From Candidatus Zixiibacteriota bacterium (GTDB taxonomy: Bacteria; Zixibacteria; MSB-5A5; SM1-73), in assembly GCA_049694315.1 (NCBI GenBank), contig JBAVQU010000061.1, positions 38,796 to 102,795 of the forward strand: 64,000 nt of DNA, read 5' to 3'. Of the stretch, positions 1-64,000 are shown in pieces. How positions within the stretch are numbered: the stretch's first letter is position 1; every line of letters starts with the position of its first letter. A program made the translations under genes and the position numbers. Below the pieces are notes generated by a model that made no database searches, was not told where the DNA came from, and worked only from the letters and a program-made list of their open reading frames with translations.

Positions 1-551
1 AGATAATCTTTACTGGAATATGTGGAGGGATCGATTCCTCCAATCATATCGGTGATATTGTCATTCCAGATAGCTGGGCAACCCACGATTATGGCTACTA
101 CGGGAAGGAAGGGTTTTCGCCGGACTCGATACCTGTGATCCTAGCCGAAAAGAAGAATCAGACTCCTGTCTTGTTCTTCCGCGTAGATCAGGGTCTTCTG
201 GAAATAGCGAAGAAAGTCGGGCACCTTCTTTCGCTGAAGTCTGTTGGTCGCCGGCTCGCTAAGGTCAAGGTTGGAGGTCAAGGAGTAAGCGGGAATTCGT
301 TCATCGACCAAAAAGAGAAAAGAGAGTACTTAAAGAAGGAATTCGATGCTCAGATCGTGGACATGGAGTCTGCGGCCGTGGTGCAGGTGGCAAACATCAA
401 TGGGACTCCGGTGTTGGTAGTGAGGAGCTGTTCCGATTTGGCCGGTGGATCGGGCTCTGCGACCGCTTCTGAGGAAATAAAAGGGTTCTTCAAAGTAGCT
501 GCAGATAATTCTGCCAGTTTCGTTTTAGAGCTTCTGAAACAACTGCCCTGA
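1..551 (+). CDS. mtnN: 5'-methylthioadenosine/S-adenosylhomocysteine nucleosidase-like protein (PNP/UDP phosphorylase family), 5'-truncated at the window edge
   Basis: The reading frame is open from base 3 up to the annotated ATG at 135. It carries a 'DMESAAVVQVA...PVLVVRSCSDLAG' motif typical of MTA/SAH nucleosidases. The assignment is by motif only. Confidence 0.5.
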   Translation, partial: IIFTGICGGIDSSNHIGDIVIPDSWATHDYGYYGKEGFSPDSIPVILAEKKNQTPVLFFRVDQGLLEIAKKVGHLLSLKSVGRRLAKVKVGGQGVSGNSFIDQKEKREYLKKEFDAQIVDMESAAVVQVANINGTPVLVVRSCSDLAGGSGSATASEEIKGFFKVAADNSASFVLELLKQLP

Positions 552-623
552 TGATTCTTTTGTGAATAGAACTGATAGGCGCACCCTTTAGGGAGTGTTA
601 GAAACTTCATTTGACAATCGTAG

Positions 624-644
624 GGACAGGGCTTGTCCCTGTCC
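624..644. other. GC-rich hairpin between convergent genes: 8-bp stem GGACAGGG/CCCTGTCC with a 5-nt loop
   Basis: The inverted repeat is read directly from the sequence. There is no clean U-tract on either strand. A second 7-bp hairpin (GACAGCC/GGCTGTC) lies at 659-677. Confidence 0.3.
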
Positions 645-852
645 TAAATCAAAAAGAAGACAGCCACAAGGGCTGTCCGTACGCAGACTCTTTCTTTCCA
701 ATCAAATTCCTTGAAGCACTTTTTCGACAGAACAGTCATCATTGTGCTCTGGCTGGATGCTGTCGTCCGGTCGAAAACAAGCGGATGATAACATCCTCCT
801 CGGAGCAGTTTATGGTCAAGCTGAAGCTTGACACTTCAGTTAGGTCTTTTGA

Positions 853-1866
853 TTAGAATTCAAATCCTAAAGAAAACCGATGCACGCTGGAGAGGCGGGA
901 AAAATCTGCCCAAGCATAGCTGATGTCCAGCTTGGTATTCTTACCCGCTTTGATCTTCATGCCGCCGCCCAGGGTCAACCCCTCCTCTTCGTAATTCAGT
1001 TTGTACCCGGCCCTTAAGGAAAACATTTCTTTCCAGACATACTCTCCGCCGAAGCTTGCCTGCTGAACGTTATCGTTAGGATGTTTTGCCTCCATGGAAA
1101 CGGTGAATTTCGATTCAGGCGAATCGACCAGATCATAGGCCATCCCCAATCTAAAGGTCAAGGGCAGATCATACTGGTCCACGGCCAGCTTGGCATTGAC
1201 CTTGTCATAGCTGGAATTACCGGGTTGTGGATTGTAGGAGGCATCCAGTTCCGGACCATCCAGCTTCATCTCCGGCCCCAGATTGGAGATGTTCATCCCC
1301 ATTCTTAGGCTTCTGAATCCGGTATAGAACAGAGTGCCGAAATCAAAGGCAAATCCGGAAGCTCTCTCCTCGGATATCCGCTCCGAGACGTACTTGCCGG
1401 CAATTCCCGCGGAGAATCTGTCGGTCATTTTTCGGGCATATCCCACGCTTAAGGCATAGGAGGAGGCAGTAAAAGTTTCTCCGGTTCCCTCCGGTTCCTC
1501 CACCGTGGTCACCTCCATACTGCCCATGGTCAGGGCGGTGAGACTCACTCCGACGGCGCTGTATTCGTCCAGGGCCTTCGCAAAGCTAACATGATTGAGT
1601 TGAACGTCTGTCACCCAGTTCACATTGGTGAGTGACAGGCTGGAGGAGGAGATTTCGGTCAGGGCGGCCGGGTTCCAGTACATGGCATAGGCATCGTTGA
1701 CGCAGGCCACCGAAGCTTCTCCCATGGCTTCGTATCGTGCTCCCATTCCGATCTTGAGAAATTGGGCTCCGATCGTACCCACTCTTGAGAAATCTCCGGA
1801 GTAGGCCAAGCTCGCCACACTCAGCATCAACAGAATGGCGATTACAATTACCGTTTTCCTTCTCAT
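853..1866 (-). CDS. FadL/PorV-like outer-membrane beta-barrel protein (paralog P1), downstream partner of T9SS cargo 1
   Basis: It has a signal peptide. Its N-terminal 'GAQFLKIGMGARYEAMGEASVA..NDAYAMYWNPAAL' motif matches the FadL/OMPP1 N-terminal signature 'G.GRA.SGEGA.ADDA....NPA'. It ends 'SLGFEF', a C-terminal aromatic typical of OM barrels. An AAGGAG Shine-Dalgarno (SD) site lies 7 nt upstream of the ATG. Confidence 0.6.
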   Translation of the reverse strand: MRRKTVIVIAILLMLSVASLAYSGDFSRVGTIGAQFLKIGMGARYEAMGEASVACVNDAYAMYWNPAALTEISSSSLSLTNVNWVTDVQLNHVSFAKALDEYSAVGVSLTALTMGSMEVTTVEEPEGTGETFTASSYALSVGYARKMTDRFSAGIAGKYVSERISEERASGFAFDFGTLFYTGFRSLRMGMNISNLGPEMKLDGPELDASYNPQPGNSSYDKVNAKLAVDQYDLPLTFRLGMAYDLVDSPESKFTVSMEAKHPNDNVQQASFGGEYVWKEMFSLRAGYKLNYEEEGLTLGGGMKIKAGKNTKLDISYAWADFSRLSSVHRFSLGFEF

Positions 1867-2119
1867 GTTTCCGCTCCTTCTTTTGCAATTGAGCCACCAG
1901 CTTTTTTTCTGCGTGATGACTAGGTCCTGGCACGTTCTATGTCGTCAGGAGCACGGCTCCCGACGCAACTGCTAAAAGCCGAGTTCGTTGAATTCTGCTT
2001 TCTTCCCCCTCACCCTCCCCTCTCCCACCAGGGGAGAGAGTATAATAGTAAACACATCTCCAATGGTTCATCCGTCGAAGATGGTGAGCGGAGTCGAACC
2101 ATTAAGTCCGTTGACTGGC

Positions 2120-4774
2120 CTATTTTATCACCGCGAATTTCCCCAGCTTCTCGCCATATTTTGACTCCACGTGGTAGAAATAGACACCGGGCACGATCCC
2201 CATTTGGTCCTTGTTTAACATGTCCCAGTCTTCGGTGCCGGTTCCGTTTGCATGCTCGATCGCCTTCACCAAATCCCCGGCCAGAGTGTAGACGCGGATG
2301 GTGCATTCATTCGGGAGATGGGTGAATTGGATCTTTCTTATCCCCTCTTTGTTTTCCCAAAGCGCATGAGCGAGGTAAGGGTTGGGAACGACTTTGATTT
2401 TTGACAAATCATTCCTGGCCGATTGAGCGTCAATTCCTCCGGCATTGAAGACGAACTCATCATTGGAGGAATTGAGTGGGGCACCTACGATTCGGAATAC
2501 GTCTCCCACGCTATAGTTTGTATCTGCGGTGCCGAATCGGAAAAACCAGACATGATCGTCAGGCCAAGCTTCTGGATGCGGCTGACCATCATAAGACACA
2601 TCGACGATGTCGATGTATTCCTTATTTCCGGGTGTCCACACGCCGTTGCTGTCTCTATCATAGATCTCCGCCAAAACCTGCACGTCTTGGCTGGTGTTCC
2701 AAACTTCGAAAGGCACGTGCACCGGGGTGACGTCATCAAAGAAACTATAGGCCTGCGACCCCTGCGCAGTGAACCTCAGCTCATAGGTGGAGCGGAAATG
2801 AACGTCCCCTCCCAAAGACCATCCCCAGGTTTCGCCAGTAGTTCCGTAAAAGTACCCCATGTGCAGAGTGTTTTCCTCGGCATCGGCAAATCCGGTCTGG
2901 CCATACGAGCGGGGAACTTTCTCTCCATTGGTCACGATCACCTGCATTCCATCAACCACGGGATAACTCTCCTGGTCTCCGGACTGCTTGGTTTGATCCT
3001 TCAGAACAGTATCGCCGGTGGCCGTGTCGACCACATGCCAGTAAGTGACCAGTGGATCTTCGGTAAAGACAACTTTATATTCATGTCCGGTTAAGGCACC
3101 TTGATCGAACACGACGGGTGTGACCGCGCCATCACTTCTTTCCTCAGGTCCATGGTAATTGTGCTTGACTGAGGCGCTGGCTGGGTAATATCCCGCCGGA
3201 TCGGTACGGGGATAGGCAAAAGCACAATTGATGTCCTCTCCCGGTCGACCGAAAGCAGTCTGTAAAGGACCTATGGGTACGTTGGTGTCACCCTCATCGA
3301 AGGAGACCACAGAATACCAGTATTCGATCCCGTTGATCAGACTGCTATCCACATGGGTATGCGGAAGAACGTCGCCCGCATTCTCTTTCTGGTACATGGC
3401 AATGGGGACATAGTCCGGACCCAGACTTCCATCCGGATTCCTGACCAGATCTCCCCAGGTTTGTCCCATGTCGGTGCTTTTGTAAATCTTATATCCCTTG
3501 AAATCCTTTTTTCCGCTTAACGGATCAATCGAGGATTCGGAGCTATGGTCCCAGGTGAGCTTCACCTTCCGGTAACTTGGCGTGGTCGCTATTCTGGCTG
3601 GCTTGGGAGGCTCCGGACCGATGAAATGGTTGTTGTATACGGTTTGAGCTATCGCCGCATTGTTCTTCAGCTCTTTCTCGGTCTGTCCGGCCACTAAGGC
3701 AAAAACTATGCGGATGGTTTTGCCTGAGGTCAAGTTGATTCCTCTGGTGCACTGGATATATATCTGATCTCGTGGGATAGAGGAAACCTCGAAAGTGTCA
3801 CTGGCGATGAGGCTGTATTTGCCGGCATCGCTGGTGGGAAGTACGTCCCACTGCTGGTTGCGGAAAGCGGTCATTCCGATGTTGTCAGGAGTCTCAATAT
3901 ACTTCGTTCCCATCATTCCGGTCTTCACCAGTGGACCCCAGCCGGGATCGTACCCATCCTGGTCGTAGGTCCAAGCCAGGTTCATGGACGAGTCGAAAGC
4001 GACCAGATCACCCAATCTGCCGTTTTCGTGAGCAACCGGATCATAACCGCCGACATCGAAATCGCTGTAGAGACCGAACGCGAAATCGGAATAGTTGTTC
4101 GGCGAAGCATTTTTGATCTCCAAGACCACAAAAAGATAGTCCTGATTGTAGCTGTAATTCCACTGGTAGATGGTCTGAGTCATCTCCAGTCCCAGCTTAG
4201 ACACGCCGCTGTTGGCGTCGCAGAATCGATAGTGGCTTTCTTGAAGCGAGATCGGGCCCGCCTCCACCAGGCCGGAGGATATGGTCCAGACCCGGTTGTA
4301 CACCCACTGTCCGGCTTCTGGACTCCATACTTTCCATCCGTGTGCCGGCTTACCGATTCCCGATCCCACGGTATCGGTTCGATCGTAATCATAAGATGAA
4401 CTGTCTGTGGACAGGTGAATTCGGTAGCTTTCGTTTCCGTTGATGATTGACGGAAGAGGCATGAAGTCGTTATCACTGGTGGCTACCGCCGTATCTCCGT
4501 TCGGCTTCACCGCTCCCATCCAATATTTGATCTCGGCCAGATAGTTGTGTCCTGAGCCTTTGGGCCACTCGCCGGAGGGTTTTCCCAGGTCGCTTTGTCC
4601 TCCAATCTGTCCCCAGTTCTGAACAGTGGTAACGATGTTCCCCTTGTTTTGGATGATCTGATCCTGCATGGGAGACGGAGGAACAAGAATTTCCTGGTTT
4701 TTTGAGCTGGCCTTCCCTCCATAATAGAGGAAGAAAAAGACAGCCACAAAAGAGACGATTGTTTTCTGGTTCAT
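2120..4774 (-). CDS. Large secreted protein of unknown function with an FN3-like segment and a C-terminal T9SS type-A sorting domain (cargo 1)
   Basis: The start was moved to the internal ATG at 4774, which has a GGGAGG SD 7 nt upstream and a signal peptide 'MNQKTIVSFVAVFFFLYYGG'. The C-terminus 'KIKVVPNPY...FTHLPNECTIRVYTLAGDLV...GVYFYHVESKYGEKLGKFAVIK' matches the Por_Secre_tail/type-A CTD pattern. No catalytic motif was recognised. Confidence 0.7.
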   Translation of the reverse strand: MNQKTIVSFVAVFFFLYYGGKASSKNQEILVPPSPMQDQIIQNKGNIVTTVQNWGQIGGQSDLGKPSGEWPKGSGHNYLAEIKYWMGAVKPNGDTAVATSDNDFMPLPSIINGNESYRIHLSTDSSSYDYDRTDTVGSGIGKPAHGWKVWSPEAGQWVYNRVWTISSGLVEAGPISLQESHYRFCDANSGVSKLGLEMTQTIYQWNYSYNQDYLFVVLEIKNASPNNYSDFAFGLYSDFDVGGYDPVAHENGRLGDLVAFDSSMNLAWTYDQDGYDPGWGPLVKTGMMGTKYIETPDNIGMTAFRNQQWDVLPTSDAGKYSLIASDTFEVSSIPRDQIYIQCTRGINLTSGKTIRIVFALVAGQTEKELKNNAAIAQTVYNNHFIGPEPPKPARIATTPSYRKVKLTWDHSSESSIDPLSGKKDFKGYKIYKSTDMGQTWGDLVRNPDGSLGPDYVPIAMYQKENAGDVLPHTHVDSSLINGIEYWYSVVSFDEGDTNVPIGPLQTAFGRPGEDINCAFAYPRTDPAGYYPASASVKHNYHGPEERSDGAVTPVVFDQGALTGHEYKVVFTEDPLVTYWHVVDTATGDTVLKDQTKQSGDQESYPVVDGMQVIVTNGEKVPRSYGQTGFADAEENTLHMGYFYGTTGETWGWSLGGDVHFRSTYELRFTAQGSQAYSFFDDVTPVHVPFEVWNTSQDVQVLAEIYDRDSNGVWTPGNKEYIDIVDVSYDGQPHPEAWPDDHVWFFRFGTADTNYSVGDVFRIVGAPLNSSNDEFVFNAGGIDAQSARNDLSKIKVVPNPYLAHALWENKEGIRKIQFTHLPNECTIRVYTLAGDLVKAIEHANGTGTEDWDMLNKDQMGIVPGVYFYHVESKYGEKLGKFAVIK

Positions 4775-4793
4775 GTAACTACCTCCCTCATGG

Positions 4794-7493
4794 TTAGAAG
4801 ATAAACTCAATCCCCCAGCGGACCGTTCGGGGGACGTCGTAGTTTCCCGGGTCCTTGGCCAAAAGGCGATGATAGCGGTTCACGTCCTCAGCCGTCAACG
4901 GTCCATCTCCGTCAGGATCGGCGGTCAGTTCATAATGATAGCCGTCATCATCTGGCTTTCCGGTGTTGGAATAGACGTGCAGCACGTTTCTTCGGTCGAA
5001 GAGGTTTTCCACTTCGGTGAAGAGCGAAAAGTGCGCATCTTGTGATTTGAACAGGTACAAGTCCTTGTTGAACTTCAAATCCACCTGATAGGTAGCAGGC
5101 ATCCTGCCCTCATTCAAAGCTCCCAAGCGGTGTCCTTGATCGTCCGTCTTGGTGTAAGGCATGCCGCTCCCATACTTGGTCAGCACATCCAGTCCCCATG
5201 CTCCGGGCAGGGTCAGGCCCGCCAGCTTTCGTCCCCAGTCCCTGGGAACCCGGTAGTCTAAGTCTACCGTCAGAGTGTGGCGTTGGTCGAAGTCCAGAGG
5301 ATATTCCCTCACCGGCCAAACCGGGGCACTGGTGCCTTGGGTGAAGTAGTCGTAGTAACCCTCATAGGCCGAGGAGGCATTGCCTTTTGCTATCATGTAT
5401 GAGTAGTTGATCGTGCCGGAGAGGTTGCTGTGGTTGGGTCTTCGGGTGAGGATAACGTCCAATCCCTTTACCGTCCCGTAATCGGCATTGGTGAACTGGG
5501 TATAGGAGCCTCCGGCATAGACCACCTCGCGGGTGGAGGCCAGGTTGTTCAGGTCTTTGTAATAGGTGGTGACCTTCATGGTGATGTCATCGCTCAAGGC
5601 ATGGTTCACGCCTAGCTCGTAGGCTACACTCTTTTCCGCCTTCATGTCCGGGTTTCCCAGAAGAGGAAAACCGGTGGACAGGTCGGCCTGAAGATTGGTG
5701 AACATGTCCTGATAGGGCGGAACCTGGAAATAGTAGCCATAGCTGAAATGTATCACCGTCCGGTCGGAGATGGGATGGGAGACGCCCAGACGCGGGCTTA
5801 GCTGAGTTTTTGCCCTGGTGTGAACCATTCGATCCTTGGTCACCGGATTGCTCCAGTAATCGATGTCTGCGTTCACGTAGTCCAAACGAAGACCTGCGTT
5901 CACGATTATGTCCTTCAGCTCAAGTTTATCCTGCAGATACACGGCGCCGTAATCGGGATTGACCTGGTACTTTTCTCCGTAAGGCTGGGCATTGAAAAAC
6001 TGTTTGTCGTCCCATCGCAATTGATTGGCCCGGTACTCTCCTCCAAGTTTGACCTGGTTATGCTTGTCCATCTGGCTCATCACGTCGAACCCCAGACTGG
6101 TGTAACTAGTGCTCTGATAATGATAGGCCGGATAGAAATCGGGAGCAGCGGTGAAACCGGTGTAAAAATACTGCTCCGCCGGGTTATAGTTGTCGTCATC
6201 AATTGTGCCGATGTATACTCCGTTGGAGTCTTCCTGATACCCGGGCCATTGATTCCAATAGAGGTTGAAGAGATGCTCTGGAGCCTGCTTAGTCTCGGTA
6301 TGGAAATGGTTAACCTTTATGGAGTAGAAGGTATGGTTGGATGAGGGACAGGTGAGTTTCGCCCCCAAACTGTACGACTGATTGCGAACTTTTCCCAATC
6401 CGTTCAAATTGAAATCATAGGAGATGTTGTTGACGTCTCTGTGCACATATCTCAACAGGTCCCTTTCGTAGTAATTGCCGTTCAATACCAGCTTGAGGTT
6501 GCCGGCAGGTTGTAGGTTTATCTTTCCCGTTCCGGTGGAGATGTCTTTCCGGTTATGCGGAAGATAATCGTCATTCCAGATCTTCTCTCCGGAGAAGAAA
6601 AAGGTGGCCTTGTCGGTCTGCTTGAGGGTCAAGGGACCGCCCAAGTTGACAACCAGGGAGTTGTTGTCGTTTCTCTGGAGTCTCCCAAATTCGCCGGTGT
6701 TCACCTGGTAGGTGCGAGCCAATCCGTCGTAAGCCTTGATTTTTCCGGAAAAGACCGGACCTCCTTCCCGGGTGATCGCGTTGACCACGCCGGAGAGGGC
6801 CTCGCCGTACTCCGCCGTGAAACCTCCGGTACTGACGTCCAACTCCTCAAGGGCATCGGGGGAAACTCTGGTCCCCGGCAGCCCCACCAGCTGATCCTGA
6901 ATGCAAATGTCGTCCAAGAAATAGCTCACCGTGGCCTCACGTCCCCCGCGAACGTGGAGGTAGCCACGATCGTCTACCACCGTACCCGCCAGGTTGGATA
7001 TGACCGGCTGTATTCCGACCGAATTGGGAAGGTTGTCCAGCTGTTCCCTGATCACCATGTCGGTGGAGGAAGTCAGGTCCTTCTGGATCAGTGGACGGGA
7101 AGCTATCACCGTCACCCCTTTTTTCAGTTCAATCGGGGCCGATTTCAACTGAAAATCAAGGGGAGTGGTGAGATCCAGAAGCACGGTCACCTGAGTCTGG
7201 GTGACTGTCTGGTAGCCGATCAGCGAAGTCTCAACGGTATAGGTCCCCACCGGAACGTTCAGAAAAAAGTACTCCCCGTCCTCATCCGCAGAGCTTCCGA
7301 TACTAGTGCCTCTGATCATTATCGTCGCACCGGGCAACGGCTCCTTGGTCTCCGCATCTCGAATCACCCCGGCGATCTTTCCAGCCGTGCCCGCCAAGGT
7401 GACCTGATGAAAAATCAAGATAAAAAGACAGGCCAGCAAAACTGCTCTTAGGCCCAACCTGATCGTCCCCTTAGGATATGTCTTCGTGGTCAC
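4794..7493 (-). CDS. SusC/RagA-like TonB-dependent outer-membrane transporter with an N-terminal carboxypeptidase-regulatory-like domain, plug and 22-strand barrel
   Basis: The N-terminus 'GKIAGVIRDAETKEPLPGATIMIRGTSIGSSADEDGEYFFLNVPVGTYTVETSLIGYQ' is a CarbopepD_reg-like domain. It is followed by a TonB-box/plug region and ends '...RWGIEFIF' with a terminal aromatic. It starts on GTG with an AAGGAGG SD. It sits 19 nt upstream of cargo 1. Confidence 0.8.
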   Translation of the reverse strand: MTTKTYPKGTIRLGLRAVLLACLFILIFHQVTLAGTAGKIAGVIRDAETKEPLPGATIMIRGTSIGSSADEDGEYFFLNVPVGTYTVETSLIGYQTVTQTQVTVLLDLTTPLDFQLKSAPIELKKGVTVIASRPLIQKDLTSSTDMVIREQLDNLPNSVGIQPVISNLAGTVVDDRGYLHVRGGREATVSYFLDDICIQDQLVGLPGTRVSPDALEELDVSTGGFTAEYGEALSGVVNAITREGGPVFSGKIKAYDGLARTYQVNTGEFGRLQRNDNNSLVVNLGGPLTLKQTDKATFFFSGEKIWNDDYLPHNRKDISTGTGKINLQPAGNLKLVLNGNYYERDLLRYVHRDVNNISYDFNLNGLGKVRNQSYSLGAKLTCPSSNHTFYSIKVNHFHTETKQAPEHLFNLYWNQWPGYQEDSNGVYIGTIDDDNYNPAEQYFYTGFTAAPDFYPAYHYQSTSYTSLGFDVMSQMDKHNQVKLGGEYRANQLRWDDKQFFNAQPYGEKYQVNPDYGAVYLQDKLELKDIIVNAGLRLDYVNADIDYWSNPVTKDRMVHTRAKTQLSPRLGVSHPISDRTVIHFSYGYYFQVPPYQDMFTNLQADLSTGFPLLGNPDMKAEKSVAYELGVNHALSDDITMKVTTYYKDLNNLASTREVVYAGGSYTQFTNADYGTVKGLDVILTRRPNHSNLSGTINYSYMIAKGNASSAYEGYYDYFTQGTSAPVWPVREYPLDFDQRHTLTVDLDYRVPRDWGRKLAGLTLPGAWGLDVLTKYGSGMPYTKTDDQGHRLGALNEGRMPATYQVDLKFNKDLYLFKSQDAHFSLFTEVENLFDRRNVLHVYSNTGKPDDDGYHYELTADPDGDGPLTAEDVNRYHRLLAKDPGNYDVPRTVRWGIEFIF

Positions 7494-7739
7494 TTCTCAC
7501 CCCTCCTTTTTTGATAACGCCATGACTTGAGAACCTCTAAATCCCGTATAGTGGCCTCAGGATATACCTACAGAATCCGGGAGCTTCTGCATAGACACCC
7601 GGACTATTCATTTAGTCGACCTCCGCCGTCGGAACTTTAGCTGACAGATTCTGCCAGCCTGGGGCATAAACCCACGGGGCACTGACACGCCAGGTTACAA
7701 CTCATGCGCCCAATGCATAATGGCCTGACCATTGGCCCC

Positions 7740-9395
7740 TCACCGCACTGGCAGTCTGATTCTAAAGGTCGTTCCTACGTTTAGCTCGCTCTCCGCCTGT
7801 ATGGTTGCCCCATGGTGATCCATGATCTTTTTACAGATGGACAACCCCATGCCGTGACCGGTTTCCTTGGTAGTGAAACCCGCGTCGAAGATTTTGCTTA
7901 ATTCATCCTGGGACATCCCTTTGCCCATGTCCTTGACCCAAATCTCCACCACCTGGTCTGGGGAATGGTAGTCGGTCCCGATGGTTATTTTCCCTCCCTC
8001 ACCTCGCCTCTTTCCCATGGCATCTGCGGCATTGTTAAGAAGATTGTAAAGCACCTGCTGCATTTGACCGGCGTCTGCCACTAAGCGCGGAAGATGAGGT
8101 TTCAGCTCGGTCACAATGACGATGTTCTTGAATCTGCTTTGAGGTTTCACAAAAGCAACGGTCTTCTCGATCAGATCATTGACGTCACATTCCGTTTTCT
8201 CCGCCTTCAGAGAGGTGAAATCAAGTAGCCCTTCGGCAAACTTTCTTATCTTCTCCAGGCTGGCGGAAATGCTCTGAAGCTGCTTGTCCAAGGAACTGAC
8301 GTCTCCATGGCTTATCTTCATGCCCAGCATCTGGAAGTTGCCCATGATGACGGTCAGGTAGTTGTTGAGCTCATGTCCGATCTCTGCCGAGATTCTTCCC
8401 TGTGTGGCCATCTTCTCCAGACCGATTATCTGCTCCTGCAAGCTCTGCAGCTCCTTGTAGGATTTTTTTGTCTCTAAGAGCAAGGTAAGGTTTTCCAGAG
8501 AGATCGCGGTCTGGATCCCCAGTATGGTCAGAATCTTGATATCCTCCTCTGAAAGCTCTTGATCGCCGCCGGTTTTCCTCAAAGCCATGACTCCAGTGGT
8601 GGATTCTCCTTTCCTTAGGGGAATCAGGATTGCCTCTCCCTCGAGGTCCGGACCAGGTTGCATCGCCAGAGAGTCACCCAGGAGACTAACCAGCTGAGGA
8701 AACAAGACCTGCTCCTTCACCGTCCTGATCTCCGGAATCTCCTTCAGCCAACAGCCTTCTTGCATGGCTTCTGGGTCTGTCTTGGTGGTAGTCCAAACAA
8801 ACAGGTTCTGCTTAAGGTCTATGGCCTGAAAGCTCTGGATCTCCCCGGCTTTTTCATGCCAGTAGAGGATTATTCCGCTCTTCAAGCGGCTCTGAATCAA
8901 AGCGAACTCCAGCGACAACTTAAGCAGGCTCTTACTATCCCCGGCCGTATATAGGATTCGATTCAAATCAAATATCTGGGAAAGACCCTTTTTTCTGCCG
9001 TCCTCTATGCTCTGACTTCTCTTCTGGATGGCGCGGGTTACTGCATGCCTTATCTCCTGCAGATCAAAAGGCTTAAGGATGTAATCATAGGCTCCTTCCT
9101 GAATGGCTTTTTTTGCCGTATCTAAGCTGGCGAATCCGGTCATAAATATGGCGCCCATGGAAGGGTCCATTTGATGAGCAGCTTGAATCAGTTCCAGGCC
9201 GTCCATCTCCGGCATCTTGATGTCGGTCAAAATGAAATCGAATCTTTCCTGCCTCAACCTGTCCAGCGCCTCGGAAGCGCCGGAAGCGCCGGTGACTTGA
9301 TGCCCCTGACTGCGCAGAGCATCACAAGCCAGCTTCAGCATTATCTCCTCGTCATCCACCACCAGGATTCTGACCGATTCAGTTTTGGTCTGCAT
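7740..9395 (-). CDS. Hybrid two-component protein: N-terminal receiver (REC), a GAF-like middle domain, and a C-terminal HisKA/HATPase_c histidine kinase
   Basis: The REC domain reads 'ILVVDDEEIM...DIKMPEMDGLEL'. The H-box reads 'HELNNYLTVIMGN'. The ATPase G-box reads 'GHGMGLSICKKI'. Confidence 0.8.
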   Translation of the reverse strand: MQTKTESVRILVVDDEEIMLKLACDALRSQGHQVTGASGASEALDRLRQERFDFILTDIKMPEMDGLELIQAAHQMDPSMGAIFMTGFASLDTAKKAIQEGAYDYILKPFDLQEIRHAVTRAIQKRSQSIEDGRKKGLSQIFDLNRILYTAGDSKSLLKLSLEFALIQSRLKSGIILYWHEKAGEIQSFQAIDLKQNLFVWTTTKTDPEAMQEGCWLKEIPEIRTVKEQVLFPQLVSLLGDSLAMQPGPDLEGEAILIPLRKGESTTGVMALRKTGGDQELSEEDIKILTILGIQTAISLENLTLLLETKKSYKELQSLQEQIIGLEKMATQGRISAEIGHELNNYLTVIMGNFQMLGMKISHGDVSSLDKQLQSISASLEKIRKFAEGLLDFTSLKAEKTECDVNDLIEKTVAFVKPQSRFKNIVIVTELKPHLPRLVADAGQMQQVLYNLLNNAADAMGKRRGEGGKITIGTDYHSPDQVVEIWVKDMGKGMSQDELSKIFDAGFTTKETGHGMGLSICKKIMDHHGATIQAESELNVGTTFRIRLPVR

Positions 9396-9400
9396 TCAGC

Positions 9401-9769
9401 CTATTTCTCCTCGAGAACCGAGCTACCAACTTGGTCGATGATCTTTCTCAGTTCCTTCAAATCAAAAGGTTTGTGCATACAGGTTATGGCGCCTCTGCTC
9501 TGGGCTTGGGCCGCCAGCCGGTCGGGATAGCTGTCCATCATCGCCACTGGCATACCGGGATAAAGCTTGCGTATATTTATCAGAGCCTCCAGTCCGTTCA
9601 TGGCGGGCATGTGTACGTCCAGCAAGAGGAGTTCGAACGATCGCGTCTGAGCCTCCCTTAACGCTTCCCATCCGTTTTCAGCGACTGTGACCCGATGACC
9701 GTCGTTGGTCAGCACCTCGAAGAGCAGTTTGCGAATGATGGGGTCATCGTCTGCCACCAGAATGTCCAT
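9401..9769 (-). CDS. Single-domain CheY-like response regulator
   Basis: It is 122 aa with 'ILVADDDPIIR...LLLDVHMPAMNGLE...HKPF'. It lacks an output domain. Confidence 0.85.
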   Translation of the reverse strand: MDILVADDDPIIRKLLFEVLTNDGHRVTVAENGWEALREAQTRSFELLLLDVHMPAMNGLEALINIRKLYPGMPVAMMDSYPDRLAAQAQSRGAITCMHKPFDLKELRKIIDQVGSSVLEEK

Positions 9770-9831
9770 CGACTCCCCTCAGGCATTTTTCGAAAAGAAC
9801 AATAACTATGGTCTTCCGTCACCGCGTTTCT

Positions 9832-11535
9832 TCATTGACTGACGGCCAACTCCTTCTCATCTTTGATCTTGCAGACGACTTCTTCGGCGGAGACAGGCAG
9901 GATCACGGTGAAGACGGATCCCTGATTTCGTTTGCTTTCCACCTCGATTTCTCCGCCGTGATTCTTGACCAGTCCGTAGCTCACCGAGAGACCGAGACCG
10001 GTCCCTTCTCCCACCCTCTTGGTGGTGAAAAAGGGTTCAAATATCTTGCCCACGTTCTCCTCTGGAATGCCCACTCCGGTATCGGCAAAGGATACTTCCA
10101 CTGCCCGCCGGTCTTCGCGCACTCGGCTGGTGATGGTCAATGTTCCTCCGCCGGGCATGGCCTGGAGAGCATTCAAGATGAGATTGGTGAAGATCTGCTG
10201 CAGTTCGCTGGGATGTCCGTTGATCAAAGGCAGGGAATCGGCCAAGCTCTGCACCAGAGTCACGTTGCCTTTCTCGATCTGATGTTTGGTAAAAACCAGT
10301 GTCTCCTTGATAACCGAGCTTAGGTCGGTTGGCTCGGACTCTTCCTTGCGTGACGCCCGGCTGAATTTCAGAAGACTCTGAATGATGCTCCGGCATCTTT
10401 TGGTTTGCTCTTCTATGTCCGTCAAGAACTGGAGGAAGCTCGTATGATCCTCCTGGCTGAATTGAGAGATCGGCTTCTGGTTGATCTTCTCCAAAGCAAA
10501 TTGCGAGTATCCCAAAATCCCCCCCAGGGGGTTGTTTAGCTCGTGCGCCACTCCGGCAGCCAGCTGGCCCACCGCCGCCATCTTCTCCACCTGAATCAAT
10601 TGGGACTGGGTTTGCTTAAGGATCTTCATGGCCTTCTCCAGTTCCCGATTGCTCTTCTCCAGTTCGGCGGTTCTCTCCTTGACCTTGTTTTCCAGGGTTC
10701 GGTTGTACCTTTCGATCTCCTCTCTGGATTCTTTTAATGACGTGATCATCCGATTGAAGGAGTCCGCCAGCTTTCCTATCTCGTCTTTGGCGGCGACGCG
10801 GACCATCTGACTAAGGTCTCCGCTGGCCACCCTTTCCGTGGCCTGAACCAGTTTTCGAACGGGCCGTACGAAGATGTTCACCAGGAAGATGGTGAGCAAA
10901 ACACCCACTGCCACCACCAGCGTGGTCAAAAGGATGACGATTCTTTTCATGTCCGCGATTTCCTTGCGCATATGCTGCAGGAACAGCCCGATGTGAGCGA
11001 CGCCGATTCTCTCCTCTCTCGTGACCAAATCCTTCTTGTCTTCCAGTATCAGACCCAATTCCTCTTTGGATCTCTCTACTCGGGTGGTTTTGATCGGATA
11101 GCTGAAGTCGCAGAACTCCTCCCCTTTGACCGCAAAGTGCCTCTCGCAGGGTTTTCCTTCTCCGAAGGTCTGTTGCATCACGGATAGCCTTCCGGTGCAA
11201 AAGACGTAATCTTTGGCGGTTCGGTCCCACTCGGCCAGAACGTTTCCTATCCGATCCTGAACCACGACGTATTCCACGTCCTCCTCCTGAGAAAGACCCT
11301 TCATCAGGTTGAGAAGCAGCGTTCTGTTCTCGACCAGCACCCCGTATTCGCTGTTGAAAGCCAAATTCCTGACCAATGACTCCGCTCTTTTCCCTAGCTC
11401 CCTCTCAATCAGAAGACTTTGTCTTCTGATCAGGAAGCCACAAAGGAGGAATGAGGTGATCAATATCAGAAGGGAAATCATCAGAACGAACTTGGTCTTC
11501 AGTCCCAAACGGATTCCAGGTAAGAGAGTCCTCAT
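9832..11535 (-). CDS. Membrane sensor histidine kinase (two TM segments, HAMP, HisKA, HATPase_c)
   Basis: It has N-terminal TM helices and a HAMP-like segment. The H-box reads 'HELNNPLGGILGYSQ'. The G-box reads 'GTGLGLSVSYGLVKNHGG'. Confidence 0.85.
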   Translation of the reverse strand: MRTLLPGIRLGLKTKFVLMISLLILITSFLLCGFLIRRQSLLIERELGKRAESLVRNLAFNSEYGVLVENRTLLLNLMKGLSQEEDVEYVVVQDRIGNVLAEWDRTAKDYVFCTGRLSVMQQTFGEGKPCERHFAVKGEEFCDFSYPIKTTRVERSKEELGLILEDKKDLVTREERIGVAHIGLFLQHMRKEIADMKRIVILLTTLVVAVGVLLTIFLVNIFVRPVRKLVQATERVASGDLSQMVRVAAKDEIGKLADSFNRMITSLKESREEIERYNRTLENKVKERTAELEKSNRELEKAMKILKQTQSQLIQVEKMAAVGQLAAGVAHELNNPLGGILGYSQFALEKINQKPISQFSQEDHTSFLQFLTDIEEQTKRCRSIIQSLLKFSRASRKEESEPTDLSSVIKETLVFTKHQIEKGNVTLVQSLADSLPLINGHPSELQQIFTNLILNALQAMPGGGTLTITSRVREDRRAVEVSFADTGVGIPEENVGKIFEPFFTTKRVGEGTGLGLSVSYGLVKNHGGEIEVESKRNQGSVFTVILPVSAEEVVCKIKDEKELAVSQ

Positions 11536-12479
11536 TGGTAGACCTCCTTTGCCACACTGACAATGTGAGGAGGGATCTTCAAGTTGATTTGTTCGGCGGT
11601 CCTCAAGTTCAGTATCAAGTAAATCATCCGGGGTATGGTCAAGGGAATCTGCTTGGGATCCTCGCCGGAAAGCACCCTCAAGGCCAACTCACCGGATTGC
11701 CTTCCGACGTCCTTGTCATCCCAGGCTAAGGTGAACAACGCCCCCCCCTTGACGAAGGCGGGAGAAAGTCCCATGAAGGGAATGCCGTTGCGCAGGGTGT
11801 GAAGCAGCAAGTATTGGGTCGACTGGGGAGTGAATATGATGGTGTCTGCTACCGCCCAAAGACCCTCTGTTTTCTTCCCCAGGTTCTCTATGGCCGGAGG
11901 GATCTCCTTTTCTGAAGAGATGACCACGGGAACCAGCTCCAGGCCGATCTCGTCACAAACCCTTCGAGCCTCCGCCACCAGCGGTTCGGAATCCCGGGTA
12001 TAGAGCACCCCCAACCTTCGTAATCCGGGAACGATAAGCTTGAATTTCTCTAACTGTGTTTTTATCGGGATATCCAAAGACGCTCCGGTCAGGTTGCTCC
12101 CGGAGGACCACATGCTCTGGGCAAATCCACTGGAGATCGGATTCAGCACCGCAGAAAAAACTATGGGGATGTTCTTGATTTCCTTTGAGATTAGGGAAGT
12201 GGCCCTGGAGCCTATGGTGATGATCAGTTCTGGATTAAGCTCTCTGATCTTCTGGATGATCTGTTCCTCATCCGGGGTGCCGGCGGAGAGGTCATATTCA
12301 ATGAAAACCGGAAGGATGTCGCCTTTTCTGATCTCCTTCTTCACGCCCTCGGTGGCCGCTCGGAAAGAGGGCGAATCACTGCTTTTTACGATGACTATCC
12401 TTTTTTCCGCAGAAAAGGCCACCCCCTGAAAAAGGAGCAGAGTCAAAATCCACGGAAACAGCTTTCGCCAGAATGTCAT
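11532..12479 (-). CDS. Periplasmic substrate-binding-like protein (COG2984-type ABC-transporter periplasmic component associated with two-component systems)
   Basis: It has a signal peptide and a sugar-binding-fold-like repeated beta-alpha pattern. Its stop overlaps the downstream kinase start in an ATGA arrangement, indicating translational coupling. Confidence 0.55.
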   Translation of the reverse strand: MTFWRKLFPWILTLLLFQGVAFSAEKRIVIVKSSDSPSFRAATEGVKKEIRKGDILPVFIEYDLSAGTPDEEQIIQKIRELNPELIITIGSRATSLISKEIKNIPIVFSAVLNPISSGFAQSMWSSGSNLTGASLDIPIKTQLEKFKLIVPGLRRLGVLYTRDSEPLVAEARRVCDEIGLELVPVVISSEKEIPPAIENLGKKTEGLWAVADTIIFTPQSTQYLLLHTLRNGIPFMGLSPAFVKGGALFTLAWDDKDVGRQSGELALRVLSGEDPKQIPLTIPRMIYLILNLRTAEQINLKIPPHIVSVAKEVYQ

Positions 12480-12980
12480 CCTTTTTGACCGTCCTTCTTT
12501 TTGACCAAAGAGGGCGTCCCCATCCTGATAGCTTGGTATTGATTGTTATCGACTCCGTTTTCTACTTCTTCACCCAATTCTGTGCTAATATCCTTCCGTC
12601 ATGGCGACGCATGCATTTGGTTATCCTGCGCAGGTTAAGCGTCCCGTTATCCGGCAACCATCTCTGCCGCCGATCAAGTGACACCGGTGCAGACTGGATT
12701 GGACTCAGCGTGCCCAAATGGGACTGCGCTTTCTACCCCATCGTCCGATAAAGAGAGTGGAGGGTCTGAGAAGAAAGAAGGATAAGGAAAGAAGAGTTGG
12801 ATCAGCCGAAACCGTAGGTAACATAGAAACAGAGTCTCGGATCGGTGAACTGAACAACACTCCCTTGCTCAGGTGGCGATGGATGAAGGAATATCTTCGA
12901 TATCAGGAATATCCCAGGTCCTGGAAACCTGTGGGATTCAGAATCCTTCGGTCTGGGATCTAGTCAAGCCGGGAGGCATT

Positions 12981-13631
12981 TTGCTCAAGTTAGACCAGGT
13001 CACGAAGGTCTTTGGACCAAGCATTGTCGCGCTTGACCATGTCAGCTTTCAGATGGAAAGAGGAGATTTCTGCTTCCTGCTTGGTCCCAACGGATCGGGA
13101 AAAACCACCTTCTTGAAGCTCCCGACCTTGGAGGAAAGACCCTCCGAAGGAGAGGTGGTATGCCATGGATTCAGCAGCCGCACCATAGGAAAGAGACAGA
13201 TACCGCATCTCCGACGGAAGCTCGGATGGATCTCTCCGGAATTTCCCTTGATGGATGATATGGACGTCTTCGATAACGTGGCACTGAGTCTGCGGATTCT
13301 GAGCAAACGGGAAGCCCAGATAAAACGTCAGGTGGGGCAGGTTCTGGAAATGGTAGGGCTGGGCGGCAAGGGCAAGATCCTCCCCGGCAGCCTTTCCTCA
13401 GGAGACAAACAGAAAGCTGCCATCGCTCGCGCCGTGGTCCGGAGTCCCTGGCTCTTGCTGGCAGATGAACCCACGACGGGTCTTGATCAGACTAACGCTG
13501 ACGAGATTTTGGGGTTGTTTAAGAAGATAAACCTTCTCGGGACCGGAGTTCTGGTGGCCACCCAAGACTCCCGCCTGTGCCCGCAGAACGGAGCCAGGAT
13601 TGTCAAAATCGACAAAGGAAGACTCCTTTAG
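12981..13631 (+). CDS. ftsE: Cell-division ABC ATPase FtsE
   Basis: The Walker A motif is 'GPNGSGKTT' and the ABC signature is 'LSSGDKQKAAIARA'. The annotated ORF begins at GTG 12873, but the in-frame TTG at 12981 is preceded by a GGGAGG SD and gives a canonical length of about 217 aa. The start is therefore uncertain. Confidence 0.75.
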   Translation: MLKLDQVTKVFGPSIVALDHVSFQMERGDFCFLLGPNGSGKTTFLKLPTLEERPSEGEVVCHGFSSRTIGKRQIPHLRRKLGWISPEFPLMDDMDVFDNVALSLRILSKREAQIKRQVGQVLEMVGLGGKGKILPGSLSSGDKQKAAIARAVVRSPWLLLADEPTTGLDQTNADEILGLFKKINLLGTGVLVATQDSRLCPQNGARIVKIDKGRLL

Positions 13632-13724
13632 TCACTCGCTTAGCTTCTCCGAGGCCTTTTGCGGTCGAAGGCCTGTGCTCCGGCCAAGCCGTCAGAGATT
13701 CATCCTTAAGAGTGGGCGGAATGT

Positions 13725-14585
13725 ATGAGGATCCGCTATTTGATCAGACAATCTGTCAGAGGCCTTTCCCAAAGGTTGGGCTTCAGCTTCCTTCTGCTGG
13801 TCTGCCTTGCCTCCTCCTTCTTGGTAGTCAGCACGTTTCTTTTGATTACCCGGAACCTGAGAAACGCGGCAGAAAAGCTTGGGGGTCAGGTGCAGATTGC
13901 GATTTTCTTGAGTGATGACATTACCCCGGAGCAAACCTCCTCGCTATTTCGAGATTTAAGAAACCTCCCAGAGGTAGAGGCGGTTAACTATAGATCCAAA
14001 GAGGACGCTTTAAGTCGGCTGCGGAATTATCTCGGAAGAGATTGTCTTGAAGAACTGGAATCCAATCCACTGCCTACGTCTTTTGAGCTGGGATTGAAAA
14101 AGGAATTCAGAGGGTTTGAAACGATTGCCCGGATGGCTTCGAAAATCAGGAAGAAGGAGGGGGTGGAGGAGGTGGAATTCGGGGCAGAGTGGCTGAAAAG
14201 ACTGGATCAAGCGGTGCAGAGATTTTCCGTGGTGGATTCTGTCTTCGGCATCTTCCTCATTTTGGCGGTAGGGCTGATCGTGTCCAGCTTCATGCGGGTG
14301 ACGGTCTCCTCCCAGCTAAGGTCCGTTCAGGTGCTGAAGCTCTTGGGAGCCAGCAGAAGAGATATCGTGCTTCCTTTCTTCATGCACGGATCCTTTCTCG
14401 GATTAGGCGGCGCTCTTCTGGGCGTTTTACTCTCCTGGGCTGGCTGCCTGACGTTCTCCATGACGGTGACCCCCGTGGTCTTCTTGCCATTCCCCGTCAT
14501 CTTGGGACTGATCGTTGGTGGAGTGATCTTGGGGGGTGGAGGCAGTTTCATCGCCGCCATCAGATGCCTTCAGCCCGCCCGGTGA
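13725..14585 (+). CDS. ftsX: Cell-division permease FtsX
   Basis: It has four TM helices and a periplasmic loop, and it immediately follows ftsE. Confidence 0.8.
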   Translation: MRIRYLIRQSVRGLSQRLGFSFLLLVCLASSFLVVSTFLLITRNLRNAAEKLGGQVQIAIFLSDDITPEQTSSLFRDLRNLPEVEAVNYRSKEDALSRLRNYLGRDCLEELESNPLPTSFELGLKKEFRGFETIARMASKIRKKEGVEEVEFGAEWLKRLDQAVQRFSVVDSVFGIFLILAVGLIVSSFMRVTVSSQLRSVQVLKLLGASRRDIVLPFFMHGSFLGLGGALLGVLLSWAGCLTFSMTVTPVVFLPFPVILGLIVGGVILGGGGSFIAAIRCLQPAR

Positions 14586-14625
14586 AAAAAGAGGCTCCCA
14601 AAAACCCTCCGTCGGCTTTGGACAA

Positions 14626-15861
14626 ATGAAAAACACTCACTATTCAACCAAGGTCAGCCGGACAATGTCACGGCCATTTTTATTGGTTTTTTCCCTCTGT
14701 TTTTGTATATTTGTCAGCAAGGCACAATCGGATACGTTAGGCATCAATGGCGGAGAGCAAGAAAACCAGTTAAGCAGAATCAAAAACCAGCTGGACCAGA
14801 AGAGAGACTCGATACAAATGCTCAACCAAACGGAAAGGAATACCTTCGAGCAGCTCCTCGACTTGGAAGAAAGGTTGGAGTCAGCCGAGCGACTCAAAAG
14901 AGGGCTGACCAGTGAAGAACGGGATATGGCGCAGGAGTTGCAGACAAAACAAAAGGGTCTGGAGGAAATCGATGTGCGGCTGCATCTTCATGCCGTGACC
15001 TCCCAAAGAAGACTGAAACAGATATATGAACGGGCGAGCTATGATCCCTATGCAGCCTTAGCTGAAACCTCTTCACCCACGGAGTTGGCTCTCCGAGTCA
15101 ATTTCAGCCGGAGGATCGTCAAGCAGGATTTTTCCCGTTTGCAGGACACCAGGAGTTCAAGAGAGGAACTGGAAACCAAGCAGCAGTATCTGACCGGCGC
15201 CCAGAGCCGGCTGGCGTGGCTAAAGGGAAGAAAAGCTGAAGAGGAAAGGGTGTATCAAGAAGAGCTTAACCGCAAAGAAGCTGCACTAAAACAGATCCGG
15301 TTGGAAAGAAAACTTTATGCTCAGGCCATGGCACAACTCGAACAGGACGCTATCAAGCTGGAGAGCATTTTGGCCGAGGTCAACCAGCAAAACCCCAACG
15401 GGTTCCGGTCCGGTACGGACGAAAACGGCGGGACCACCGCCCAGCCAGCCGACGGACTCTTTGCCATCTCAAAAGGAAAGCTGCCCTGGCCGGTTCGTGG
15501 AAAGGTAGTCTCTTTTTTCGGTGAACACCCGGACGCCCAATCTCATGCTGAAGTAAGGAACCCGGGAATAGACATAGCGGCGGAGCCAGGGACGGAGGTG
15601 CTGGCCGTGGCCGACGGAAGAGTGGTCTACTCCTCGCGATTGAGGGGGTACGGAGACTTCGTGATCATAGAACATGAGGGAGGATACTATACGCTTTACG
15701 CCCGCCTTTCCCAGATCTCGGTCACGCTTAACCAGGAGATAGACAGGCTTCAGGTGATTGGGGTGCTGGGAGAAAGCGAACCTTTCTTTGGCTCGTCCTT
15801 GCATTTCGAAATCAGAGATGGAAAGACAGCGCAGGACCCCCTGAAGTGGCTCAGACCATGA
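14626..15861 (+). CDS. envC: EnvC-like murein hydrolase activator: coiled coil plus a C-terminal M23/LytM peptidase domain
   Basis: The start was moved to ATG 14626, which gives a signal peptide. A long coiled coil is followed by the LytM motif 'GIDIAAEPGTEVLAVADGRVVYSSRLRGYGDFVIIEH'. It follows ftsEX. Confidence 0.75.
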   Translation: MKNTHYSTKVSRTMSRPFLLVFSLCFCIFVSKAQSDTLGINGGEQENQLSRIKNQLDQKRDSIQMLNQTERNTFEQLLDLEERLESAERLKRGLTSEERDMAQELQTKQKGLEEIDVRLHLHAVTSQRRLKQIYERASYDPYAALAETSSPTELALRVNFSRRIVKQDFSRLQDTRSSREELETKQQYLTGAQSRLAWLKGRKAEEERVYQEELNRKEAALKQIRLERKLYAQAMAQLEQDAIKLESILAEVNQQNPNGFRSGTDENGGTTAQPADGLFAISKGKLPWPVRGKVVSFFGEHPDAQSHAEVRNPGIDIAAEPGTEVLAVADGRVVYSSRLRGYGDFVIIEHEGGYYTLYARLSQISVTLNQEIDRLQVIGVLGESEPFFGSSLHFEIRDGKTAQDPLKWLRP

Positions 15862-16961
15862 CTTTCAATCGAGTATTAGACCAGCAAATCCCCAAAAGAA
15901 TTCTCTCCGGAGCTTTGAGAAGAAATCTCTTGGCCTCGGCTTATCTTTTTTACGGGGATCAGGGAACGGGCAAGTGGATCATGGCCCTGGAGCTGGCCAA
16001 GGCGATCAATTGCGAGAAAGGCGAAAGCCAGGCATGCGATGTCTGCTCCTCCTGCCGGAAGATCGACAAGCTCATCCACCCGGACGTGAAAATGCTCTTT
16101 CCTCTTCCATCTGCCAAGTCTGAGGAGAAGTCGCGCGAAGACATGGAGAGATTCAAGTCCCTAAAGAAGCAAGACCCCTATGTCATCGTCAAATTCGAGA
16201 AGGGCGTCAACATACCGGTGGAGCAAATCAGGGCCATGCAGCGGGATATCAGTCTAAAGCCCTTTGAAGGGAGGAGGAAGGTGGTCATCATAAGTGAGGC
16301 AGAGCACATGCACGTCTCTTCCGCCAATTCCCTTCTGAAGACCTTGGAGGAGCCGCCGGCGGATGCCACCATAATTTTGACCACCAACGATTTGAACCGG
16401 CTGCTTCCCACGGTAGTCTCGCGCTGTCAACAGATAAGATTCGCCAAGATACCTCAGAAGCTGATTGAAGAAAAGCTGGTGGCAGTCTGCCAGGTGGACC
16501 AGGAAAAAGCATCGTACTTTGCCAGACTGGCTGGCGGAAGCTACGGAAGAGCTTTGGATTTCCTGCGAGGCGAGAAACAGGATATTCGGGGGGAGGCTTT
16601 CGGTCTCTTGCAGGTGGGCACCGAGGGCACCACCGGTCAGATTGTCCGGACGGTAAACCAGATCTTTTACCAATGGGACCGAAACTCGATTTTGGAGATG
16701 CTCGAATGCCTTACTGCCGTTCTAAGAGACGTTTGTTTCACTATGGAGGGACTCAACCGGCTGATCAATTCCGATATGAAACCCCTGGTGGTCAAACTGT
16801 CGGAAAAGTTTGAGCGTCAAAATAAGGTTGAGACTGCTTTCCGCATGATTGATCAGATCCGGGTCGACTGTGAGACTCGGAACGCCAGCCCCAAGCTGGC
16901 CCTTTTGACCCTGTGTCTGAAGCTGAAGGATCTGTCGAAAAGAGAAGCAGTTGCCATTTGA
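15858..16961 (+). CDS. holB: DNA polymerase III delta' subunit
   Basis: It carries 'AYLFYGDQGTGKWIMALELAKAINCE...CDVCSSCRKIDKLIHPD'. Its ATG at 15858 overlaps the envC stop in an ATGA arrangement. Confidence 0.8.
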   Translation: MTFNRVLDQQIPKRILSGALRRNLLASAYLFYGDQGTGKWIMALELAKAINCEKGESQACDVCSSCRKIDKLIHPDVKMLFPLPSAKSEEKSREDMERFKSLKKQDPYVIVKFEKGVNIPVEQIRAMQRDISLKPFEGRRKVVIISEAEHMHVSSANSLLKTLEEPPADATIILTTNDLNRLLPTVVSRCQQIRFAKIPQKLIEEKLVAVCQVDQEKASYFARLAGGSYGRALDFLRGEKQDIRGEAFGLLQVGTEGTTGQIVRTVNQIFYQWDRNSILEMLECLTAVLRDVCFTMEGLNRLINSDMKPLVVKLSEKFERQNKVETAFRMIDQIRVDCETRNASPKLALLTLCLKLKDLSKREAVAI

Positions 16962-17014
16962 TTGAAGTTCTTGCCGCAGGTCTGTACTTCCTGCAATAAA
17001 CAAAGGAGTAACCA

Positions 17015-17866
17015 GTGGCTGAGGTATATTTGGTGGAATTCAAGGGATCGCGCAAAGAGTATTTTGCCAATCCGGATTGTTTGAGCATAAGGCCGGGAGA
17101 CTGGGTCATCGTCAAGGCTGAGAGGGGCGAGGATATGGGAAAGGTCACCAAGAAAACCGACTCGCAGATGGCGGAGTTGGAGGAGAAACCGGACAACATC
17201 TTGCGCCTGGCTACCAGGGAGGACTTAAGCAGAGTCCAGGCCAACCGGGAAAAAGAGAAAGAGTGCGTGAAGCAGTGTGAGAAGATGATCGCCGACAGGA
17301 ACCTGCAGATGAAACTGGTTGATGCCGAGCTCCAGTTCGACAATAACAAGATCACCTTCTTCTTCACCGCCGAAAAGAGGGTGGATTTTCGGGAATTGGT
17401 TAAGGAGCTGGCGTCTACTTACAAGACCAGAATTGAGCTGAGGCAGATCGGGGTGAGAGATGAGGCTCGAAGAATCGGGGGGTTTGGAGTGTGTGGATTG
17501 GGACTCTGCTGTACCTCCTTTCTTCGGGAATTTGAGCCGATCTCCACGCAGCTTGCCAGGGAACAGAATCTCTCGCTCAACCCGGCCAAGATCTCCGGCA
17601 ACTGCGGAAGACTCCTCTGTTGTCTCCGGTATGAGAAAGAGCTTTACGAGAAGAGCCTGCCTCTATACCCTAAGCTGGGAGACAAACTCCAGACTGACAA
17701 GGGCGAAGGAGTGGTGGACAAAATCAATATCTTCAAAGAGTACATCCAGGTGAAACACGAAGCAGGCGAGGAGGAGAAGATCACGCTGGCGGAATTAAGA
17801 AAAAAGGAGAGGAAGAAAACGCGACAGACGGGTAAAACGATGAATCGGAGAAGCCCTAATCACTGA
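17015..17866 (+). CDS. ricT: PSP1 C-terminal domain protein (YaaT/RicT-like)
   Basis: It has the conserved cysteine-rich 'GVCGLGLCC...GNCGRLLCCLRYE' region. It follows holB as in Bacillus. It starts on GTG with an AAGGAG SD. Confidence 0.7.
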   Translation: MAEVYLVEFKGSRKEYFANPDCLSIRPGDWVIVKAERGEDMGKVTKKTDSQMAELEEKPDNILRLATREDLSRVQANREKEKECVKQCEKMIADRNLQMKLVDAELQFDNNKITFFFTAEKRVDFRELVKELASTYKTRIELRQIGVRDEARRIGGFGVCGLGLCCTSFLREFEPISTQLAREQNLSLNPAKISGNCGRLLCCLRYEKELYEKSLPLYPKLGDKLQTDKGEGVVDKINIFKEYIQVKHEAGEEEKITLAELRKKERKKTRQTGKTMNRRSPNH

Positions 17867-18349
17867 CCCAGAGTCATCGACTCACCGGAGGGTAGTTGGG
17901 ATCTGGTCCCGGCTTTTGATGTTAAAGGATCACGTTACCGGTTACGAGCAAGTGCCTTTGTGACTTTATATTACAAGCACACCCAAATTCCAGAGGCGTA
18001 GTCCCCATCCTGCCACATACCAAAAGAGCTAACGACATCGGGACCCGGACGGTGATGCCGGATAGAATACCAGCTTAGAGGAGAATGGACTCTTGCCGCT
18101 GCGGGTGAAGATGAATGCTCGCCGACACCGGACGGTGATTGATCTGCCGACGGAATTGCTCATCCGTCCTACTACCTTGCAGGACAGCACTTCAAGATGA
18201 CCTGACCGGCTTGGCGCAAGCAACATGCCGATGTCCGAGAGAGGGAACGCCAGAGAGGCGTTTGGGTCCGCCATCCGGTCTATGCGTCGCCGCCCGATTG
18301 AGCTAGGTGATTTGCAGGATGTCTTCAGTTTCCAGATAAGGAGGAGAAA

Positions 18350-20275
18350 TTGACCGCGAGATTCATGGTTACTACCCCCATTTACTATGTCAACGATAGA
18401 CCGCACTTAGGTCAAGCCTACACCACGATTGCGGCAGACGTCTTGGCCCGTTTTCATCGAATGGCGGGTGACGAGACGTTCTTTTTGACCGGCACGGACG
18501 AACACGGCTCCAAGGTAGAGGAGACGGCGAAGAAGCTGGGCAAGACCCCTCAAGAATTGTGCGACCTAAACGTCGAGTATTTCAAAGGAGCGTGGAGGAG
18601 CCTGAATATATCGTATGATTACTTCGTCCGAACGACTGATCTTCGACATCGCCAGGCTGTGGTGAAGCTCCTTGATCTCTTGTACGCGACCACCATCCCC
18701 GATGGAGAGAAAGCAGTCTATCCGGGAGAATACTCCGGGCTTTACTGTTTGGGCTGTGAGAAGTTTGTCACGGAAAAAGACCTGGTCAACGGTCTGTGCC
18801 CGGATCATCTGCAGGAGCCAAAAAAAATTACGGAAAAAAACTATTTCTTTCGCCTTACCTCCTATTTGAAGCAGGTGGAGGAGCTAATCAGGACGGACCA
18901 GCTGAAAATATCTCCGGAGGAGAGAAGGAAAGAGACTCTGGGACTTCTAAGACAAGAGTTGGAGGATTTCTCCATTTCCAGGGAAAAGGTGACCTGGGGG
19001 ATCCCTCTCCCCTTCGATCCGGGCCAGAATGCCTATGTCTGGGTGGATGCTCTTCCCAATTATATCTCCGCCATCGGATATGGAGATGATTTGGAGAAAT
19101 TCCATAAGTGGTGGAGAGATGGGAAAGTGGTTCATCTGATCGGCAAGGACATCCTGAAGTTTCACGCCATTTTCTGGCCCGCCATGCTCCTGGCTTTGGG
19201 AGAAAAACCTCCGGACGAGATATTCGTTCACGGGTTCTTTACCATAAACGGCCAGAAAATGAGCAAGACCTTGGGCAATGTCCTCTATCCTGAATCCCTT
19301 GTGGAGAAATACGGCTCCGATGGAGCCCGTTATCTTTTGCTCACGCAATTTCCTTTTGGTCAGGATGGGGACATTCAGGAAGAAAGATTCGTGGAGAAAT
19401 ACAACGCCGATCTGGCCAATGACTTGGGTAATCTGGTTAGCAGGACGTTGAAGATGGTGGGAAGTTATGGCCAGGGGAGAATCCCCAAACCTTCCGCCTA
19501 CGATCAGTCAGATGAGAGCATCCAGATCGAAGCCACCGAGTGCGGCCAGATTGTCTGGAAACAGATACAAGGGATCAATCTCAATCAGGCCATCGACCAG
19601 GTTGCCAGGCTGGTCCGAACCACCAATCGGTATGTGGAGAGCCAGGCTCCTTGGGCACTGGCCAGAGACAACAAGAAGGAGAGACTGGAGACCGTATTGT
19701 ATGTAAGCTGTGAGGTCCTGAGAATCATCAGCGCACTCTTCTACCCGGTGCTTCCGCAGAAGTGCATCAGACTAAGGGAGCTTTTGGGTCTATCCGATAA
19801 GGATCTCATTCCCACTCTCGAGGAGACAAGAGAATGGGGTAAACTAAAGGCGGGGACAAAGGTAGGCATCCCACAGCCCCTTTTCCCCAGACTGGAAAAA
19901 GAAGTCAAGGAGGGAAAAGAGAAAGTGGACACTCTTCAAGAGAATACGGTTCCGGAGCTGACGTTTGAGGAGTTCTCCAAGCTCGATTTGAGAGTAGCGG
20001 AAGTTAAGGAGGCGGAAAGGGTAAAGGGTGCGGACAAGCTTCTGAAGTTGAAAATAGACTTAGGCTCGGAAGAACGACAGATCGTGGCAGGCATAGCAGA
20101 GCAATATTCTCCGGAGGAGATGGTAGGCAAAAAGATTGTGGTGGTAGCTAATCTGAAACCGGCCAAAATCAGGGGAATAGAATCAAAGGGCATGCTTCTG
20201 GCTGCCAAAGACGGCGCGATCTTGAGCTTGGTTAGCCTGGACAAAGAGGTGAAAGGCGGATCAAAGATAAGTTAG
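18350..20275 (+). CDS. metG: Methionine--tRNA ligase with a C-terminal EMAP/tRNA-binding domain
   Basis: The HIGH-region equivalent is 'TTPIYYVNDRPHLGQAYTT' and the KMSKS motif is 'KMSKTLGNV'. The C-terminus 'KLLKLKIDLGSEERQIVAGIA' is an OB-fold tRNA-binding domain. It starts on TTG after an AAGGAGGA SD. Confidence 0.9.
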   Translation: MTARFMVTTPIYYVNDRPHLGQAYTTIAADVLARFHRMAGDETFFLTGTDEHGSKVEETAKKLGKTPQELCDLNVEYFKGAWRSLNISYDYFVRTTDLRHRQAVVKLLDLLYATTIPDGEKAVYPGEYSGLYCLGCEKFVTEKDLVNGLCPDHLQEPKKITEKNYFFRLTSYLKQVEELIRTDQLKISPEERRKETLGLLRQELEDFSISREKVTWGIPLPFDPGQNAYVWVDALPNYISAIGYGDDLEKFHKWWRDGKVVHLIGKDILKFHAIFWPAMLLALGEKPPDEIFVHGFFTINGQKMSKTLGNVLYPESLVEKYGSDGARYLLLTQFPFGQDGDIQEERFVEKYNADLANDLGNLVSRTLKMVGSYGQGRIPKPSAYDQSDESIQIEATECGQIVWKQIQGINLNQAIDQVARLVRTTNRYVESQAPWALARDNKKERLETVLYVSCEVLRIISALFYPVLPQKCIRLRELLGLSDKDLIPTLEETREWGKLKAGTKVGIPQPLFPRLEKEVKEGKEKVDTLQENTVPELTFEEFSKLDLRVAEVKEAERVKGADKLLKLKIDLGSEERQIVAGIAEQYSPEEMVGKKIVVVANLKPAKIRGIESKGMLLAAKDGAILSLVSLDKEVKGGSKIS

Positions 20276-20615
20276 GCAGATGATCTTCGGAAGACGTGGG
20301 GCGAAGGTACGATTATCGACCGTCTGAGTTTCCTTTCAGGTTTTCCTTCTCTCAGTCATGTGCGGCGACTAATGATCGGCAATTTGCACCAGTCCAAAGA
20401 CGAGCAGGGTCAGGGTGCATGGTGAGCCACTCAATCTCCAAACGTGGTTCATTCGACGGCAGGCGCAGGGCGTAGGATGACGGAAGACATTCCGCCCTCT
20501 ATTACCACTGCCATCAAACCGTAGAGAGTCTCAGAATTCGGTAACAGAGAATATCCAAACTTTGACCAAAGGCCCTATTTTGTTTTCTGAATGACCGAAA
20601 TCGAATGAGGTCCCG

Positions 20616-21980
20616 GTGATAGATACACATGCGCATTTAGACACAAAGCAATTTGCCAAAGACCGGTCACAAGTCATAGAGCATGCCTTCTCCGGCGGAG
20701 TGGAGAAAATCATCAATGTCGGCTTTGATTTCAAATCCAGTCAAAGCTCGGTTCGGCTGGCTGAGGAATACGATCAGATTTACGCTGCCGTGGGATTTCA
20801 CCCGCATGATGCCAAGGACCTAACGGAGGAGTCGCTCAAAGAGATCGAGAAGCTGGCCTGCCACAAAAAAGTCGTGGCTGTTGGCGAGATCGGCTTGGAT
20901 TTTTACAGAAATCTGTCTCCGCATGAAGACCAAGTGAGAGCATTTAAAAAACAGATTGCCTTAGCCAAAGACCTTAAGCTTCCCATAGTGGTGCATGTCC
21001 GGGAGGCCTGGGATGCCGCCCTTGCTATTCTGAAGGAGACCGGGGCCGGTCAACTGGGGGGAGTGCTTCACTCTTTCACCGGAAACTCAAAGCAGGCCCA
21101 GACAGCTCTGGATTTAGGTTTCCATCTGAGCTTCAATGGAATGCTCGGTTATCCTGATTCCGGAACTTGTCGGGTTGCAAAAGGCATTCCGACAGATTCA
21201 CTTCTGGTTGAGACCGATTCCCCTTATCTCTCACCGATTCCGCAAAGGGACAAAAGAAATCAACCCGCATACGTGAGGTTTGTTTTGGAAAAACTCTCCG
21301 AGCTTCTCTCTCCCTTAACCTTTCAGGATGTGGAACGAATCACCTCCGTCAACGCCTGTCGCTTGTTCAATCTGGATAAGGAGATCAAGCCACAGATAGC
21401 TTATCCCATTCGCAATAGCCTGTATCTGAACATCACCAATCGTTGTTCCAACTCTTGTGTGTTCTGCGTGCGCAACTTTACCGATTTCGTCAAGGGTCAC
21501 AATCTGCGACTCAAGCACGAGCCTACATTCCCGGAAGTAATCAGGTCTTTGGACCGTCTGCATGAATATGAGGAGGTGGTTTTCTGTGGGTACGGCGAGC
21601 CGACCATCCGCCTGGATCTGCTGAAAGATGTGGCGCGATATCTGAAGAGCGAAAATGTGAAAGTTAGATTGAACACTAACGGCCAGGGCAATCTCATTCA
21701 CCGAAGGAGCATAGTGCCGGAACTGGTGGGTTTGATAGACATAGTTTCCATCAGCCTAAATGTCGATGACGCCAAGAGGTACGACCAATTATGCAGATCG
21801 CAGTTCGGGGAGGGTATCTTTGAGAGAATTATCGATTTTGCAAAAGAGTGCAAAAGGCTTCTACCCCGGACGATTCTTACTGTGCTTGACCTGCCCGAGG
21901 TGGATTTGAAAAAGTGTGAGAGCATCGCCGACCGGTTAGGGGTCGAACTTCGCGTTCGGCATTACAACCAAGTCGGATAG
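20616..21980 (+). CDS. Fusion protein: an N-terminal TatD-family metal-dependent hydrolase joined to a C-terminal radical-SAM domain (resembles the 'TatD-associated radical SAM' family)
   Basis: The TatD motifs are 'IDTHAHLD', 'VGEIGLDFY' and 'LLVETDSPYL'. The C-terminal half reads 'NITNRCSNSCVFCVR' (CxxxCxxC) followed by a GYGEP-like SAM-binding motif. Confidence 0.75.
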   Translation: MIDTHAHLDTKQFAKDRSQVIEHAFSGGVEKIINVGFDFKSSQSSVRLAEEYDQIYAAVGFHPHDAKDLTEESLKEIEKLACHKKVVAVGEIGLDFYRNLSPHEDQVRAFKKQIALAKDLKLPIVVHVREAWDAALAILKETGAGQLGGVLHSFTGNSKQAQTALDLGFHLSFNGMLGYPDSGTCRVAKGIPTDSLLVETDSPYLSPIPQRDKRNQPAYVRFVLEKLSELLSPLTFQDVERITSVNACRLFNLDKEIKPQIAYPIRNSLYLNITNRCSNSCVFCVRNFTDFVKGHNLRLKHEPTFPEVIRSLDRLHEYEEVVFCGYGEPTIRLDLLKDVARYLKSENVKVRLNTNGQGNLIHRRSIVPELVGLIDIVSISLNVDDAKRYDQLCRSQFGEGIFERIIDFAKECKRLLPRTILTVLDLPEVDLKKCESIADRLGVELRVRHYNQVG

Positions 21981-22067
21981 TCTCGTGGTCTGGGCAGTGG
22001 TTCCTGCCCGTGACTGCGGATTACCGGGCAAACGCCGGGCAGCACGCTGACCAGACGGGGTCGGAAT

Positions 22068-22868
22068 GTGAGACCAAGAAAGAGCCTAAGCCAGAATTTC
22101 CTCATCGACGATCGGGCTGCCGCAAGAATCGTTGACCGCCTGGAATTGAGCAAAGATGACGTCGTTCTGGAGATCGGATCAGGCCGGGGAGCTTTAACCA
22201 AGCATTTGGTGAAGAAAGCCAAGAAGGTCATTGCAGTCGAGATCGACAAGCGATTGTGCTCATGTCTGGAAAAACAGCTTGGCCCGAAGAAAAATCTTGA
22301 GATAGTGAACCAAGACATCCTCAGGCTGGACTTCAAGGACTTGCTTCAGCCGGAGAGCCGATGCAAGGTGGTGGGAAATATCCCTTATAAGATCACCTCT
22401 CCCCTTCTCTCTCTCCTTCTCAAACACAAGCAATCGATCACCCTCTGCGTTCTGACGGTCCAAAAGGAGGTGGCTGTCAGAATCTGCTCTGTTCCGGGAA
22501 GCAGGGATTGGTCCCCTTTATCCATAGCGGTCCAGCTTTTCTCGGACGTGCAAATTCTCTTTCATCTCAAACCCAGCTCTTTCTTCCCCCAGCCTCGGGT
22601 CGATTCCTCGGTGGTAAAAATAGTGTTTCTGCCCAAACCCAGGGTTCCACTTCCAGACGAGCGGCTGTTTTTCAAAGTGGTTCGGGCGGCTTTCGGGCAG
22701 CGGAGAAAAATCCTCTTGAACTCCCTGGCATCGAATTTGGATTTGCCCAAGAAGGAACTTGAGGTTATCTTGAATACGGCAGGTATCGACCCTAAAAGAC
22801 GGGCAGAGACTTTGTGCTTGAGCGAATTTGCCATTTTGTCTTCTGCCATTCATCGGTCTTTGAATTAG
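22068..22868 (+). CDS. rsmA: 16S rRNA (adenine1518/1519-N6)-dimethyltransferase
   Basis: It carries 'SLSQNFLID', the 'LEIGSGRGALT' SAM-binding motif, and 'GNIPYKITSP'. Confidence 0.9.
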   Translation: MRPRKSLSQNFLIDDRAAARIVDRLELSKDDVVLEIGSGRGALTKHLVKKAKKVIAVEIDKRLCSCLEKQLGPKKNLEIVNQDILRLDFKDLLQPESRCKVVGNIPYKITSPLLSLLLKHKQSITLCVLTVQKEVAVRICSVPGSRDWSPLSIAVQLFSDVQILFHLKPSSFFPQPRVDSSVVKIVFLPKPRVPLPDERLFFKVVRAAFGQRRKILLNSLASNLDLPKKELEVILNTAGIDPKRRAETLCLSEFAILSSAIHRSLN

Positions 22869-23034
22869 GACCTGTGGGAAAAACATTGGGCCAGGACTTT
22901 GTTGCGCGGGCGAAACTCCAAGCATCTCCCCTATTGTGCTTTCTGATGAGCCCAGACGGGGAATACGGCGCGAAGCGAAAAGAGGACGAATTAGATACTC
23001 AAAAGCATCCATCTCAAAACAGGCTCTTTCTCGA

Positions 23035-24879
23035 ATGATGAGATTCGTTGGTCACGTGTCCGAAATGGCAAAATTGTCCTTTTTGATATTCCTTCTGTTA
23101 CCCGTACTTCTGCTGAAACCCGCCTTGGCTGCCCAGCTTAGGCTGGATTTCTCTCAGGATAATCGGACGTACGTATGGAACACCAGATTGGACTGTGACC
23201 GCAAGGTTGAAGCCGGCCTCTCCTGGGCTTTTACCAGCTCCATAAATTCCATGCTGACCAAAAAGTCAATCTTTTCGAATAATCAGAACCGGTGGCAGGA
23301 GAACGGCAATGTCGGCTTGAACTTAGATTACGGTTTCACCGGCCGGCTAAAAATCGGCGCGGTCTTTAGTCAGGAGACCAACTCCCTGGAACAAAAGAAA
23401 GTGACCAACTCGGTTTATGGCATCACCTCAGAATATGATTTCTTGGGGGTAAAGCTGGCTCAGATGCTGGGAGGGAAAAACATCGATCGCCGGTGGGAAC
23501 AGGGAAAGAGGAACGACGCCGGATTCAATCATCAGCTGGAGATTGCCTGGTCTCCGCAGCTTTTTACGGGATCGACCAGCCATATCTCGGTAAGCCAAAC
23601 CAGCTCGAGATTGAGCCATGTCCCGCTTTTGGAAAGAGATTTGAATCTCTCCTTTGCAAAGTCCTTCTCCCGAGATGACAGCCTCGAGTTCTTCTATCAG
23701 GAAGGCTGGTCCAAGAAAGGTTTCTACCAAGGAGAGCTTACCGATTCCCAGATTTACACCCAGCGAAGGACTCAGAGGGTGATCAGCCTCCGATCCTCCG
23801 CCGTGGTTCCTTTACAGATCAAAGTGGACTTCGACTTCGACTTCACCGGGAATGGTTATAAGTATTCGGGCAGACCGGGAGCTTTTTCATCCGTCCTCAG
23901 CAACAACTCGTCCAATTCTCTAAGTTTCAACCTCCGGACCGAGAGAAGTTTTTTCAAGCGGCTCAGCCTCGGAGGTTTTTACAAATACACTCAGACCGAA
24001 GAGGATTACTCAAATAATCAGAGGGATCAAACCATGAAAGGCGGCGAGTTGGGTGGGAATCTGGCCATGAGCATAAGTGACTTAGATTCCCTGCATCTTA
24101 TCGCCTCCATTGGGGTAACCTCATTCTATGCATCGCAGGTTTCAGCACAGCTGAATGATCGGGACATTCAGACTCTTTTCTCCTGGGGGGACTATCGGCA
24201 CGTCTTCAGCCGGTTTCTCTCCCTCCGCATGGAGGGCGGCTTTCGCAACTTCCATCAGGTTTACGTTTCCAATCGCCTCTCCGCCAACAACAATCACAAC
24301 CAGACCTACGTTCTCTCTCCCACGCTGATCTGGCGACCTCACTTTAGGCTGGATATCAGGCAGAACTACAATATTCAGGCCAATTATATCTACTATGATT
24401 ACGAGAAATCAAAAGAGAGCACCAACAACCGGCTCTTTCGTCGCGCCAGCAGCGGGACGAACATAGACTATTCTTTGACTCACCGCGTCATCTTCGGCTT
24501 GGGATACACGTACAAATACGAAGACTACGGTCAGCTCATCTGGAAGGACCAGTGGGTACAGAGACCAAGCTGGGAAAGGAGAACTCACACCATAGATCTC
24601 TCCGTTAAGTATGCACCATCGAAAAGCTGGGACCTTGTCCCGCAGTACACCTATGAGAGTAGGAGGTCGTGGGATCACTATACTGATGTGATGACCATGG
24701 AAAGAATGCGCACGTTAAGCGACAGGTTTCACCGGAACATGATCTCTTTGTCTTGCAGACATCTGACGGACGACCGCAATTATCTGAGTTTCAGCTGGGG
24801 CACCTGGGTGCAAAAGAGCACCGCCAGCGCCAAAGAGACCTCCAATTATGCCACCGTTTCAGTCAGCCGGATATTTTGA
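23035..24879 (+). CDS. Putative outer-membrane beta-barrel protein of unknown function
   Basis: The likely start is the ATG at 23035 or 23065; the signal peptide is 'MAKLSFLIFLLLPVLLLKPALAA'. It has an alternating amphipathic pattern rich in Y/F/W and a C-terminal '...VSVSRIF'. Confidence 0.5.
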   Translation: MMRFVGHVSEMAKLSFLIFLLLPVLLLKPALAAQLRLDFSQDNRTYVWNTRLDCDRKVEAGLSWAFTSSINSMLTKKSIFSNNQNRWQENGNVGLNLDYGFTGRLKIGAVFSQETNSLEQKKVTNSVYGITSEYDFLGVKLAQMLGGKNIDRRWEQGKRNDAGFNHQLEIAWSPQLFTGSTSHISVSQTSSRLSHVPLLERDLNLSFAKSFSRDDSLEFFYQEGWSKKGFYQGELTDSQIYTQRRTQRVISLRSSAVVPLQIKVDFDFDFTGNGYKYSGRPGAFSSVLSNNSSNSLSFNLRTERSFFKRLSLGGFYKYTQTEEDYSNNQRDQTMKGGELGGNLAMSISDLDSLHLIASIGVTSFYASQVSAQLNDRDIQTLFSWGDYRHVFSRFLSLRMEGGFRNFHQVYVSNRLSANNNHNQTYVLSPTLIWRPHFRLDIRQNYNIQANYIYYDYEKSKESTNNRLFRRASSGTNIDYSLTHRVIFGLGYTYKYEDYGQLIWKDQWVQRPSWERRTHTIDLSVKYAPSKSWDLVPQYTYESRRSWDHYTDVMTMERMRTLSDRFHRNMISLSCRHLTDDRNYLSFSWGTWVQKSTASAKETSNYATVSVSRIF

Positions 24880-24894
24880 TCGATTAGGGTCCCT

Positions 24895-25533
24895 ATGAAA
24901 ACATCTCTAGGATTTCGTTCTTATCGTCTCTGTGTCATCTCTCTGCTGCTGACCGCACAATTCTGTGGGTGGGGATGTAAGAATCCCTTTAAGACTAGAA
25001 GCTCCCCACCGCCAGTGGTCACCCAGGGCACCTGGGAGACTCCGGCCGAACCCAAGATAGTGCTTCAGAATTTGCTTCACGCGTACGCTGAGAGGATCAT
25101 GGTCAATTTCGCCCAGTGCCTGTCGGATTCTTTCAGATTCTCCGCCCCGGAGGATTCCGTGGATGCAGTCAATCAGGGCCGCGCCGATCTGTTTGCGCAA
25201 TGGGACAGATCGGCAGAGATCAGTGTCACCACTAATATTTTCAGCACCTTCAGCCCGAACAACGACTCATTGAGTTACGTTTTGTCGTTTCAGTCCATTC
25301 CGCCGGTTCCGGACGACATCACGGATACGGTAGCGGTTCTTTCGAGAAACTATGAATTGAGCGTGCTTAACTTGACGTCGACGCCTCCTGAAACCACTTT
25401 GGTAAAGGGAACAGCTACTTTCTACATGAAGCAGAGCTTCTTGAGCTGGTGGAGCATCTATTTCTGGAGTGACATTCAGGCCTCACCCGGAAACGACGAC
25501 TGGGCAGACTTCAAGGCCAGATTCAGAAAGTGA
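24895..25533 (+). CDS. Hypothetical lipoprotein (paralog A)
   Basis: It has a signal peptide with the lipobox-like motif 'LLLTAQFCGWGC'. It lies 15 nt after the barrel gene. Confidence 0.45.
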   Translation: MKTSLGFRSYRLCVISLLLTAQFCGWGCKNPFKTRSSPPPVVTQGTWETPAEPKIVLQNLLHAYAERIMVNFAQCLSDSFRFSAPEDSVDAVNQGRADLFAQWDRSAEISVTTNIFSTFSPNNDSLSYVLSFQSIPPVPDDITDTVAVLSRNYELSVLNLTSTPPETTLVKGTATFYMKQSFLSWWSIYFWSDIQASPGNDDWADFKARFRK

Positions 25534-25546
25534 GATTGGTCCTTTC

Positions 25547-26116
25547 ATGCACGATTTCTCGGTGAAATCAAGAAGAGCTAAGCTTTGCATTTTGCACTTG
25601 GCTTTCTGCATCCTTCTTTGCGGCTGTTTCAATCCATTTTCTCCGTCGGTGACTGCCCCCGGAGTCCTCAAGCCCATTGCTCGACAGGTTGATCCGGATA
25701 GCGTTCTGTACAACTTCAGATACGCTTACGAGAACCGCGACAGCTTGGTCTACGAGAACTGTCTGGATCAGGAGTTCTTCTTCAAGTATTGGGACCAAAC
25801 CGCGGCTGGGGTGGGCGAAGTGGAAACCGGGTTTCCCAGGAGCGAGGACATCCAGGTCACTAAAGATCTTTTCAGGTTTTTCGACGATATCCGGTTGGAT
25901 AGGTGGAGCGTGGAGCAGGTGGCTGACACCGTGGTAGGAGACGAAACCTGGAAAAGGCGAAACGTGAGTTTCGATCTGTTGGTCTGGGATACCAACGGCG
26001 ATTACAATTATCAGTATTATCAAGCCTCGGGACGTGCCGAGTTCTCTTTCCGACGTTCCGCCAAGGATAATATGTGGCGCATCGTCCACTGGGTAGATAG
26101 ATCTGTTTCACCCTGA
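25547..26116 (+). CDS. Hypothetical lipoprotein (paralog B)
   Basis: The start was moved to ATG 25547; the signal peptide plus cysteine is 'LHLAFCILLCGC'. Its 'CFNPFSPSV...YNFRYAYENRD' segment parallels 'CKNPFKTRS...LLHAYAERI' in the preceding gene. Confidence 0.45.
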   Translation: MHDFSVKSRRAKLCILHLAFCILLCGCFNPFSPSVTAPGVLKPIARQVDPDSVLYNFRYAYENRDSLVYENCLDQEFFFKYWDQTAAGVGEVETGFPRSEDIQVTKDLFRFFDDIRLDRWSVEQVADTVVGDETWKRRNVSFDLLVWDTNGDYNYQYYQASGRAEFSFRRSAKDNMWRIVHWVDRSVSP

Positions 26117-26146
26117 ACGCAGCAATTAAGTAAACGGAGGAATCAA

Positions 26147-26869
26147 ATGGCGAAGTTGAGCATAAACGTGGATCACGTTGCCACCATCCGAGAGGCCAGA
26201 AAGGCCTTGGAGCCTGATCCGGTGGCAGCGGCAATAGCCTCAGAGGTCGCCGGGGCAGACGGAATCACCATCCATCTCCGCGGAGACAGAAGACACATCC
26301 AGGATCGCGACCTCAAAATCCTGAGGGAAGTGGTCAGAACCTCTTTGAATCTGGAGATGGCGGCCACCGACCAAATGGTGGAGAAAGCCTTTCAGATCAA
26401 GCCGGACATGGCGACTTTGGTTCCGGAGAGAGAGGGCGAGATAACCACGGAAGGCGGCTTGGACGTGCAGAGCAATTTCGAGAAGCTCAATCAGACCATC
26501 GGCAAGCTCCAGCTGAGCGGCATGGTGGTAAGTCTTTTCGTCAACCCGGATGAGGAAAGCATCAAAGCCGCGGCCAAACTGCGTACCGACTACGTGGAGA
26601 TCAACACCGACAGCTATGCGTCCGCCAAAAGCGTCAGCGACCAGATCACTCAGCTGGAAAGACTGGAGAAGATGGCGGCTTTGGCCCATCGGCTGAATCT
26701 CGGAATAAACATGGGGCATGGGCTGAATTACCGGAACATCACGAATCTGGCTCAAATCCAACCCATCCATGAATTCTCTATCGGTCATGCCATCGTTGCC
26801 CGTGCGGTTCTGGTGGGGTTCGAAAAGGCGGTAAGAGAAATGCTGGATTTAGTCAAGAGATTCAAGTAA
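26147..26869 (+). CDS. pdxJ: Pyridoxine 5'-phosphate synthase
   Basis: It carries 'LSINVDHVATIREAR' and 'ITIHLRGDRRHIQDRD'. An AGGAGGAATCAA SD precedes the ATG. Confidence 0.9.
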   Translation: MAKLSINVDHVATIREARKALEPDPVAAAIASEVAGADGITIHLRGDRRHIQDRDLKILREVVRTSLNLEMAATDQMVEKAFQIKPDMATLVPEREGEITTEGGLDVQSNFEKLNQTIGKLQLSGMVVSLFVNPDEESIKAAAKLRTDYVEINTDSYASAKSVSDQITQLERLEKMAALAHRLNLGINMGHGLNYRNITNLAQIQPIHEFSIGHAIVARAVLVGFEKAVREMLDLVKRFK

Positions 26870-26892
26870 TCTGAAGCTGATGTCTTTTCAGC

Positions 26893-26927
26893 CGGAGCAC
26901 CGGTTCCGAATTTTTGTTTGTTTTTCG
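26893..26927 (+). terminator. Rho-independent terminator after pdxJ
   Basis: The hairpin is CGGAGC-ACCG-GTTCCG. It is followed by 'AATTTTTGTTTGTTTTTCG'. Confidence 0.5.
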
Positions 26928-27051
26928 TCGCTTTTCCATGACGGGATGAAGCCTGGCCCGGATCAAGCGAGGGGATGTGAATGGAGCCTGCCAAATGAAA
27001 GCGTTTGCAGTTCTCCTCAGGGAGCTGCAGGCGAGGTTGCCGTGTGACCGG

Positions 27052-27708
27052 CTAGCGAATTGCAGTCAGGACTCTCTCCCATCGGACTCGCGAGGGGAAA
27101 TGAATAAGATCGTAGAATAGTATCTCAAAAAATGAACCTATGTAAGGACTGGACCATTGGGGGGCATTCGAATCTGGAGCCCACGAAAAATAAATCACCA
27201 GTGCTTTCCCTTTGATATTCCCCCTATCTAAGAAACCCCAATCTCTGGAGTCTTGGCTGTTGTCCCGGTTGTCCCCCAGCACACAGTATTGACCTTTGGG
27301 TACCTCGAACGGGCCGAAATTGTCCCGGTTGGAATATTCCGCCGGCAATATCTGATGGTCTATGTGCCTGGACGGGAACGAAGTCTCAGCTTCTTCGCCA
27401 TCGACGTATAACCTCTTATTCACGATTTCCACAATTTGACCTTCAGAGGCGACTATCCTCTTTATGAACGTCTTGCTGGGATTGAAAGGATGCTTGAAAA
27501 CGATGATGTCCCCCACCTTGGGTTCAGAAAAATGATAGACCAGCTTATAGACCAGCAAGAAATCACCGTCCAGCAGGGTATCCTCCATGGATCGAGAGGG
27601 AATTCGGTATCCCTGGACCACGTAAGTGCGCAGAAGCATGCCTATTACCAAGGCAATGCCTATGGTCAAGGCATAAGGCTTAAGCTTGGATTTGCCTCTT
27701 CTTCTCAT
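27052..27708 (-). CDS. lepB: Signal peptidase I
   Basis: It has an N-terminal TM segment. The Ser box is 'IPSRSMEDTL' and the C-terminus carries the 'VLGDNRDNSQDSRDWGF' motif. Confidence 0.85.
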   Translation of the reverse strand: MRRRGKSKLKPYALTIGIALVIGMLLRTYVVQGYRIPSRSMEDTLLDGDFLLVYKLVYHFSEPKVGDIIVFKHPFNPSKTFIKRIVASEGQIVEIVNKRLYVDGEEAETSFPSRHIDHQILPAEYSNRDNFGPFEVPKGQYCVLGDNRDNSQDSRDWGFLDRGNIKGKALVIYFSWAPDSNAPQWSSPYIGSFFEILFYDLIHFPSRVRWERVLTAIR

Positions 27709-28245
27709 CTTTTTGTGATCCTATAGGCGTGACTTTACCTCTCCGCACGGATCATGCGCCATATCATTATCTGTATCGGTACTTTCGGCAAGGAGTTTAA
27801 GAGCCTTCCCCCGGAACGACCCTGGTGGACCGGCGACGCGGCATATCTCTAATTCAAGCATCTCCACATCCGACGGATCCAACCATCATCGCCCAGTTCC
27901 GCTCTCATGGTGGTGATTGGCTGTGGCCGAGACCGGAACGGCTAGTCACCTTCATTTGGGGCGCCTCGGAAAAGGCGACAGAGAATGGCCGGGCATGGGC
28001 TGCTCAGCCTGCAATAACTCGACTTTCTTGGGTGGCGTAGACAGGGTTCTCCGGTCTGTAGCGGGGTTTCCTCAAAGTATTATCAGCCCTGCCAAGCGAA
28101 TTAGCCGGAGAGTCTGTAAGAATCACTTGACTTCAGAGAGCCAAACCATAAGTTTGTGGCGAATCTTAAGCTCTCTTTTTTGCACCAATGAAATTTGACG
28201 GTTAACGTCTTTACTATGAGGAACCCATAACGCCAGTGAGGGAAC

Positions 28246-29532
28246 ATGGATAAGTTCGTGATCGAGGGTGGAAAAAGACTTGCCGGAAGCGTGAAGATCC
28301 AATCCTCCAAGAATGCGGTTCTGCCCATCTTGGCCGCTTCCCTGCTTTCGGAAAAGGGAGAGACCTGCATCCACGACGTGCCTTATCTGGCGGATGTGGA
28401 TACCATGCTCAAAGTCCTGCAGCGACTCGGAGCTAAAGTCAAAACCCATTCTGGCGATAAACGCGACGTGTCGCCTTGCAGCCGGACGGTGGTCATAAAC
28501 GCCGAGCAGCTCAGAGGCTATGAAGCGCCCTATGATCTGGTCAGAAAGATGAGAGCTTCTTTCCTGGTAATGGGACCTCTTCTGGCCCGATTCGGAAGGG
28601 CCAGGGTCTCTCTTCCCGGTGGATGCGTACTGGGTCCCCGGCCCGTTAACCTGCATCTCTCCGGTTTTGCCCGGATGGGAGCAAAGATTAGGGAAGAGCA
28701 TGGCTATGTAATTGCGTCCGTAGACAGACTCTCCGGCAACGTGATCTTTTTCGATCGTCCCAGTCATACCGGCACCGAAAATATCTTGATGGCCGCCTCT
28801 TTGTCATCCGGAAAGACTACCATCGTAAATGCCGCCTGCGATCCGGAAGTAGTGGATTTGGCCAGGTTTCTTATTCTGATGGGCGCAAAAATCACCGGGG
28901 CCGGGAGTTCTACTATCTGTGTAGAAGGGGTCAGAAGACTTAAGGCCGCAGAATACCGGCCCATCCCGGACCGCCTGGATTCGGCTACTTTCATGATGGC
29001 GGCCTGCATCACCTCAGGAAACGTGGAGCTGAAAAACGTCCTGCCGGAGCATCTTACTATGGTTACGCTCAAGCTTAGAGAAATGGGTGCCGACATCGTA
29101 GAAAAGAAGAACCAGCTCAAAGTCAGAGGTCCTAAGAAGCTTCGGCCCGTCTCCATCACCACCTATCCCCATCCCGGATTTCCCACAGACGTACAGGCAT
29201 CCATCATGGCGCTGACCTGTATCGCCGATGGAACCAGCCAGATACGGGAGACCGTGTTTGAGGACCGCTTCACTCACGTGATGGAGCTTTGCCGGCTCGG
29301 TGCAGACGTGAAGGTTTCGGGTGACAGAGCCACCATCAATGGAGTGCCCCGACTGAAGGGTGCATCGGTTATGGCCTCCGACATCAGAGCCGGCGCGGGT
29401 CTTACTATCGCCGGACTTGCGGCAGAAGGAGCTACGGAGGTGTTAAGGGTGTACCATATCGATAGGGGCTACGATCACCTGGAGAAGAGACTGGCCCAAT
29501 TGGGTGCAAACATAAAGAGGATGAGAAGCTGA
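28246..29532 (+). CDS. murA: UDP-N-acetylglucosamine 1-carboxyvinyltransferase
   Basis: It carries 'KIQSSKNAVLPILAASLL' and 'PGGCVLGPRPVNLH'. It has the characteristic length of 428 aa. Confidence 0.9.
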   Translation: MDKFVIEGGKRLAGSVKIQSSKNAVLPILAASLLSEKGETCIHDVPYLADVDTMLKVLQRLGAKVKTHSGDKRDVSPCSRTVVINAEQLRGYEAPYDLVRKMRASFLVMGPLLARFGRARVSLPGGCVLGPRPVNLHLSGFARMGAKIREEHGYVIASVDRLSGNVIFFDRPSHTGTENILMAASLSSGKTTIVNAACDPEVVDLARFLILMGAKITGAGSSTICVEGVRRLKAAEYRPIPDRLDSATFMMAACITSGNVELKNVLPEHLTMVTLKLREMGADIVEKKNQLKVRGPKKLRPVSITTYPHPGFPTDVQASIMALTCIADGTSQIRETVFEDRFTHVMELCRLGADVKVSGDRATINGVPRLKGASVMASDIRAGAGLTIAGLAAEGATEVLRVYHIDRGYDHLEKRLAQLGANIKRMRS

Positions 29533-29852
29533 GAAGGAATGTTTCTGCCGGTCCGGGTCTTGAGGAACGTTTTGTTTCGCGGTGGTGAACCCGGCTGGCA
29601 CGAAAGTCTGCTCGCCTTTTCGCGGATCGGCACTCTGGAGAGTAGAGATGGAAAGAGGTTCGGCATGATCGATTCACCGGGGAATGAAGGCTTTCCCCGA
29701 CTTTCGTCACACTTACACAGACCTGACGGGCCGGGCAGGAGCATCGAACGGGGCTTCGGTTCTCATGGGCTACCAATCTCAAGCAAATCAAACGCGGTAT
29801 TTTCGGGTTTCGGTTTGGAGATAAGTTGCGATACCGCAAGGAGACGGAAATA

Positions 29853-32800
29853 ATGAGATATTCATCCAAGCTAAGGCTCATCTTCGGTCTAATGCTCTTC
29901 TTCTTTGCTGGCCGCTCAGTCGCCCAGGAGCCTAATTTCGGAAAGAACAAGGTACAGTATAAATCCTTCGACTGGCATTACCTTCAAACTGAGAAATTCG
30001 ACATTTACTACTATCAGGGAGAATATCATCTGGCTAAGTTCGCCGCGGGCGTCCTGGAAAAAGCATATTCGAAGGTCAAAAAAGAGCTGCGGTACGATTT
30101 GAGTAAGAAAATTCCGGTAATCCTATACGACTCCCCGAATGACTTCCAACAGACCAATGTGGTTCCCGACTTAATCGAGGAAGGGGTGGGGGGATTCACC
30201 GAGTCGTTCAAGACCAGAGTGGTGGTGCCCTTCACCGGCTCTTACGAGGACTTCCGTCATGTGCTTCATCACGAGCTAACCCATGCCGTGGTGTACGACA
30301 TGCTGTATGGAAATCTTCTCAGTTCCATCCTCAGCCGGGGATACCTTTTCCAGCTTCCCCTGTGGTTTGCCGAGGGATACGCCGAATACTCCTCCCGGGG
30401 CGGCTGGGACATCGAGGCCGACATGGTGTTAAAGGATGCCACCATCGAGGGTTACTTAACCCCACTGGATCAGGCGGGAGGTTTTCTCGTTTACAAGGAA
30501 GGACAATCCGCCATAGGTTACATTGTGGAGAAGTACGGAGAGGAGAAGCTCTCTGAGATTTTGAACCGGGGCAAAAGAGAACTCTCCATGGACAAAGCTC
30601 TAAAGTCGGCCATCGGCTTGGATCAGGCGGCCTTCTCCGAGGAATGGATGAAGGCGCAGCGCAAGAAATACTGGCCGGAGATCTCCTTAAGAAAGGAGCC
30701 CAAGGAATTTGCCAAGGAGCTCACGCATCATCCCAAGGACGGCTCCTATGCCAATGAGAGACCGGCCTTCTCCCCTACCGGCGATCGACTGGCCATCTTT
30801 TCGGATAGAAGTGGTTATACGGAAATCTACATTATCTCTGCCATCGACGGAAAGGTTTTGAAGAGGCTGGTAAGAGGAGAAAGATCGGGGGATTTGGAGT
30901 CACTGCACTCTTGGCTCAGTGGTCTCACCTGGTCTCCGGACGGCAAGAGCCTGGCTTTTGTCTCAAAAAACCATGGCAAGGACGTCCTCTGCTTGGTCAG
31001 GACCAAAGACGGAAAGATATATTCCAGGTTTAAGTTCGATTTGGATGTTATGCGGTCTCCGTCCTGGGCGCCGGACGGCAGCCAGATCGCTTTCGTAGGA
31101 GTCAAGGACGGGAAAGCTGATCTCTACACCTGCGAGATCGGCACCCGCAAGCTGACCCGACTTACCGATGACGACTATGATGACGAAGATCCCAGCTTCT
31201 CTCCGGACGGCAGGTCCATCGCCTTCAGCTCCGACCGACCCCAAAAGGCCAGTGACGATTCGTCGGGTTACAAGTATGGGCATTTTGGTCTCTATCTTTT
31301 GGAGCTTGGTTCCTGGAAGATCACACCGGTTACATCCGACGAGGGAAACAGCATTTCACCATCTTGGTCGCCTGACGGCAAGAAGATCTGTTTTGTCTCG
31401 AACCGAAACGGGATTAACAACCTGTATGTATTGGATCTGGATAGCACGACGATTGAACCCATCACCAATGTGCTCGCCGGCTGTTTTTATCCTTCCTGGT
31501 CGACCGAGGGAGATAAGATCGCCTTCTCCGGCTTCCAGAAGGGGGGATGGGATGTGTTCCTGATAAAGGACATCAAGCCAGCCGTGGCAAAAGGGGATTC
31601 CCTCTCCAAGACCCTTTATCTTCTGACATTGGGAAAAGATACCACTTCGACACGCATTGATACCACCAAGAAAGAACCTACCCCGGAAAAGGTGGATTTT
31701 AGTTCCTATGTGTTCAAGGCCGGAAAGAGCGAGCTTGACAGCCTAACGGAGGTGATGGAGAGGAAAAAGACTCCTCCGGAGAAAAAAGACACCATGGTCT
31801 ATAAGCTTCCTAATGGCGAGTACGCAGAGCACAAATACAAGCTCAAGTTTTCCCCGGATTTGGTATCGGGTGGACTAACCTACGATACCTTCTTTGGCTT
31901 TCAGGGTCAGTCGTCCATCGTCATCAGTGACATGCTGGGGGATCACTCGTTCGGCTTGGCCACGGACATCGTCAATACCATAGACCAGAGTAACTTCCAG
32001 TTGTCTTATCAATACAGCGGCAGGCGGCCGAACGTGGGAGTAGCCATTCTGCATACCAAGTATTATTATGTGGATAACCTAAACCGCCTCTTCTCCGATC
32101 GAGTTTACGGGGCCTTGGGTTATCTCTCGTATCCCTTCAGCAAGTTCACCCGGGTGGAGCTGGACGCCACCCAGATTTCGGTGGATCGAAAGTATTATGA
32201 TCCCAATCCCATAACTTCAGCTTATGATGACCGGAGCGTGAAAGCGCTCATAGCCACCCTTTCTTGGATCAACGACACGGTCATCTGGGGATTTACTGGC
32301 CCCATCAATGGGTCCAGGAGTTTGCTGTCCTACGAGTATGCACCATACGTAACCCCAAGGAGCCTCACTTATGGTGCCGCCTTGATGGATTATCGCCGAT
32401 ACTTTCATTTCCTCAAAAGCTATGATTTCGTCTTCAGATTGACCAGCGGCTTCTCGCACGGTCGGGACCAGAAGACGTTCTTCTTGGGAGGAGTATCCAA
32501 CTGGATAGGTCCCAGTTTGGGCTCGGGCGACATCTATGGATTGAACAGCCTATATTTTGGGAACATCGTAACTCCGCTGCGGGGCTACAGGTATTTCGAT
32601 GTCAGCGGGTCTAAGTTTTTCTTGTCCAACTTCGAGCTGCGTTATCCCTTTATAGAGCACCTGATCATGAAATTTCCTCTCCCTCTAACCCTCCACTACA
32701 TCAGCGGCGCCATGTTCTATGACATGGGGGCCGCCTGGGACGAGACCAAGAAATTCAAGGGTGGGACCTCGGTGGACCATACCAGGCTTAAGGACATAAA

Positions 32801-32933
32801 AGCCGGCTTCGGATTTGGCGCCAGAGCCAATCTCGGTCTCTTTGTTCTGCGGTACGATGCAGGCTGGGCCACTGACTTCGACCGGGTGTCTGCCAAACCT
32901 AAACATTATGTGTCGTTGGGCGCGGAATTCTAA
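29853..32933 (+). CDS. Atypical Omp85-superfamily outer-membrane protein: signal peptide, an HExxH peptidase-like N-domain, PD40/TolB-type beta-propeller repeats, and an Omp85 (D15 surface antigen) C-terminal barrel
   Basis: It starts at ATG 29853 with an AAGGAG SD 9 nt upstream. It has 'HHELTHAV'. There are six or more repeats of the form 'SPDG..IAF.S.R.G...LY'. The C-terminus 'LRGYRYF...ELRYPF...SGAMFYDMGAAW...AGFGFGARANLGLFVLRYDAGWATDF...HYVSLGAEF' matches the BamA/Omp85 barrel C-terminal signature. Confidence 0.65.
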   Translation: MRYSSKLRLIFGLMLFFFAGRSVAQEPNFGKNKVQYKSFDWHYLQTEKFDIYYYQGEYHLAKFAAGVLEKAYSKVKKELRYDLSKKIPVILYDSPNDFQQTNVVPDLIEEGVGGFTESFKTRVVVPFTGSYEDFRHVLHHELTHAVVYDMLYGNLLSSILSRGYLFQLPLWFAEGYAEYSSRGGWDIEADMVLKDATIEGYLTPLDQAGGFLVYKEGQSAIGYIVEKYGEEKLSEILNRGKRELSMDKALKSAIGLDQAAFSEEWMKAQRKKYWPEISLRKEPKEFAKELTHHPKDGSYANERPAFSPTGDRLAIFSDRSGYTEIYIISAIDGKVLKRLVRGERSGDLESLHSWLSGLTWSPDGKSLAFVSKNHGKDVLCLVRTKDGKIYSRFKFDLDVMRSPSWAPDGSQIAFVGVKDGKADLYTCEIGTRKLTRLTDDDYDDEDPSFSPDGRSIAFSSDRPQKASDDSSGYKYGHFGLYLLELGSWKITPVTSDEGNSISPSWSPDGKKICFVSNRNGINNLYVLDLDSTTIEPITNVLAGCFYPSWSTEGDKIAFSGFQKGGWDVFLIKDIKPAVAKGDSLSKTLYLLTLGKDTTSTRIDTTKKEPTPEKVDFSSYVFKAGKSELDSLTEVMERKKTPPEKKDTMVYKLPNGEYAEHKYKLKFSPDLVSGGLTYDTFFGFQGQSSIVISDMLGDHSFGLATDIVNTIDQSNFQLSYQYSGRRPNVGVAILHTKYYYVDNLNRLFSDRVYGALGYLSYPFSKFTRVELDATQISVDRKYYDPNPITSAYDDRSVKALIATLSWINDTVIWGFTGPINGSRSLLSYEYAPYVTPRSLTYGAALMDYRRYFHFLKSYDFVFRLTSGFSHGRDQKTFFLGGVSNWIGPSLGSGDIYGLNSLYFGNIVTPLRGYRYFDVSGSKFFLSNFELRYPFIEHLIMKFPLPLTLHYISGAMFYDMGAAWDETKKFKGGTSVDHTRLKDIKAGFGFGARANLGLFVLRYDAGWATDFDRVSAKPKHYVSLGAEF

Positions 32934-33053
32934 ACTCTCCGATAGATTGTCCCGCTTAGCCGGAATGAAACCGCACGGGGCATCGTCTCCTCTTTGCCAC
33001 ATGGGGATCGGGTGCCGAAGAAGTTGACAAGATACTGACTCCACTAAAACAAC

Positions 33054-33092
33054 AAAGCCGCCCTGAAGCATGGTTTGCATCAAGGCGGCTTT
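33054..33092 (+). other. Hairpin about 120 nt downstream of the Omp85-like gene: 9-bp stem AAAGCCGCC/GGCGGCTTT with a structured 21-nt loop and no U-tract
   Basis: The inverted repeat is read from the sequence. It could be a terminator variant or a structural element. Confidence 0.3.
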
Positions 33093-33607
33093 AGCCCCCC
33101 TTAAGTGATTCCGCTCTGGTCAGGTTCTCATTGGAATTGCAGCTCCCAAATCCTGCATCCACAACCGCAATCGTGCTCCATCCTCCTGCTTTCTCTCACT
33201 CTTGCATCGGCTTTTGATCCCCTGGCAAACCGGGGAATAGGTCACCGTGGTTTCCTATCATAAGCTATATCGGCCATTCTCCTGTTTTGCTTAATCCCCC
33301 AAAGAGGCGATTCGGCTCGGGGATTTTTCCCAAAAACTCAGACCTCTCCAGGGAGATCCGAAGCGGTTAAGGAAGGTCAAAATTTGCCGAAATAGTAAGA
33401 AAAGCTTCGTTGCGTTACCGTCCCCCGGATTCACCGGCCAAATCAGGTTTCTCTTACCGAGCCACCGATGGGTCTGAAATTTCCTAAGCTCTGAGCTACG
33501 AATTGCGTGGGATTTTCGGAAAACAGAGTCTATCTCTGGCAAGCCGTGAAAAGCACGAGAAGATTGGTCCGTTCCAATCATCAGGTCATACTTCAGGGAG
33601 GTGAATC

Positions 33608-34165
33608 ATGTCAAGTGACGAGACTGTGACTGCACTTTTTGCAATGGCAGTCACCGCAGAGGAAAGATGCAAGGAATTATATTCCGGGTTGGCAAAAAGA
33701 TTCTCTCACCTACCGGACGCGGCCCGTTTCTGGATGGGAATGGCGATGGACGAAGTGCAGCACCACCAGAAACTGGAGAACGTCCGCGACTCTCTTACCC
33801 TACAGCAGCTTCATTCGGCAGCAGATCACGTTATGATCGAGAAGGCAAGACAGGCTCTGACCTTCTCAGCTGCGGAAAGCTCGAACTCGGTCGCGACATT
33901 GGATGACGCCTATGCGCTGGCTCGTGAGTTGGAGCGTTCCGAAGTCAACACGGTATTTGCATTCGTGATGAATGAGTTCATTCCCAGCGAGAAACAGAAA
34001 GATTTTGTTCTCTTGCAGCTGGAACACCACACCCAAAAGATAGTCAAATTCCCCGAAACCTTTGGCGACGCCGAATGGAGAAGGAGTATCGCTGCTGGGC
34101 CCATGCCCGCCGGTGCGCAGTCCGCTCTTTCTCGCCGAGAAACCATGAGCGCCCCGGACAAATAA
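33608..34165 (+). CDS. Hypothetical ferritin-like/rubrerythrin-like four-helix-bundle protein
   Basis: It has glutamate-rich helices with a 'DEVQHH' (ExxH) motif. The assignment is weak. A GGGAGGTGAATC SD precedes the ATG. Confidence 0.4.
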   Translation: MSSDETVTALFAMAVTAEERCKELYSGLAKRFSHLPDAARFWMGMAMDEVQHHQKLENVRDSLTLQQLHSAADHVMIEKARQALTFSAAESSNSVATLDDAYALARELERSEVNTVFAFVMNEFIPSEKQKDFVLLQLEHHTQKIVKFPETFGDAEWRRSIAAGPMPAGAQSALSRRETMSAPDK

Positions 34166-34699
34166 GATGTGTCCGGGAAAAGCATACTCAAAGGTCTTCT
34201 CCAAAAGAGCCTCCGATAGCCACCCTTAGGCGCATATCTCTATCTCCACCTGATCCAGCTTTCAAAGAAAACCCGCGGGATGTCTTGAGACTCTCCCTCT
34301 TCCCTTTTGTTACCACTGTCCGTTCCGTCTTGAAAATCTTGCCGGAGGTGGGTGAGTGAGGGATTGGGGATAACCTCGTCCGAATACAAAATCACCAAAA
34401 TGAAAGACAAACTTCCGCTCCAATGGAACCCGGCAGCTGAATAGGAGAAGAACCATGCTCAGAGACCCCGCCTTCCAGAGACGGGGGAGCCTAAGCAGGT
34501 AACGTTCGGCACTCGCGTATTTGATTGGGGTAGTTTCAAGCGACGGCAGTGCTGCTCAGGATAGGATGAGCGGGGGATAGTTCTGAGACGGGAGGTTTCC
34601 GGAAGAGTATCGGCTCATCCGGATAAGGCCTATGCTGGCGGGGCTGCAGCTCGGTCGCATCCCGGGGAACAGCCGTATTTCGACTGATCACTTCTGGAT

Positions 34700-34756
34700 C
34701 GGAGAAACCGACAAAGCCAAGAGCGCGACCTGACAGGTAGTTCTAATCAGGTCGCG
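34700..34756 (-). terminator. Terminator-like hairpin downstream of rplS: 10-bp perfect stem CGCGACCTGA/TCAGGTCGCG with a 13-nt loop, followed on the minus strand by a T-rich tract
   Basis: The stem was read at 34724-34756. The U-rich tract 'CTCTTGGCTTTGTCGGTTTCTCC' follows on the minus strand. Confidence 0.45.
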
Positions 34757-34837
34757 TGACATCCTTCTCTCTCCTTGTGGGATGGACCATGCGAAAGCAC
34801 CACGCTGTCTTCGAGACGATGGACAGGTTTTGAGAAA

Positions 34838-35206
34838 TCAGGATTCTAAGGCCTCTCCTTCTTCCTTCTTCTTTTCCTCGATACGAGCGGATTTTCCTTT
34901 CAGACCCCTTAAGTAGAAAAGCTTGGCCCTCTTCACCTTCCCCTGTCGCAGCATCTCGATCCTGGTGATGTTTGGCGAACACAGGGGGAAGACCCGCTCC
35001 ACACCCACACCGCTGGAGATCTTCCTTAGGGTAAACGTCGCGCCCGTCCCCTTTCCTCGTCTTTGGATCACCACCCCCTGAAAGGCTTGAATCCTCTCCT
35101 TGTCGCCTTCCTTGATTTTGGTCGAGACTCTCAGCGTGTCGCCGGGTTTGAACTCCGGGAGTTTGTCCTTAAGGTATTTTGCCTCTAAAGCCGAAATCGG
35201 ATCCAT
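34838..35206 (-). CDS. rplS: 50S ribosomal protein L19
   Basis: It carries '[29 protein letters not shown]'. Confidence 0.9.
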
Positions 35207-35269
35207 ATCTTCCTCCGTGCAAGCATGACGTTGATCACATTCAAAGCGTTGGCCGGAATTGGGAAAATC

Positions 35270-36013
35270 CTACCCTCTCTCCTTTTCTATCTCCCTCACC
35301 CATTCACTCTCCTCGTCCGAGAGGCGTGCTAAATCTAATAAATCCGGCCTTCTTTGTAAAGTCCTTTTCAGCGCCTCTTTTTTCCGCCACTTTCTGATTC
35401 TCTCATGGTCTCCCGACAGAAGTGCCTCCGGCACCCTAAGTCCCCGGAACTCCGCCGGCCTGGTATATTGAGGAGGTCCTAAGATTCCTTCAAAAAACGA
35501 ATCGCTCTGCGCCGACTCAAAATCCCCCAGAACGCCCGGTATCAACCGAATCACGGCATCCATGATAGCCAAGGCGGGGATCTCACCTCCGGTCAACACG
35601 TAATCGCCGATGGATATCTCTTCTACCGGATAGAGCATCTTCAGCCGTTCATCCACTCCCTTGTAATGCCCACACATGATTATTAGCCGATCCTTTAAGG
35701 ATAGTTCCAGAGCCTTCTGCTGAGAGAATCTCTCACCCTGGGGAGAGGTCAGAATCAGGCTGGTTACAGACCTTTCGTTTTCCTTGTCCCACACTGAGTC
35801 CAACGCTCTGCACAAAGGCTCCAGCTTCATCACCATCCCGCTTCCTCCTCCGAAAGGCGTGTCATCCACGGTCTGGTGTTTATCCTCTGCAAAATCCCTG
35901 ATGTTATGTATTCGCACATTTACCAGGTTCTTTTCCCTGGCCCGCTGAGTCAGGCTTTCATTTAAGGGTCCGGAAAACATTCCCGGGAAAATGGTCAGTA
36001 TGTCGATCAGCAT
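35270..36013 (-). CDS. trmD: tRNA (guanine37-N1)-methyltransferase
   Basis: It carries 'IDILTIFPGMF', 'DDTPFGGGSGMVMK' and 'GHYKGVDERL'. Confidence 0.9.
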   Translation of the reverse strand: MLIDILTIFPGMFSGPLNESLTQRAREKNLVNVRIHNIRDFAEDKHQTVDDTPFGGGSGMVMKLEPLCRALDSVWDKENERSVTSLILTSPQGERFSQQKALELSLKDRLIIMCGHYKGVDERLKMLYPVEEISIGDYVLTGGEIPALAIMDAVIRLIPGVLGDFESAQSDSFFEGILGPPQYTRPAEFRGLRVPEALLSGDHERIRKWRKKEALKRTLQRRPDLLDLARLSDEESEWVREIEKERG

Positions 36014-36020
36014 GGAAACT

Positions 36021-36545
36021 TCAAAGCTCCAATAGTCCTTCTTGCGGCTGAATGATCATTTGCCTTGTGTTCAGGTCGATGTTCTTGATCACATTTCTGA
36101 CTGCCGGAATGTCGTAGAGCCTGGTTTTCCCCTCCACCACATATATGTCGTGGGCCGGAAGAGATATCACCTCTTTCACTTTTCCGACCTTCTGTCCATC
36201 CGTGGTGGTGACTTCCAGACCTATCAGGTCAAATACAAAGTATCTCCCCTCGGGAAGCCTGACCAGCTCCTCTCTGTCTATCTCTATGAACCCTCCGACC
36301 AATTCCTCTGCCGCCTCCGGGCTGAGCACTTGCTTCAGCTTGAGCAAAACCTTGCCCTTGAATTCTCTGGCTTGCTCGACGACAAACTCACCCGTGCGCT
36401 TCGCGCTTGAGACCGTGACCTTCCCCAGTCCGACAAACCTGCCGGGATCGTCGGTCAAAGGGATCACCACCATTTCTCCCTTGGTGCCGCGCACTCGGGA
36501 AATCTTGCCGATTGTCACCCGACTGATTTCAGGCAAACACCGCAC
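36021..36545 (-). CDS. rimM: 16S rRNA processing protein RimM
   Basis: It carries 'IGKISRVRGTKGEMVV' plus a PRC-barrel C-terminus. Its position between rpsP and trmD is the expected one. Confidence 0.85.
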   Translation of the reverse strand: MRCLPEISRVTIGKISRVRGTKGEMVVIPLTDDPGRFVGLGKVTVSSAKRTGEFVVEQAREFKGKVLLKLKQVLSPEAAEELVGGFIEIDREELVRLPEGRYFVFDLIGLEVTTTDGQKVGKVKEVISLPAHDIYVVEGKTRLYDIPAVRNVIKNIDLNTRQMIIQPQEGLLEL

Positions 36546-36841
36546 CTTTCTGTTAGCCTGCTAATTGATCCCTTCTTGCCCTCCGAAACATATCCTCCGA
36601 AGATGACTCTCTGAAGAGAGCTTTCTTGGAGTGGCACGTTTGGTTTGACTTGTCCTCCCACACTCGTGCCGGACTTGAGGTCCGTAATGTGAGCTGACAC
36701 GATGAACACCGTAGGCCGGTCTATCGTGAGAGAGCGGCCAGAATCTTGGGATGGTTCACCTAAAGGTGAACACTCCACTACGTCGGTTTCGAGTGGCCTT
36801 CGCGCCTACTTGTCTGATTCCGTCTGTCGGAAGCCTCTCTG

Positions 36842-37294
36842 CTATTCTTTGGGCTCCTCTTTCTTAGCCTCCTCCTTCGGCTTCTCAGGTTCTGCTTTTG
36901 TCTTGGGAGCCTTCTGCTCGGCGGCAGGGGCAGCCGCCTCGACCGGCGGGCCTTTTTTCCTTTTCTTCTTCTTGCCCGTCTCCTTAAGCTGGTTCGAAAG
37001 GCTGACTTGGGAGACATCCTGCCCCTTTTGCATCATCTCCCATTTTTTCATAAGCCCGATTTGTTTGAAAAGGCCCTTTACCGTGTCGCTGGGCGTGGCG
37101 CCCTGCTTCAGCCACGAGTAGACCTTCTCTTCATTCACCAGCACGCTTGCCGGCTTTTCGATGGGATTGTAATGTCCCAGAATCTCAATGAACCTTCCGT
37201 CCCTGGGCATCCGCGAATCGGTGGCCACAAAGCGAAAGGAAGGTTTCTTCTTTGCGCCCATCCTTCTCAGTCTGATTACTACCGCCAAATTCAC
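36842..37294 (-). CDS. rpsP: 30S ribosomal protein S16 with a lysine/alanine/proline-rich C-terminal extension
   Basis: It carries '[33 protein letters not shown]'. The tail is '[43 protein letters not shown]'. Confidence 0.85.
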
Positions 37295-37440
37295 CTCCGT
37301 TTAAAATGGTTTTTCAAATCGTCCTCTTTCACATTCTCTCAAAACTCGACTCAATTCCTGCAGGCTGCTTAGCTCCACCGACCCGGCGAATGGGGCAGCC
37401 GCAGGGCAGCTTCCCGAAATTCTCACGGATTCTATTAACC

Positions 37441-38760
37441 CTAAAATGAAAGACCTTTTCCCAGCTTTCTTAAGTCCATTTTCGCCACGTTTTTTATCAT
37501 CTTCTGCATCATGAAGAACTGCTTCAGAAGCTGATTCACGTCCTGGACGGAAGTTCCGCTGCCCATGGCTATCCTTTTTCTTCTGCTCCCGTCAATAACT
37601 TGAGGCTTTTGCCTTTCTTCCTTGGTCATGGAGCTGATCATCGCTTCCACCCGCAGCATGGCCTTATCGTCAATCTTTAGTCCGCCCGCTATCTTCCCCC
37701 CCAAACCGGGAATCATCTCCAAAACCGACTCCAAAGGACCCATCTTTTTCAACTGTTGAAGCTGCGTGTAGAAATCGTCTAAGGTGAAGGCCTCCTTCTT
37801 CAGCTTCTGCTCAAGTTTCTCTGCTTCCTCCAAGCTGATGGCTTCTTCAGCCTTCTCCACCAAGGAGACCACGTCTCCCATTCCCAGTATGCGGGAAGCC
37901 ATCCGATCCGGATAGAATGTCTCCAGGGCATCCAGCTTTTCCCCTACTCCCACGAATTTTATGGGCTTGCCGGTGACCGCCCGTACGGACATGGCGGCTC
38001 CACCCCGGGCGTCTCCGTCCATCTTGGTCAGAAAGATTCCGTCTACTCCTAACTTTTCCTCGAAGGTCTTGGCGATATTGACCGCATCCTGGCCGGTCAT
38101 GGCATCCGCTACCAAGATTATCTCCTGGGGCGAAACCGCCTTCTTGATCCTGACCAGTTCCTGCATCAACGGCTCGTCGATATGCAGCCTCCCGGCGGTG
38201 TCGATAATCACCAAGTCCTTTCCTTCTTTGCGGGCATGGTCAACCGCCGCTTCGCATATCTTCACCGGATCGTCCTTGGCAGAGAAGACCGGAATGTCCA
38301 GCGACTTGCCCAATATCTTAAGTTGATCGATGGCCGCTGGCCGATAAATGTCTGCCGCCACCAGCAAGGGGTACTTCCCTTTTTTTCGATAGTATCGCGC
38401 CAGCTTTCCGCAGGCGGTGGTCTTGCCGGATCCTTGAAGACCCACCAACATGAAGACCGTAGGAGGCTGGGGAGAAAACTTTACCTCCACTCGTTCCTTG
38501 CCCAAAAGACTGGTCAGCTCTTCGTAGACTATCTTTACGACCTGCTGCCCTGGGGTGATGCTGCGAAAGACTTCCTGGCCGATGGCCTTGGCCTCAACCC
38601 GGCTTACAAAGTCTTTGACCACCTTGTAGTTGACGTCCGCCTCTAAAAGTGCAAGTCTAACCTCTTTCAGGGCATCTTTGATATTGTTTTCCGAGAGCCG
38701 CCCCTGCCCGCGGATCTTCTTGAAAATGGCTTCTAACTTGCTGGTTAAGTCTTCAAACAT
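37441..38760 (-). CDS. ffh: Signal recognition particle protein Ffh
   Basis: It has an N-domain and a G-domain 'GLQGSGKTT'. A methionine-rich M-domain lies near the C-terminus. Confidence 0.9.
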   Translation of the reverse strand: MFEDLTSKLEAIFKKIRGQGRLSENNIKDALKEVRLALLEADVNYKVVKDFVSRVEAKAIGQEVFRSITPGQQVVKIVYEELTSLLGKERVEVKFSPQPPTVFMLVGLQGSGKTTACGKLARYYRKKGKYPLLVAADIYRPAAIDQLKILGKSLDIPVFSAKDDPVKICEAAVDHARKEGKDLVIIDTAGRLHIDEPLMQELVRIKKAVSPQEIILVADAMTGQDAVNIAKTFEEKLGVDGIFLTKMDGDARGGAAMSVRAVTGKPIKFVGVGEKLDALETFYPDRMASRILGMGDVVSLVEKAEEAISLEEAEKLEQKLKKEAFTLDDFYTQLQQLKKMGPLESVLEMIPGLGGKIAGGLKIDDKAMLRVEAMISSMTKEERQKPQVIDGSRRKRIAMGSGTSVQDVNQLLKQFFMMQKMIKNVAKMDLRKLGKGLSF

Positions 38761-39030
38761 GGTCTCCTACTCAGATTTTGGAGTGCAGGAGTTTGTTTCT
38801 GCGTTTTCGGGAATTTCGCCTCTGCAAAAAACCGCGCCCGCAAGCTGCTACTGTCCACCTGCTATCATACGTCTGCTCGGCCCAAAATGCAAAAATCATA
38901 ATATAAATCTACACATCAGCCGTGCAACAGAAATCCTTACGCCAGTTTGTCCCCTAAACGTTCGAGTACGCTACCTTTGCCCTGCTGGGTAGCTGAAAGT
39001 CGAGGGTGAGGGGCCCTCGGCCAACAAGCT

Positions 39031-39690
39031 CTAAGTTTCCCTCAATGCTTTGACTATCCGGCAGTAGTTCTTGCTCTTGAAGATCGCCGCTCCAGCGACT
39101 AAGATGGTTGCTCCCGCTTTTTTCACCAGTTTGGCGGTCTCCGAATTTATCCCTCCATCCACCTCAACTTGGGTTTTCAGTCTGTGCTCTTGGATGAATT
39201 CCTTTGCTTCCGCAATCTTTCGGAGAACCGAGGGAATGAGCTTCTGCCCGCCGAATCCGGGATTAACTGTCATCAACAAAAGCAGATCCAGCTCCTCTAT
39301 TATGGGTTTGGTTACGCAGAATGGAGTCGCCGGATTCAATGCACACCCAGCTTTCACCTTAAAGCTCTTGATCAGATTTATGGTGCGGTGAAGGTGCTTG
39401 CAGGCTTCGAAGCTTACGGTAAGATAATCCGCCCCGCTGTCGACAAACGATTCTACAAGTGAGTCGGGATTTTCGATCATCAGGTGAACGTCCAAAGGAA
39501 GCTGGGTGCAGCGGTTTACGGCCTCGACTATCATCGGGCCAAAGGTAATGTTGGGGACAAAGTGTCCGTCCATCACGTCCAAATGAAGAAGCTCGACGCC
39601 GCATTTCTCCACCCGTTGAATCTCCTTTTCGATGTTCGCAAAATCAGCAGACAAAAGAGAAGGTGCTACCATTACCATTTGTAACCTCAC
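39031..39690 (-). CDS. rpe: Ribulose-phosphate 3-epimerase
   Basis: It carries 'PSLLSADFANI' and 'LHLDVMDGHFVPN'. Confidence 0.9.
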   Translation of the reverse strand: MRLQMVMVAPSLLSADFANIEKEIQRVEKCGVELLHLDVMDGHFVPNITFGPMIVEAVNRCTQLPLDVHLMIENPDSLVESFVDSGADYLTVSFEACKHLHRTINLIKSFKVKAGCALNPATPFCVTKPIIEELDLLLLMTVNPGFGGQKLIPSVLRKIAEAKEFIQEHRLKTQVEVDGGINSETAKLVKKAGATILVAGAAIFKSKNYCRIVKALRET

Positions 39691-39825
39691 CGAAAACGAT
39701 TAGAGACTAAGGATTTGTTTCCTGCATGCATGTGATACATGAATGGACAGGCAGACGGAAATCCATTCTCACTATCAATAATACTGCCTCAGCCGTTGAA
39801 GCGTCAGGCGTCAATCAGAGACATG

Positions 39826-40656
39826 TCACAATACAGTCGCGCTGACTTCCAAGTCGATTTCCGACCCTCTGGCCGCCTTTTCACCTGCCGGCAGCGACTG
39901 TTCCAAGATGGTCCCCGGAGCGAAATCGTCGTCCTTTTTGTATTTCACCTTTCCCAACTGCAGTCCCATCTCCCGGATGATCCCTTTCCCTTCTTCCAAG
40001 CTCTTACCGACAAGATCAGGCACGGAAACTGTGTCCGGTGCTACCCCCAGACTCACTTCCAGGTTTACCGAGATCCCAGGAGGAACCGATACTCCGGATG
40101 CCGGGGTGTTGGCCACCACCACGTCCTTGGGAAATGAATCGGAAGTAACCCAGCTTACCTCTCCCAACTCCAGCCCTTCCCGACCCAAAAGCAACCCCGC
40201 CTGTCTCAGCGAAATTCCCTTGAGTCTGGGCACCAAAACCGCCTCCGCCTCCTTGCTGATCTTGACCTTCACCGCCCTGCCTTTCCGTGTCTTGGTGTCG
40301 GGGGACGGAATTTGGGAAAGTATGGTTCCCGGCGGTTTCGCCGAATCGTATTCCTCCCCTATCACCACCAGGCTCAGATCCGCTTTCTGCAAGAGCGAAT
40401 CTGCCTGAGGCACGCCCAGGTCGATAACCCTTGGCACCAGGCAGGTCCCCGTCCGGTGGACCACCAAAGGCATGATCACCCGGTCGACTAAAAGCAGGAG
40501 GAAATAAAGGATCAAGATCGTCGCCAAAACAAGAATGGCGGTATCTCTTAGTCTTCTGCTGGTCCGAATGAAATCCAGTGCCCGCCTCAGCCGCAATTTC
40601 ATTCTCTGCTCCGTGTACCACCTCAAGACTTCATACCTCGATTCCTGTTGTCCCAA
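39826..40656 (-). CDS. Membrane-anchored protein with three PASTA domains and no kinase domain
   Basis: It has an N-terminal TM helix and three repeats of about 65 aa each that begin 'V.VPDLVG/LKG.S...A'. It sits between rsmB and rpe, where Firmicutes carry the prkC/stkP kinase. Confidence 0.65.
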   Translation of the reverse strand: MGQQESRYEVLRWYTEQRMKLRLRRALDFIRTSRRLRDTAILVLATILILYFLLLLVDRVIMPLVVHRTGTCLVPRVIDLGVPQADSLLQKADLSLVVIGEEYDSAKPPGTILSQIPSPDTKTRKGRAVKVKISKEAEAVLVPRLKGISLRQAGLLLGREGLELGEVSWVTSDSFPKDVVVANTPASGVSVPPGISVNLEVSLGVAPDTVSVPDLVGKSLEEGKGIIREMGLQLGKVKYKKDDDFAPGTILEQSLPAGEKAARGSEIDLEVSATVL

Positions 40657-40711
40657 ATAAGATACCAGTTTTCCGGGAAAAGTCCAGTATCAAAGCTGCT
40701 CCTCGACGACG

Positions 40712-42052
40712 TTAGATCTTTTCCAGTCTGCACGCAAAGCTTCCGTCCATCTTGTGCCGGTGGGGATAGGTTCTGACGAATCCTTCGACGTCCACCACCC
40801 CGGAGTCCACAAACAGAGCACCGTCTGACAGACGGAAATCCTGTCTTTGTCTCAGAAAATCATAAATCACAGAATCATTTTCCTCCGGCATGATGGTGCA
40901 GGTGCTGTAAACCAAAACGCCGCCTTTTTTCACCAGCTCCGCCGCATTCGACAAAATCTCAAGCTGAAGCTTATGCAATCGGCCAAGATCCTCCTGCTCT
41001 TTTCTCCAGCGAGCATCCGAGTTGCGTCCCAATGTCCCCAATGCCGAACAGGGAGCGTCAACCAGAATTCTATCCGCAGGATGACAGAAGAATTTCCGGG
41101 CGTCCGCACAGCAGAAAACCACAGGGGAAGCTCCCAGCCTGGCACAATTCTCCTTGGTCATTTCGAGCTTCTTGATGCTGATATCCACTGCCACCACCGT
41201 GCCTCGATTGTTCATTCGCTCCGCCGTGAAGGTAGCTTTTCCTCCAGGGGCGGCACACAAGTCCAGTATGAGTTCACCGGGTTGGGGATCAAGCAGCAGA
41301 ACCGGGAATCCGGCGCTTTGGTCCTGAAAGTAGATCAGCCCCTCCTGCAAGGGCGAAAAATGATTCAAATCGACTTTGGATTCGACGGTATAGAAACCCT
41401 CCAGAAATCTGGAGCGTTTGAATTTGACCTTTTCCCGATCGAGTATCTCCTCTAATTCGTCCCTGCCAATTCTCAGGGAATTGATCCTAAACGAAAGGTG
41501 AGGCCTTTGATTGAAAGCGTGACACAATCGGATAGTCTCCTCTTCTCCCCAAGTCTCCAGCCACCTCTCCACCATCCAGTTGGGAAAAGAATAGAATAAA
41601 GCGATATTCTCGGTTTTGTCCTCATCCGAGGATGGGAAGCTGACCCTCCCTTTATCCCGCAGGTAGCCTCTCAAGACTGCGTTGACTAAAGCCACGGTCC
41701 CTTTGTGCCCAAACTTTTTGGCCAGCTCTACCGACTCATCTACAGCCGCACTCGGGGGAACCTTCTCCAAAAAGTCGATCTGGTAGACTCCCATTCGCAA
41801 TACGTTTCGAATCCACGGCGTCAATTCCTCCAGCTTTCTTTCCAGAAACCGGCTCAAGACAAAATCCAGCCTCCTCCTCATCTTGGTGGTTCCGTGGACC
41901 AGCTCACCGATGAATCGTCGATCCAAAGAAGAAAGATACAGGCCAGCCGTGACGGACTGGATAGCCTCAGCGGCAAAGGCGTTCTCAGTCTCTATCTTCT
42001 CCAATGCTCTTAAAGCTAACTCTCTGGGGTTGGTAGTCGTTGTTCTTTCCAC
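40712..42052 (-). CDS. rsmB: 16S rRNA (cytosine967-C5)-methyltransferase
   Basis: It has a NusB-like N-domain. The SAM-binding motif is 'DLCAAPGGKAT' and 'DAPCSALGT' is also present. Confidence 0.85.
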   Translation of the reverse strand: MERTTTTNPRELALRALEKIETENAFAAEAIQSVTAGLYLSSLDRRFIGELVHGTTKMRRRLDFVLSRFLERKLEELTPWIRNVLRMGVYQIDFLEKVPPSAAVDESVELAKKFGHKGTVALVNAVLRGYLRDKGRVSFPSSDEDKTENIALFYSFPNWMVERWLETWGEEETIRLCHAFNQRPHLSFRINSLRIGRDELEEILDREKVKFKRSRFLEGFYTVESKVDLNHFSPLQEGLIYFQDQSAGFPVLLLDPQPGELILDLCAAPGGKATFTAERMNNRGTVVAVDISIKKLEMTKENCARLGASPVVFCCADARKFFCHPADRILVDAPCSALGTLGRNSDARWRKEQEDLGRLHKLQLEILSNAAELVKKGGVLVYSTCTIMPEENDSVIYDFLRQRQDFRLSDGALFVDSGVVDVEGFVRTYPHRHKMDGSFACRLEKI

Positions 42053-42129
42053 CCTAAGGAGCAGTAAATGCTTGGATTCGTTTGATTGACCTTGATCCGG
42101 GAAAATCTGTCAGACCTTGCCATTCCCAA

Positions 42130-44772
42130 CTAAACCACTTCCATCGGAGTCAGGATTCTTCTGTCTTTCGTGATGAATAGTCCGGTTCTTTTGAAGACTA
42201 AACTCAGAACCTTCTTCTCCTCTAAGCCGAATCCGTAGGTCAGAACCTCCTGCGGACGGGCATACCCCTCGCTTCCCACGGCCAAAAGCATCTTCAAAAC
42301 TGTTTGATTTTCAGAGGACTCACAACTTAATCCTACGACGTATCTCCTGATGTCCAGCTCCTTGACTTCTTCCTTCGAGATTCTTTTCACCCCAAGATGG
42401 TCGCTTTCCAGAACAGACTGAGCCGAACTCTCCGTCTGCTCCGGAGGAAGATTCAAGTTGACTTCGTATGAGGCTAAGTTGATGATGTAGCTCAGTGAGT
42501 CCGACTTGCCCAATATGGATCTAGCCTCGAGGAACTCGAACCCCGCCGGAAGAGCACGGTTCAATCGTTCGATGATGGTAGACGTGTAAGGCTCGGTTAG
42601 CTGAATGTCCAGATACTCGGAGTCAGAGATGAATCCCAACGGAAGAGGAGGACCGAAAGCTACCTTCTGGTGAGGATGGAAACCTTCGCTATAAGCGATA
42701 GGGATTCCGGACCTGCGGATGGTCCGCTCGAAAGTTCGCCCGATGTCCAGATGAGAAGTAAACCTTACCTCCTCCGACTTGCTCCATCTGATTCTCACCC
42801 GTCCGCGCGCCACGGTCACGGCCAGAGACAGCGGCTTCTTCTTTTTCTTTCGTCCGTATGAAGTGAAGACCGTGAGGGGCGACTCCTCCGTCGAGGAAAC
42901 GGCCTCCTGCAACCGTTCCTCTGAAACCAAATCACTTATCTTCACCCCTTCCGGGGAGGCGTCGGATCGAGAACCTGATGGGCGCGCACATTCTTGATCA
43001 ATCGCAGACTTTGCTGCGAGCGCGTAAGCCCGATTGCGTTCCTTCTTGAGATGGTCCTTCTCTGATCCTTTGTGAATGTGATCCCAGGGAAGAGGCAGAC
43101 TGGCATCCATTTCTTGCGCATAGAAAGCCGGATCGATTCCTGCTTCGACGAATCCCTCTTTCCAGAGCTGATAATTGAAATGTTCGGTCCAACCATCCAG
43201 CCTTGCCCCCCTCTTCCAGGCGGAGAAGATCACCGCAGAAAGCCGCCGGTCTCCCCGGCCCAAAATCCCCTCCAAATAAGAGACATGCGGATCCCTGAAT
43301 TTTAAATGCAGGTTCCCCGGTCTCAAGTTGCTCCTCAGATAATAGATCTTCTCCTGCAAGCTGTCGATGTCTCGAAGCCTCTCCCATTGAAATGGCGTAT
43401 GCGGTTTTGGAGTGAAAGGCGAGATGGTGACGTTTAAGTTCTTCCCCTGACCTCCCTCTTTTCCCACTCTCAGGATTTTCTTAAGCAGGTTCACTATCCC
43501 CTGCAAATCCTCCTCTCCTTCCGTGGGCAGCCCGATCATGAAGTAAAGTTTGAGTAGGTTCCACCCGGACGAAAAAGCAATTCTGGCGGTGTTTAGAAGA
43601 TCGTCCTCTTGCAGGTGCTTGCCGATGACATTTCTTAGCCTGGCAGTGCCTGCCTCCGGAGCAAAGGTCAGGCCCGGCTTCTTGACCCGGGCCAAAAGTT
43701 GAGCTACCTCTAATGTGAGTGAGTCAGGTCTGAGTGAAGGCAAGGAAATGGATACCTTTCTTGACGAGAATCTCTGATGAAGGGTTCTGGCCAGTAGAGG
43801 CAGTTGGGAATAGTCGGTAGTCGAGAGAGAAAGAAGAGAAATCTCGTCCCAGCCGGAGCTGACTATTCCGGCATCAGCCTGACTGACGATGTCGTCCACC
43901 GGTCTTTCTCGCTTCGGTTGATAAGCCACTGTGGCCGCACAGAAGCGACATCTCATCGGGCAACCGCGCATGATCTCGATGGTTAAACGATCGTGGGTCG
44001 TCTCCAGAAAGGGGACTATGGGGGCAGGCGGGTAGTATTCGTTTTTCAACTGGGGAACAATCCTCGCCTCAATCGTCTCGGGAACGCCGGGTGCCTTCGG
44101 CCTTATGCTCTCGAATCTGCTTTCGTCACTGTACTTCACCTCGTAAAACTGAGGAACGTACACTCCGGGTATCTGCGAAAGTCTGAGGAGAAGCTCCTCT
44201 TTGCCCGCTTGGTTCTCTCTCTCCTGGTGCATGACATCGATGATCTCACCAATCATCTCCTCTGCATCACCTAAGGCAAACAGATCAAAAAACTCTGCCA
44301 TCGGCTCCGGATTCATCGCCGACGGTCCCCCGGCGATGATCAAGGGATGGCTTTCGTCTCTCTTTGCCGACCAGATCGGTATGCCGGCCAAGTCCAGCAT
44401 GTTGAGAATGTTGGCATAGTTGAGTTCATAGGTCAAGGAAAAACCTATGATGTCAAACTCCTGCAAAGGAGTATGAGATTCCAAGGAGAAAAGAGGTATG
44501 TTCTCTCTCCGCGAAATTTCCTCTGCATCCGGCCAGGGGGCGAAAACCCTTTCTGCCACACAATCGGCTCTTCGATTGATTATATGATAAAGTATGGCTG
44601 ATCCCAGATATGACATTCCGATTTCATACAGGTCAGGAAAAGCCAAAGCCACCCTAAGTCTTCCCTGGTGATCCTTTCTCACCGCCCCCAATTCGTTTCC
44701 GACATACCTTCCCGGCTTCATCACGAATGGAAGCAGATTCTTTTTTACTTTTTCTGAAAGTGGATGCATCAT
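42130..44772 (-). CDS. Fused B12-binding-domain radical-SAM protein (TIGR03960-like) with a C-terminal DUF2344 (radical-SAM-linked) domain
   Basis: The N-terminal 'PFVMKPGRYVGNE' is followed by the 'MRGCPMRCRFCAA' CxxxCxxC cluster. The C-terminal 200 aa or so ('FTSHLDIGRTFERTIRRSGIPIAYSEGFHPHQKVAFGPPLPLG') matches the DUF2344 pattern. Confidence 0.7.
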   Translation of the reverse strand: MMHPLSEKVKKNLLPFVMKPGRYVGNELGAVRKDHQGRLRVALAFPDLYEIGMSYLGSAILYHIINRRADCVAERVFAPWPDAEEISRRENIPLFSLESHTPLQEFDIIGFSLTYELNYANILNMLDLAGIPIWSAKRDESHPLIIAGGPSAMNPEPMAEFFDLFALGDAEEMIGEIIDVMHQERENQAGKEELLLRLSQIPGVYVPQFYEVKYSDESRFESIRPKAPGVPETIEARIVPQLKNEYYPPAPIVPFLETTHDRLTIEIMRGCPMRCRFCAATVAYQPKRERPVDDIVSQADAGIVSSGWDEISLLSLSTTDYSQLPLLARTLHQRFSSRKVSISLPSLRPDSLTLEVAQLLARVKKPGLTFAPEAGTARLRNVIGKHLQEDDLLNTARIAFSSGWNLLKLYFMIGLPTEGEEDLQGIVNLLKKILRVGKEGGQGKNLNVTISPFTPKPHTPFQWERLRDIDSLQEKIYYLRSNLRPGNLHLKFRDPHVSYLEGILGRGDRRLSAVIFSAWKRGARLDGWTEHFNYQLWKEGFVEAGIDPAFYAQEMDASLPLPWDHIHKGSEKDHLKKERNRAYALAAKSAIDQECARPSGSRSDASPEGVKISDLVSEERLQEAVSSTEESPLTVFTSYGRKKKKKPLSLAVTVARGRVRIRWSKSEEVRFTSHLDIGRTFERTIRRSGIPIAYSEGFHPHQKVAFGPPLPLGFISDSEYLDIQLTEPYTSTIIERLNRALPAGFEFLEARSILGKSDSLSYIINLASYEVNLNLPPEQTESSAQSVLESDHLGVKRISKEEVKELDIRRYVVGLSCESSENQTVLKMLLAVGSEGYARPQEVLTYGFGLEEKKVLSLVFKRTGLFITKDRRILTPMEVV

Positions 44773-45067
44773 TTCTATTCTTTTAACTGCTTTTCAGGTA
44801 AAAAGGTTACTCTTCTAACCAACAGTCACGTCGTTCTTACTTACGGCATGTTAATATAGATTGAAACAGCGGAAAAACCAAATAAGTTGAAGGAAATCTC
44901 ATAAGAGAAGGGGGTAGGGGTCGGAGTGCAGAAGCTGGTTGACGCGAAGTGTAAATGCCGTCTTGCGGAGATTCTGCGGTCTCAGAGTTTCAAAGCTTAC
45001 TTCGAATTCTACATATTGTCGCCTGTGAGATTGTGTTACGCTCCTCGGGTTTGGCCATTTCGCCTAA

Positions 45068-46705
45068 TCATATCTCAACGGTGCTTTTCTCTGTGTCTAC
45101 GGGTTTTGCTCTCCTCCTACCTTTATAGGTTCTGAGAAATAGTGCCGGCACCAGACTGGCCAAGACCACGATGGAGGCTATCAGGAATACATCGTCCACT
45201 GCCTTTATAAAAGCCTGGTTTTGAACGAAGGTGAAAATGGTGGCCTGAGCTTTACTGAGACCATCGCTGGAGCTTCCGCCGCTGGTGTGGACTGCAAAGC
45301 GTTGGAGTTTCAAAACCGTCTGTTTGAAACTGTCCGAATAGGCGCTCAATTGTTGCCCGTAAATGGCTGAATGGAAGATCGTTCTTCGGGTGATAAGCGT
45401 TCCAAAAAGAGCCACGCCGAAACTTCCGCCGATTTGGCGGATCACGTTGATTAATCCCGAGGCCTGCGCCATCTTCTCGTGGCCGACTTTGGAGATGGCC
45501 ATGGTGGCCAAAGGCGACATTATCAGCCCCATGCCAATGCCCCGAAGATACAAAGGAAACATGATCTGGGATTTCTCCGACAGGTAAGATAGAAAGTTAT
45601 ATTGATACAGCGAGAGCGCCATCAAGGCCAAGCCTGCCACCGCTGGAATTCTGCCATCGAACCTGTCAGAGAATATGCCGGCCAAAGGGGCCGTCAGGCC
45701 AACCAAAATTCCCATAGGGAAAAAGACCAGACCGGCCTGCAAAGGAGTGTAACGCAGTGAATTCTGCAGATAAATGGGTAACAGAAAAGTGCTGCCAAAT
45801 ACTCCCAGGCCGAAGATGAAAAACACCATGTTACTGATGGTGAAGTTAAGGTCTTTGAAGATCCTTAAGTCTATCAAGGGATGTTGGATGCTAAATTCGG
45901 TGATTAGGAAGATTACCAGCCCTACCAATGAAATGGCAATATTGGTTAAGATATAAGTGGAAGTCCATCCTCCGGTATTCCAGGCTGAATTTCCGCTGGA
46001 AAGGGCCAAGAGCAGGCAGGTAAGAAAGGCGGTCAAGGATAGGAATCCGATCACGTCGAAATAGCGAACGTGTGGAGACTTATAGTTTCTCAGAATGATC
46101 AGTGAAGCCGCCATCCCCATGATTCCGATGGGAATGTTTATGTCAAAGATGGCGTGCCAGGAAAAACGTTCTATCAGATATCCACCGGCAGTCGGTCCCA
46201 GGGCAACCGAGGCCGAGGCCGCCACCGACCAGAAGCCCAAGGCAATCCCCCTTTTCTCCGGGGGGAACTCGCGGGTAAGAATCGCCATTCCTACCGGCAG
46301 CAAGAGACCGGCGCCTGCTCCTTGCACCACCCGAAAGACGATCAATGTCCCGATACTCCAGGAGAGGCTGGAAAGAAAGGAGCCAAAGGTAAATAAGAAG
46401 AGGCCCAAAAGAAACGTCGGTTTATATCCCCAGGCATCGGCCAGCCAGCTGGAAGAAGGTAACGTGACCGCAAAGATGAGCAGATATGCGGTCACGATCC
46501 ATTCGATTCTGTCAACCGATACGCCAAAGGTGGCCATCAGCTTGGAAAGTGCCACGTTGACAATGGTCGAATCCAAGACGGCCATAAAAGTGCCGACCAT
46601 CACGCTGGCCAGCACCAGCCAGCGGTAAGTCTCGTTTTCGTGGTTCAGGAAGGGGAACTGCTCAAGCAGGCTCGTGCGAAAATGCCGCCATTTTTCGGTC
46701 TTCAT
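45068..46705 (-). CDS. MFS transporter, DHA2 (EmrB/QacA) family, 14 TMS
   Basis: It carries 'VGTFMAVLDSTIVNVAL' and about 14 hydrophobic segments. Its start overlaps the stop of the upstream HlyD gene. Confidence 0.85.
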   Translation of the reverse strand: MKTEKWRHFRTSLLEQFPFLNHENETYRWLVLASVMVGTFMAVLDSTIVNVALSKLMATFGVSVDRIEWIVTAYLLIFAVTLPSSSWLADAWGYKPTFLLGLFLFTFGSFLSSLSWSIGTLIVFRVVQGAGAGLLLPVGMAILTREFPPEKRGIALGFWSVAASASVALGPTAGGYLIERFSWHAIFDINIPIGIMGMAASLIILRNYKSPHVRYFDVIGFLSLTAFLTCLLLALSSGNSAWNTGGWTSTYILTNIAISLVGLVIFLITEFSIQHPLIDLRIFKDLNFTISNMVFFIFGLGVFGSTFLLPIYLQNSLRYTPLQAGLVFFPMGILVGLTAPLAGIFSDRFDGRIPAVAGLALMALSLYQYNFLSYLSEKSQIMFPLYLRGIGMGLIMSPLATMAISKVGHEKMAQASGLINVIRQIGGSFGVALFGTLITRRTIFHSAIYGQQLSAYSDSFKQTVLKLQRFAVHTSGGSSSDGLSKAQATIFTFVQNQAFIKAVDDVFLIASIVVLASLVPALFLRTYKGRRRAKPVDTEKSTVEI

Positions 46706-47673
46706 TACTTATGGCCCCGGACGCGGATTCTTACCTCGACCGACATGCCCGGCAGAAGCGCAACCGGATCACGTTCCCCGGAGGCGATCCGTCTTTCTAT
46801 GGAAATTTTGACCGGCACTCTCTGGGTGACCTTGGTGAAATTGCCGGACGCGTTGTCGGGTGGAATCAGCGAGAACTGAGATGCCGTAACCGCTCCGATG
46901 AGAGTCACTCGTCCGTCGAACTTGATGCCGGGGTGCGCATCCACAGAAATCTGAACCGGATCGTTGACGTGAATGGATGAGAGCTTGGTCTCCTCGAAAT
47001 TGGCCGTGACCCAGGTGTTCTGTAAATCATAGATAGTGAAGATCGGCTGACCCGGTTGCACGATGTCGCCCGACATCACCCATTTCTTGGCAACCACACC
47101 GGTCATCGGTACCGTGATCTTGGTATTCTGCAGCTGGGTTTGAACCACGTCCAGCTTGGCCTTTGACGCACTTACCTGAGCCAGCGCCACCTTGTGTTGG
47201 GCCGTGGCCAAATCAAAGGTCTTTTTGGCCAGGTCGAATTGATCCCACGAGACTATGCTGTCTTTGAACAAATCGGAGGTGCGGCGAAAATCAGTCTCTG
47301 CGCGCCGAAGATTGATCGTTGCCAAGGAAACGTTTTCCTGATTCAATGCGATGTTCTGTTGCTCCTGGGCTGCCTGCGACTGCAAATCGCTGTCGTCAAG
47401 CCGAACCAAAAGTTCCCCTTGTCTCACCGTGTCTCCCTCATCTGCCGTCAATTCATTAATGCGCCCCAGGATTTTCGCGCTTACGCCGACCTGATTCGCA
47501 TCGACGTACGCATCATCCGTTGAGATAAAGCCTCGCAAATACGCATACCAATAGCCCGCTACTGCGATGGCAACCAGGGCCAAAAGCAGAACCGGAATAA
47601 GGATGCGCTTTTTTCGATACGTCTTGACCTTTTTCCCGGATTCATCGTTCGATTGTTTTCGACTTTCTTCCAT
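46705..47673 (-). CDS. HlyD-family membrane fusion protein (EmrA-like)
   Basis: It has an N-terminal TM segment, a coiled coil and beta-barrel lipoyl-like segments. It is translationally coupled to the MFS pump. Confidence 0.8.
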   Translation of the reverse strand: MEESRKQSNDESGKKVKTYRKKRILIPVLLLALVAIAVAGYWYAYLRGFISTDDAYVDANQVGVSAKILGRINELTADEGDTVRQGELLVRLDDSDLQSQAAQEQQNIALNQENVSLATINLRRAETDFRRTSDLFKDSIVSWDQFDLAKKTFDLATAQHKVALAQVSASKAKLDVVQTQLQNTKITVPMTGVVAKKWVMSGDIVQPGQPIFTIYDLQNTWVTANFEETKLSSIHVNDPVQISVDAHPGIKFDGRVTLIGAVTASQFSLIPPDNASGNFTKVTQRVPVKISIERRIASGERDPVALLPGMSVEVRIRVRGHK

Positions 47674-47913
47674 ATCTTACATCACTCTCCTATCCGATTT
47701 TGAAGCTGACAACCTCTTTCACTTTATTTTTCGGCGTTAGGATCGACTTAACGCCTCCATTGATTGACGGCCAATTCCTCCGTCGTCGATTATTCGACGA
47801 TCTTGATCCACACGTTCGCGGAGAAGTAAAGCCGTCCGGGATCAACCGGCGTAACATAATAGATTCATGTCGTCCGATATCGACAGCTCACTCCACTCGA
47901 GGATATATCCGTA

Positions 47914-49032
47914 TCACAGCTTCCTTGCCACCTCTTCTGCCACCTCAGTCGTGGTGGCCTTACCTCCCATATCGTAAGTCCGCGCCTTTCCCTCTCTAAT
48001 GACTTCAGCAATCGCAGCCTCCAGAAGCGCGGCTTTTTGAGTCTCCCCCAGCCAATCCAGCATCAATTTGACGCTGAGAAGAGTGGCCATCGGATTGACC
48101 TTGTTCATTCCGGCATATTTGGGAGCGGAGCCGTGAGTCGGCTCGAAGACCGCATAATCGTCTCCGATGTTGCCGGAGCTGGCAAAACCCAGCCCTCCCA
48201 CCAACTGGGCGGCCAGATCGGAGATTATGTCGCCGAACATGTTGGATGTGACCAGCACGTCGTAATCCTGAGGGTTCTTGACCAGCCACATGCACATGGC
48301 ATCGATGTTGGTCTCCCATAGGGGAATCCCTGGATATTCTTTGGCAATCTTTCTTGCCTCCCGGATCATCAAACCCGAGGTCTCCCGGATCACGTTGGGT
48401 TTCTCCACCACCGCGACCGATCTTTTTCTGTGTTTTTTCGCATACTCAAAGGCATCCCGAACGATGTTCTGGCATGCTTTCCTGGTGATCACCCGTAAAC
48501 TCACCGCAATGTCTTCTAATGACGTATTTTCGAACTTCTTCATGCGGGCATTATGCTTGCACAGCACTGACATCACCTCGGAAGGAAGAGGATAAAATTC
48601 AACCCCGGCATACAAGTCTTCCGTGTTTTCCCTGAACACCACCAGGTCCACGTTCTCCCGATAGTTCAAGGGATTTCCAGGGTACGCTTTGCAGGGCCGG
48701 AGGTTGGTTCTGAGATTGAATAACTGACGCAGCTTGACGATGGGGCTGAAGTAGACGTACCCTTTGTCCCGGAGAGCGGGATCGATCTCCGCGTCCGCTT
48801 CTTCTTTGGGTTTCGAAGTTATGGCGCCAAAAAGACAACAGTCGGTTTCTCTCAAAAGCTCAATCGTTCTGTCGGGCAGTGGATTCCCCTCCTTGCACCA
48901 GAACTCCCAGCCGATGTCTCCGGGAATGTATTCCGCATCCAGCTTCATCTTATCCAAGACTATCTTGGCCGCATGCAGTACTTCTTTCCCGATGCCGTCT
49001 CCCGGCAGCCAGGCGATCTTGTACTTTTCCAT
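47914..49032 (-). CDS. Isocitrate/isopropylmalate dehydrogenase family protein (NAD-IDH or homoisocitrate/tartrate dehydrogenase type)
   Basis: It carries 'LPGDGIGKEV', 'LRQLFNLRTNLRP' and 'NMFGDIISDLAAQLVGGLG'. Confidence 0.8.
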   Translation of the reverse strand: MEKYKIAWLPGDGIGKEVLHAAKIVLDKMKLDAEYIPGDIGWEFWCKEGNPLPDRTIELLRETDCCLFGAITSKPKEEADAEIDPALRDKGYVYFSPIVKLRQLFNLRTNLRPCKAYPGNPLNYRENVDLVVFRENTEDLYAGVEFYPLPSEVMSVLCKHNARMKKFENTSLEDIAVSLRVITRKACQNIVRDAFEYAKKHRKRSVAVVEKPNVIRETSGLMIREARKIAKEYPGIPLWETNIDAMCMWLVKNPQDYDVLVTSNMFGDIISDLAAQLVGGLGFASSGNIGDDYAVFEPTHGSAPKYAGMNKVNPMATLLSVKLMLDWLGETQKAALLEAAIAEVIREGKARTYDMGGKATTTEVAEEVARKL

Positions 49033-49132
49033 GAATGATTTCCTCCTTCGCTATTCACCGAAGCGTTATTATAAGATGGGAAGAATTGCCACAGGACCAA
49101 ATCACCAGGGGGCTGGATGTGGAAGAAGGACT

Positions 49133-50098
49133 CTAAAATGCAACCTCCAGTGAGATACAATGCACGTCGCCCAGGTCCGACTTGTAGGGAATATAGGCAT
49201 AGTCGATTCCGTACTTTTTGAACTTTATCCCCATTCCGAATGAAAGGTCTTTCTCATCGTAGCCGAACTGATAACCCAACCGCAGAGCCAGCGTCCGATA
49301 AGCGTCATACTCCAGGCCCAGATGCACTTTCGCGTTATCGTCTCTGGGCTTAACCAAATCCAAGCCCAAGGTCAGATCGCTTTGCCAGGCTTTCTTTTCC
49401 TCAAACCAGCTCACTCCGGCCTTGTATTGGGTGGGAAGCGAATACCACTCTTTCTCAAATCTCATTTTGGATCCCAAATTCAAAATAGCCGCTCCTACCG
49501 TCAGGCCTCTTAATGCCGATTGCCCCGCCTCAGCAAACGGAGAATAGATGCTCCCTACGTCGAAGGCCCATCCGTTGGATGACGAGATGTCTATCTTTTC
49601 GTACAGCCATTTGGCCGAGACTCCTGCGGCCAATTTCTTGGAAAGTGACCGGGCATAAGAAAGATACCCCTCCACGTCGTGAGCATCGAACAGGGCGACA
49701 GGTTCGACGGTAGGTACGTCACCCCGTTTTTCAATATCGGGAACTCGGCCCACAGATAGGCCAAGCCCAAAAGCACTTTTACCGGTGGCCATGGCCAAGG
49801 AAAAGTGCTCAGCGGTTATGTCCTGGAGCCATTGAGTGTGGGTGAAACTTGCCTCTGTCCCTCCCACCGAAGAGAGCGCTGCCGGATTCCAGAATGGCTC
49901 ACCCGCTCCCGCCGACTGGGCGGTATAAGCTTCCCCCATGCCCATAGCTCTTGCCCCGGCTCCGAGCTTAAGAAAGCTCAAAAGAGAAGTCCCGCTTTCA
50001 CCATTCTTGGCGCATACCGGTGAAGCCAGGAGCGCACCCAGGAAAACTACGATGACCACAGACGATATGGCCTTTCTCAATTCTGCTCCTTCGGTCAT
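49133..50098 (-). CDS. FadL/PorV-like outer-membrane beta-barrel protein (paralog P2)
   Basis: It has a signal peptide and the N-terminal motif 'GAGARAMGMGEAYTAQSAGAGEPFWNPAAL'. It ends '...ISLEVAF'. Confidence 0.6.
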   Translation of the reverse strand: MTEGAELRKAISSVVIVVFLGALLASPVCAKNGESGTSLLSFLKLGAGARAMGMGEAYTAQSAGAGEPFWNPAALSSVGGTEASFTHTQWLQDITAEHFSLAMATGKSAFGLGLSVGRVPDIEKRGDVPTVEPVALFDAHDVEGYLSYARSLSKKLAAGVSAKWLYEKIDISSSNGWAFDVGSIYSPFAEAGQSALRGLTVGAAILNLGSKMRFEKEWYSLPTQYKAGVSWFEEKKAWQSDLTLGLDLVKPRDDNAKVHLGLEYDAYRTLALRLGYQFGYDEKDLSFGMGIKFKKYGIDYAYIPYKSDLGDVHCISLEVAF

Positions 50099-50294
50099 TT
50101 CCTCAAGGATGGGTTAGGTCTCCACATCGTGTCGCCGACGTTATGATGGACGACCTCGACACCTCGTTCCTTCGTAGACTTAAGCTATCGAAACGAGCGC
50201 TGTCTCGAAAAAGTGCTTCAGTAGAAATTGTTTTCGGTTCTTTTGACCATCCACTTTATACGCCTGGCTTCCTTTTGCCAGTGCAGCGACCTTC

Positions 50295-51233
50295 TCAGAA
50301 CTCAAACTGTAGGGAGATCAAGTGGTCCGGGTCATCCTCCACCCGACTGGCGACAAAAGCATAGTCAAAACCCAGAACGGTCGAGCGAAGCCTATGCCTT
50401 AGTCCCAAACCCAGGGTCAGCGAACCTTTGTCATATCCGATTCTCCCGGCAACGTCTTGGAGTGCCCAGCCTTCCATCCCCAGATGAATCTTCGCTTTTT
50501 GTTTCTCGCTTTTGTCGATCTCCGAGGAGAGGAGTATCCTGTCCTTGAGCAGAAGATAAGAGGCACCGAGCCGTAGGTTTACCGGGAAGTTCTCCTTCAC
50601 CGAGGAACCCAGAAGATCAAACTGCTTCCAATACTCGCCCGACGTCCACGAAAACTTCATTCCCACATTCTCCACTGCCAGCCCCAGGCGCAGCTTAGGA
50701 ATCGGTCTTCCCATCACCGATGCCCCGAACCCGAGACCATAGGCCCTGATGTTGGCCAGATTGTACTGAATGTATTCCATCCCCAATCCTACCGAAAGCT
50801 GTTCCAGAATCTTCCGCCCGTAGAATAACTGGACCGCGTTCTGGTAGTTCGAGATCTCTTCGGTAACGTAACCATCGTTGTCTCTTCCCATCACGTCCCC
50901 CACCCCGGCATTGATCCATGCCAGTGCGATGGTCGCCTCGTCGCGAATCGGTTGATTGTAGATGGCGTAGCTTAGCCTTCGGTCCAGCGTCATCTTTCGG
51001 TAGAAGACGCCGAAACTCTTCTTGGTGATCTGCACCATGCCGGCTGGATTGAAGAATCCGCCGGTGGCGTCGTCCGCCACCCCTACAAAAGCTCCTCCCA
51101 TTCCCAAAGCCCTGGCTCCCACCCCCGGCTGCAGAAATGCATCGGCATAGCCTCCATCTCCGGTTTCAGCCAGAGCGGTGGAGGAAAACACAGCTAAGAC
51201 CACAAGCATTCGGATAGTAAGCATCTTGAGCAT
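50295..51233 (-). CDS. FadL/PorV-like outer-membrane beta-barrel protein (paralog P3)
   Basis: It carries the motif 'GVGARALGMGGAFVGVADDATGGFFNPAGM' and ends '...ISLQFEF'. The start was placed at the third ATG, which lies 6 nt after an AAGGAG SD. It is 38 nt downstream of the BNR protein gene. Confidence 0.6.
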   Translation of the reverse strand: MLKMLTIRMLVVLAVFSSTALAETGDGGYADAFLQPGVGARALGMGGAFVGVADDATGGFFNPAGMVQITKKSFGVFYRKMTLDRRLSYAIYNQPIRDEATIALAWINAGVGDVMGRDNDGYVTEEISNYQNAVQLFYGRKILEQLSVGLGMEYIQYNLANIRAYGLGFGASVMGRPIPKLRLGLAVENVGMKFSWTSGEYWKQFDLLGSSVKENFPVNLRLGASYLLLKDRILLSSEIDKSEKQKAKIHLGMEGWALQDVAGRIGYDKGSLTLGLGLRHRLRSTVLGFDYAFVASRVEDDPDHLISLQFEF

Positions 51234-51277
51234 TTGCATCTCCTTGTTTACCGCCTACTCCTCTGATGCCGCCAAAT

Positions 51278-53779
51278 CTACTTCAGAACGACCACCTTCC
51301 CCCACTCTACCTGGCCTCCCGGGGCTTCCATCTTGAAGAAATAGACTCCATTTGCGACCATGTTTCCTTTTTCGTTCTTTCCATCCCAGGCTTCATCATA
51401 TTCTGCGCCTCCGGACCGGGACTGGCCGTCTAACAAGGTTGTGACCAAATTCATGGCGAAATCGTATATTTTTATGCTGACCGGTCCATCCTGTCTGGGC
51501 CGATAGTGAATTCTGGTCACCTGTCCCCCTGCTACCACGGGAGAGAAAGGGGAAGGATAGGCGTAAGCGGTCTCCGATCCCTTCGATCCGATGGGGGCGG
51601 CCACACGGGTGACCTCCCACGAGGCGCCTTCATCCGCGCTCTTGACCAGACCCTCAGAGTTTCCCGCCCACACTTCACCTCCGATTATGGCCACCGAAGA
51701 GAATTCGGAGCTGTAAATTTTGTCTCCGGTGGGTGCGCTGTCTTGCATGTAATTGAAGACTCCCCAGCTACTTCCTCCATTGTAAGACCTCTTAAGTCCG
51801 GAGCCGGTAGCCGCCCAGACCACGGAGTCGTCAAAGGCAAAATTCCAAACCTCGTCCCCCAAAAGCGTCGTGCTCCAGCTGTCCCCGTCGTCGGTGCTGA
51901 AGCTGGCGCCATAATTACCGGAGTAAGTGGGCTGCGTAGCGGCCCAGATGACCTTTTTCCCGTTGTATTTTTGTATACCCAAGCCGACCACCCAATCTCC
52001 GGTCGTGCCGTTGACATAGGAATTGTAATTGAGCACGGTATCGGAGACGTCGCGATAATTGTATATGAATTTGTAAATTCCTGCCGCAGTTCCCGCCCAG
52101 ATGGCTTTCTTGAAGGAGGGAGCCAGCTTGGTCACCTTCCAGGTTTTGCCGTCATCGCTGGACTTGGCCAATCCATCTTCTGATCCGACCAATAGCGTGA
52201 TGGTTGAAGTGTCTGGCACCACACAGACCGAGGTGAAGTAAGAGGGAATGATAAGCTCTCCCGACGTGGAGTCAATGATTTCGAAGCTGGACCAGGATCC
52301 TCCTCCATCGGTCGATTTCTTCAAACCTTCGTGGGTAGCCACCCATACGGTGGAATCCGAAAAGGCAAAATCACGCGTCTGGATGTCGCTCAAATAAGTG
52401 TGCCAGGTTTGACCTTCGTCCGTGCTTTCATAATTCAGCGGGCTGGAAAGCACGAAGCCGCCCACCCAGACAACACTGTGGCCCGCCAAAGGCTGAACCG
52501 CCACCCGGACCACCTCGAAGGGTTCCACCGTTTCCTCATAGAGATACCGAATGACGGTATCGCCGGAATCGGTGCCGGTGTAAACGAACTTGTATAAACC
52601 GTCCTTCGTTCCCGCCCAGATAACCTTGGGATATGTCGTCGTCGGGTCGACGGCCAGGCTCGTGAAAATATCTTTATCCTCAAGTTGCCCCTGGTTGAAT
52701 CTTCTTTCGGCTGATGAATCTACAAAAACGCTATCCCAGGTTTTCCCCCGATCAGTGCTGCGAATTAAGCCTCCCTTTCCGCAAGCCGCCCATATGACGG
52801 TGTCTACCAAGGCCATGTCCAATGCGAACTCATCCAAGGAACCTGCCTGCCCTTGGGCTGGTCGGGAGGTGTCCCAGGTGGCACCATAGTTGGTGGTATA
52901 ATTGAAATCCGTTCCGGTCAGCGAAGGCAGAAGCGGCAGAGGGTGAGTTTCTTCCAGCTTGTATGACCCCGTCCAGAAGAACGAGCTATCGCCTGCCAGG
53001 CAAAAGATCCCGTTGGAGTTCAGTCCACTCGAAGTATCGAATGGGAAAAAGCTCTGTCCCGCATCTGCGCTGGTAAATAGACCATTCTCCGTTGCCACCC
53101 AAATCAATTTGCCATCATAAGCTATGTCGTTGACCGAGTTCTTTAGCCTTTTCTCCACCGGACACATGGTGTCAACGGCTACCGAAAAATAGCGGTCGTT
53201 CAAATAGAGATACTGTTCCTGCTCAAAGTCCAACCGGGAAAGCGAATCGACAAAAACGTTCTCCCAGTTCTGCCCGCCGTCCCGTGAACGAATCAGCCCC
53301 CCGTACCAGCAGGCCGCCCAAACTGTAGTATCGTCCAGGGCGATATCGTAAACCACCTTCCCCGCGAAATCCGTCTGCGTCGGAATGAACGAACCCCAGT
53401 TCTGTCCCAGATCACTGGTTTGGTTAAAGCCCTTCCCGTAAGGGATCACTTCCCCTTTGACCAGCTTGGTGTAGGATGCCGACAACCACAAGGTTCTTCC
53501 CGAGGCGGCCAATGCAGAGATATCGTTGGAGTTCAGACCAGTCTGTTGATTGTAAGTCACCCAGCTTGCGCCCCGGTCGGTGGTTTTGGATAATCCGTTG
53601 CCTGTCCCCACCCAGATGACGGTGGTGTCTCCCAACGTCATAAAGACTATGTCTCCGACGCTGTTGCTGGCAAATCCCGGAGATGGTGCATCCAAGCTGA
53701 GGCTCATCCCCTCCCAGGATTCGGCGGGAAAAAGGACTACGGTGAATACCAGGATCATCAGGAGCAGACTTCGTGTCAT
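51278..53779 (-). CDS. BNR/Asp-box repeat (sialidase/sortilin/Ycf48-like beta-propeller) secreted protein with a T9SS type-A C-terminal sorting domain
   Basis: It has at least nine 'S/T-x-D-x-G-x-T/S-W' Asp-box repeats, for example 'TDRGASWV', 'DGGQNWE', 'TDRGKTWD' and 'TDEGQTWH'. The CTD reads 'VSIKIYDFAMNLVTTLLDG...WDGKNEKGNMVANGVYFFKMEAPGGQVEWGKVVVLK'. An AGGAGG SD precedes the ATG. Confidence 0.75.
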   Translation of the reverse strand: MTRSLLLMILVFTVVLFPAESWEGMSLSLDAPSPGFASNSVGDIVFMTLGDTTVIWVGTGNGLSKTTDRGASWVTYNQQTGLNSNDISALAASGRTLWLSASYTKLVKGEVIPYGKGFNQTSDLGQNWGSFIPTQTDFAGKVVYDIALDDTTVWAACWYGGLIRSRDGGQNWENVFVDSLSRLDFEQEQYLYLNDRYFSVAVDTMCPVEKRLKNSVNDIAYDGKLIWVATENGLFTSADAGQSFFPFDTSSGLNSNGIFCLAGDSSFFWTGSYKLEETHPLPLLPSLTGTDFNYTTNYGATWDTSRPAQGQAGSLDEFALDMALVDTVIWAACGKGGLIRSTDRGKTWDSVFVDSSAERRFNQGQLEDKDIFTSLAVDPTTTYPKVIWAGTKDGLYKFVYTGTDSGDTVIRYLYEETVEPFEVVRVAVQPLAGHSVVWVGGFVLSSPLNYESTDEGQTWHTYLSDIQTRDFAFSDSTVWVATHEGLKKSTDGGGSWSSFEIIDSTSGELIIPSYFTSVCVVPDTSTITLLVGSEDGLAKSSDDGKTWKVTKLAPSFKKAIWAGTAAGIYKFIYNYRDVSDTVLNYNSYVNGTTGDWVVGLGIQKYNGKKVIWAATQPTYSGNYGASFSTDDGDSWSTTLLGDEVWNFAFDDSVVWAATGSGLKRSYNGGSSWGVFNYMQDSAPTGDKIYSSEFSSVAIIGGEVWAGNSEGLVKSADEGASWEVTRVAAPIGSKGSETAYAYPSPFSPVVAGGQVTRIHYRPRQDGPVSIKIYDFAMNLVTTLLDGQSRSGGAEYDEAWDGKNEKGNMVANGVYFFKMEAPGGQVEWGKVVVLK

Positions 53780-54210
53780 TATTCCAACCTCCTATTCTTT
53801 CTTTCCTCATAAACCTAAGGCAGAAAACGGCGAATAGTCTCCGGTCAATTAAGCCCGAAACGGCCCTTTGTCAAGCAAAATAGTCCCCCTCTCGCGAACC
53901 AGGCTACACCCATGCAACGCAAACACTCTTGCTCACGTTCCGTCTAGCCCTCAAAGCATTGCCCAAAAAAGTCGGAAAACGATTTCTCGCTGGCATCTGC
54001 ACCTGCGATCAGTGAAGGAGTGCACCAAGGTGTAAGACACATGACCCCATGGATTTCTGTCTGTTGACACATCGAGCGAGACTAAGTCCGGTGAAACTTA
54101 CGTCCAAAGCTATTCTATATACGGAGCCTGGGCACCAAAATACATTGACTTTGTCCGGGTCTTGTGATATGTTTTCGCGTGAGCATCAACCGATTTTGCC
54201 GGAGGGAAAC

Positions 54211-54990
54211 ATGAGTGAAGAGAGATGGAAAACCGCCATTACGGATGTGAGGAAGGGGGAGATAAGGGTGAGAGGATACGACATTGTGGAGATGATGGAG
54301 AAGCTCTCCTTCTCCGACGCTATATTCTTGACCTTAAAAGGTGATCTCCCCACCCCGGAAGAGTCCCAGATGATGAGAGCCATCTTGGTCTCCAGCATTG
54401 ACCACGGAGCGACCCCGCCTTCGGCTTTGTCCGCCCGCACCGTGCTTTCCTCAGGGAACTCCCTGAATGCGGCTGTGGCCGGCGGTGTGCTGACCATCGG
54501 GGACGTGCATGGAGGAGCAATCGAGAAATGTGCCAGGATTCTTCAGGATTGGGCTAAAAGACCGGATGAGACTTCATCCTTGGCCAAAGCCTTGGTTTCC
54601 GAGTTCATCTACACCAAAAGAAGAATTCCGGGCTTCGGGCATCGCTTGCATGAGACTGACCCACGGACTGTCAAGCTTTTCCGGATAGCGCGGGACTTAA
54701 ACTTCAAAGGAAAGCACCTGGACTTAGCACAGGCGGTGGAAACGGAGCTGGCCAGTTCCTTGGGAAAGAAGCTCCCCATAAATGTGGATGGCGCCATCGC
54801 TGCGGTCGTATCCGACATGGGATTCGACTGGAGGCTGGGCAAAGGCTTTTTTATCATCTCCCGCGCAGCCGGGCTGGTGGCTCACACCTACGAAGAGATG
54901 ACCAGGGAAAAGCCGATGCGTAGATTGGGCAACTGGAACTTCGAATACGATGGGCCGGAAAAAAGAAATGTCCCGGCGGATTGGAGATGA
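54211..54990 (+). CDS. Short citrate-synthase-family protein (citryl-CoA lyase-like, about 259 aa)
   Basis: The start was moved to ATG 54211 after a GGAGGG SD. It carries 'GHRLHETDPR' and 'AAGLVAHTYEE', which correspond to the conserved His and Asp regions of the citrate synthase C-terminal domain. Confidence 0.55.
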   Translation: MSEERWKTAITDVRKGEIRVRGYDIVEMMEKLSFSDAIFLTLKGDLPTPEESQMMRAILVSSIDHGATPPSALSARTVLSSGNSLNAAVAGGVLTIGDVHGGAIEKCARILQDWAKRPDETSSLAKALVSEFIYTKRRIPGFGHRLHETDPRTVKLFRIARDLNFKGKHLDLAQAVETELASSLGKKLPINVDGAIAAVVSDMGFDWRLGKGFFIISRAAGLVAHTYEEMTREKPMRRLGNWNFEYDGPEKRNVPADWR

Positions 54991-55121
54991 GTCCTCTCTA
55001 AAGCAACGCTGCCAGTCGGACCCAAGGCTTTCTTATTTCTAAGCCAAACTCCACGTCTCCCGCCCGTGGCCACCGAAAAGCTCGGGAGCCAGGAACCTTC
55101 GGTGAATCGGTGATCATCTCG

Positions 55122-55164
55122 GAGAAATTGAAAAACAAAACGCCAGCCCCGTTGAGAACGGGGC
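55122..55164 (-). terminator. Rho-independent terminator after PorV-like P4, bidirectional in position between convergent genes
   Basis: The 8-bp stem GCCCCGTT/AACGGGGC has a GAG loop at 55146-55164. On the minus strand it is followed by 'TGGCGTTTTGTTTTTCAATTT'. Confidence 0.6.
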
Positions 55165-55194
55165 CGGCGCCTCTTTCGATGCCTTTGTCTGGGC

Positions 55195-56202
55195 TTAGAA
55201 ATTTAGCACCAGACCGAACCGGTGAGCGTTCTGCAGTCTGCCCAAATCTGCCCAAGCGTAGTTGATCCCCACGCTTCCGAATCCGGAAATCTCGTAGTCA
55301 TAGCCCGCTCCGAGCGCTAGACCTTCTTCATCGGTTCTAAACTTATATCCGGCTCTGACCGACAACCGATTTCGCCAGCTGTACTCCAGTCCCGCGCTGG
55401 CCTGCTGGCCGCGGTCCCGGGTATTGTATCCGTCTACCGTCGCCATAAGCTTGCTCTGCTCGCTAAACTCAAAGTCGTAGGCCACTCCCAGACGAAAGCT
55501 CAAGGGCAGAGGTTGAGATTGGGTTTCCTTTTTCACCAGAATCGGCGCGGTGCTGGAATTGCTGTCCGCATCAAATGTCGTCTCCAGCTCACTTCCGTCA
55601 AACTTGGTGTCCGTTCCGAAGTTTCTGGTGGACATGGCTATCCTCAGGGTCCGATATCCGGTGTAGTACAGGGTGCCGACGTCAAAAGCGAGAGCATCGG
55701 CAGAGAGCTGGGAGATTTTCTCTCGGATGTACTTGGCAGTCACCCCGAAAGAGAATCGATCGGTGAGCTGATAGGCGTTGGTGATCCCTACCACCCAGCT
55801 GTCCGCCCCGAACTTCTCTCCAGTTCCGTCCGGCTGGTCCAGAGTAGTCACTTCCATGTCGCCCATGGTCAAAACGGCCACGTGCACCCCCACGTTTCCG
55901 AACCCCTGAAGCGGAGTCTCATAGGCTAAGTAGTTGTATTTGATGTCCGAAATCCAATCGGTATAGCTGAACGCCAGGCTGCGCTTGTCCAGGTTGGCTA
56001 TTCCCGCCGGGTTGTAGTACAGCGCCATCGCTCCCTTGGTGACCGCCACGCTTGCCCCCCCCAAGCCCACTACCCGGGCGTCTACGTCCAACTTGAGGAA
56101 CTGAGCCCCGGACGTCCCCACATTGTCGAATTGGGCCGGCCACGCTTCACCGGCCAGGCAGACAAACTGGATCAGCACCAGGAACGTAAGGAATTTTTTC
56201 AT
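55195..56202 (-). CDS. FadL/PorV-like outer-membrane beta-barrel protein (paralog P4), downstream partner of T9SS cargo 2
   Basis: It carries 'VGTSGAQFLKLDVDARVVGLGGASVAVTKGAMALYYNPAGI' and ends 'HRFGLVLNF'. It is the closest paralog of P1. A GGAGGAGG SD precedes it and it lies 30 nt after cargo 2. Confidence 0.6.
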   Translation of the reverse strand: MKKFLTFLVLIQFVCLAGEAWPAQFDNVGTSGAQFLKLDVDARVVGLGGASVAVTKGAMALYYNPAGIANLDKRSLAFSYTDWISDIKYNYLAYETPLQGFGNVGVHVAVLTMGDMEVTTLDQPDGTGEKFGADSWVVGITNAYQLTDRFSFGVTAKYIREKISQLSADALAFDVGTLYYTGYRTLRIAMSTRNFGTDTKFDGSELETTFDADSNSSTAPILVKKETQSQPLPLSFRLGVAYDFEFSEQSKLMATVDGYNTRDRGQQASAGLEYSWRNRLSVRAGYKFRTDEEGLALGAGYDYEISGFGSVGINYAWADLGRLQNAHRFGLVLNF

Positions 56203-56232
56203 CGCAACTTACCTCCTCCAAGGTTAAATCCG

Positions 56233-59200
56233 TTATCGCACCACCGCGAATTTCCCGATCTTTTCTCCGTATGGCGAATCCACATGGTAGATGTAAACGC
56301 CGGATGCGATCTTCTGGTTGTTTTTGGTCAAAAGATCCCAGTTCTCGTTGCCGTCCAGATCCGCGCTGTTATGTTCCAAGGTGCGAAGAAGATCACCGGA
56401 CAGAGTATATATCCGGAGGGTGCATCTGTTTGGAAGGTGGGTGAAGGCGATCCGGGAATAATCCCCACTGGGCTCCCAGTTGTTACGAACGATGTAAGGA
56501 TTCGGCACCACCTTTATTCGATTCAAATCCACCTGGTTCGCTTCTATATGCTTCTCGTTAGTCTTGATCGTGAAGACATCCTCGTGCGTATTGGGTTTCC
56601 AGGTTATCAGCAGGGCATTATCTCCCTTGGCCCAGACCGGATCTACTTCATTGAAAGCAGCGCGGTAGTCCCAATCGTGTCGCGACATCGGTTTTGAGGT
56701 GTCGAGGCTCCAATAGGCGGCGTTGCCGGGATCATGATCGGGGTTGGAGAAGAAATCCTCCGCATAAGTGTTGCCGCTGGTGTTTTTGTCCAGAAGAATG
56801 ATGTAATCGTCGGTATGGAATCTCCCGTCTCCATAGAAGTCATACATCAAAGGCCAGATCCTGACGTCATCGCTGACGTCCTCGACGTTCGGACCCAGAT
56901 CCCAGACTTCAAAGGGGACGCTTATGTGGGTGGTATCTGCCCGGAAATGGCCCCAGGGAGTATTACCCTGAACGTCCCGATAGAACCCTTGAGCGGTGGT
57001 ATCCCCTGGACCAGCCACGAATTTGATTCGAAAATTCCTGAAGTCACCGTTTGCCAGAGCGTTCCTCCCGCCGATATAGACCTCGTTGAAGAACCAAGAC
57101 AGCCCATGAGAGTTCAATTTGGTCAGATCGGCGTTGAACCCCAATTCGGCCGGTCCCATCACCTTAAACACCATTCCGTCTACCACTGGGTAGTCGTTGT
57201 TCCCAGTCTGGTTGGCCATGTTATCCAACAACACTGTATCTGCGGTCACGTCCTTGAGATACCAGAGCAGTGGAATGTCTCCTTCATGGAACCCCACCTC
57301 ATACACATGTCCGGTGACCGCATCCGGCTGCACAGTCGTCACCTGCACCGTGCCATCGCTACTTCCAGGCGCGTGCGTCACATTGTATGCGCTTCCTTGG
57401 ACCAGTCCCGAGGCGTTAGAGCGGGGAGTGACCGCAACCGCGCTTATCCCGTTCTGGAGGCTACGGGGCGAAGCAAAGGGCTGGAAGTCGTAGGCCACCA
57501 CATCGTAGTAATAGGTCATTCCGTTGATCAGTCCGGTATCTACGTAAGAGTAGCCCAGTTGACTATTCGCACCTTCGGGCTCTTCCAGGTGCCCGGTGAT
57601 TTCAAATACGAGGTTATCGGTCGGCACGTACGAGGGATTGTCCCCCTTGAAATGGATCAGCATTCCGCCGAATAACAGATAACAGTCGTCGAAATAGTTG
57701 TCGTAAGTCCCATCCGCTATTCTTTCGGCGGTGCTTCGGCTCACGAAGAGAGTATCCCCTTCCAGAGAAAACACCTCAAAAAGATAAGGTGGCTCGCCGG
57801 GGGGTAACCAGTGATTCTCTTTTTTTGAAGGAGGAATGCCTACTCCGAGGGTCAGGTCAGTGACGGAAAAGGAGGTATCGGCTTTCACCTGCACCAGGTA
57901 CTGGTGGCCGGTAAAGAGTGACGTGGAGCCTTCCACCAGAATGTAGTTCTCCGTGTTCAACTCATCATAGGTGACCGCTCCGGCAAACGTGGGGCCGGAG
58001 AGTTGCTGGACATCGACGTGTCGCGGCGTCACACTGCTCTTGTCCCAGGAGGAGAGAAGCTCGAAGCTTCCGGGCAGGCCGGTGGTGCTTCGGTAAAGCC
58101 GGTAGCCTTCGAAGTCCATCTCTTTGTAGTTGGGATCATACAAGGGATTAGTGGGATCGCTGGTGAATTTGAAGTATGGATCTTTCGAGGACTCCGACGA
58201 GTTATCCCAGCCGATCAAAACCTTCTTGTCGTCGGGAACCACTGAGATGTTGGGCTTGTCCGGAGGACGGGGAAGGATGAATCCGATATCGTAAATCGAC
58301 TGGGCAATGTCGGCCACCCTGGGAAGCTGAACTCTGTCCGGAGCCATCATCACTGCCACTACAACCCTGACGGTGTCACCAACCACCGTGTCGATGCTGG
58401 CTATTTTCAGGGTGTCCGTGGATGAATTCCAGCTGTATACTGTGTCGACCACTGTGTCTCCCACTGCTGCCAAGAGGAATGGCCCGGTGTTCTGGAAGAA
58501 TCTTTGGTCATTCGGACTGGTTCCGCTTCCCAAATCGAAAGGAGCATAACGCTGGTCACCCGACGTCGGGTAGTTGTGTCCGGCCATGATCAGGAACTTC
58601 TCCGGCTCGTTCGCGGGATCACCCGACTCCAGATCCGAAACCTTGAAGGAGGTTAACCCCAGGGAATTTCCCCTTCTAACGTCTTTCACATAGACCCCAT
58701 TGCCGTTTACGTTCAGGGAATCGTCGCTGATCTGGTCATCACCGTTCAAATCCACGTCGTAAGTGGCCAGAGGGCTTTCCAGAAACTTGTAGGCTAAATA
58801 GCCCGGTATCCTGCCGAATCCCTGTTCGGCGTTGTCGCTGTCGTAGGCATACCCCAAATTCCGGGTCTTGTCAATGCCGACCAGATCGTCTCTGGCATTG
58901 GGCCCGATATCGGGATCGCACATGACCGAGACAAAGCAGTTCCTTATGGGTCTTTTGTCCTCTCTGATGTTTACGATCTGGTAGATGAAGAAGTGAATGG
59001 TCTTGTTGTTGTCGTAGTTCCAGGAGTGGGTGCGTTGTATCACCTTGACTCCCAAGCCGAATTTGGCAATGTCTTTTCCGTCTCCGGCGTTGGAGTTTAT
59101 GCCGGTGTCCCACCTTTCTGGGTCCTGATCGTCATACTCCGTATAGCTGTCTTCAATCCCAACTAATATCGGATTGTCGGCATTGTCCCGTAAGGGCCAG

Positions 59201-59718
59201 AAATTGGCGGCACTATAGTCCTCGGGGTGGTCACTGATGAATATGTCCGTGACTCCGGCGAATTCTCCGGCTCCGCTGCTGGGTTCATATCCCACCGCCA
59301 CCCGGGGGTCGGAGAGCGTTCGATAAAGAACCTCATCCCTGGTTGACCCCGAATTGTTGAAACTCAAGGTCTGTAGGCTGGGATTGTTCACGGTTCCCCC
59401 CACCCATAAGCCGGCGCCATAGATGTAAAACTCGTTGGTACCTTTGGGCCACTCTCCCCCTGCCGATCCCACGTCCACAAACTGCCCAAAAACAGAGTAG
59501 TTGGTCATGGGGATTCGGAAATCGTTGATGTCCAGACCATGCCTGATGTATCTGGTTTTGTTACTAAAGTGTTCTGTCTGGGCCATCTTTGCCAGCCGGG
59601 GGGAACCCTTCTGGCCCGCGGTTCGAGCTTGGTTTTCGGTGGGCAGCAGTGCAAATAGAAGGAGGAACAAGAAGACAACCCCGCCCGAGATTGCGCGTTT
59701 CTTAACGAATTTCTCCAT
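56233..59718 (-). CDS. Large secreted protein of unknown function with an FN3-like segment and a C-terminal T9SS type-A sorting domain (cargo 2, paralog of cargo 1)
   Basis: The start was moved to ATG 59718, which lies 7 nt after an AAGGAG SD and gives the signal peptide 'MEKFVKKRAISGGVVFLFLLLFALLP'. The CTD 'RIKVVPNPY...FTHLPNRCTLRIYTLSGDLL...GVYIYHVDSPYGEKIGKFAVVR' is near-identical in pattern to cargo 1. The N-region motif 'GGEWPKGT' is shared with cargo 1. Confidence 0.7.
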   Translation of the reverse strand: MEKFVKKRAISGGVVFLFLLLFALLPTENQARTAGQKGSPRLAKMAQTEHFSNKTRYIRHGLDINDFRIPMTNYSVFGQFVDVGSAGGEWPKGTNEFYIYGAGLWVGGTVNNPSLQTLSFNNSGSTRDEVLYRTLSDPRVAVGYEPSSGAGEFAGVTDIFISDHPEDYSAANFWPLRDNADNPILVGIEDSYTEYDDQDPERWDTGINSNAGDGKDIAKFGLGVKVIQRTHSWNYDNNKTIHFFIYQIVNIREDKRPIRNCFVSVMCDPDIGPNARDDLVGIDKTRNLGYAYDSDNAEQGFGRIPGYLAYKFLESPLATYDVDLNGDDQISDDSLNVNGNGVYVKDVRRGNSLGLTSFKVSDLESGDPANEPEKFLIMAGHNYPTSGDQRYAPFDLGSGTSPNDQRFFQNTGPFLLAAVGDTVVDTVYSWNSSTDTLKIASIDTVVGDTVRVVVAVMMAPDRVQLPRVADIAQSIYDIGFILPRPPDKPNISVVPDDKKVLIGWDNSSESSKDPYFKFTSDPTNPLYDPNYKEMDFEGYRLYRSTTGLPGSFELLSSWDKSSVTPRHVDVQQLSGPTFAGAVTYDELNTENYILVEGSTSLFTGHQYLVQVKADTSFSVTDLTLGVGIPPSKKENHWLPPGEPPYLFEVFSLEGDTLFVSRSTAERIADGTYDNYFDDCYLLFGGMLIHFKGDNPSYVPTDNLVFEITGHLEEPEGANSQLGYSYVDTGLINGMTYYYDVVAYDFQPFASPRSLQNGISAVAVTPRSNASGLVQGSAYNVTHAPGSSDGTVQVTTVQPDAVTGHVYEVGFHEGDIPLLWYLKDVTADTVLLDNMANQTGNNDYPVVDGMVFKVMGPAELGFNADLTKLNSHGLSWFFNEVYIGGRNALANGDFRNFRIKFVAGPGDTTAQGFYRDVQGNTPWGHFRADTTHISVPFEVWDLGPNVEDVSDDVRIWPLMYDFYGDGRFHTDDYIILLDKNTSGNTYAEDFFSNPDHDPGNAAYWSLDTSKPMSRHDWDYRAAFNEVDPVWAKGDNALLITWKPNTHEDVFTIKTNEKHIEANQVDLNRIKVVPNPYIVRNNWEPSGDYSRIAFTHLPNRCTLRIYTLSGDLLRTLEHNSADLDGNENWDLLTKNNQKIASGVYIYHVDSPYGEKIGKFAVVR

Positions 59719-59783
59719 GTCAAATCTCCTTTTCAATGATTCTTTGCTCTCACGTCAATGCTGGCTTCATGGTTTGATCACCC

Positions 59784-62678
59784 TCAGAATGCGATGTAGA
59801 AGCCGACACTGATCTGGCGAGGAGGTCCGTAGTTCATGGGGTCATTGACATACACGTCGTACGCTTTGCTGTATGCCGCGTATTGCTCCTCCGCACTGAT
59901 GACTCCATCTCCGTTCGTGTCCTTCACCTGGATCCAATTCCAGTACTGGTTGCTCACGTTTTCTCCCGGAGCTCCTATGGCCCCCGGATTTAGCCGATAG
60001 CCATCTTCGTTGGGAAGTCCGGTGGCCGGATAGACGTCCAGCACGTTGATCCGGTCAAAGAGATTCATTATCTGAACGAAGAAGTTGATTTCCCTTCCGC
60101 TGATCTTGAAACTCTTGTCTATGGTTAAGTCCGTGTCGTAGGTCCAGGGCTTGCGATACTCATTCGTGGTTCCGACCCGGTTGCCTCGGTAATCCCTTTT
60201 GGTGTAAGGAAGACCGCTTGACGCCTCGGAGACCACACTTATCCCGAAGTCCCGTAGAGCAGTGACTTCAAAATCAGTGGGAAACCTCCAATCGGCCTGC
60301 AGCTCAAAGCTGTGCCTCCGGTCAAAGTCTAACGGTTTCACGCTCGACGGGAAAACCCTCGGCAGTCCGGTTACCGGATCGGTGGCATCGCGGGAGTGGT
60401 ACTCATACTGGTCGTCTTCGTCCGAGTTGGTCCCTTCTGCATACTGAAGCACGTAGCTCAAATTGAAGGAAAGGTATTTTCGGGGCCGCTGGGACAAGGT
60501 CACCTCCATCCCCTTCACGTTGGCATAGTCTAAGTTCTTGAGCACGTCGTAGGGAGTGGGGGAGATGAAGATCCTTTGGTACTGCACCATGTTGTAAACG
60601 TCCTTGTAATAAGCCGCGACGTTGAACTTCATGTCCCGGCTTATGGCCCGAGTCAAGCCCAGCTCATACTGTATGTTCCTGCTCGGCTTCAATCCTGGGT
60701 TCCCCACTACCTGATTTCCCCTCTGCAGATTGGGATTCAGAGAGAGGTATAGGTCGTGGAAGGTTGGCTGTTGCGTGAAATGCCCGTAATTGAAAAAGAC
60801 GGTCATCTTGTCGGAAACCGGATGAGAAATTCCCAACCTGGGGCTGAAGGTTACGTCAGTGCTCACGGCTGAGTCTCTGGCTTCAGGGTGCAGATCCGGT
60901 CTGTTCGGGACATCGGTATCGCTGGGCCAGACTTTCGCGTCCTTGCTCAGGTAATCGACTCGGCCCCCGACGTTCACCACCAAGCCCTGAAATTCGATCT
61001 TGTCCTGAAGGTAAACGTCCCCCCCCACCGGGTGATAGGTGTAGACGTCTATGAAAGTCAAGGGATCCCAGGGAAGGCTGTTGTAATGTCTTTTGATGGT
61101 GTATTGGTTCAACTCTACCCCAGACTTGATCTGGTTGTGGAAGTTCACCTGGCTGGTGGCGTCCACTTTGTAGGTGTAAACGTCACTTCTCCTCGACTCA
61201 AACAGCCTGGTGTCGCCGTAAGAGTAGAACAGGCCGTTCACCGCCAGAGGGTAGTTCTGGTACTCCACCGCCTTCCGATATCTTTTCCAGTCGGTGGTAT
61301 CGGGCGACGGGTCGGCAAACTTGTAGTCACTCCACCAGTGTCCGTCCCAGACTTCATCCTTATGCTGGGAGATGAAGGCTTGCGCCAGATCCGGATCATC
61401 CGGATACATTTCGTTGGCGGTCCGTTCCAGGAAAGCTTGATCCAAGCGTCTGCCCGTGGTGAAGGCGTTGCTGAAGAACCCAAATTTGGCCTCATAGAAG
61501 GTGTTCTTGGAGACCGAGTGAGTCAAGGCCAGATAAGCCTGCCTGGCCTTCTCCAAGGTGCAGTCGTAACCCTCCAAATCGTAAAGATAAGTGTGATTAT
61601 ACCTCTCATATTGCCGCCGATTGTCAAAGCCTCCGGCGCGCAGGGTCATGGAAGGGGTAAGCTTAAAAGTAAGCTTACCTTGCGTGCGGTAGGTCTGCTG
61701 TTGGTGGTGAGGCAGCTCGTGCAGTCGAGGTCCCCAGTCATCGGTCAGATACAGGTTGCCGCTCAAATAGTAGCTCAGCTTCTCCTGTGTGCCCGGCACC
61801 GGTCCTGCCAGGCTCAGGAAGTGCTCATTGGTTCCGAGGTCATACTTATTTTCTAAAAGCTGGTCCGTGGAGTACTGATATCTTCCTGACAACTGGGCTC
61901 CACCCTCCTGGGTCACGTAGTTGACAATGCCGGACATGGCATTGCCGTACTCAGCATTGAATCCGCTGGTGATCAGCTGCGCCTCGGCAATGGTAAAATG
62001 ACTCAGATTGGTGGCCTGACCCGCCAGGATAGGGTCGGTGATGGACAGCCCGTCCACCATGTACACTACCTCTTCGGGGCGCCCCCCTCTCAAAGTTATC
62101 CCCGGATTGGCAGTGTCGGTCACCCGATTGCCTTCATTTCCAATTGCCGTGCCCACATTTCCCTGATTGATCGGTCCGCCGATGGGGTCGAAGACCACGC
62201 CCGGTGTCCGTTGAATGATTCCGTCCGAGTTGATAACCGGACGATGAATTATGTCTGCGGAGGTAACTATATGGGCGGTGGATGTTAGGTCCGGCTCGAA
62301 TATCGGTCTTTCCGCCGTCACCGTAACCCCTTTCATTTCCAAGGCCTGAGCGGACAAAGTGAAATCTACGGTGGTGGTTAGATCCAAAAGCACTTGAACG
62401 TTTTCCATCTCCACCGGAGTGTAGCCGATCAGGGTGGTTTTGAGCTTGTATGCTCCGGGAGGGACATTCAAAATGAAGTACTCTCCTTTTTCATTTGCTG
62501 CCGCTCCCATAGTAGTTCCCTCAATCACCACTGCCACCCCCGGGAGCCGCTCACCGGTATCCTTGTCCTTGACTATTCCTGCTATCTTTCCGGTGGTTCC
62601 AGCCTGCACCCAGGAACAGAGAACAAGGAACAGAATGCTCCAGGTGAGCACGAGCCTGAATACTTGTTTGCTTTTCAA
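59784..62678 (-). CDS. SusC/RagA-like TonB-dependent outer-membrane transporter (paralog of 4794-7493)
   Basis: The N-terminal 'GKIAGIVKDKDTGERLPGVAVVIEGTTMGAAANEKGEYFILNVPPGAYKLKTTLIGY' aligns residue-for-residue with TBDT 1. It ends 'VGFYIAF'. It starts on TTG 5 nt after a GGAGGAG SD. Confidence 0.8.
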   Translation of the reverse strand: MKSKQVFRLVLTWSILFLVLCSWVQAGTTGKIAGIVKDKDTGERLPGVAVVIEGTTMGAAANEKGEYFILNVPPGAYKLKTTLIGYTPVEMENVQVLLDLTTTVDFTLSAQALEMKGVTVTAERPIFEPDLTSTAHIVTSADIIHRPVINSDGIIQRTPGVVFDPIGGPINQGNVGTAIGNEGNRVTDTANPGITLRGGRPEEVVYMVDGLSITDPILAGQATNLSHFTIAEAQLITSGFNAEYGNAMSGIVNYVTQEGGAQLSGRYQYSTDQLLENKYDLGTNEHFLSLAGPVPGTQEKLSYYLSGNLYLTDDWGPRLHELPHHQQQTYRTQGKLTFKLTPSMTLRAGGFDNRRQYERYNHTYLYDLEGYDCTLEKARQAYLALTHSVSKNTFYEAKFGFFSNAFTTGRRLDQAFLERTANEMYPDDPDLAQAFISQHKDEVWDGHWWSDYKFADPSPDTTDWKRYRKAVEYQNYPLAVNGLFYSYGDTRLFESRRSDVYTYKVDATSQVNFHNQIKSGVELNQYTIKRHYNSLPWDPLTFIDVYTYHPVGGDVYLQDKIEFQGLVVNVGGRVDYLSKDAKVWPSDTDVPNRPDLHPEARDSAVSTDVTFSPRLGISHPVSDKMTVFFNYGHFTQQPTFHDLYLSLNPNLQRGNQVVGNPGLKPSRNIQYELGLTRAISRDMKFNVAAYYKDVYNMVQYQRIFISPTPYDVLKNLDYANVKGMEVTLSQRPRKYLSFNLSYVLQYAEGTNSDEDDQYEYHSRDATDPVTGLPRVFPSSVKPLDFDRRHSFELQADWRFPTDFEVTALRDFGISVVSEASSGLPYTKRDYRGNRVGTTNEYRKPWTYDTDLTIDKSFKISGREINFFVQIMNLFDRINVLDVYPATGLPNEDGYRLNPGAIGAPGENVSNQYWNWIQVKDTNGDGVISAEEQYAAYSKAYDVYVNDPMNYGPPRQISVGFYIAF

Positions 62679-63202
62679 TTCATCTCCTCCTGTTGAAAAG
62701 TTGACCTTTCGAGGTTAGCTGAAACGTTATCTACTTTGGCCATTCACCTCCTTTGCGGTTTGCCGGCTCGTCGCCAAGCTTGCCATAGATAAAAAAGGTT
62801 ATGTTTGGTTCAGTCTCTTTAGGATGAGTTCTGCACGTTGAACCGGTATTGCTCAGACCCGATCTCTTCCATCCCATGTTCTGTGGATTTCGCTACCGCC
62901 GGACTGCCGGATAACCGCGAGAGAATGCTGATCCACAACATCGAAGAAGGGTCTTAGTGCTCAGCAAATGCACAATCTGCAGGAATAGTTTCGACCTCCT
63001 GTCGTCACTTAGAACCGTCGAGGGGACTACTGATGGGTGCTACTAAGCTTTTGCCGGTTTACATGTTATATGATCGACAGGCGGGCCGAAAAGTTTAGAG
63101 CGCAAAGGTAGAGAAAACGTGTGAACCAACCTTTTCTCAAATTGCCGGAAATCGGCATTTTGAGCGGCTTATTCCAGGGGTCACACTAAGGAGTCTAATC
63201 CG

Positions 63203-63433
63203 ATGACTCCTCTTATGGTGAGTTGTGATGAAGATGACTGCTCCAATGGGAGTTTCGTGTTGGCAAAAAGGTTGGATTTGGTTGATAATATGCTACAGAT
63301 TGGACCTAAAGCTGAAAACGTTTTCAGTTTGGAGCCGATTTATGCCAAAAAAGACGATGTCCAGTTGATCCAAGCCATGGAGTTACTTGTTGGGGTCAAA
63401 GCGGTTCAGGAGCAAGAAGATTCCGTTGCTTGA
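63203..63433 (+). CDS. Hypothetical small acidic protein (76 aa)
   Basis: An AAGGAG SD lies 9 nt upstream. Its stop overlaps the start of the next ORF in a TTGA arrangement. It resembles nothing recognised. Confidence 0.25.
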   Translation: MTPLMVSCDEDDCSNGSFVLAKRLDLVDNMLQIGPKAENVFSLEPIYAKKDDVQLIQAMELLVGVKAVQEQEDSVA

Positions 63434-63696
63434 ATTGTCAGAAAACACTTACCTGGAGACAACCCGTTACCCGCTGTCTGAAATGGCTAAACGGAGGAAA
63501 TGTCTCTGTGCTTAGTTCTTTTTCGAAGAGGAGCAACCAAACTACTCGTAAGACGATTCCTTGGTTTCTTGACTATCTACCACTTCCTGAGCCCAAAGTG
63601 AATTTTGATTGTCATCTGGTCCTGGATGCCACCTGGTTTGGTAGGCAACATGGTTTTCTTATCTATTGGGATGCGGATCTTAAGCATACTCGATGA
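63430..63696 (+). pseudogene. Possible truncated transposase-like fragment
   Basis: It is 88 aa and basic. The segment 'PKVNFDCHLVLDATWFGRQHGFLIYWDADL' loosely recalls the first-Asp region of DDE transposases (ISL3-like 'GIDEFAFRKGHRY..VVVD'). No long downstream ORF exists in any frame. The call is very tentative. Confidence 0.2.
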
Positions 63697-64000
63697 TGGC
63701 GGTAGGCAGCCAGTGAAAACAGTGATGAGATCATTCAAGACCCAATCAACTTAAAGAAAGCTAATGTTATTCGTTCCGGTATCACCTCGGAGGGCGGAGG
63801 AGGCACACGAAAAACATTGAGACGGTCTATCCCAATATTCCTCACCAGCGACGCATGACACCTGTACAAAGGGTGGGACTCTCACTTCTTACCAGAAATC
63901 CTAAAACTCAAGCAGGACAAGAGCTCCGACCTCTGGTTAAGACCATCACCCCAATTGAAAACAAACCACGAGATGAGCGGGTCGATCAATTTCCTCTTTG

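Follow-up and report, generated by a model that had tools for sequence, protein, structure and literature searches.

Results

Gene content of the locus

The window, the whole 64-kb stretch of DNA analysed here, comes from a Zixibacteria MAG and carries two colinear three-gene cassettes, cassette 2 at 55195-62678 (three minus-strand ORFs) and cassette 1 at 853-7493, together with a third set of genes of similar logic. The first-pass annotation had proposed that a second transporter/cargo/PorV-like cassette exists at this end of the window, and both the ORFs and BLASTP comparison with cassette 1 (E 3e-23 to 2e-139) bear this out. The features are as follows.

59784..62678, minus strand: TonB-dependent outer-membrane transporter of cassette 2, 964 aa (Pfam, motif conservation)
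~62319-62585, minus strand: CarboxypepD_reg N-terminal extension of this transporter
~62304-62327, minus strand: TonB-box-like VTVTA of this transporter
56233..59736, minus strand: cargo 2, predicted large secreted all-beta surface protein, 1167 aa from TTG
58279..59556 (approximate limits), minus strand: N-terminal galactose-mutarotase-like beta-supersandwich of cargo 2, containing GEWPKG
57457..58269, minus strand: FN3-like domain of cargo 2, split by an insertion (BLASTP colinearity with cargo 1)
~57637-58083, minus strand: ~150-aa insertion within the FN3-like domain, absent from most family members
56236..56529, minus strand: C-terminal domain of cargo 2, T9SS type-A-like beta-sandwich, apparently a distinct, highly conserved subclass
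55195..56202, minus strand: P4, PorV/PorQ-family 14-stranded outer-membrane barrel of cassette 2, 335 aa (NCBIfam, predicted fold)
55137..55173, minus strand: intrinsic-terminator-like hairpin, 17-bp stem and T run
4794..7493, minus strand: TonB-dependent transporter of cassette 1, 899 aa
2120..4810, minus strand: cargo 1, 896 aa from TTG, architecture as cargo 2 minus the FN3 insertion
853..1866, minus strand: P1, PorV/PorQ-family barrel of cassette 1, 337 aa (NF033709, BLASTP to P4)
49133..53779, minus strand: third set, a BNR-propeller gene followed by two PorV/PorQ-family genes
51278-53779, minus strand: BNR-propeller protein with PorZ-like C-terminal domain
50295-51239, minus strand: first PorV/PorQ-family gene after the propeller gene
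49133-50098, minus strand: second PorV/PorQ-family gene after the propeller gene

The cassette 2 transporter begins at a TTG with GGAGG 7 nt 5' of it, and cargo 2 probably starts at ATG 59718, giving 1161 aa as in NCBI's version. Transporter and cargo genes are separated by 47-65 nt and cargo and P4 genes by 30 nt, the latter as annotated previously, as is the 253-nt spacer at the equivalent position of cassette 1. The terminator-like hairpin lies 22 nt past the P4 stop codon; a coding-strand scan of the cargo-PorV junction gave no such site. Because the gaps are short and a strong terminator follows the third gene, cassette 2 is read as one operon. For cargo 1, whose orthologues are ~883 aa long, the internal ATG at 4774 (884 aa) is the most likely start, and the gene therefore would not overlap that of the receptor. 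The gene order of the third set recurs in loci L001 and L002, and all four PorV/PorQ-family genes of the window are located downstream of a protein with a T9SS-type C-terminal domain, two of them directly.

The transporters are predicted TonB-dependent receptors

Both transporters match PF00593 / TonB_dep_Rec_b-barrel (22-strand) at 99 bits against a cut-off of 27, and that of cassette 2 also matches CarbopepD_reg_2 (61 bits, Pfam). The plug model PF07715 scores 24.7 bits in cassette 1, above the cut-off of 23.9, and 22.9 bits, just below it, in cassette 2, where the layout runs from signal peptide through CarboxypepD_reg extension, TonB box, plug and barrel to a C-terminal Phe. The motifs (V/I)xVxAERP, HxRGGR..Y..DG and FNAEYG are conserved in 70 receptors of equivalent three-gene sets (triads). 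Together these features identify the transporters, at the level of sequence, as plugged TonB-dependent receptors with a TonB box, a class known mainly for import; for this reason the cassette transporter is more likely to be an importer than an exporter of the large protein encoded beside it. Neither reaches the SusC/RagA subfamily model TIGR04056, which scores 48-52 bits against a cut-off of 368 and covers the N-terminal ~125 residues only.

The large protein and its C-terminal domain

Cargo 2 is 100% identical to a Zixibacteria MAG protein and matches no Pfam family. Its hydrophobic N-terminal helix (residues 3-24, followed by NQA; read by eye from the model) is a Sec-type N-terminus without a lipobox cysteine. 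The AF2 model is all-beta (pLDDT 80.3), and the best fold matches of its supersandwich are the non-catalytic N-domains of GH15, GH94 and GH65 enzymes. The FN3-like domain holds the motif DFEGYRLYRS, which was used for the collection scan, and is interrupted at residues 551-700, where the gap fraction in a 70-sequence alignment is 0.6-0.9.

The C-terminal domain of cargo 2 gives weak matches to PorU and PorZ C-terminal domain models only, below every cut-off, and that of cargo 1 scores 18.8 bits against the type-A model TIGR04183/PF18962 (cut-off 23); NCBI nevertheless lists some cargo 1 orthologues as T9SS type A sorting domain-containing protein. Type-B models (PF13585/TIGR04131) found no match in cargo 2 and gave 17.2 bits (CHU_C) against a cut-off of 27 in cargo 1. 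In predicted-structure comparison the fold resembles the PorZ C-terminal region. The triad domains score 105-145 bits as a subclass, compared with at most 32 for 50 ordinary C-terminal-domain proteins from the same loci, and thus appear to form a separate subclass confined to triad large proteins; conservation within the triad is highest in this domain and in the barrel.

The barrel belongs to the PorV/PorQ family

P4 and P1 score 214 and 248 bits with the PorV/PorQ family model NF033709 (cut-off 90), and fall below the equivalog models for both PorV (NF033710, 92 and 125 bits, cut-off 250) and PorQ (NF033711, 114.5 and 117 bits, cut-off 220). P2 and P3, the other PorV-like genes of the window, are likewise under these equivalog cut-offs. 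PorP_SprF (PF11751) finds no match in P4 and gives 23.8 bits in P1, versus 73.8 for the PorV model. The sole PDB sequence match of P4 is PorV (6h3i_F). Its AF2 model (pLDDT 84.5) has 14 long strands, as expected of a FadL-like barrel, and is most similar to PorV 8gl6_F/6h3i_F (TM 0.71-0.73), with 8gl6_F the top match at 0.73. Orthologues of P4 share 69-86% identity, and almost every one has 335 aa.

Two cassettes, two lineages

The resemblance between the cassettes is far above chance: by pairwise BLASTP, P1 and P4 share 41% identity over their full length (E 5e-96), the receptors 31% over theirs (E 2e-139), and the cargo proteins 31% in the C-terminal ~490 aa (E 2e-53) and 22% in the N-terminal ~500 aa (E 3e-23). 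Of the window's four PorV-like genes, P1 and P4 are, as first annotated, the closest to each other (41% versus 23-29%). Two details of the earlier description need correction: the motif common to the cargo proteins is GEWPKG and not GGEWPKG (cargo 1 reads SGEWPKG), and the C-terminal domains called near-identical share 55% identity.

A recent local duplication of one cassette would suit the presence of both inside one 64-kb window, and the similarity might otherwise be a chance likeness of unrelated family members; we regard either explanation as having almost no chance of being right. Chance is out of the question at E-values of 1e-53 to 1e-139. Identity between the cassettes is 33/30/41% (receptor/large protein/barrel) compared with 37/32/38% to Cloacimonadota triads, such that the two stand as far apart as either does from triads of other phyla. 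Across Zixibacteria, moreover, separate orthologues exist for each cassette (52-97% identity for cassette 1, a range that holds for cargo 1, and 57-86% for cassette 2), and the flanking synteny of cassette 2 is kept in other Zixibacteria. Separate orthologue sets and identities no higher than those between phyla refute recent local duplication. Sequence comparison instead points to two ancient paralogous lineages of one module, which presumably differ in substrate. Of the proposed unit duplication, then, the part that stands is that the three genes diversify together; no duplication is visible in the window or genome.

Conservation and genomic context

At least 590 relatives were found in species-representative genomes, and 4,420 cluster representatives (50% identity clusters) at E<=1e-30. 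Of 84 fetched loci, 69 have receptor, large protein and PorV-like barrel in this order on one strand, the median spacing being 17 and then 12 nt; contig ends interrupt most of the others. Hosts include Ignavibacteria, Melioribacter, Calditrichia, WOR-3, Marinimicrobia, Cloacimonadota, KSB1, Bacteroidota and others. Distances among the three protein families are correlated (Mantel r 0.78-0.87), their trees have 38 of 67 bipartitions in common (~0.2 expected by chance), and each deep paralogue clade spans several phyla. Such congruence partly reflects simple linkage and shared species history; the data nonetheless support the view that the three genes stay together and diversify jointly. Gene order, the three congruent trees and the exclusive C-terminal-domain subclass make it very probable that, as had been suggested, each cargo has its own cognate PorV-like partner.

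In the isolate Melioribacter sp. OK-6-Me the triad is flanked by GH13 amylases on one side and a CBM20/48/53 protein with a T9SS tail on the other. In 12-15 loci sugar ABC transporter genes are found downstream of the triad, and in five WOR-3 loci TonB and ExbD are found upstream of it. The proximity of GH13 amylases, CBM20 proteins, sugar ABC transporters and TonB/ExbD suggests a role in nutrient uptake. No CAZyme or sugar-transporter neighbours were found beside the Zixibacteria cassettes, of which cassette 2 sits among housekeeping genes and cassette 1 adjoins sensor kinases; the suggestion of a glycan for these is borrowed from the contexts of other clades.

Discussion

The reading that we prefer, and to which we give an even chance, is that cassette 2 is one operon for outer-membrane nutrient capture and uptake, a lipoprotein-free counterpart of SusC/SusD with a dedicated PorV/PorQ-type anchor. 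The 1161-aa protein would be exported via Sec and then, by means of its C-terminal domain, through type IX secretion. This domain would be kept and docked on the PorV/PorQ-family barrel encoded by the neighbouring gene, like PorZ on PorQ and PorU on PorV, tethering the galactose-mutarotase-like (carbohydrate-binding-type) supersandwich at the cell surface, in a putative complex beside the transporter encoded upstream. There it may catch a polymer or oligomer, probably a glycan, which the transporter would import with TonB energy. Cassettes 1 and 2 would each have a co-evolved transporter, binding protein and anchor of their own.

Other readings give the same genes different roles. The barrel could be a transient carrier that collects its own cargo at the T9SS translocon and delivers it to a shared attachment complex; once there, the cargo would lose its C-terminal domain by cleavage and be either attached to lipopolysaccharide or set free, with the transporter functionally linked and no physical partner. 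PorV is described as a shuttle in the literature, the structure closest to the barrel model is that of PorV in a substrate-bound translocon (8gl6_F), and gene clustering and co-diversification are compatible with a carrier; a common attachment complex, however, gives no obvious need for one barrel per cargo, a highly conserved C-terminal domain of its own subclass suits a permanent interface better than a disposable signal, and the nearest models of that domain are the retained PorU and PorZ domains, which leaves a transient carrier unlikely. Of the rivals, this one is closest to the view of the first-pass annotation. The large protein might also be a surface enzyme, an all-beta polysaccharide lyase or hydrolase from a family not yet described, anchored by the barrel and feeding products to the transporter, since the supersandwich fold also occurs as the catalytic domain in some all-beta lyases and hydrolases (PL4, PL26, GH174). 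Its top fold matches are the non-catalytic domains named above, and it matches no CAZy-linked Pfam or NCBIfam model; we consider an enzyme rather unlikely.

It is improbable, in our judgement, that the receptor exports its neighbour in the manner of Oar while the PorV-like barrel anchors it, the triad being a self-contained secretion-and-anchoring device. The domain architecture equals that of the Oar subclass (CarboxypepD_reg extension, plug with TonB box, and barrel; PMC6434023), the receptor gene almost always sits close beside the large-protein gene, and the T9SS core genes SprA, PorKLMN and PorU are absent from the 64-kb window. Nevertheless, the large protein bears a T9SS-type C-terminal domain, ordinary C-terminal-domain proteins are plentiful in triad loci and imply a general T9SS, a folded 120-kDa multidomain beta protein suits a 22-strand barrel poorly, and the sugar ABC transporters, amylases and CBM proteins beside triads fit import. 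In the text consulted, popC is not described as adjacent to oar. The broader claim, an SprA-independent export-and-display device widespread in FCB-type phyla, in which an Oar-like transporter translocates the neighbour and the barrel holds its special C-terminal domain, is more improbable again.

If nutrient capture and uptake is the correct reading, the triad is a conserved three-part surface machine in many Bacteroidota-related phyla (Zixibacteria, Ignavibacteria, Calditrichia, Marinimicrobia, WOR-3, Cloacimonadota, KSB1), in which a T9SS-delivered binding protein on its own PorV/PorQ-type barrel replaces the SusD lipoprotein. It would join type IX secretion and TonB-dependent uptake, usually treated apart, and provide a concrete, widespread case for the proposal that cognate PorV-like barrels both protect and retain C-terminal domains. 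No Pfam or NCBIfam model covers the body of the large protein, and carbon-cycling MAGs would be better annotated where these genes are now called 'hypothetical protein' or 'long-chain fatty acid transport protein'. Presence of the family in the isolate Melioribacter sp. OK-6-Me makes the model directly testable.

Several known systems share parts of this arrangement. Oar, a TonB-dependent transporter required for PopC secretion in Myxococcus xanthus, resembles the triad receptor in domain architecture, with a PF13620 extension, plug with TonB box, and barrel (PMC6434023), whereas its substrate has neither a T9SS-type C-terminal domain nor a PorV-like partner. SprB/SprF and other type-B/PorP-SprF pairs likewise cluster a T9SS substrate gene with that of its own PorV-like barrel, whose proposed role is to anchor a substrate that keeps its C-terminal domain (PMC10202324). 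The analogy drawn earlier with SprB/SprF holds for this logic of a clustered cognate barrel and fails for family membership: the triad C-terminal domain is not type B, the barrels fit PorV models far better than PorP_SprF, and no transporter belongs to SprB/SprF.

Closer are PorU-PorV and PorZ-PorQ of Porphyromonas gingivalis, in which retained type-A-like C-terminal domains are bound to PorV-family barrels (PMC10202324). With this precedent, the earlier statement that cognate pairing is not known for type-A cargo was too strong, and the same review already proposes cognate PorV-like barrels (PMC10202324). The triad differs in that its barrels are below both the PorV and PorQ equivalog cut-offs, the partner is no sortase or propeller protein, an operon joins the pair to a TonB-dependent transporter, and the lineage here does not belong to Bacteroidota; that the triad C-terminal domain is kept is proposed by analogy. 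Compared with SusC/SusD, the triad receptor falls outside the SusC/RagA family, its partner is all-beta with a Sec signal and no lipobox where SusD is an alpha-helical lipoprotein, and anchoring would use a C-terminal domain and barrel rather than lipid. Like SusC/SusD, RagAB and BtuB-BtuG of Bacteroidota, however, the triad pairs an adjacent, co-evolving transporter carrying a CarboxypepD_reg-type extension with a putative surface-exposed substrate-binding partner, and its setting recalls SusC/SusD in the Melioribacter GH13 amylase/starch-binding locus and in the sugar ABC transporters downstream elsewhere.

A three-gene module in two divergent copies

The minus-strand stretch at 55195-62678 (cassette 2) encodes a TonB-dependent receptor, a large protein (the cargo) ending in a T9SS-type C-terminal domain, here called the tail, and a PorV-like barrel, a combination that we refer to as a triad. 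All three open reading frames were recovered where the first-pass annotation had placed them.

59784-62678, minus strand: TonB-dependent receptor, 964 aa
56233-59736, minus strand: large protein, 1167 aa (the identical NCBI protein begins 6 codons later)
55195-56202, minus strand: PorV-like barrel, 335 aa

Cassette 2 is colinear with a second copy at 853-7493 (cassette 1), and BLASTP matched all three protein pairs. The barrels align over their full length (41% identity, E 5e-96), as do the receptors of 964 and 899 aa (31%, E 2e-139); the large proteins align over the C-terminal ~490 residues (31%, E 2e-53) and the N-terminal ~500 (22%, E 3e-23). Compared all against all, the ORFs of the window include four PorV-like genes, among which the two cassette barrels are indeed mutual closest relatives. 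The C-terminal domains of the two large proteins, described in the first pass as near-identical, share 55% identity, and the N-terminal motif is common to both cargos, as reported, but reads GEWPKG rather than GGEWPKG.

Cargo 1 probably starts at an internal ATG, because its orthologues are ~883 aa long. The 253-nt spacer that separates it from its PorV-like gene (1867-2119) contains GC-rich hairpins and folds as RNA somewhat better than shuffled sequence (z -2.95); no conservation of the spacer sequence was found in the closest relatives (loci L010 and L076). Upstream of the cassette 2 receptor gene, the 1.3 kb at 62679-64000 holds no ORF >100 aa and no riboswitch or other RNA in Rfam. G+C is lower there (0.488 for 62001-64000), and in a syntenic contig (L001) an aminotransferase gene occupies the position upstream of the receptor gene.

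Receptors, large proteins and barrels of the two cassettes share 33/30/41% identity in the comparison across phyla, and the cassettes are no closer to each other than to triads of other phyla (37/32/38% for a Cloacimonadota locus, for example). The proposal that the cassette was duplicated and then diverged here was to be undercut if pairwise identities fell within background similarity, and that is where they fall; recent duplication is thus rejected, and we regard it, together with chance, as refuted. The window belongs to a Zixibacteria MAG, and each cassette has orthologues of its own in that phylum, which share 57–72% identity with cargo 2, 52–97% with cargo 1 and 69–86% with the cassette 2 barrel. 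In another Zixibacteria contig, the flanks of cassette 2 (citrate synthase, the BNR protein, the other pair of PorV-like genes and isocitrate/isopropylmalate dehydrogenase) are syntenic. The two cassettes are ancient paralogous lineages, unless one was gained by transfer. Taken alone, the presence of a second copy here is ordinary for the triad family.

Conservation and co-diversification of the triad

A profile of the large protein, scanned against one genome per species, found relatives at no fewer than 590 loci (a lower bound), of which 80 were kept. These represent, by the taxon labels of the deposited MAGs, Ignavibacteria, Melioribacter (including the RefSeq assembly Melioribacter sp. OK-6-Me), Caldithrix/Calditrichia, KSB1, WOR-3, Neomarinimicrobiota, Cloacimonadota, Eisenbacteria, Edwardsbacteria, Stahlbacteria, GN15, Chlorobiota and Bacteroidota. 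An exhaustive search by profile, at E<=1e-30, brought up 4,420 cluster representatives (clusters at 50% identity), mostly as full-length matches.

When ORFs were parsed in all fetched loci, the large-protein gene stood between a receptor gene upstream and a PorV-like gene downstream, each its immediate neighbour on the same strand, in 69 of 84 cases (median gaps 17 and 12 nt, respectively); the other 15 were mostly cut by contig ends. Variants exist: tandem triads or an extra receptor gene occur at a few loci (L005 1-9827, L049 1216-11113 and L065 110-7968). L005 has two triads in tandem, some genomes have a further receptor gene right behind a triad, and in L053 (3-5028) and L065 a receptor gene comes next after the large-protein gene, with a PorV-like gene absent.

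Matrices of pairwise distance correlate strongly among the three proteins (Mantel r 0.87, 0.80 and 0.78; p<=0.001), and 38 of 67 bipartitions are common to all three trees, built by neighbour-joining on simple distances, compared with ~0.2 under random relabelling. Several deep clades each hold more than one phylum, the same phyla reappear in different clades, and Melioribacter, Marinimicrobia and Calditrichia each have at least two triad lineages; the triad has therefore moved through evolution as one block, by inheritance, duplication or transfer. The earlier description of the three genes as a unit is thus supported as a property of the triad family, both in gene order and in congruent trees. 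Tree congruence is no proof of physical specificity, since linkage alone also yields congruent trees.

Identity of the three proteins

By Pfam and NCBIfam models, the receptors have a plug and a barrel preceded by a CarboxypepD_reg extension at the N-terminus. Conserved across 70 triad receptor homologues are a TonB-box-like (V/I)xVxAERP that directly follows the extension, the HxRGGR..Y..DG and FNAEYG motifs of the plug, and a Phe at the C-terminus. Membership of SusC/RagA was rejected (48–52 bits against a cut-off of 368).

The cassette barrels score 214 and 248 bits with NF033709, the PorV/PorQ family model (cut-off 90), and neither reaches the equivalog cut-off of PorV or of PorQ. The sole PDB sequence match of the cassette 2 barrel is Flavobacterium PorV. 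Its AF2 model (pLDDT 84.5) has 14 long strands and matches best the fold of PorV in the substrate-bound translocon (8gl6_F, TM 0.73), with FadL, TodX and BamG behind. This barrel has ~90 orthologue clusters (P0220–P0309) at 69–86% identity, nearly all of 335 aa. It is more conserved than its own large protein (69–86% versus 57–72%), which is unusual for an outer-membrane barrel.

No Pfam family matched the large protein, and no Pfam or NCBIfam model its body. Weak matches link the last ~100 residues of cargo 2 to the PorU and PorZ C-terminal domains and the tail of cargo 1 to a type-A sorting domain, and some cargo 1 orthologues carry the NCBI name 'T9SS type A sorting domain-containing protein'. 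Assignment of the cassette proteins to the type-B/SprF group was rejected.

Genomic context

Clustering of the ORFs that flank the 69 triads identified as recurrent neighbours further proteins carrying ordinary T9SS tails at 45 loci, SurA-like peptidyl-prolyl isomerases at 28, a downstream sugar-type ABC transporter (SBP_bac_1 and two permeases) at 12–15, and ExbD and TonB upstream of the triad at five WOR-3 loci. Adjoining Zixibacteria orthologues of cassette 1 are an ABC_sub_bind gene (at nine loci) and sensor kinases; the corresponding genes in the window may regulate cassette 1.

7740-12479, minus strand: ABC_sub_bind protein, HAMP histidine kinase and response-regulator/kinase hybrid, directly upstream of cassette 1

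The order of genes in Melioribacter sp. OK-6-Me (L029:1-15548) is GH13 amylase, SurA-like isomerase, receptor, large protein, PorV-like barrel, a CBM20/48/53 protein with a Por_Secre_tail, and a GH13 amylase with a Por_Secre_tail, which makes it a starch-utilisation-type locus. In it, T9SS tails take the place of lipid anchors, and the triad stands where SusC/SusD would. The M. roseus genome paper speaks of a 'sus operon' whose genes Mros0761-0759 are called 'SusC', 'SusD' and 'SusE' (PMC3534657), and these may be triad genes.

Two further genes of the window encode multidomain proteins: a 1035-aa protein (29826-32933, plus strand) has an unusual architecture, with a Peptidase_MA-like domain and TolB-type propeller repeats (PD40) joined to a barrel of the Omp85 family, and a single ORF (20616-21980, plus strand) fuses a TatD-type DNase domain with a radical SAM domain.

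A private tail, a dedicated barrel and their possible role

The most conserved stretches of the large protein are its C-terminal domain and FN3-like core (~0.5 mean pairwise identity across phyla), and among the three triad genes, conservation between orthologues is highest for the barrel. An HMM built from the last 105 residues of triad large proteins scores 105–145 bits on all 83 triad proteins and no more than 32 bits on 50 proteins from the same loci that also end in T9SS-type tails, among them the third tail-bearing protein of the window. Each of the window's four PorV/PorQ-family genes lies downstream of a tail-bearing protein, two of them directly. The two outside the cassettes follow a BNR propeller gene, in an order that recurs in other Zixibacteria (L001/L002), and this set may be a PorZ/PorQ/PorV-type attachment set.

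51278-53779, minus strand: BNR/Asp-box propeller protein with a PorZ-like C-terminal domain
50295-51239 and 49133-50098, minus strand: two PorV/PorQ-family genes

A private conserved tail beside a private conserved barrel is what a permanent interface would predict. C-terminal domains are retained in the known precedents PorZ-PorQ and PorU-PorV, and a review suggests that cognate PorV-like barrels shield such domains from cleavage (PMC10202324). The barrel could instead be a transient, cargo-specific shuttle, with cleavage later, which we consider unlikely.

We give an even chance to a nutrient-capture and uptake mechanism as a whole. Transcription of the operon would start upstream of the receptor gene and stop past the barrel gene, where cassette 2 has a strong hairpin. 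The large protein would leave via Sec and then the T9SS, a system whose range reviews give as the FCB superphylum (PMC11205867) or Bacteroidota only. Its special tail would remain bound to its own barrel, its supersandwich (the N-terminal galactose-mutarotase-like domain) would capture a polymer at the surface, and the TonB-dependent transporter would bring the product in. Observed here are the protein families, the operon layout, its conservation and co-diversification, the tail subclass, the folds and the contexts; the route of export, a retained tail, a physical complex, the substrate and the direction of transport are inferred. The same complex with an enzyme as its large protein seems to us rather improbable. 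Oar has the same domain architecture as the triad receptor and is required for PopC secretion (PMC6434023); we hold an Oar-like route, with the transporter exporting the large protein, to be quite improbable here, and the uptake reading remains the one that we prefer.

In the literature searched (on PorV with TonB-dependent receptors, on paralogues of the PorV-like kind, on the T9SS of Zixibacteria and on loci of Melioribacter), we found no description of a fixed three-gene combination with a TonB-dependent transporter, or of a private tail subclass. The parts belong to known families, namely TonB-dependent transporters, the PorV/PorQ family and T9SS-like tails, and the pairing of each substrate with its own cognate barrel is known for SprB/SprF and implied for PorZ/PorQ.
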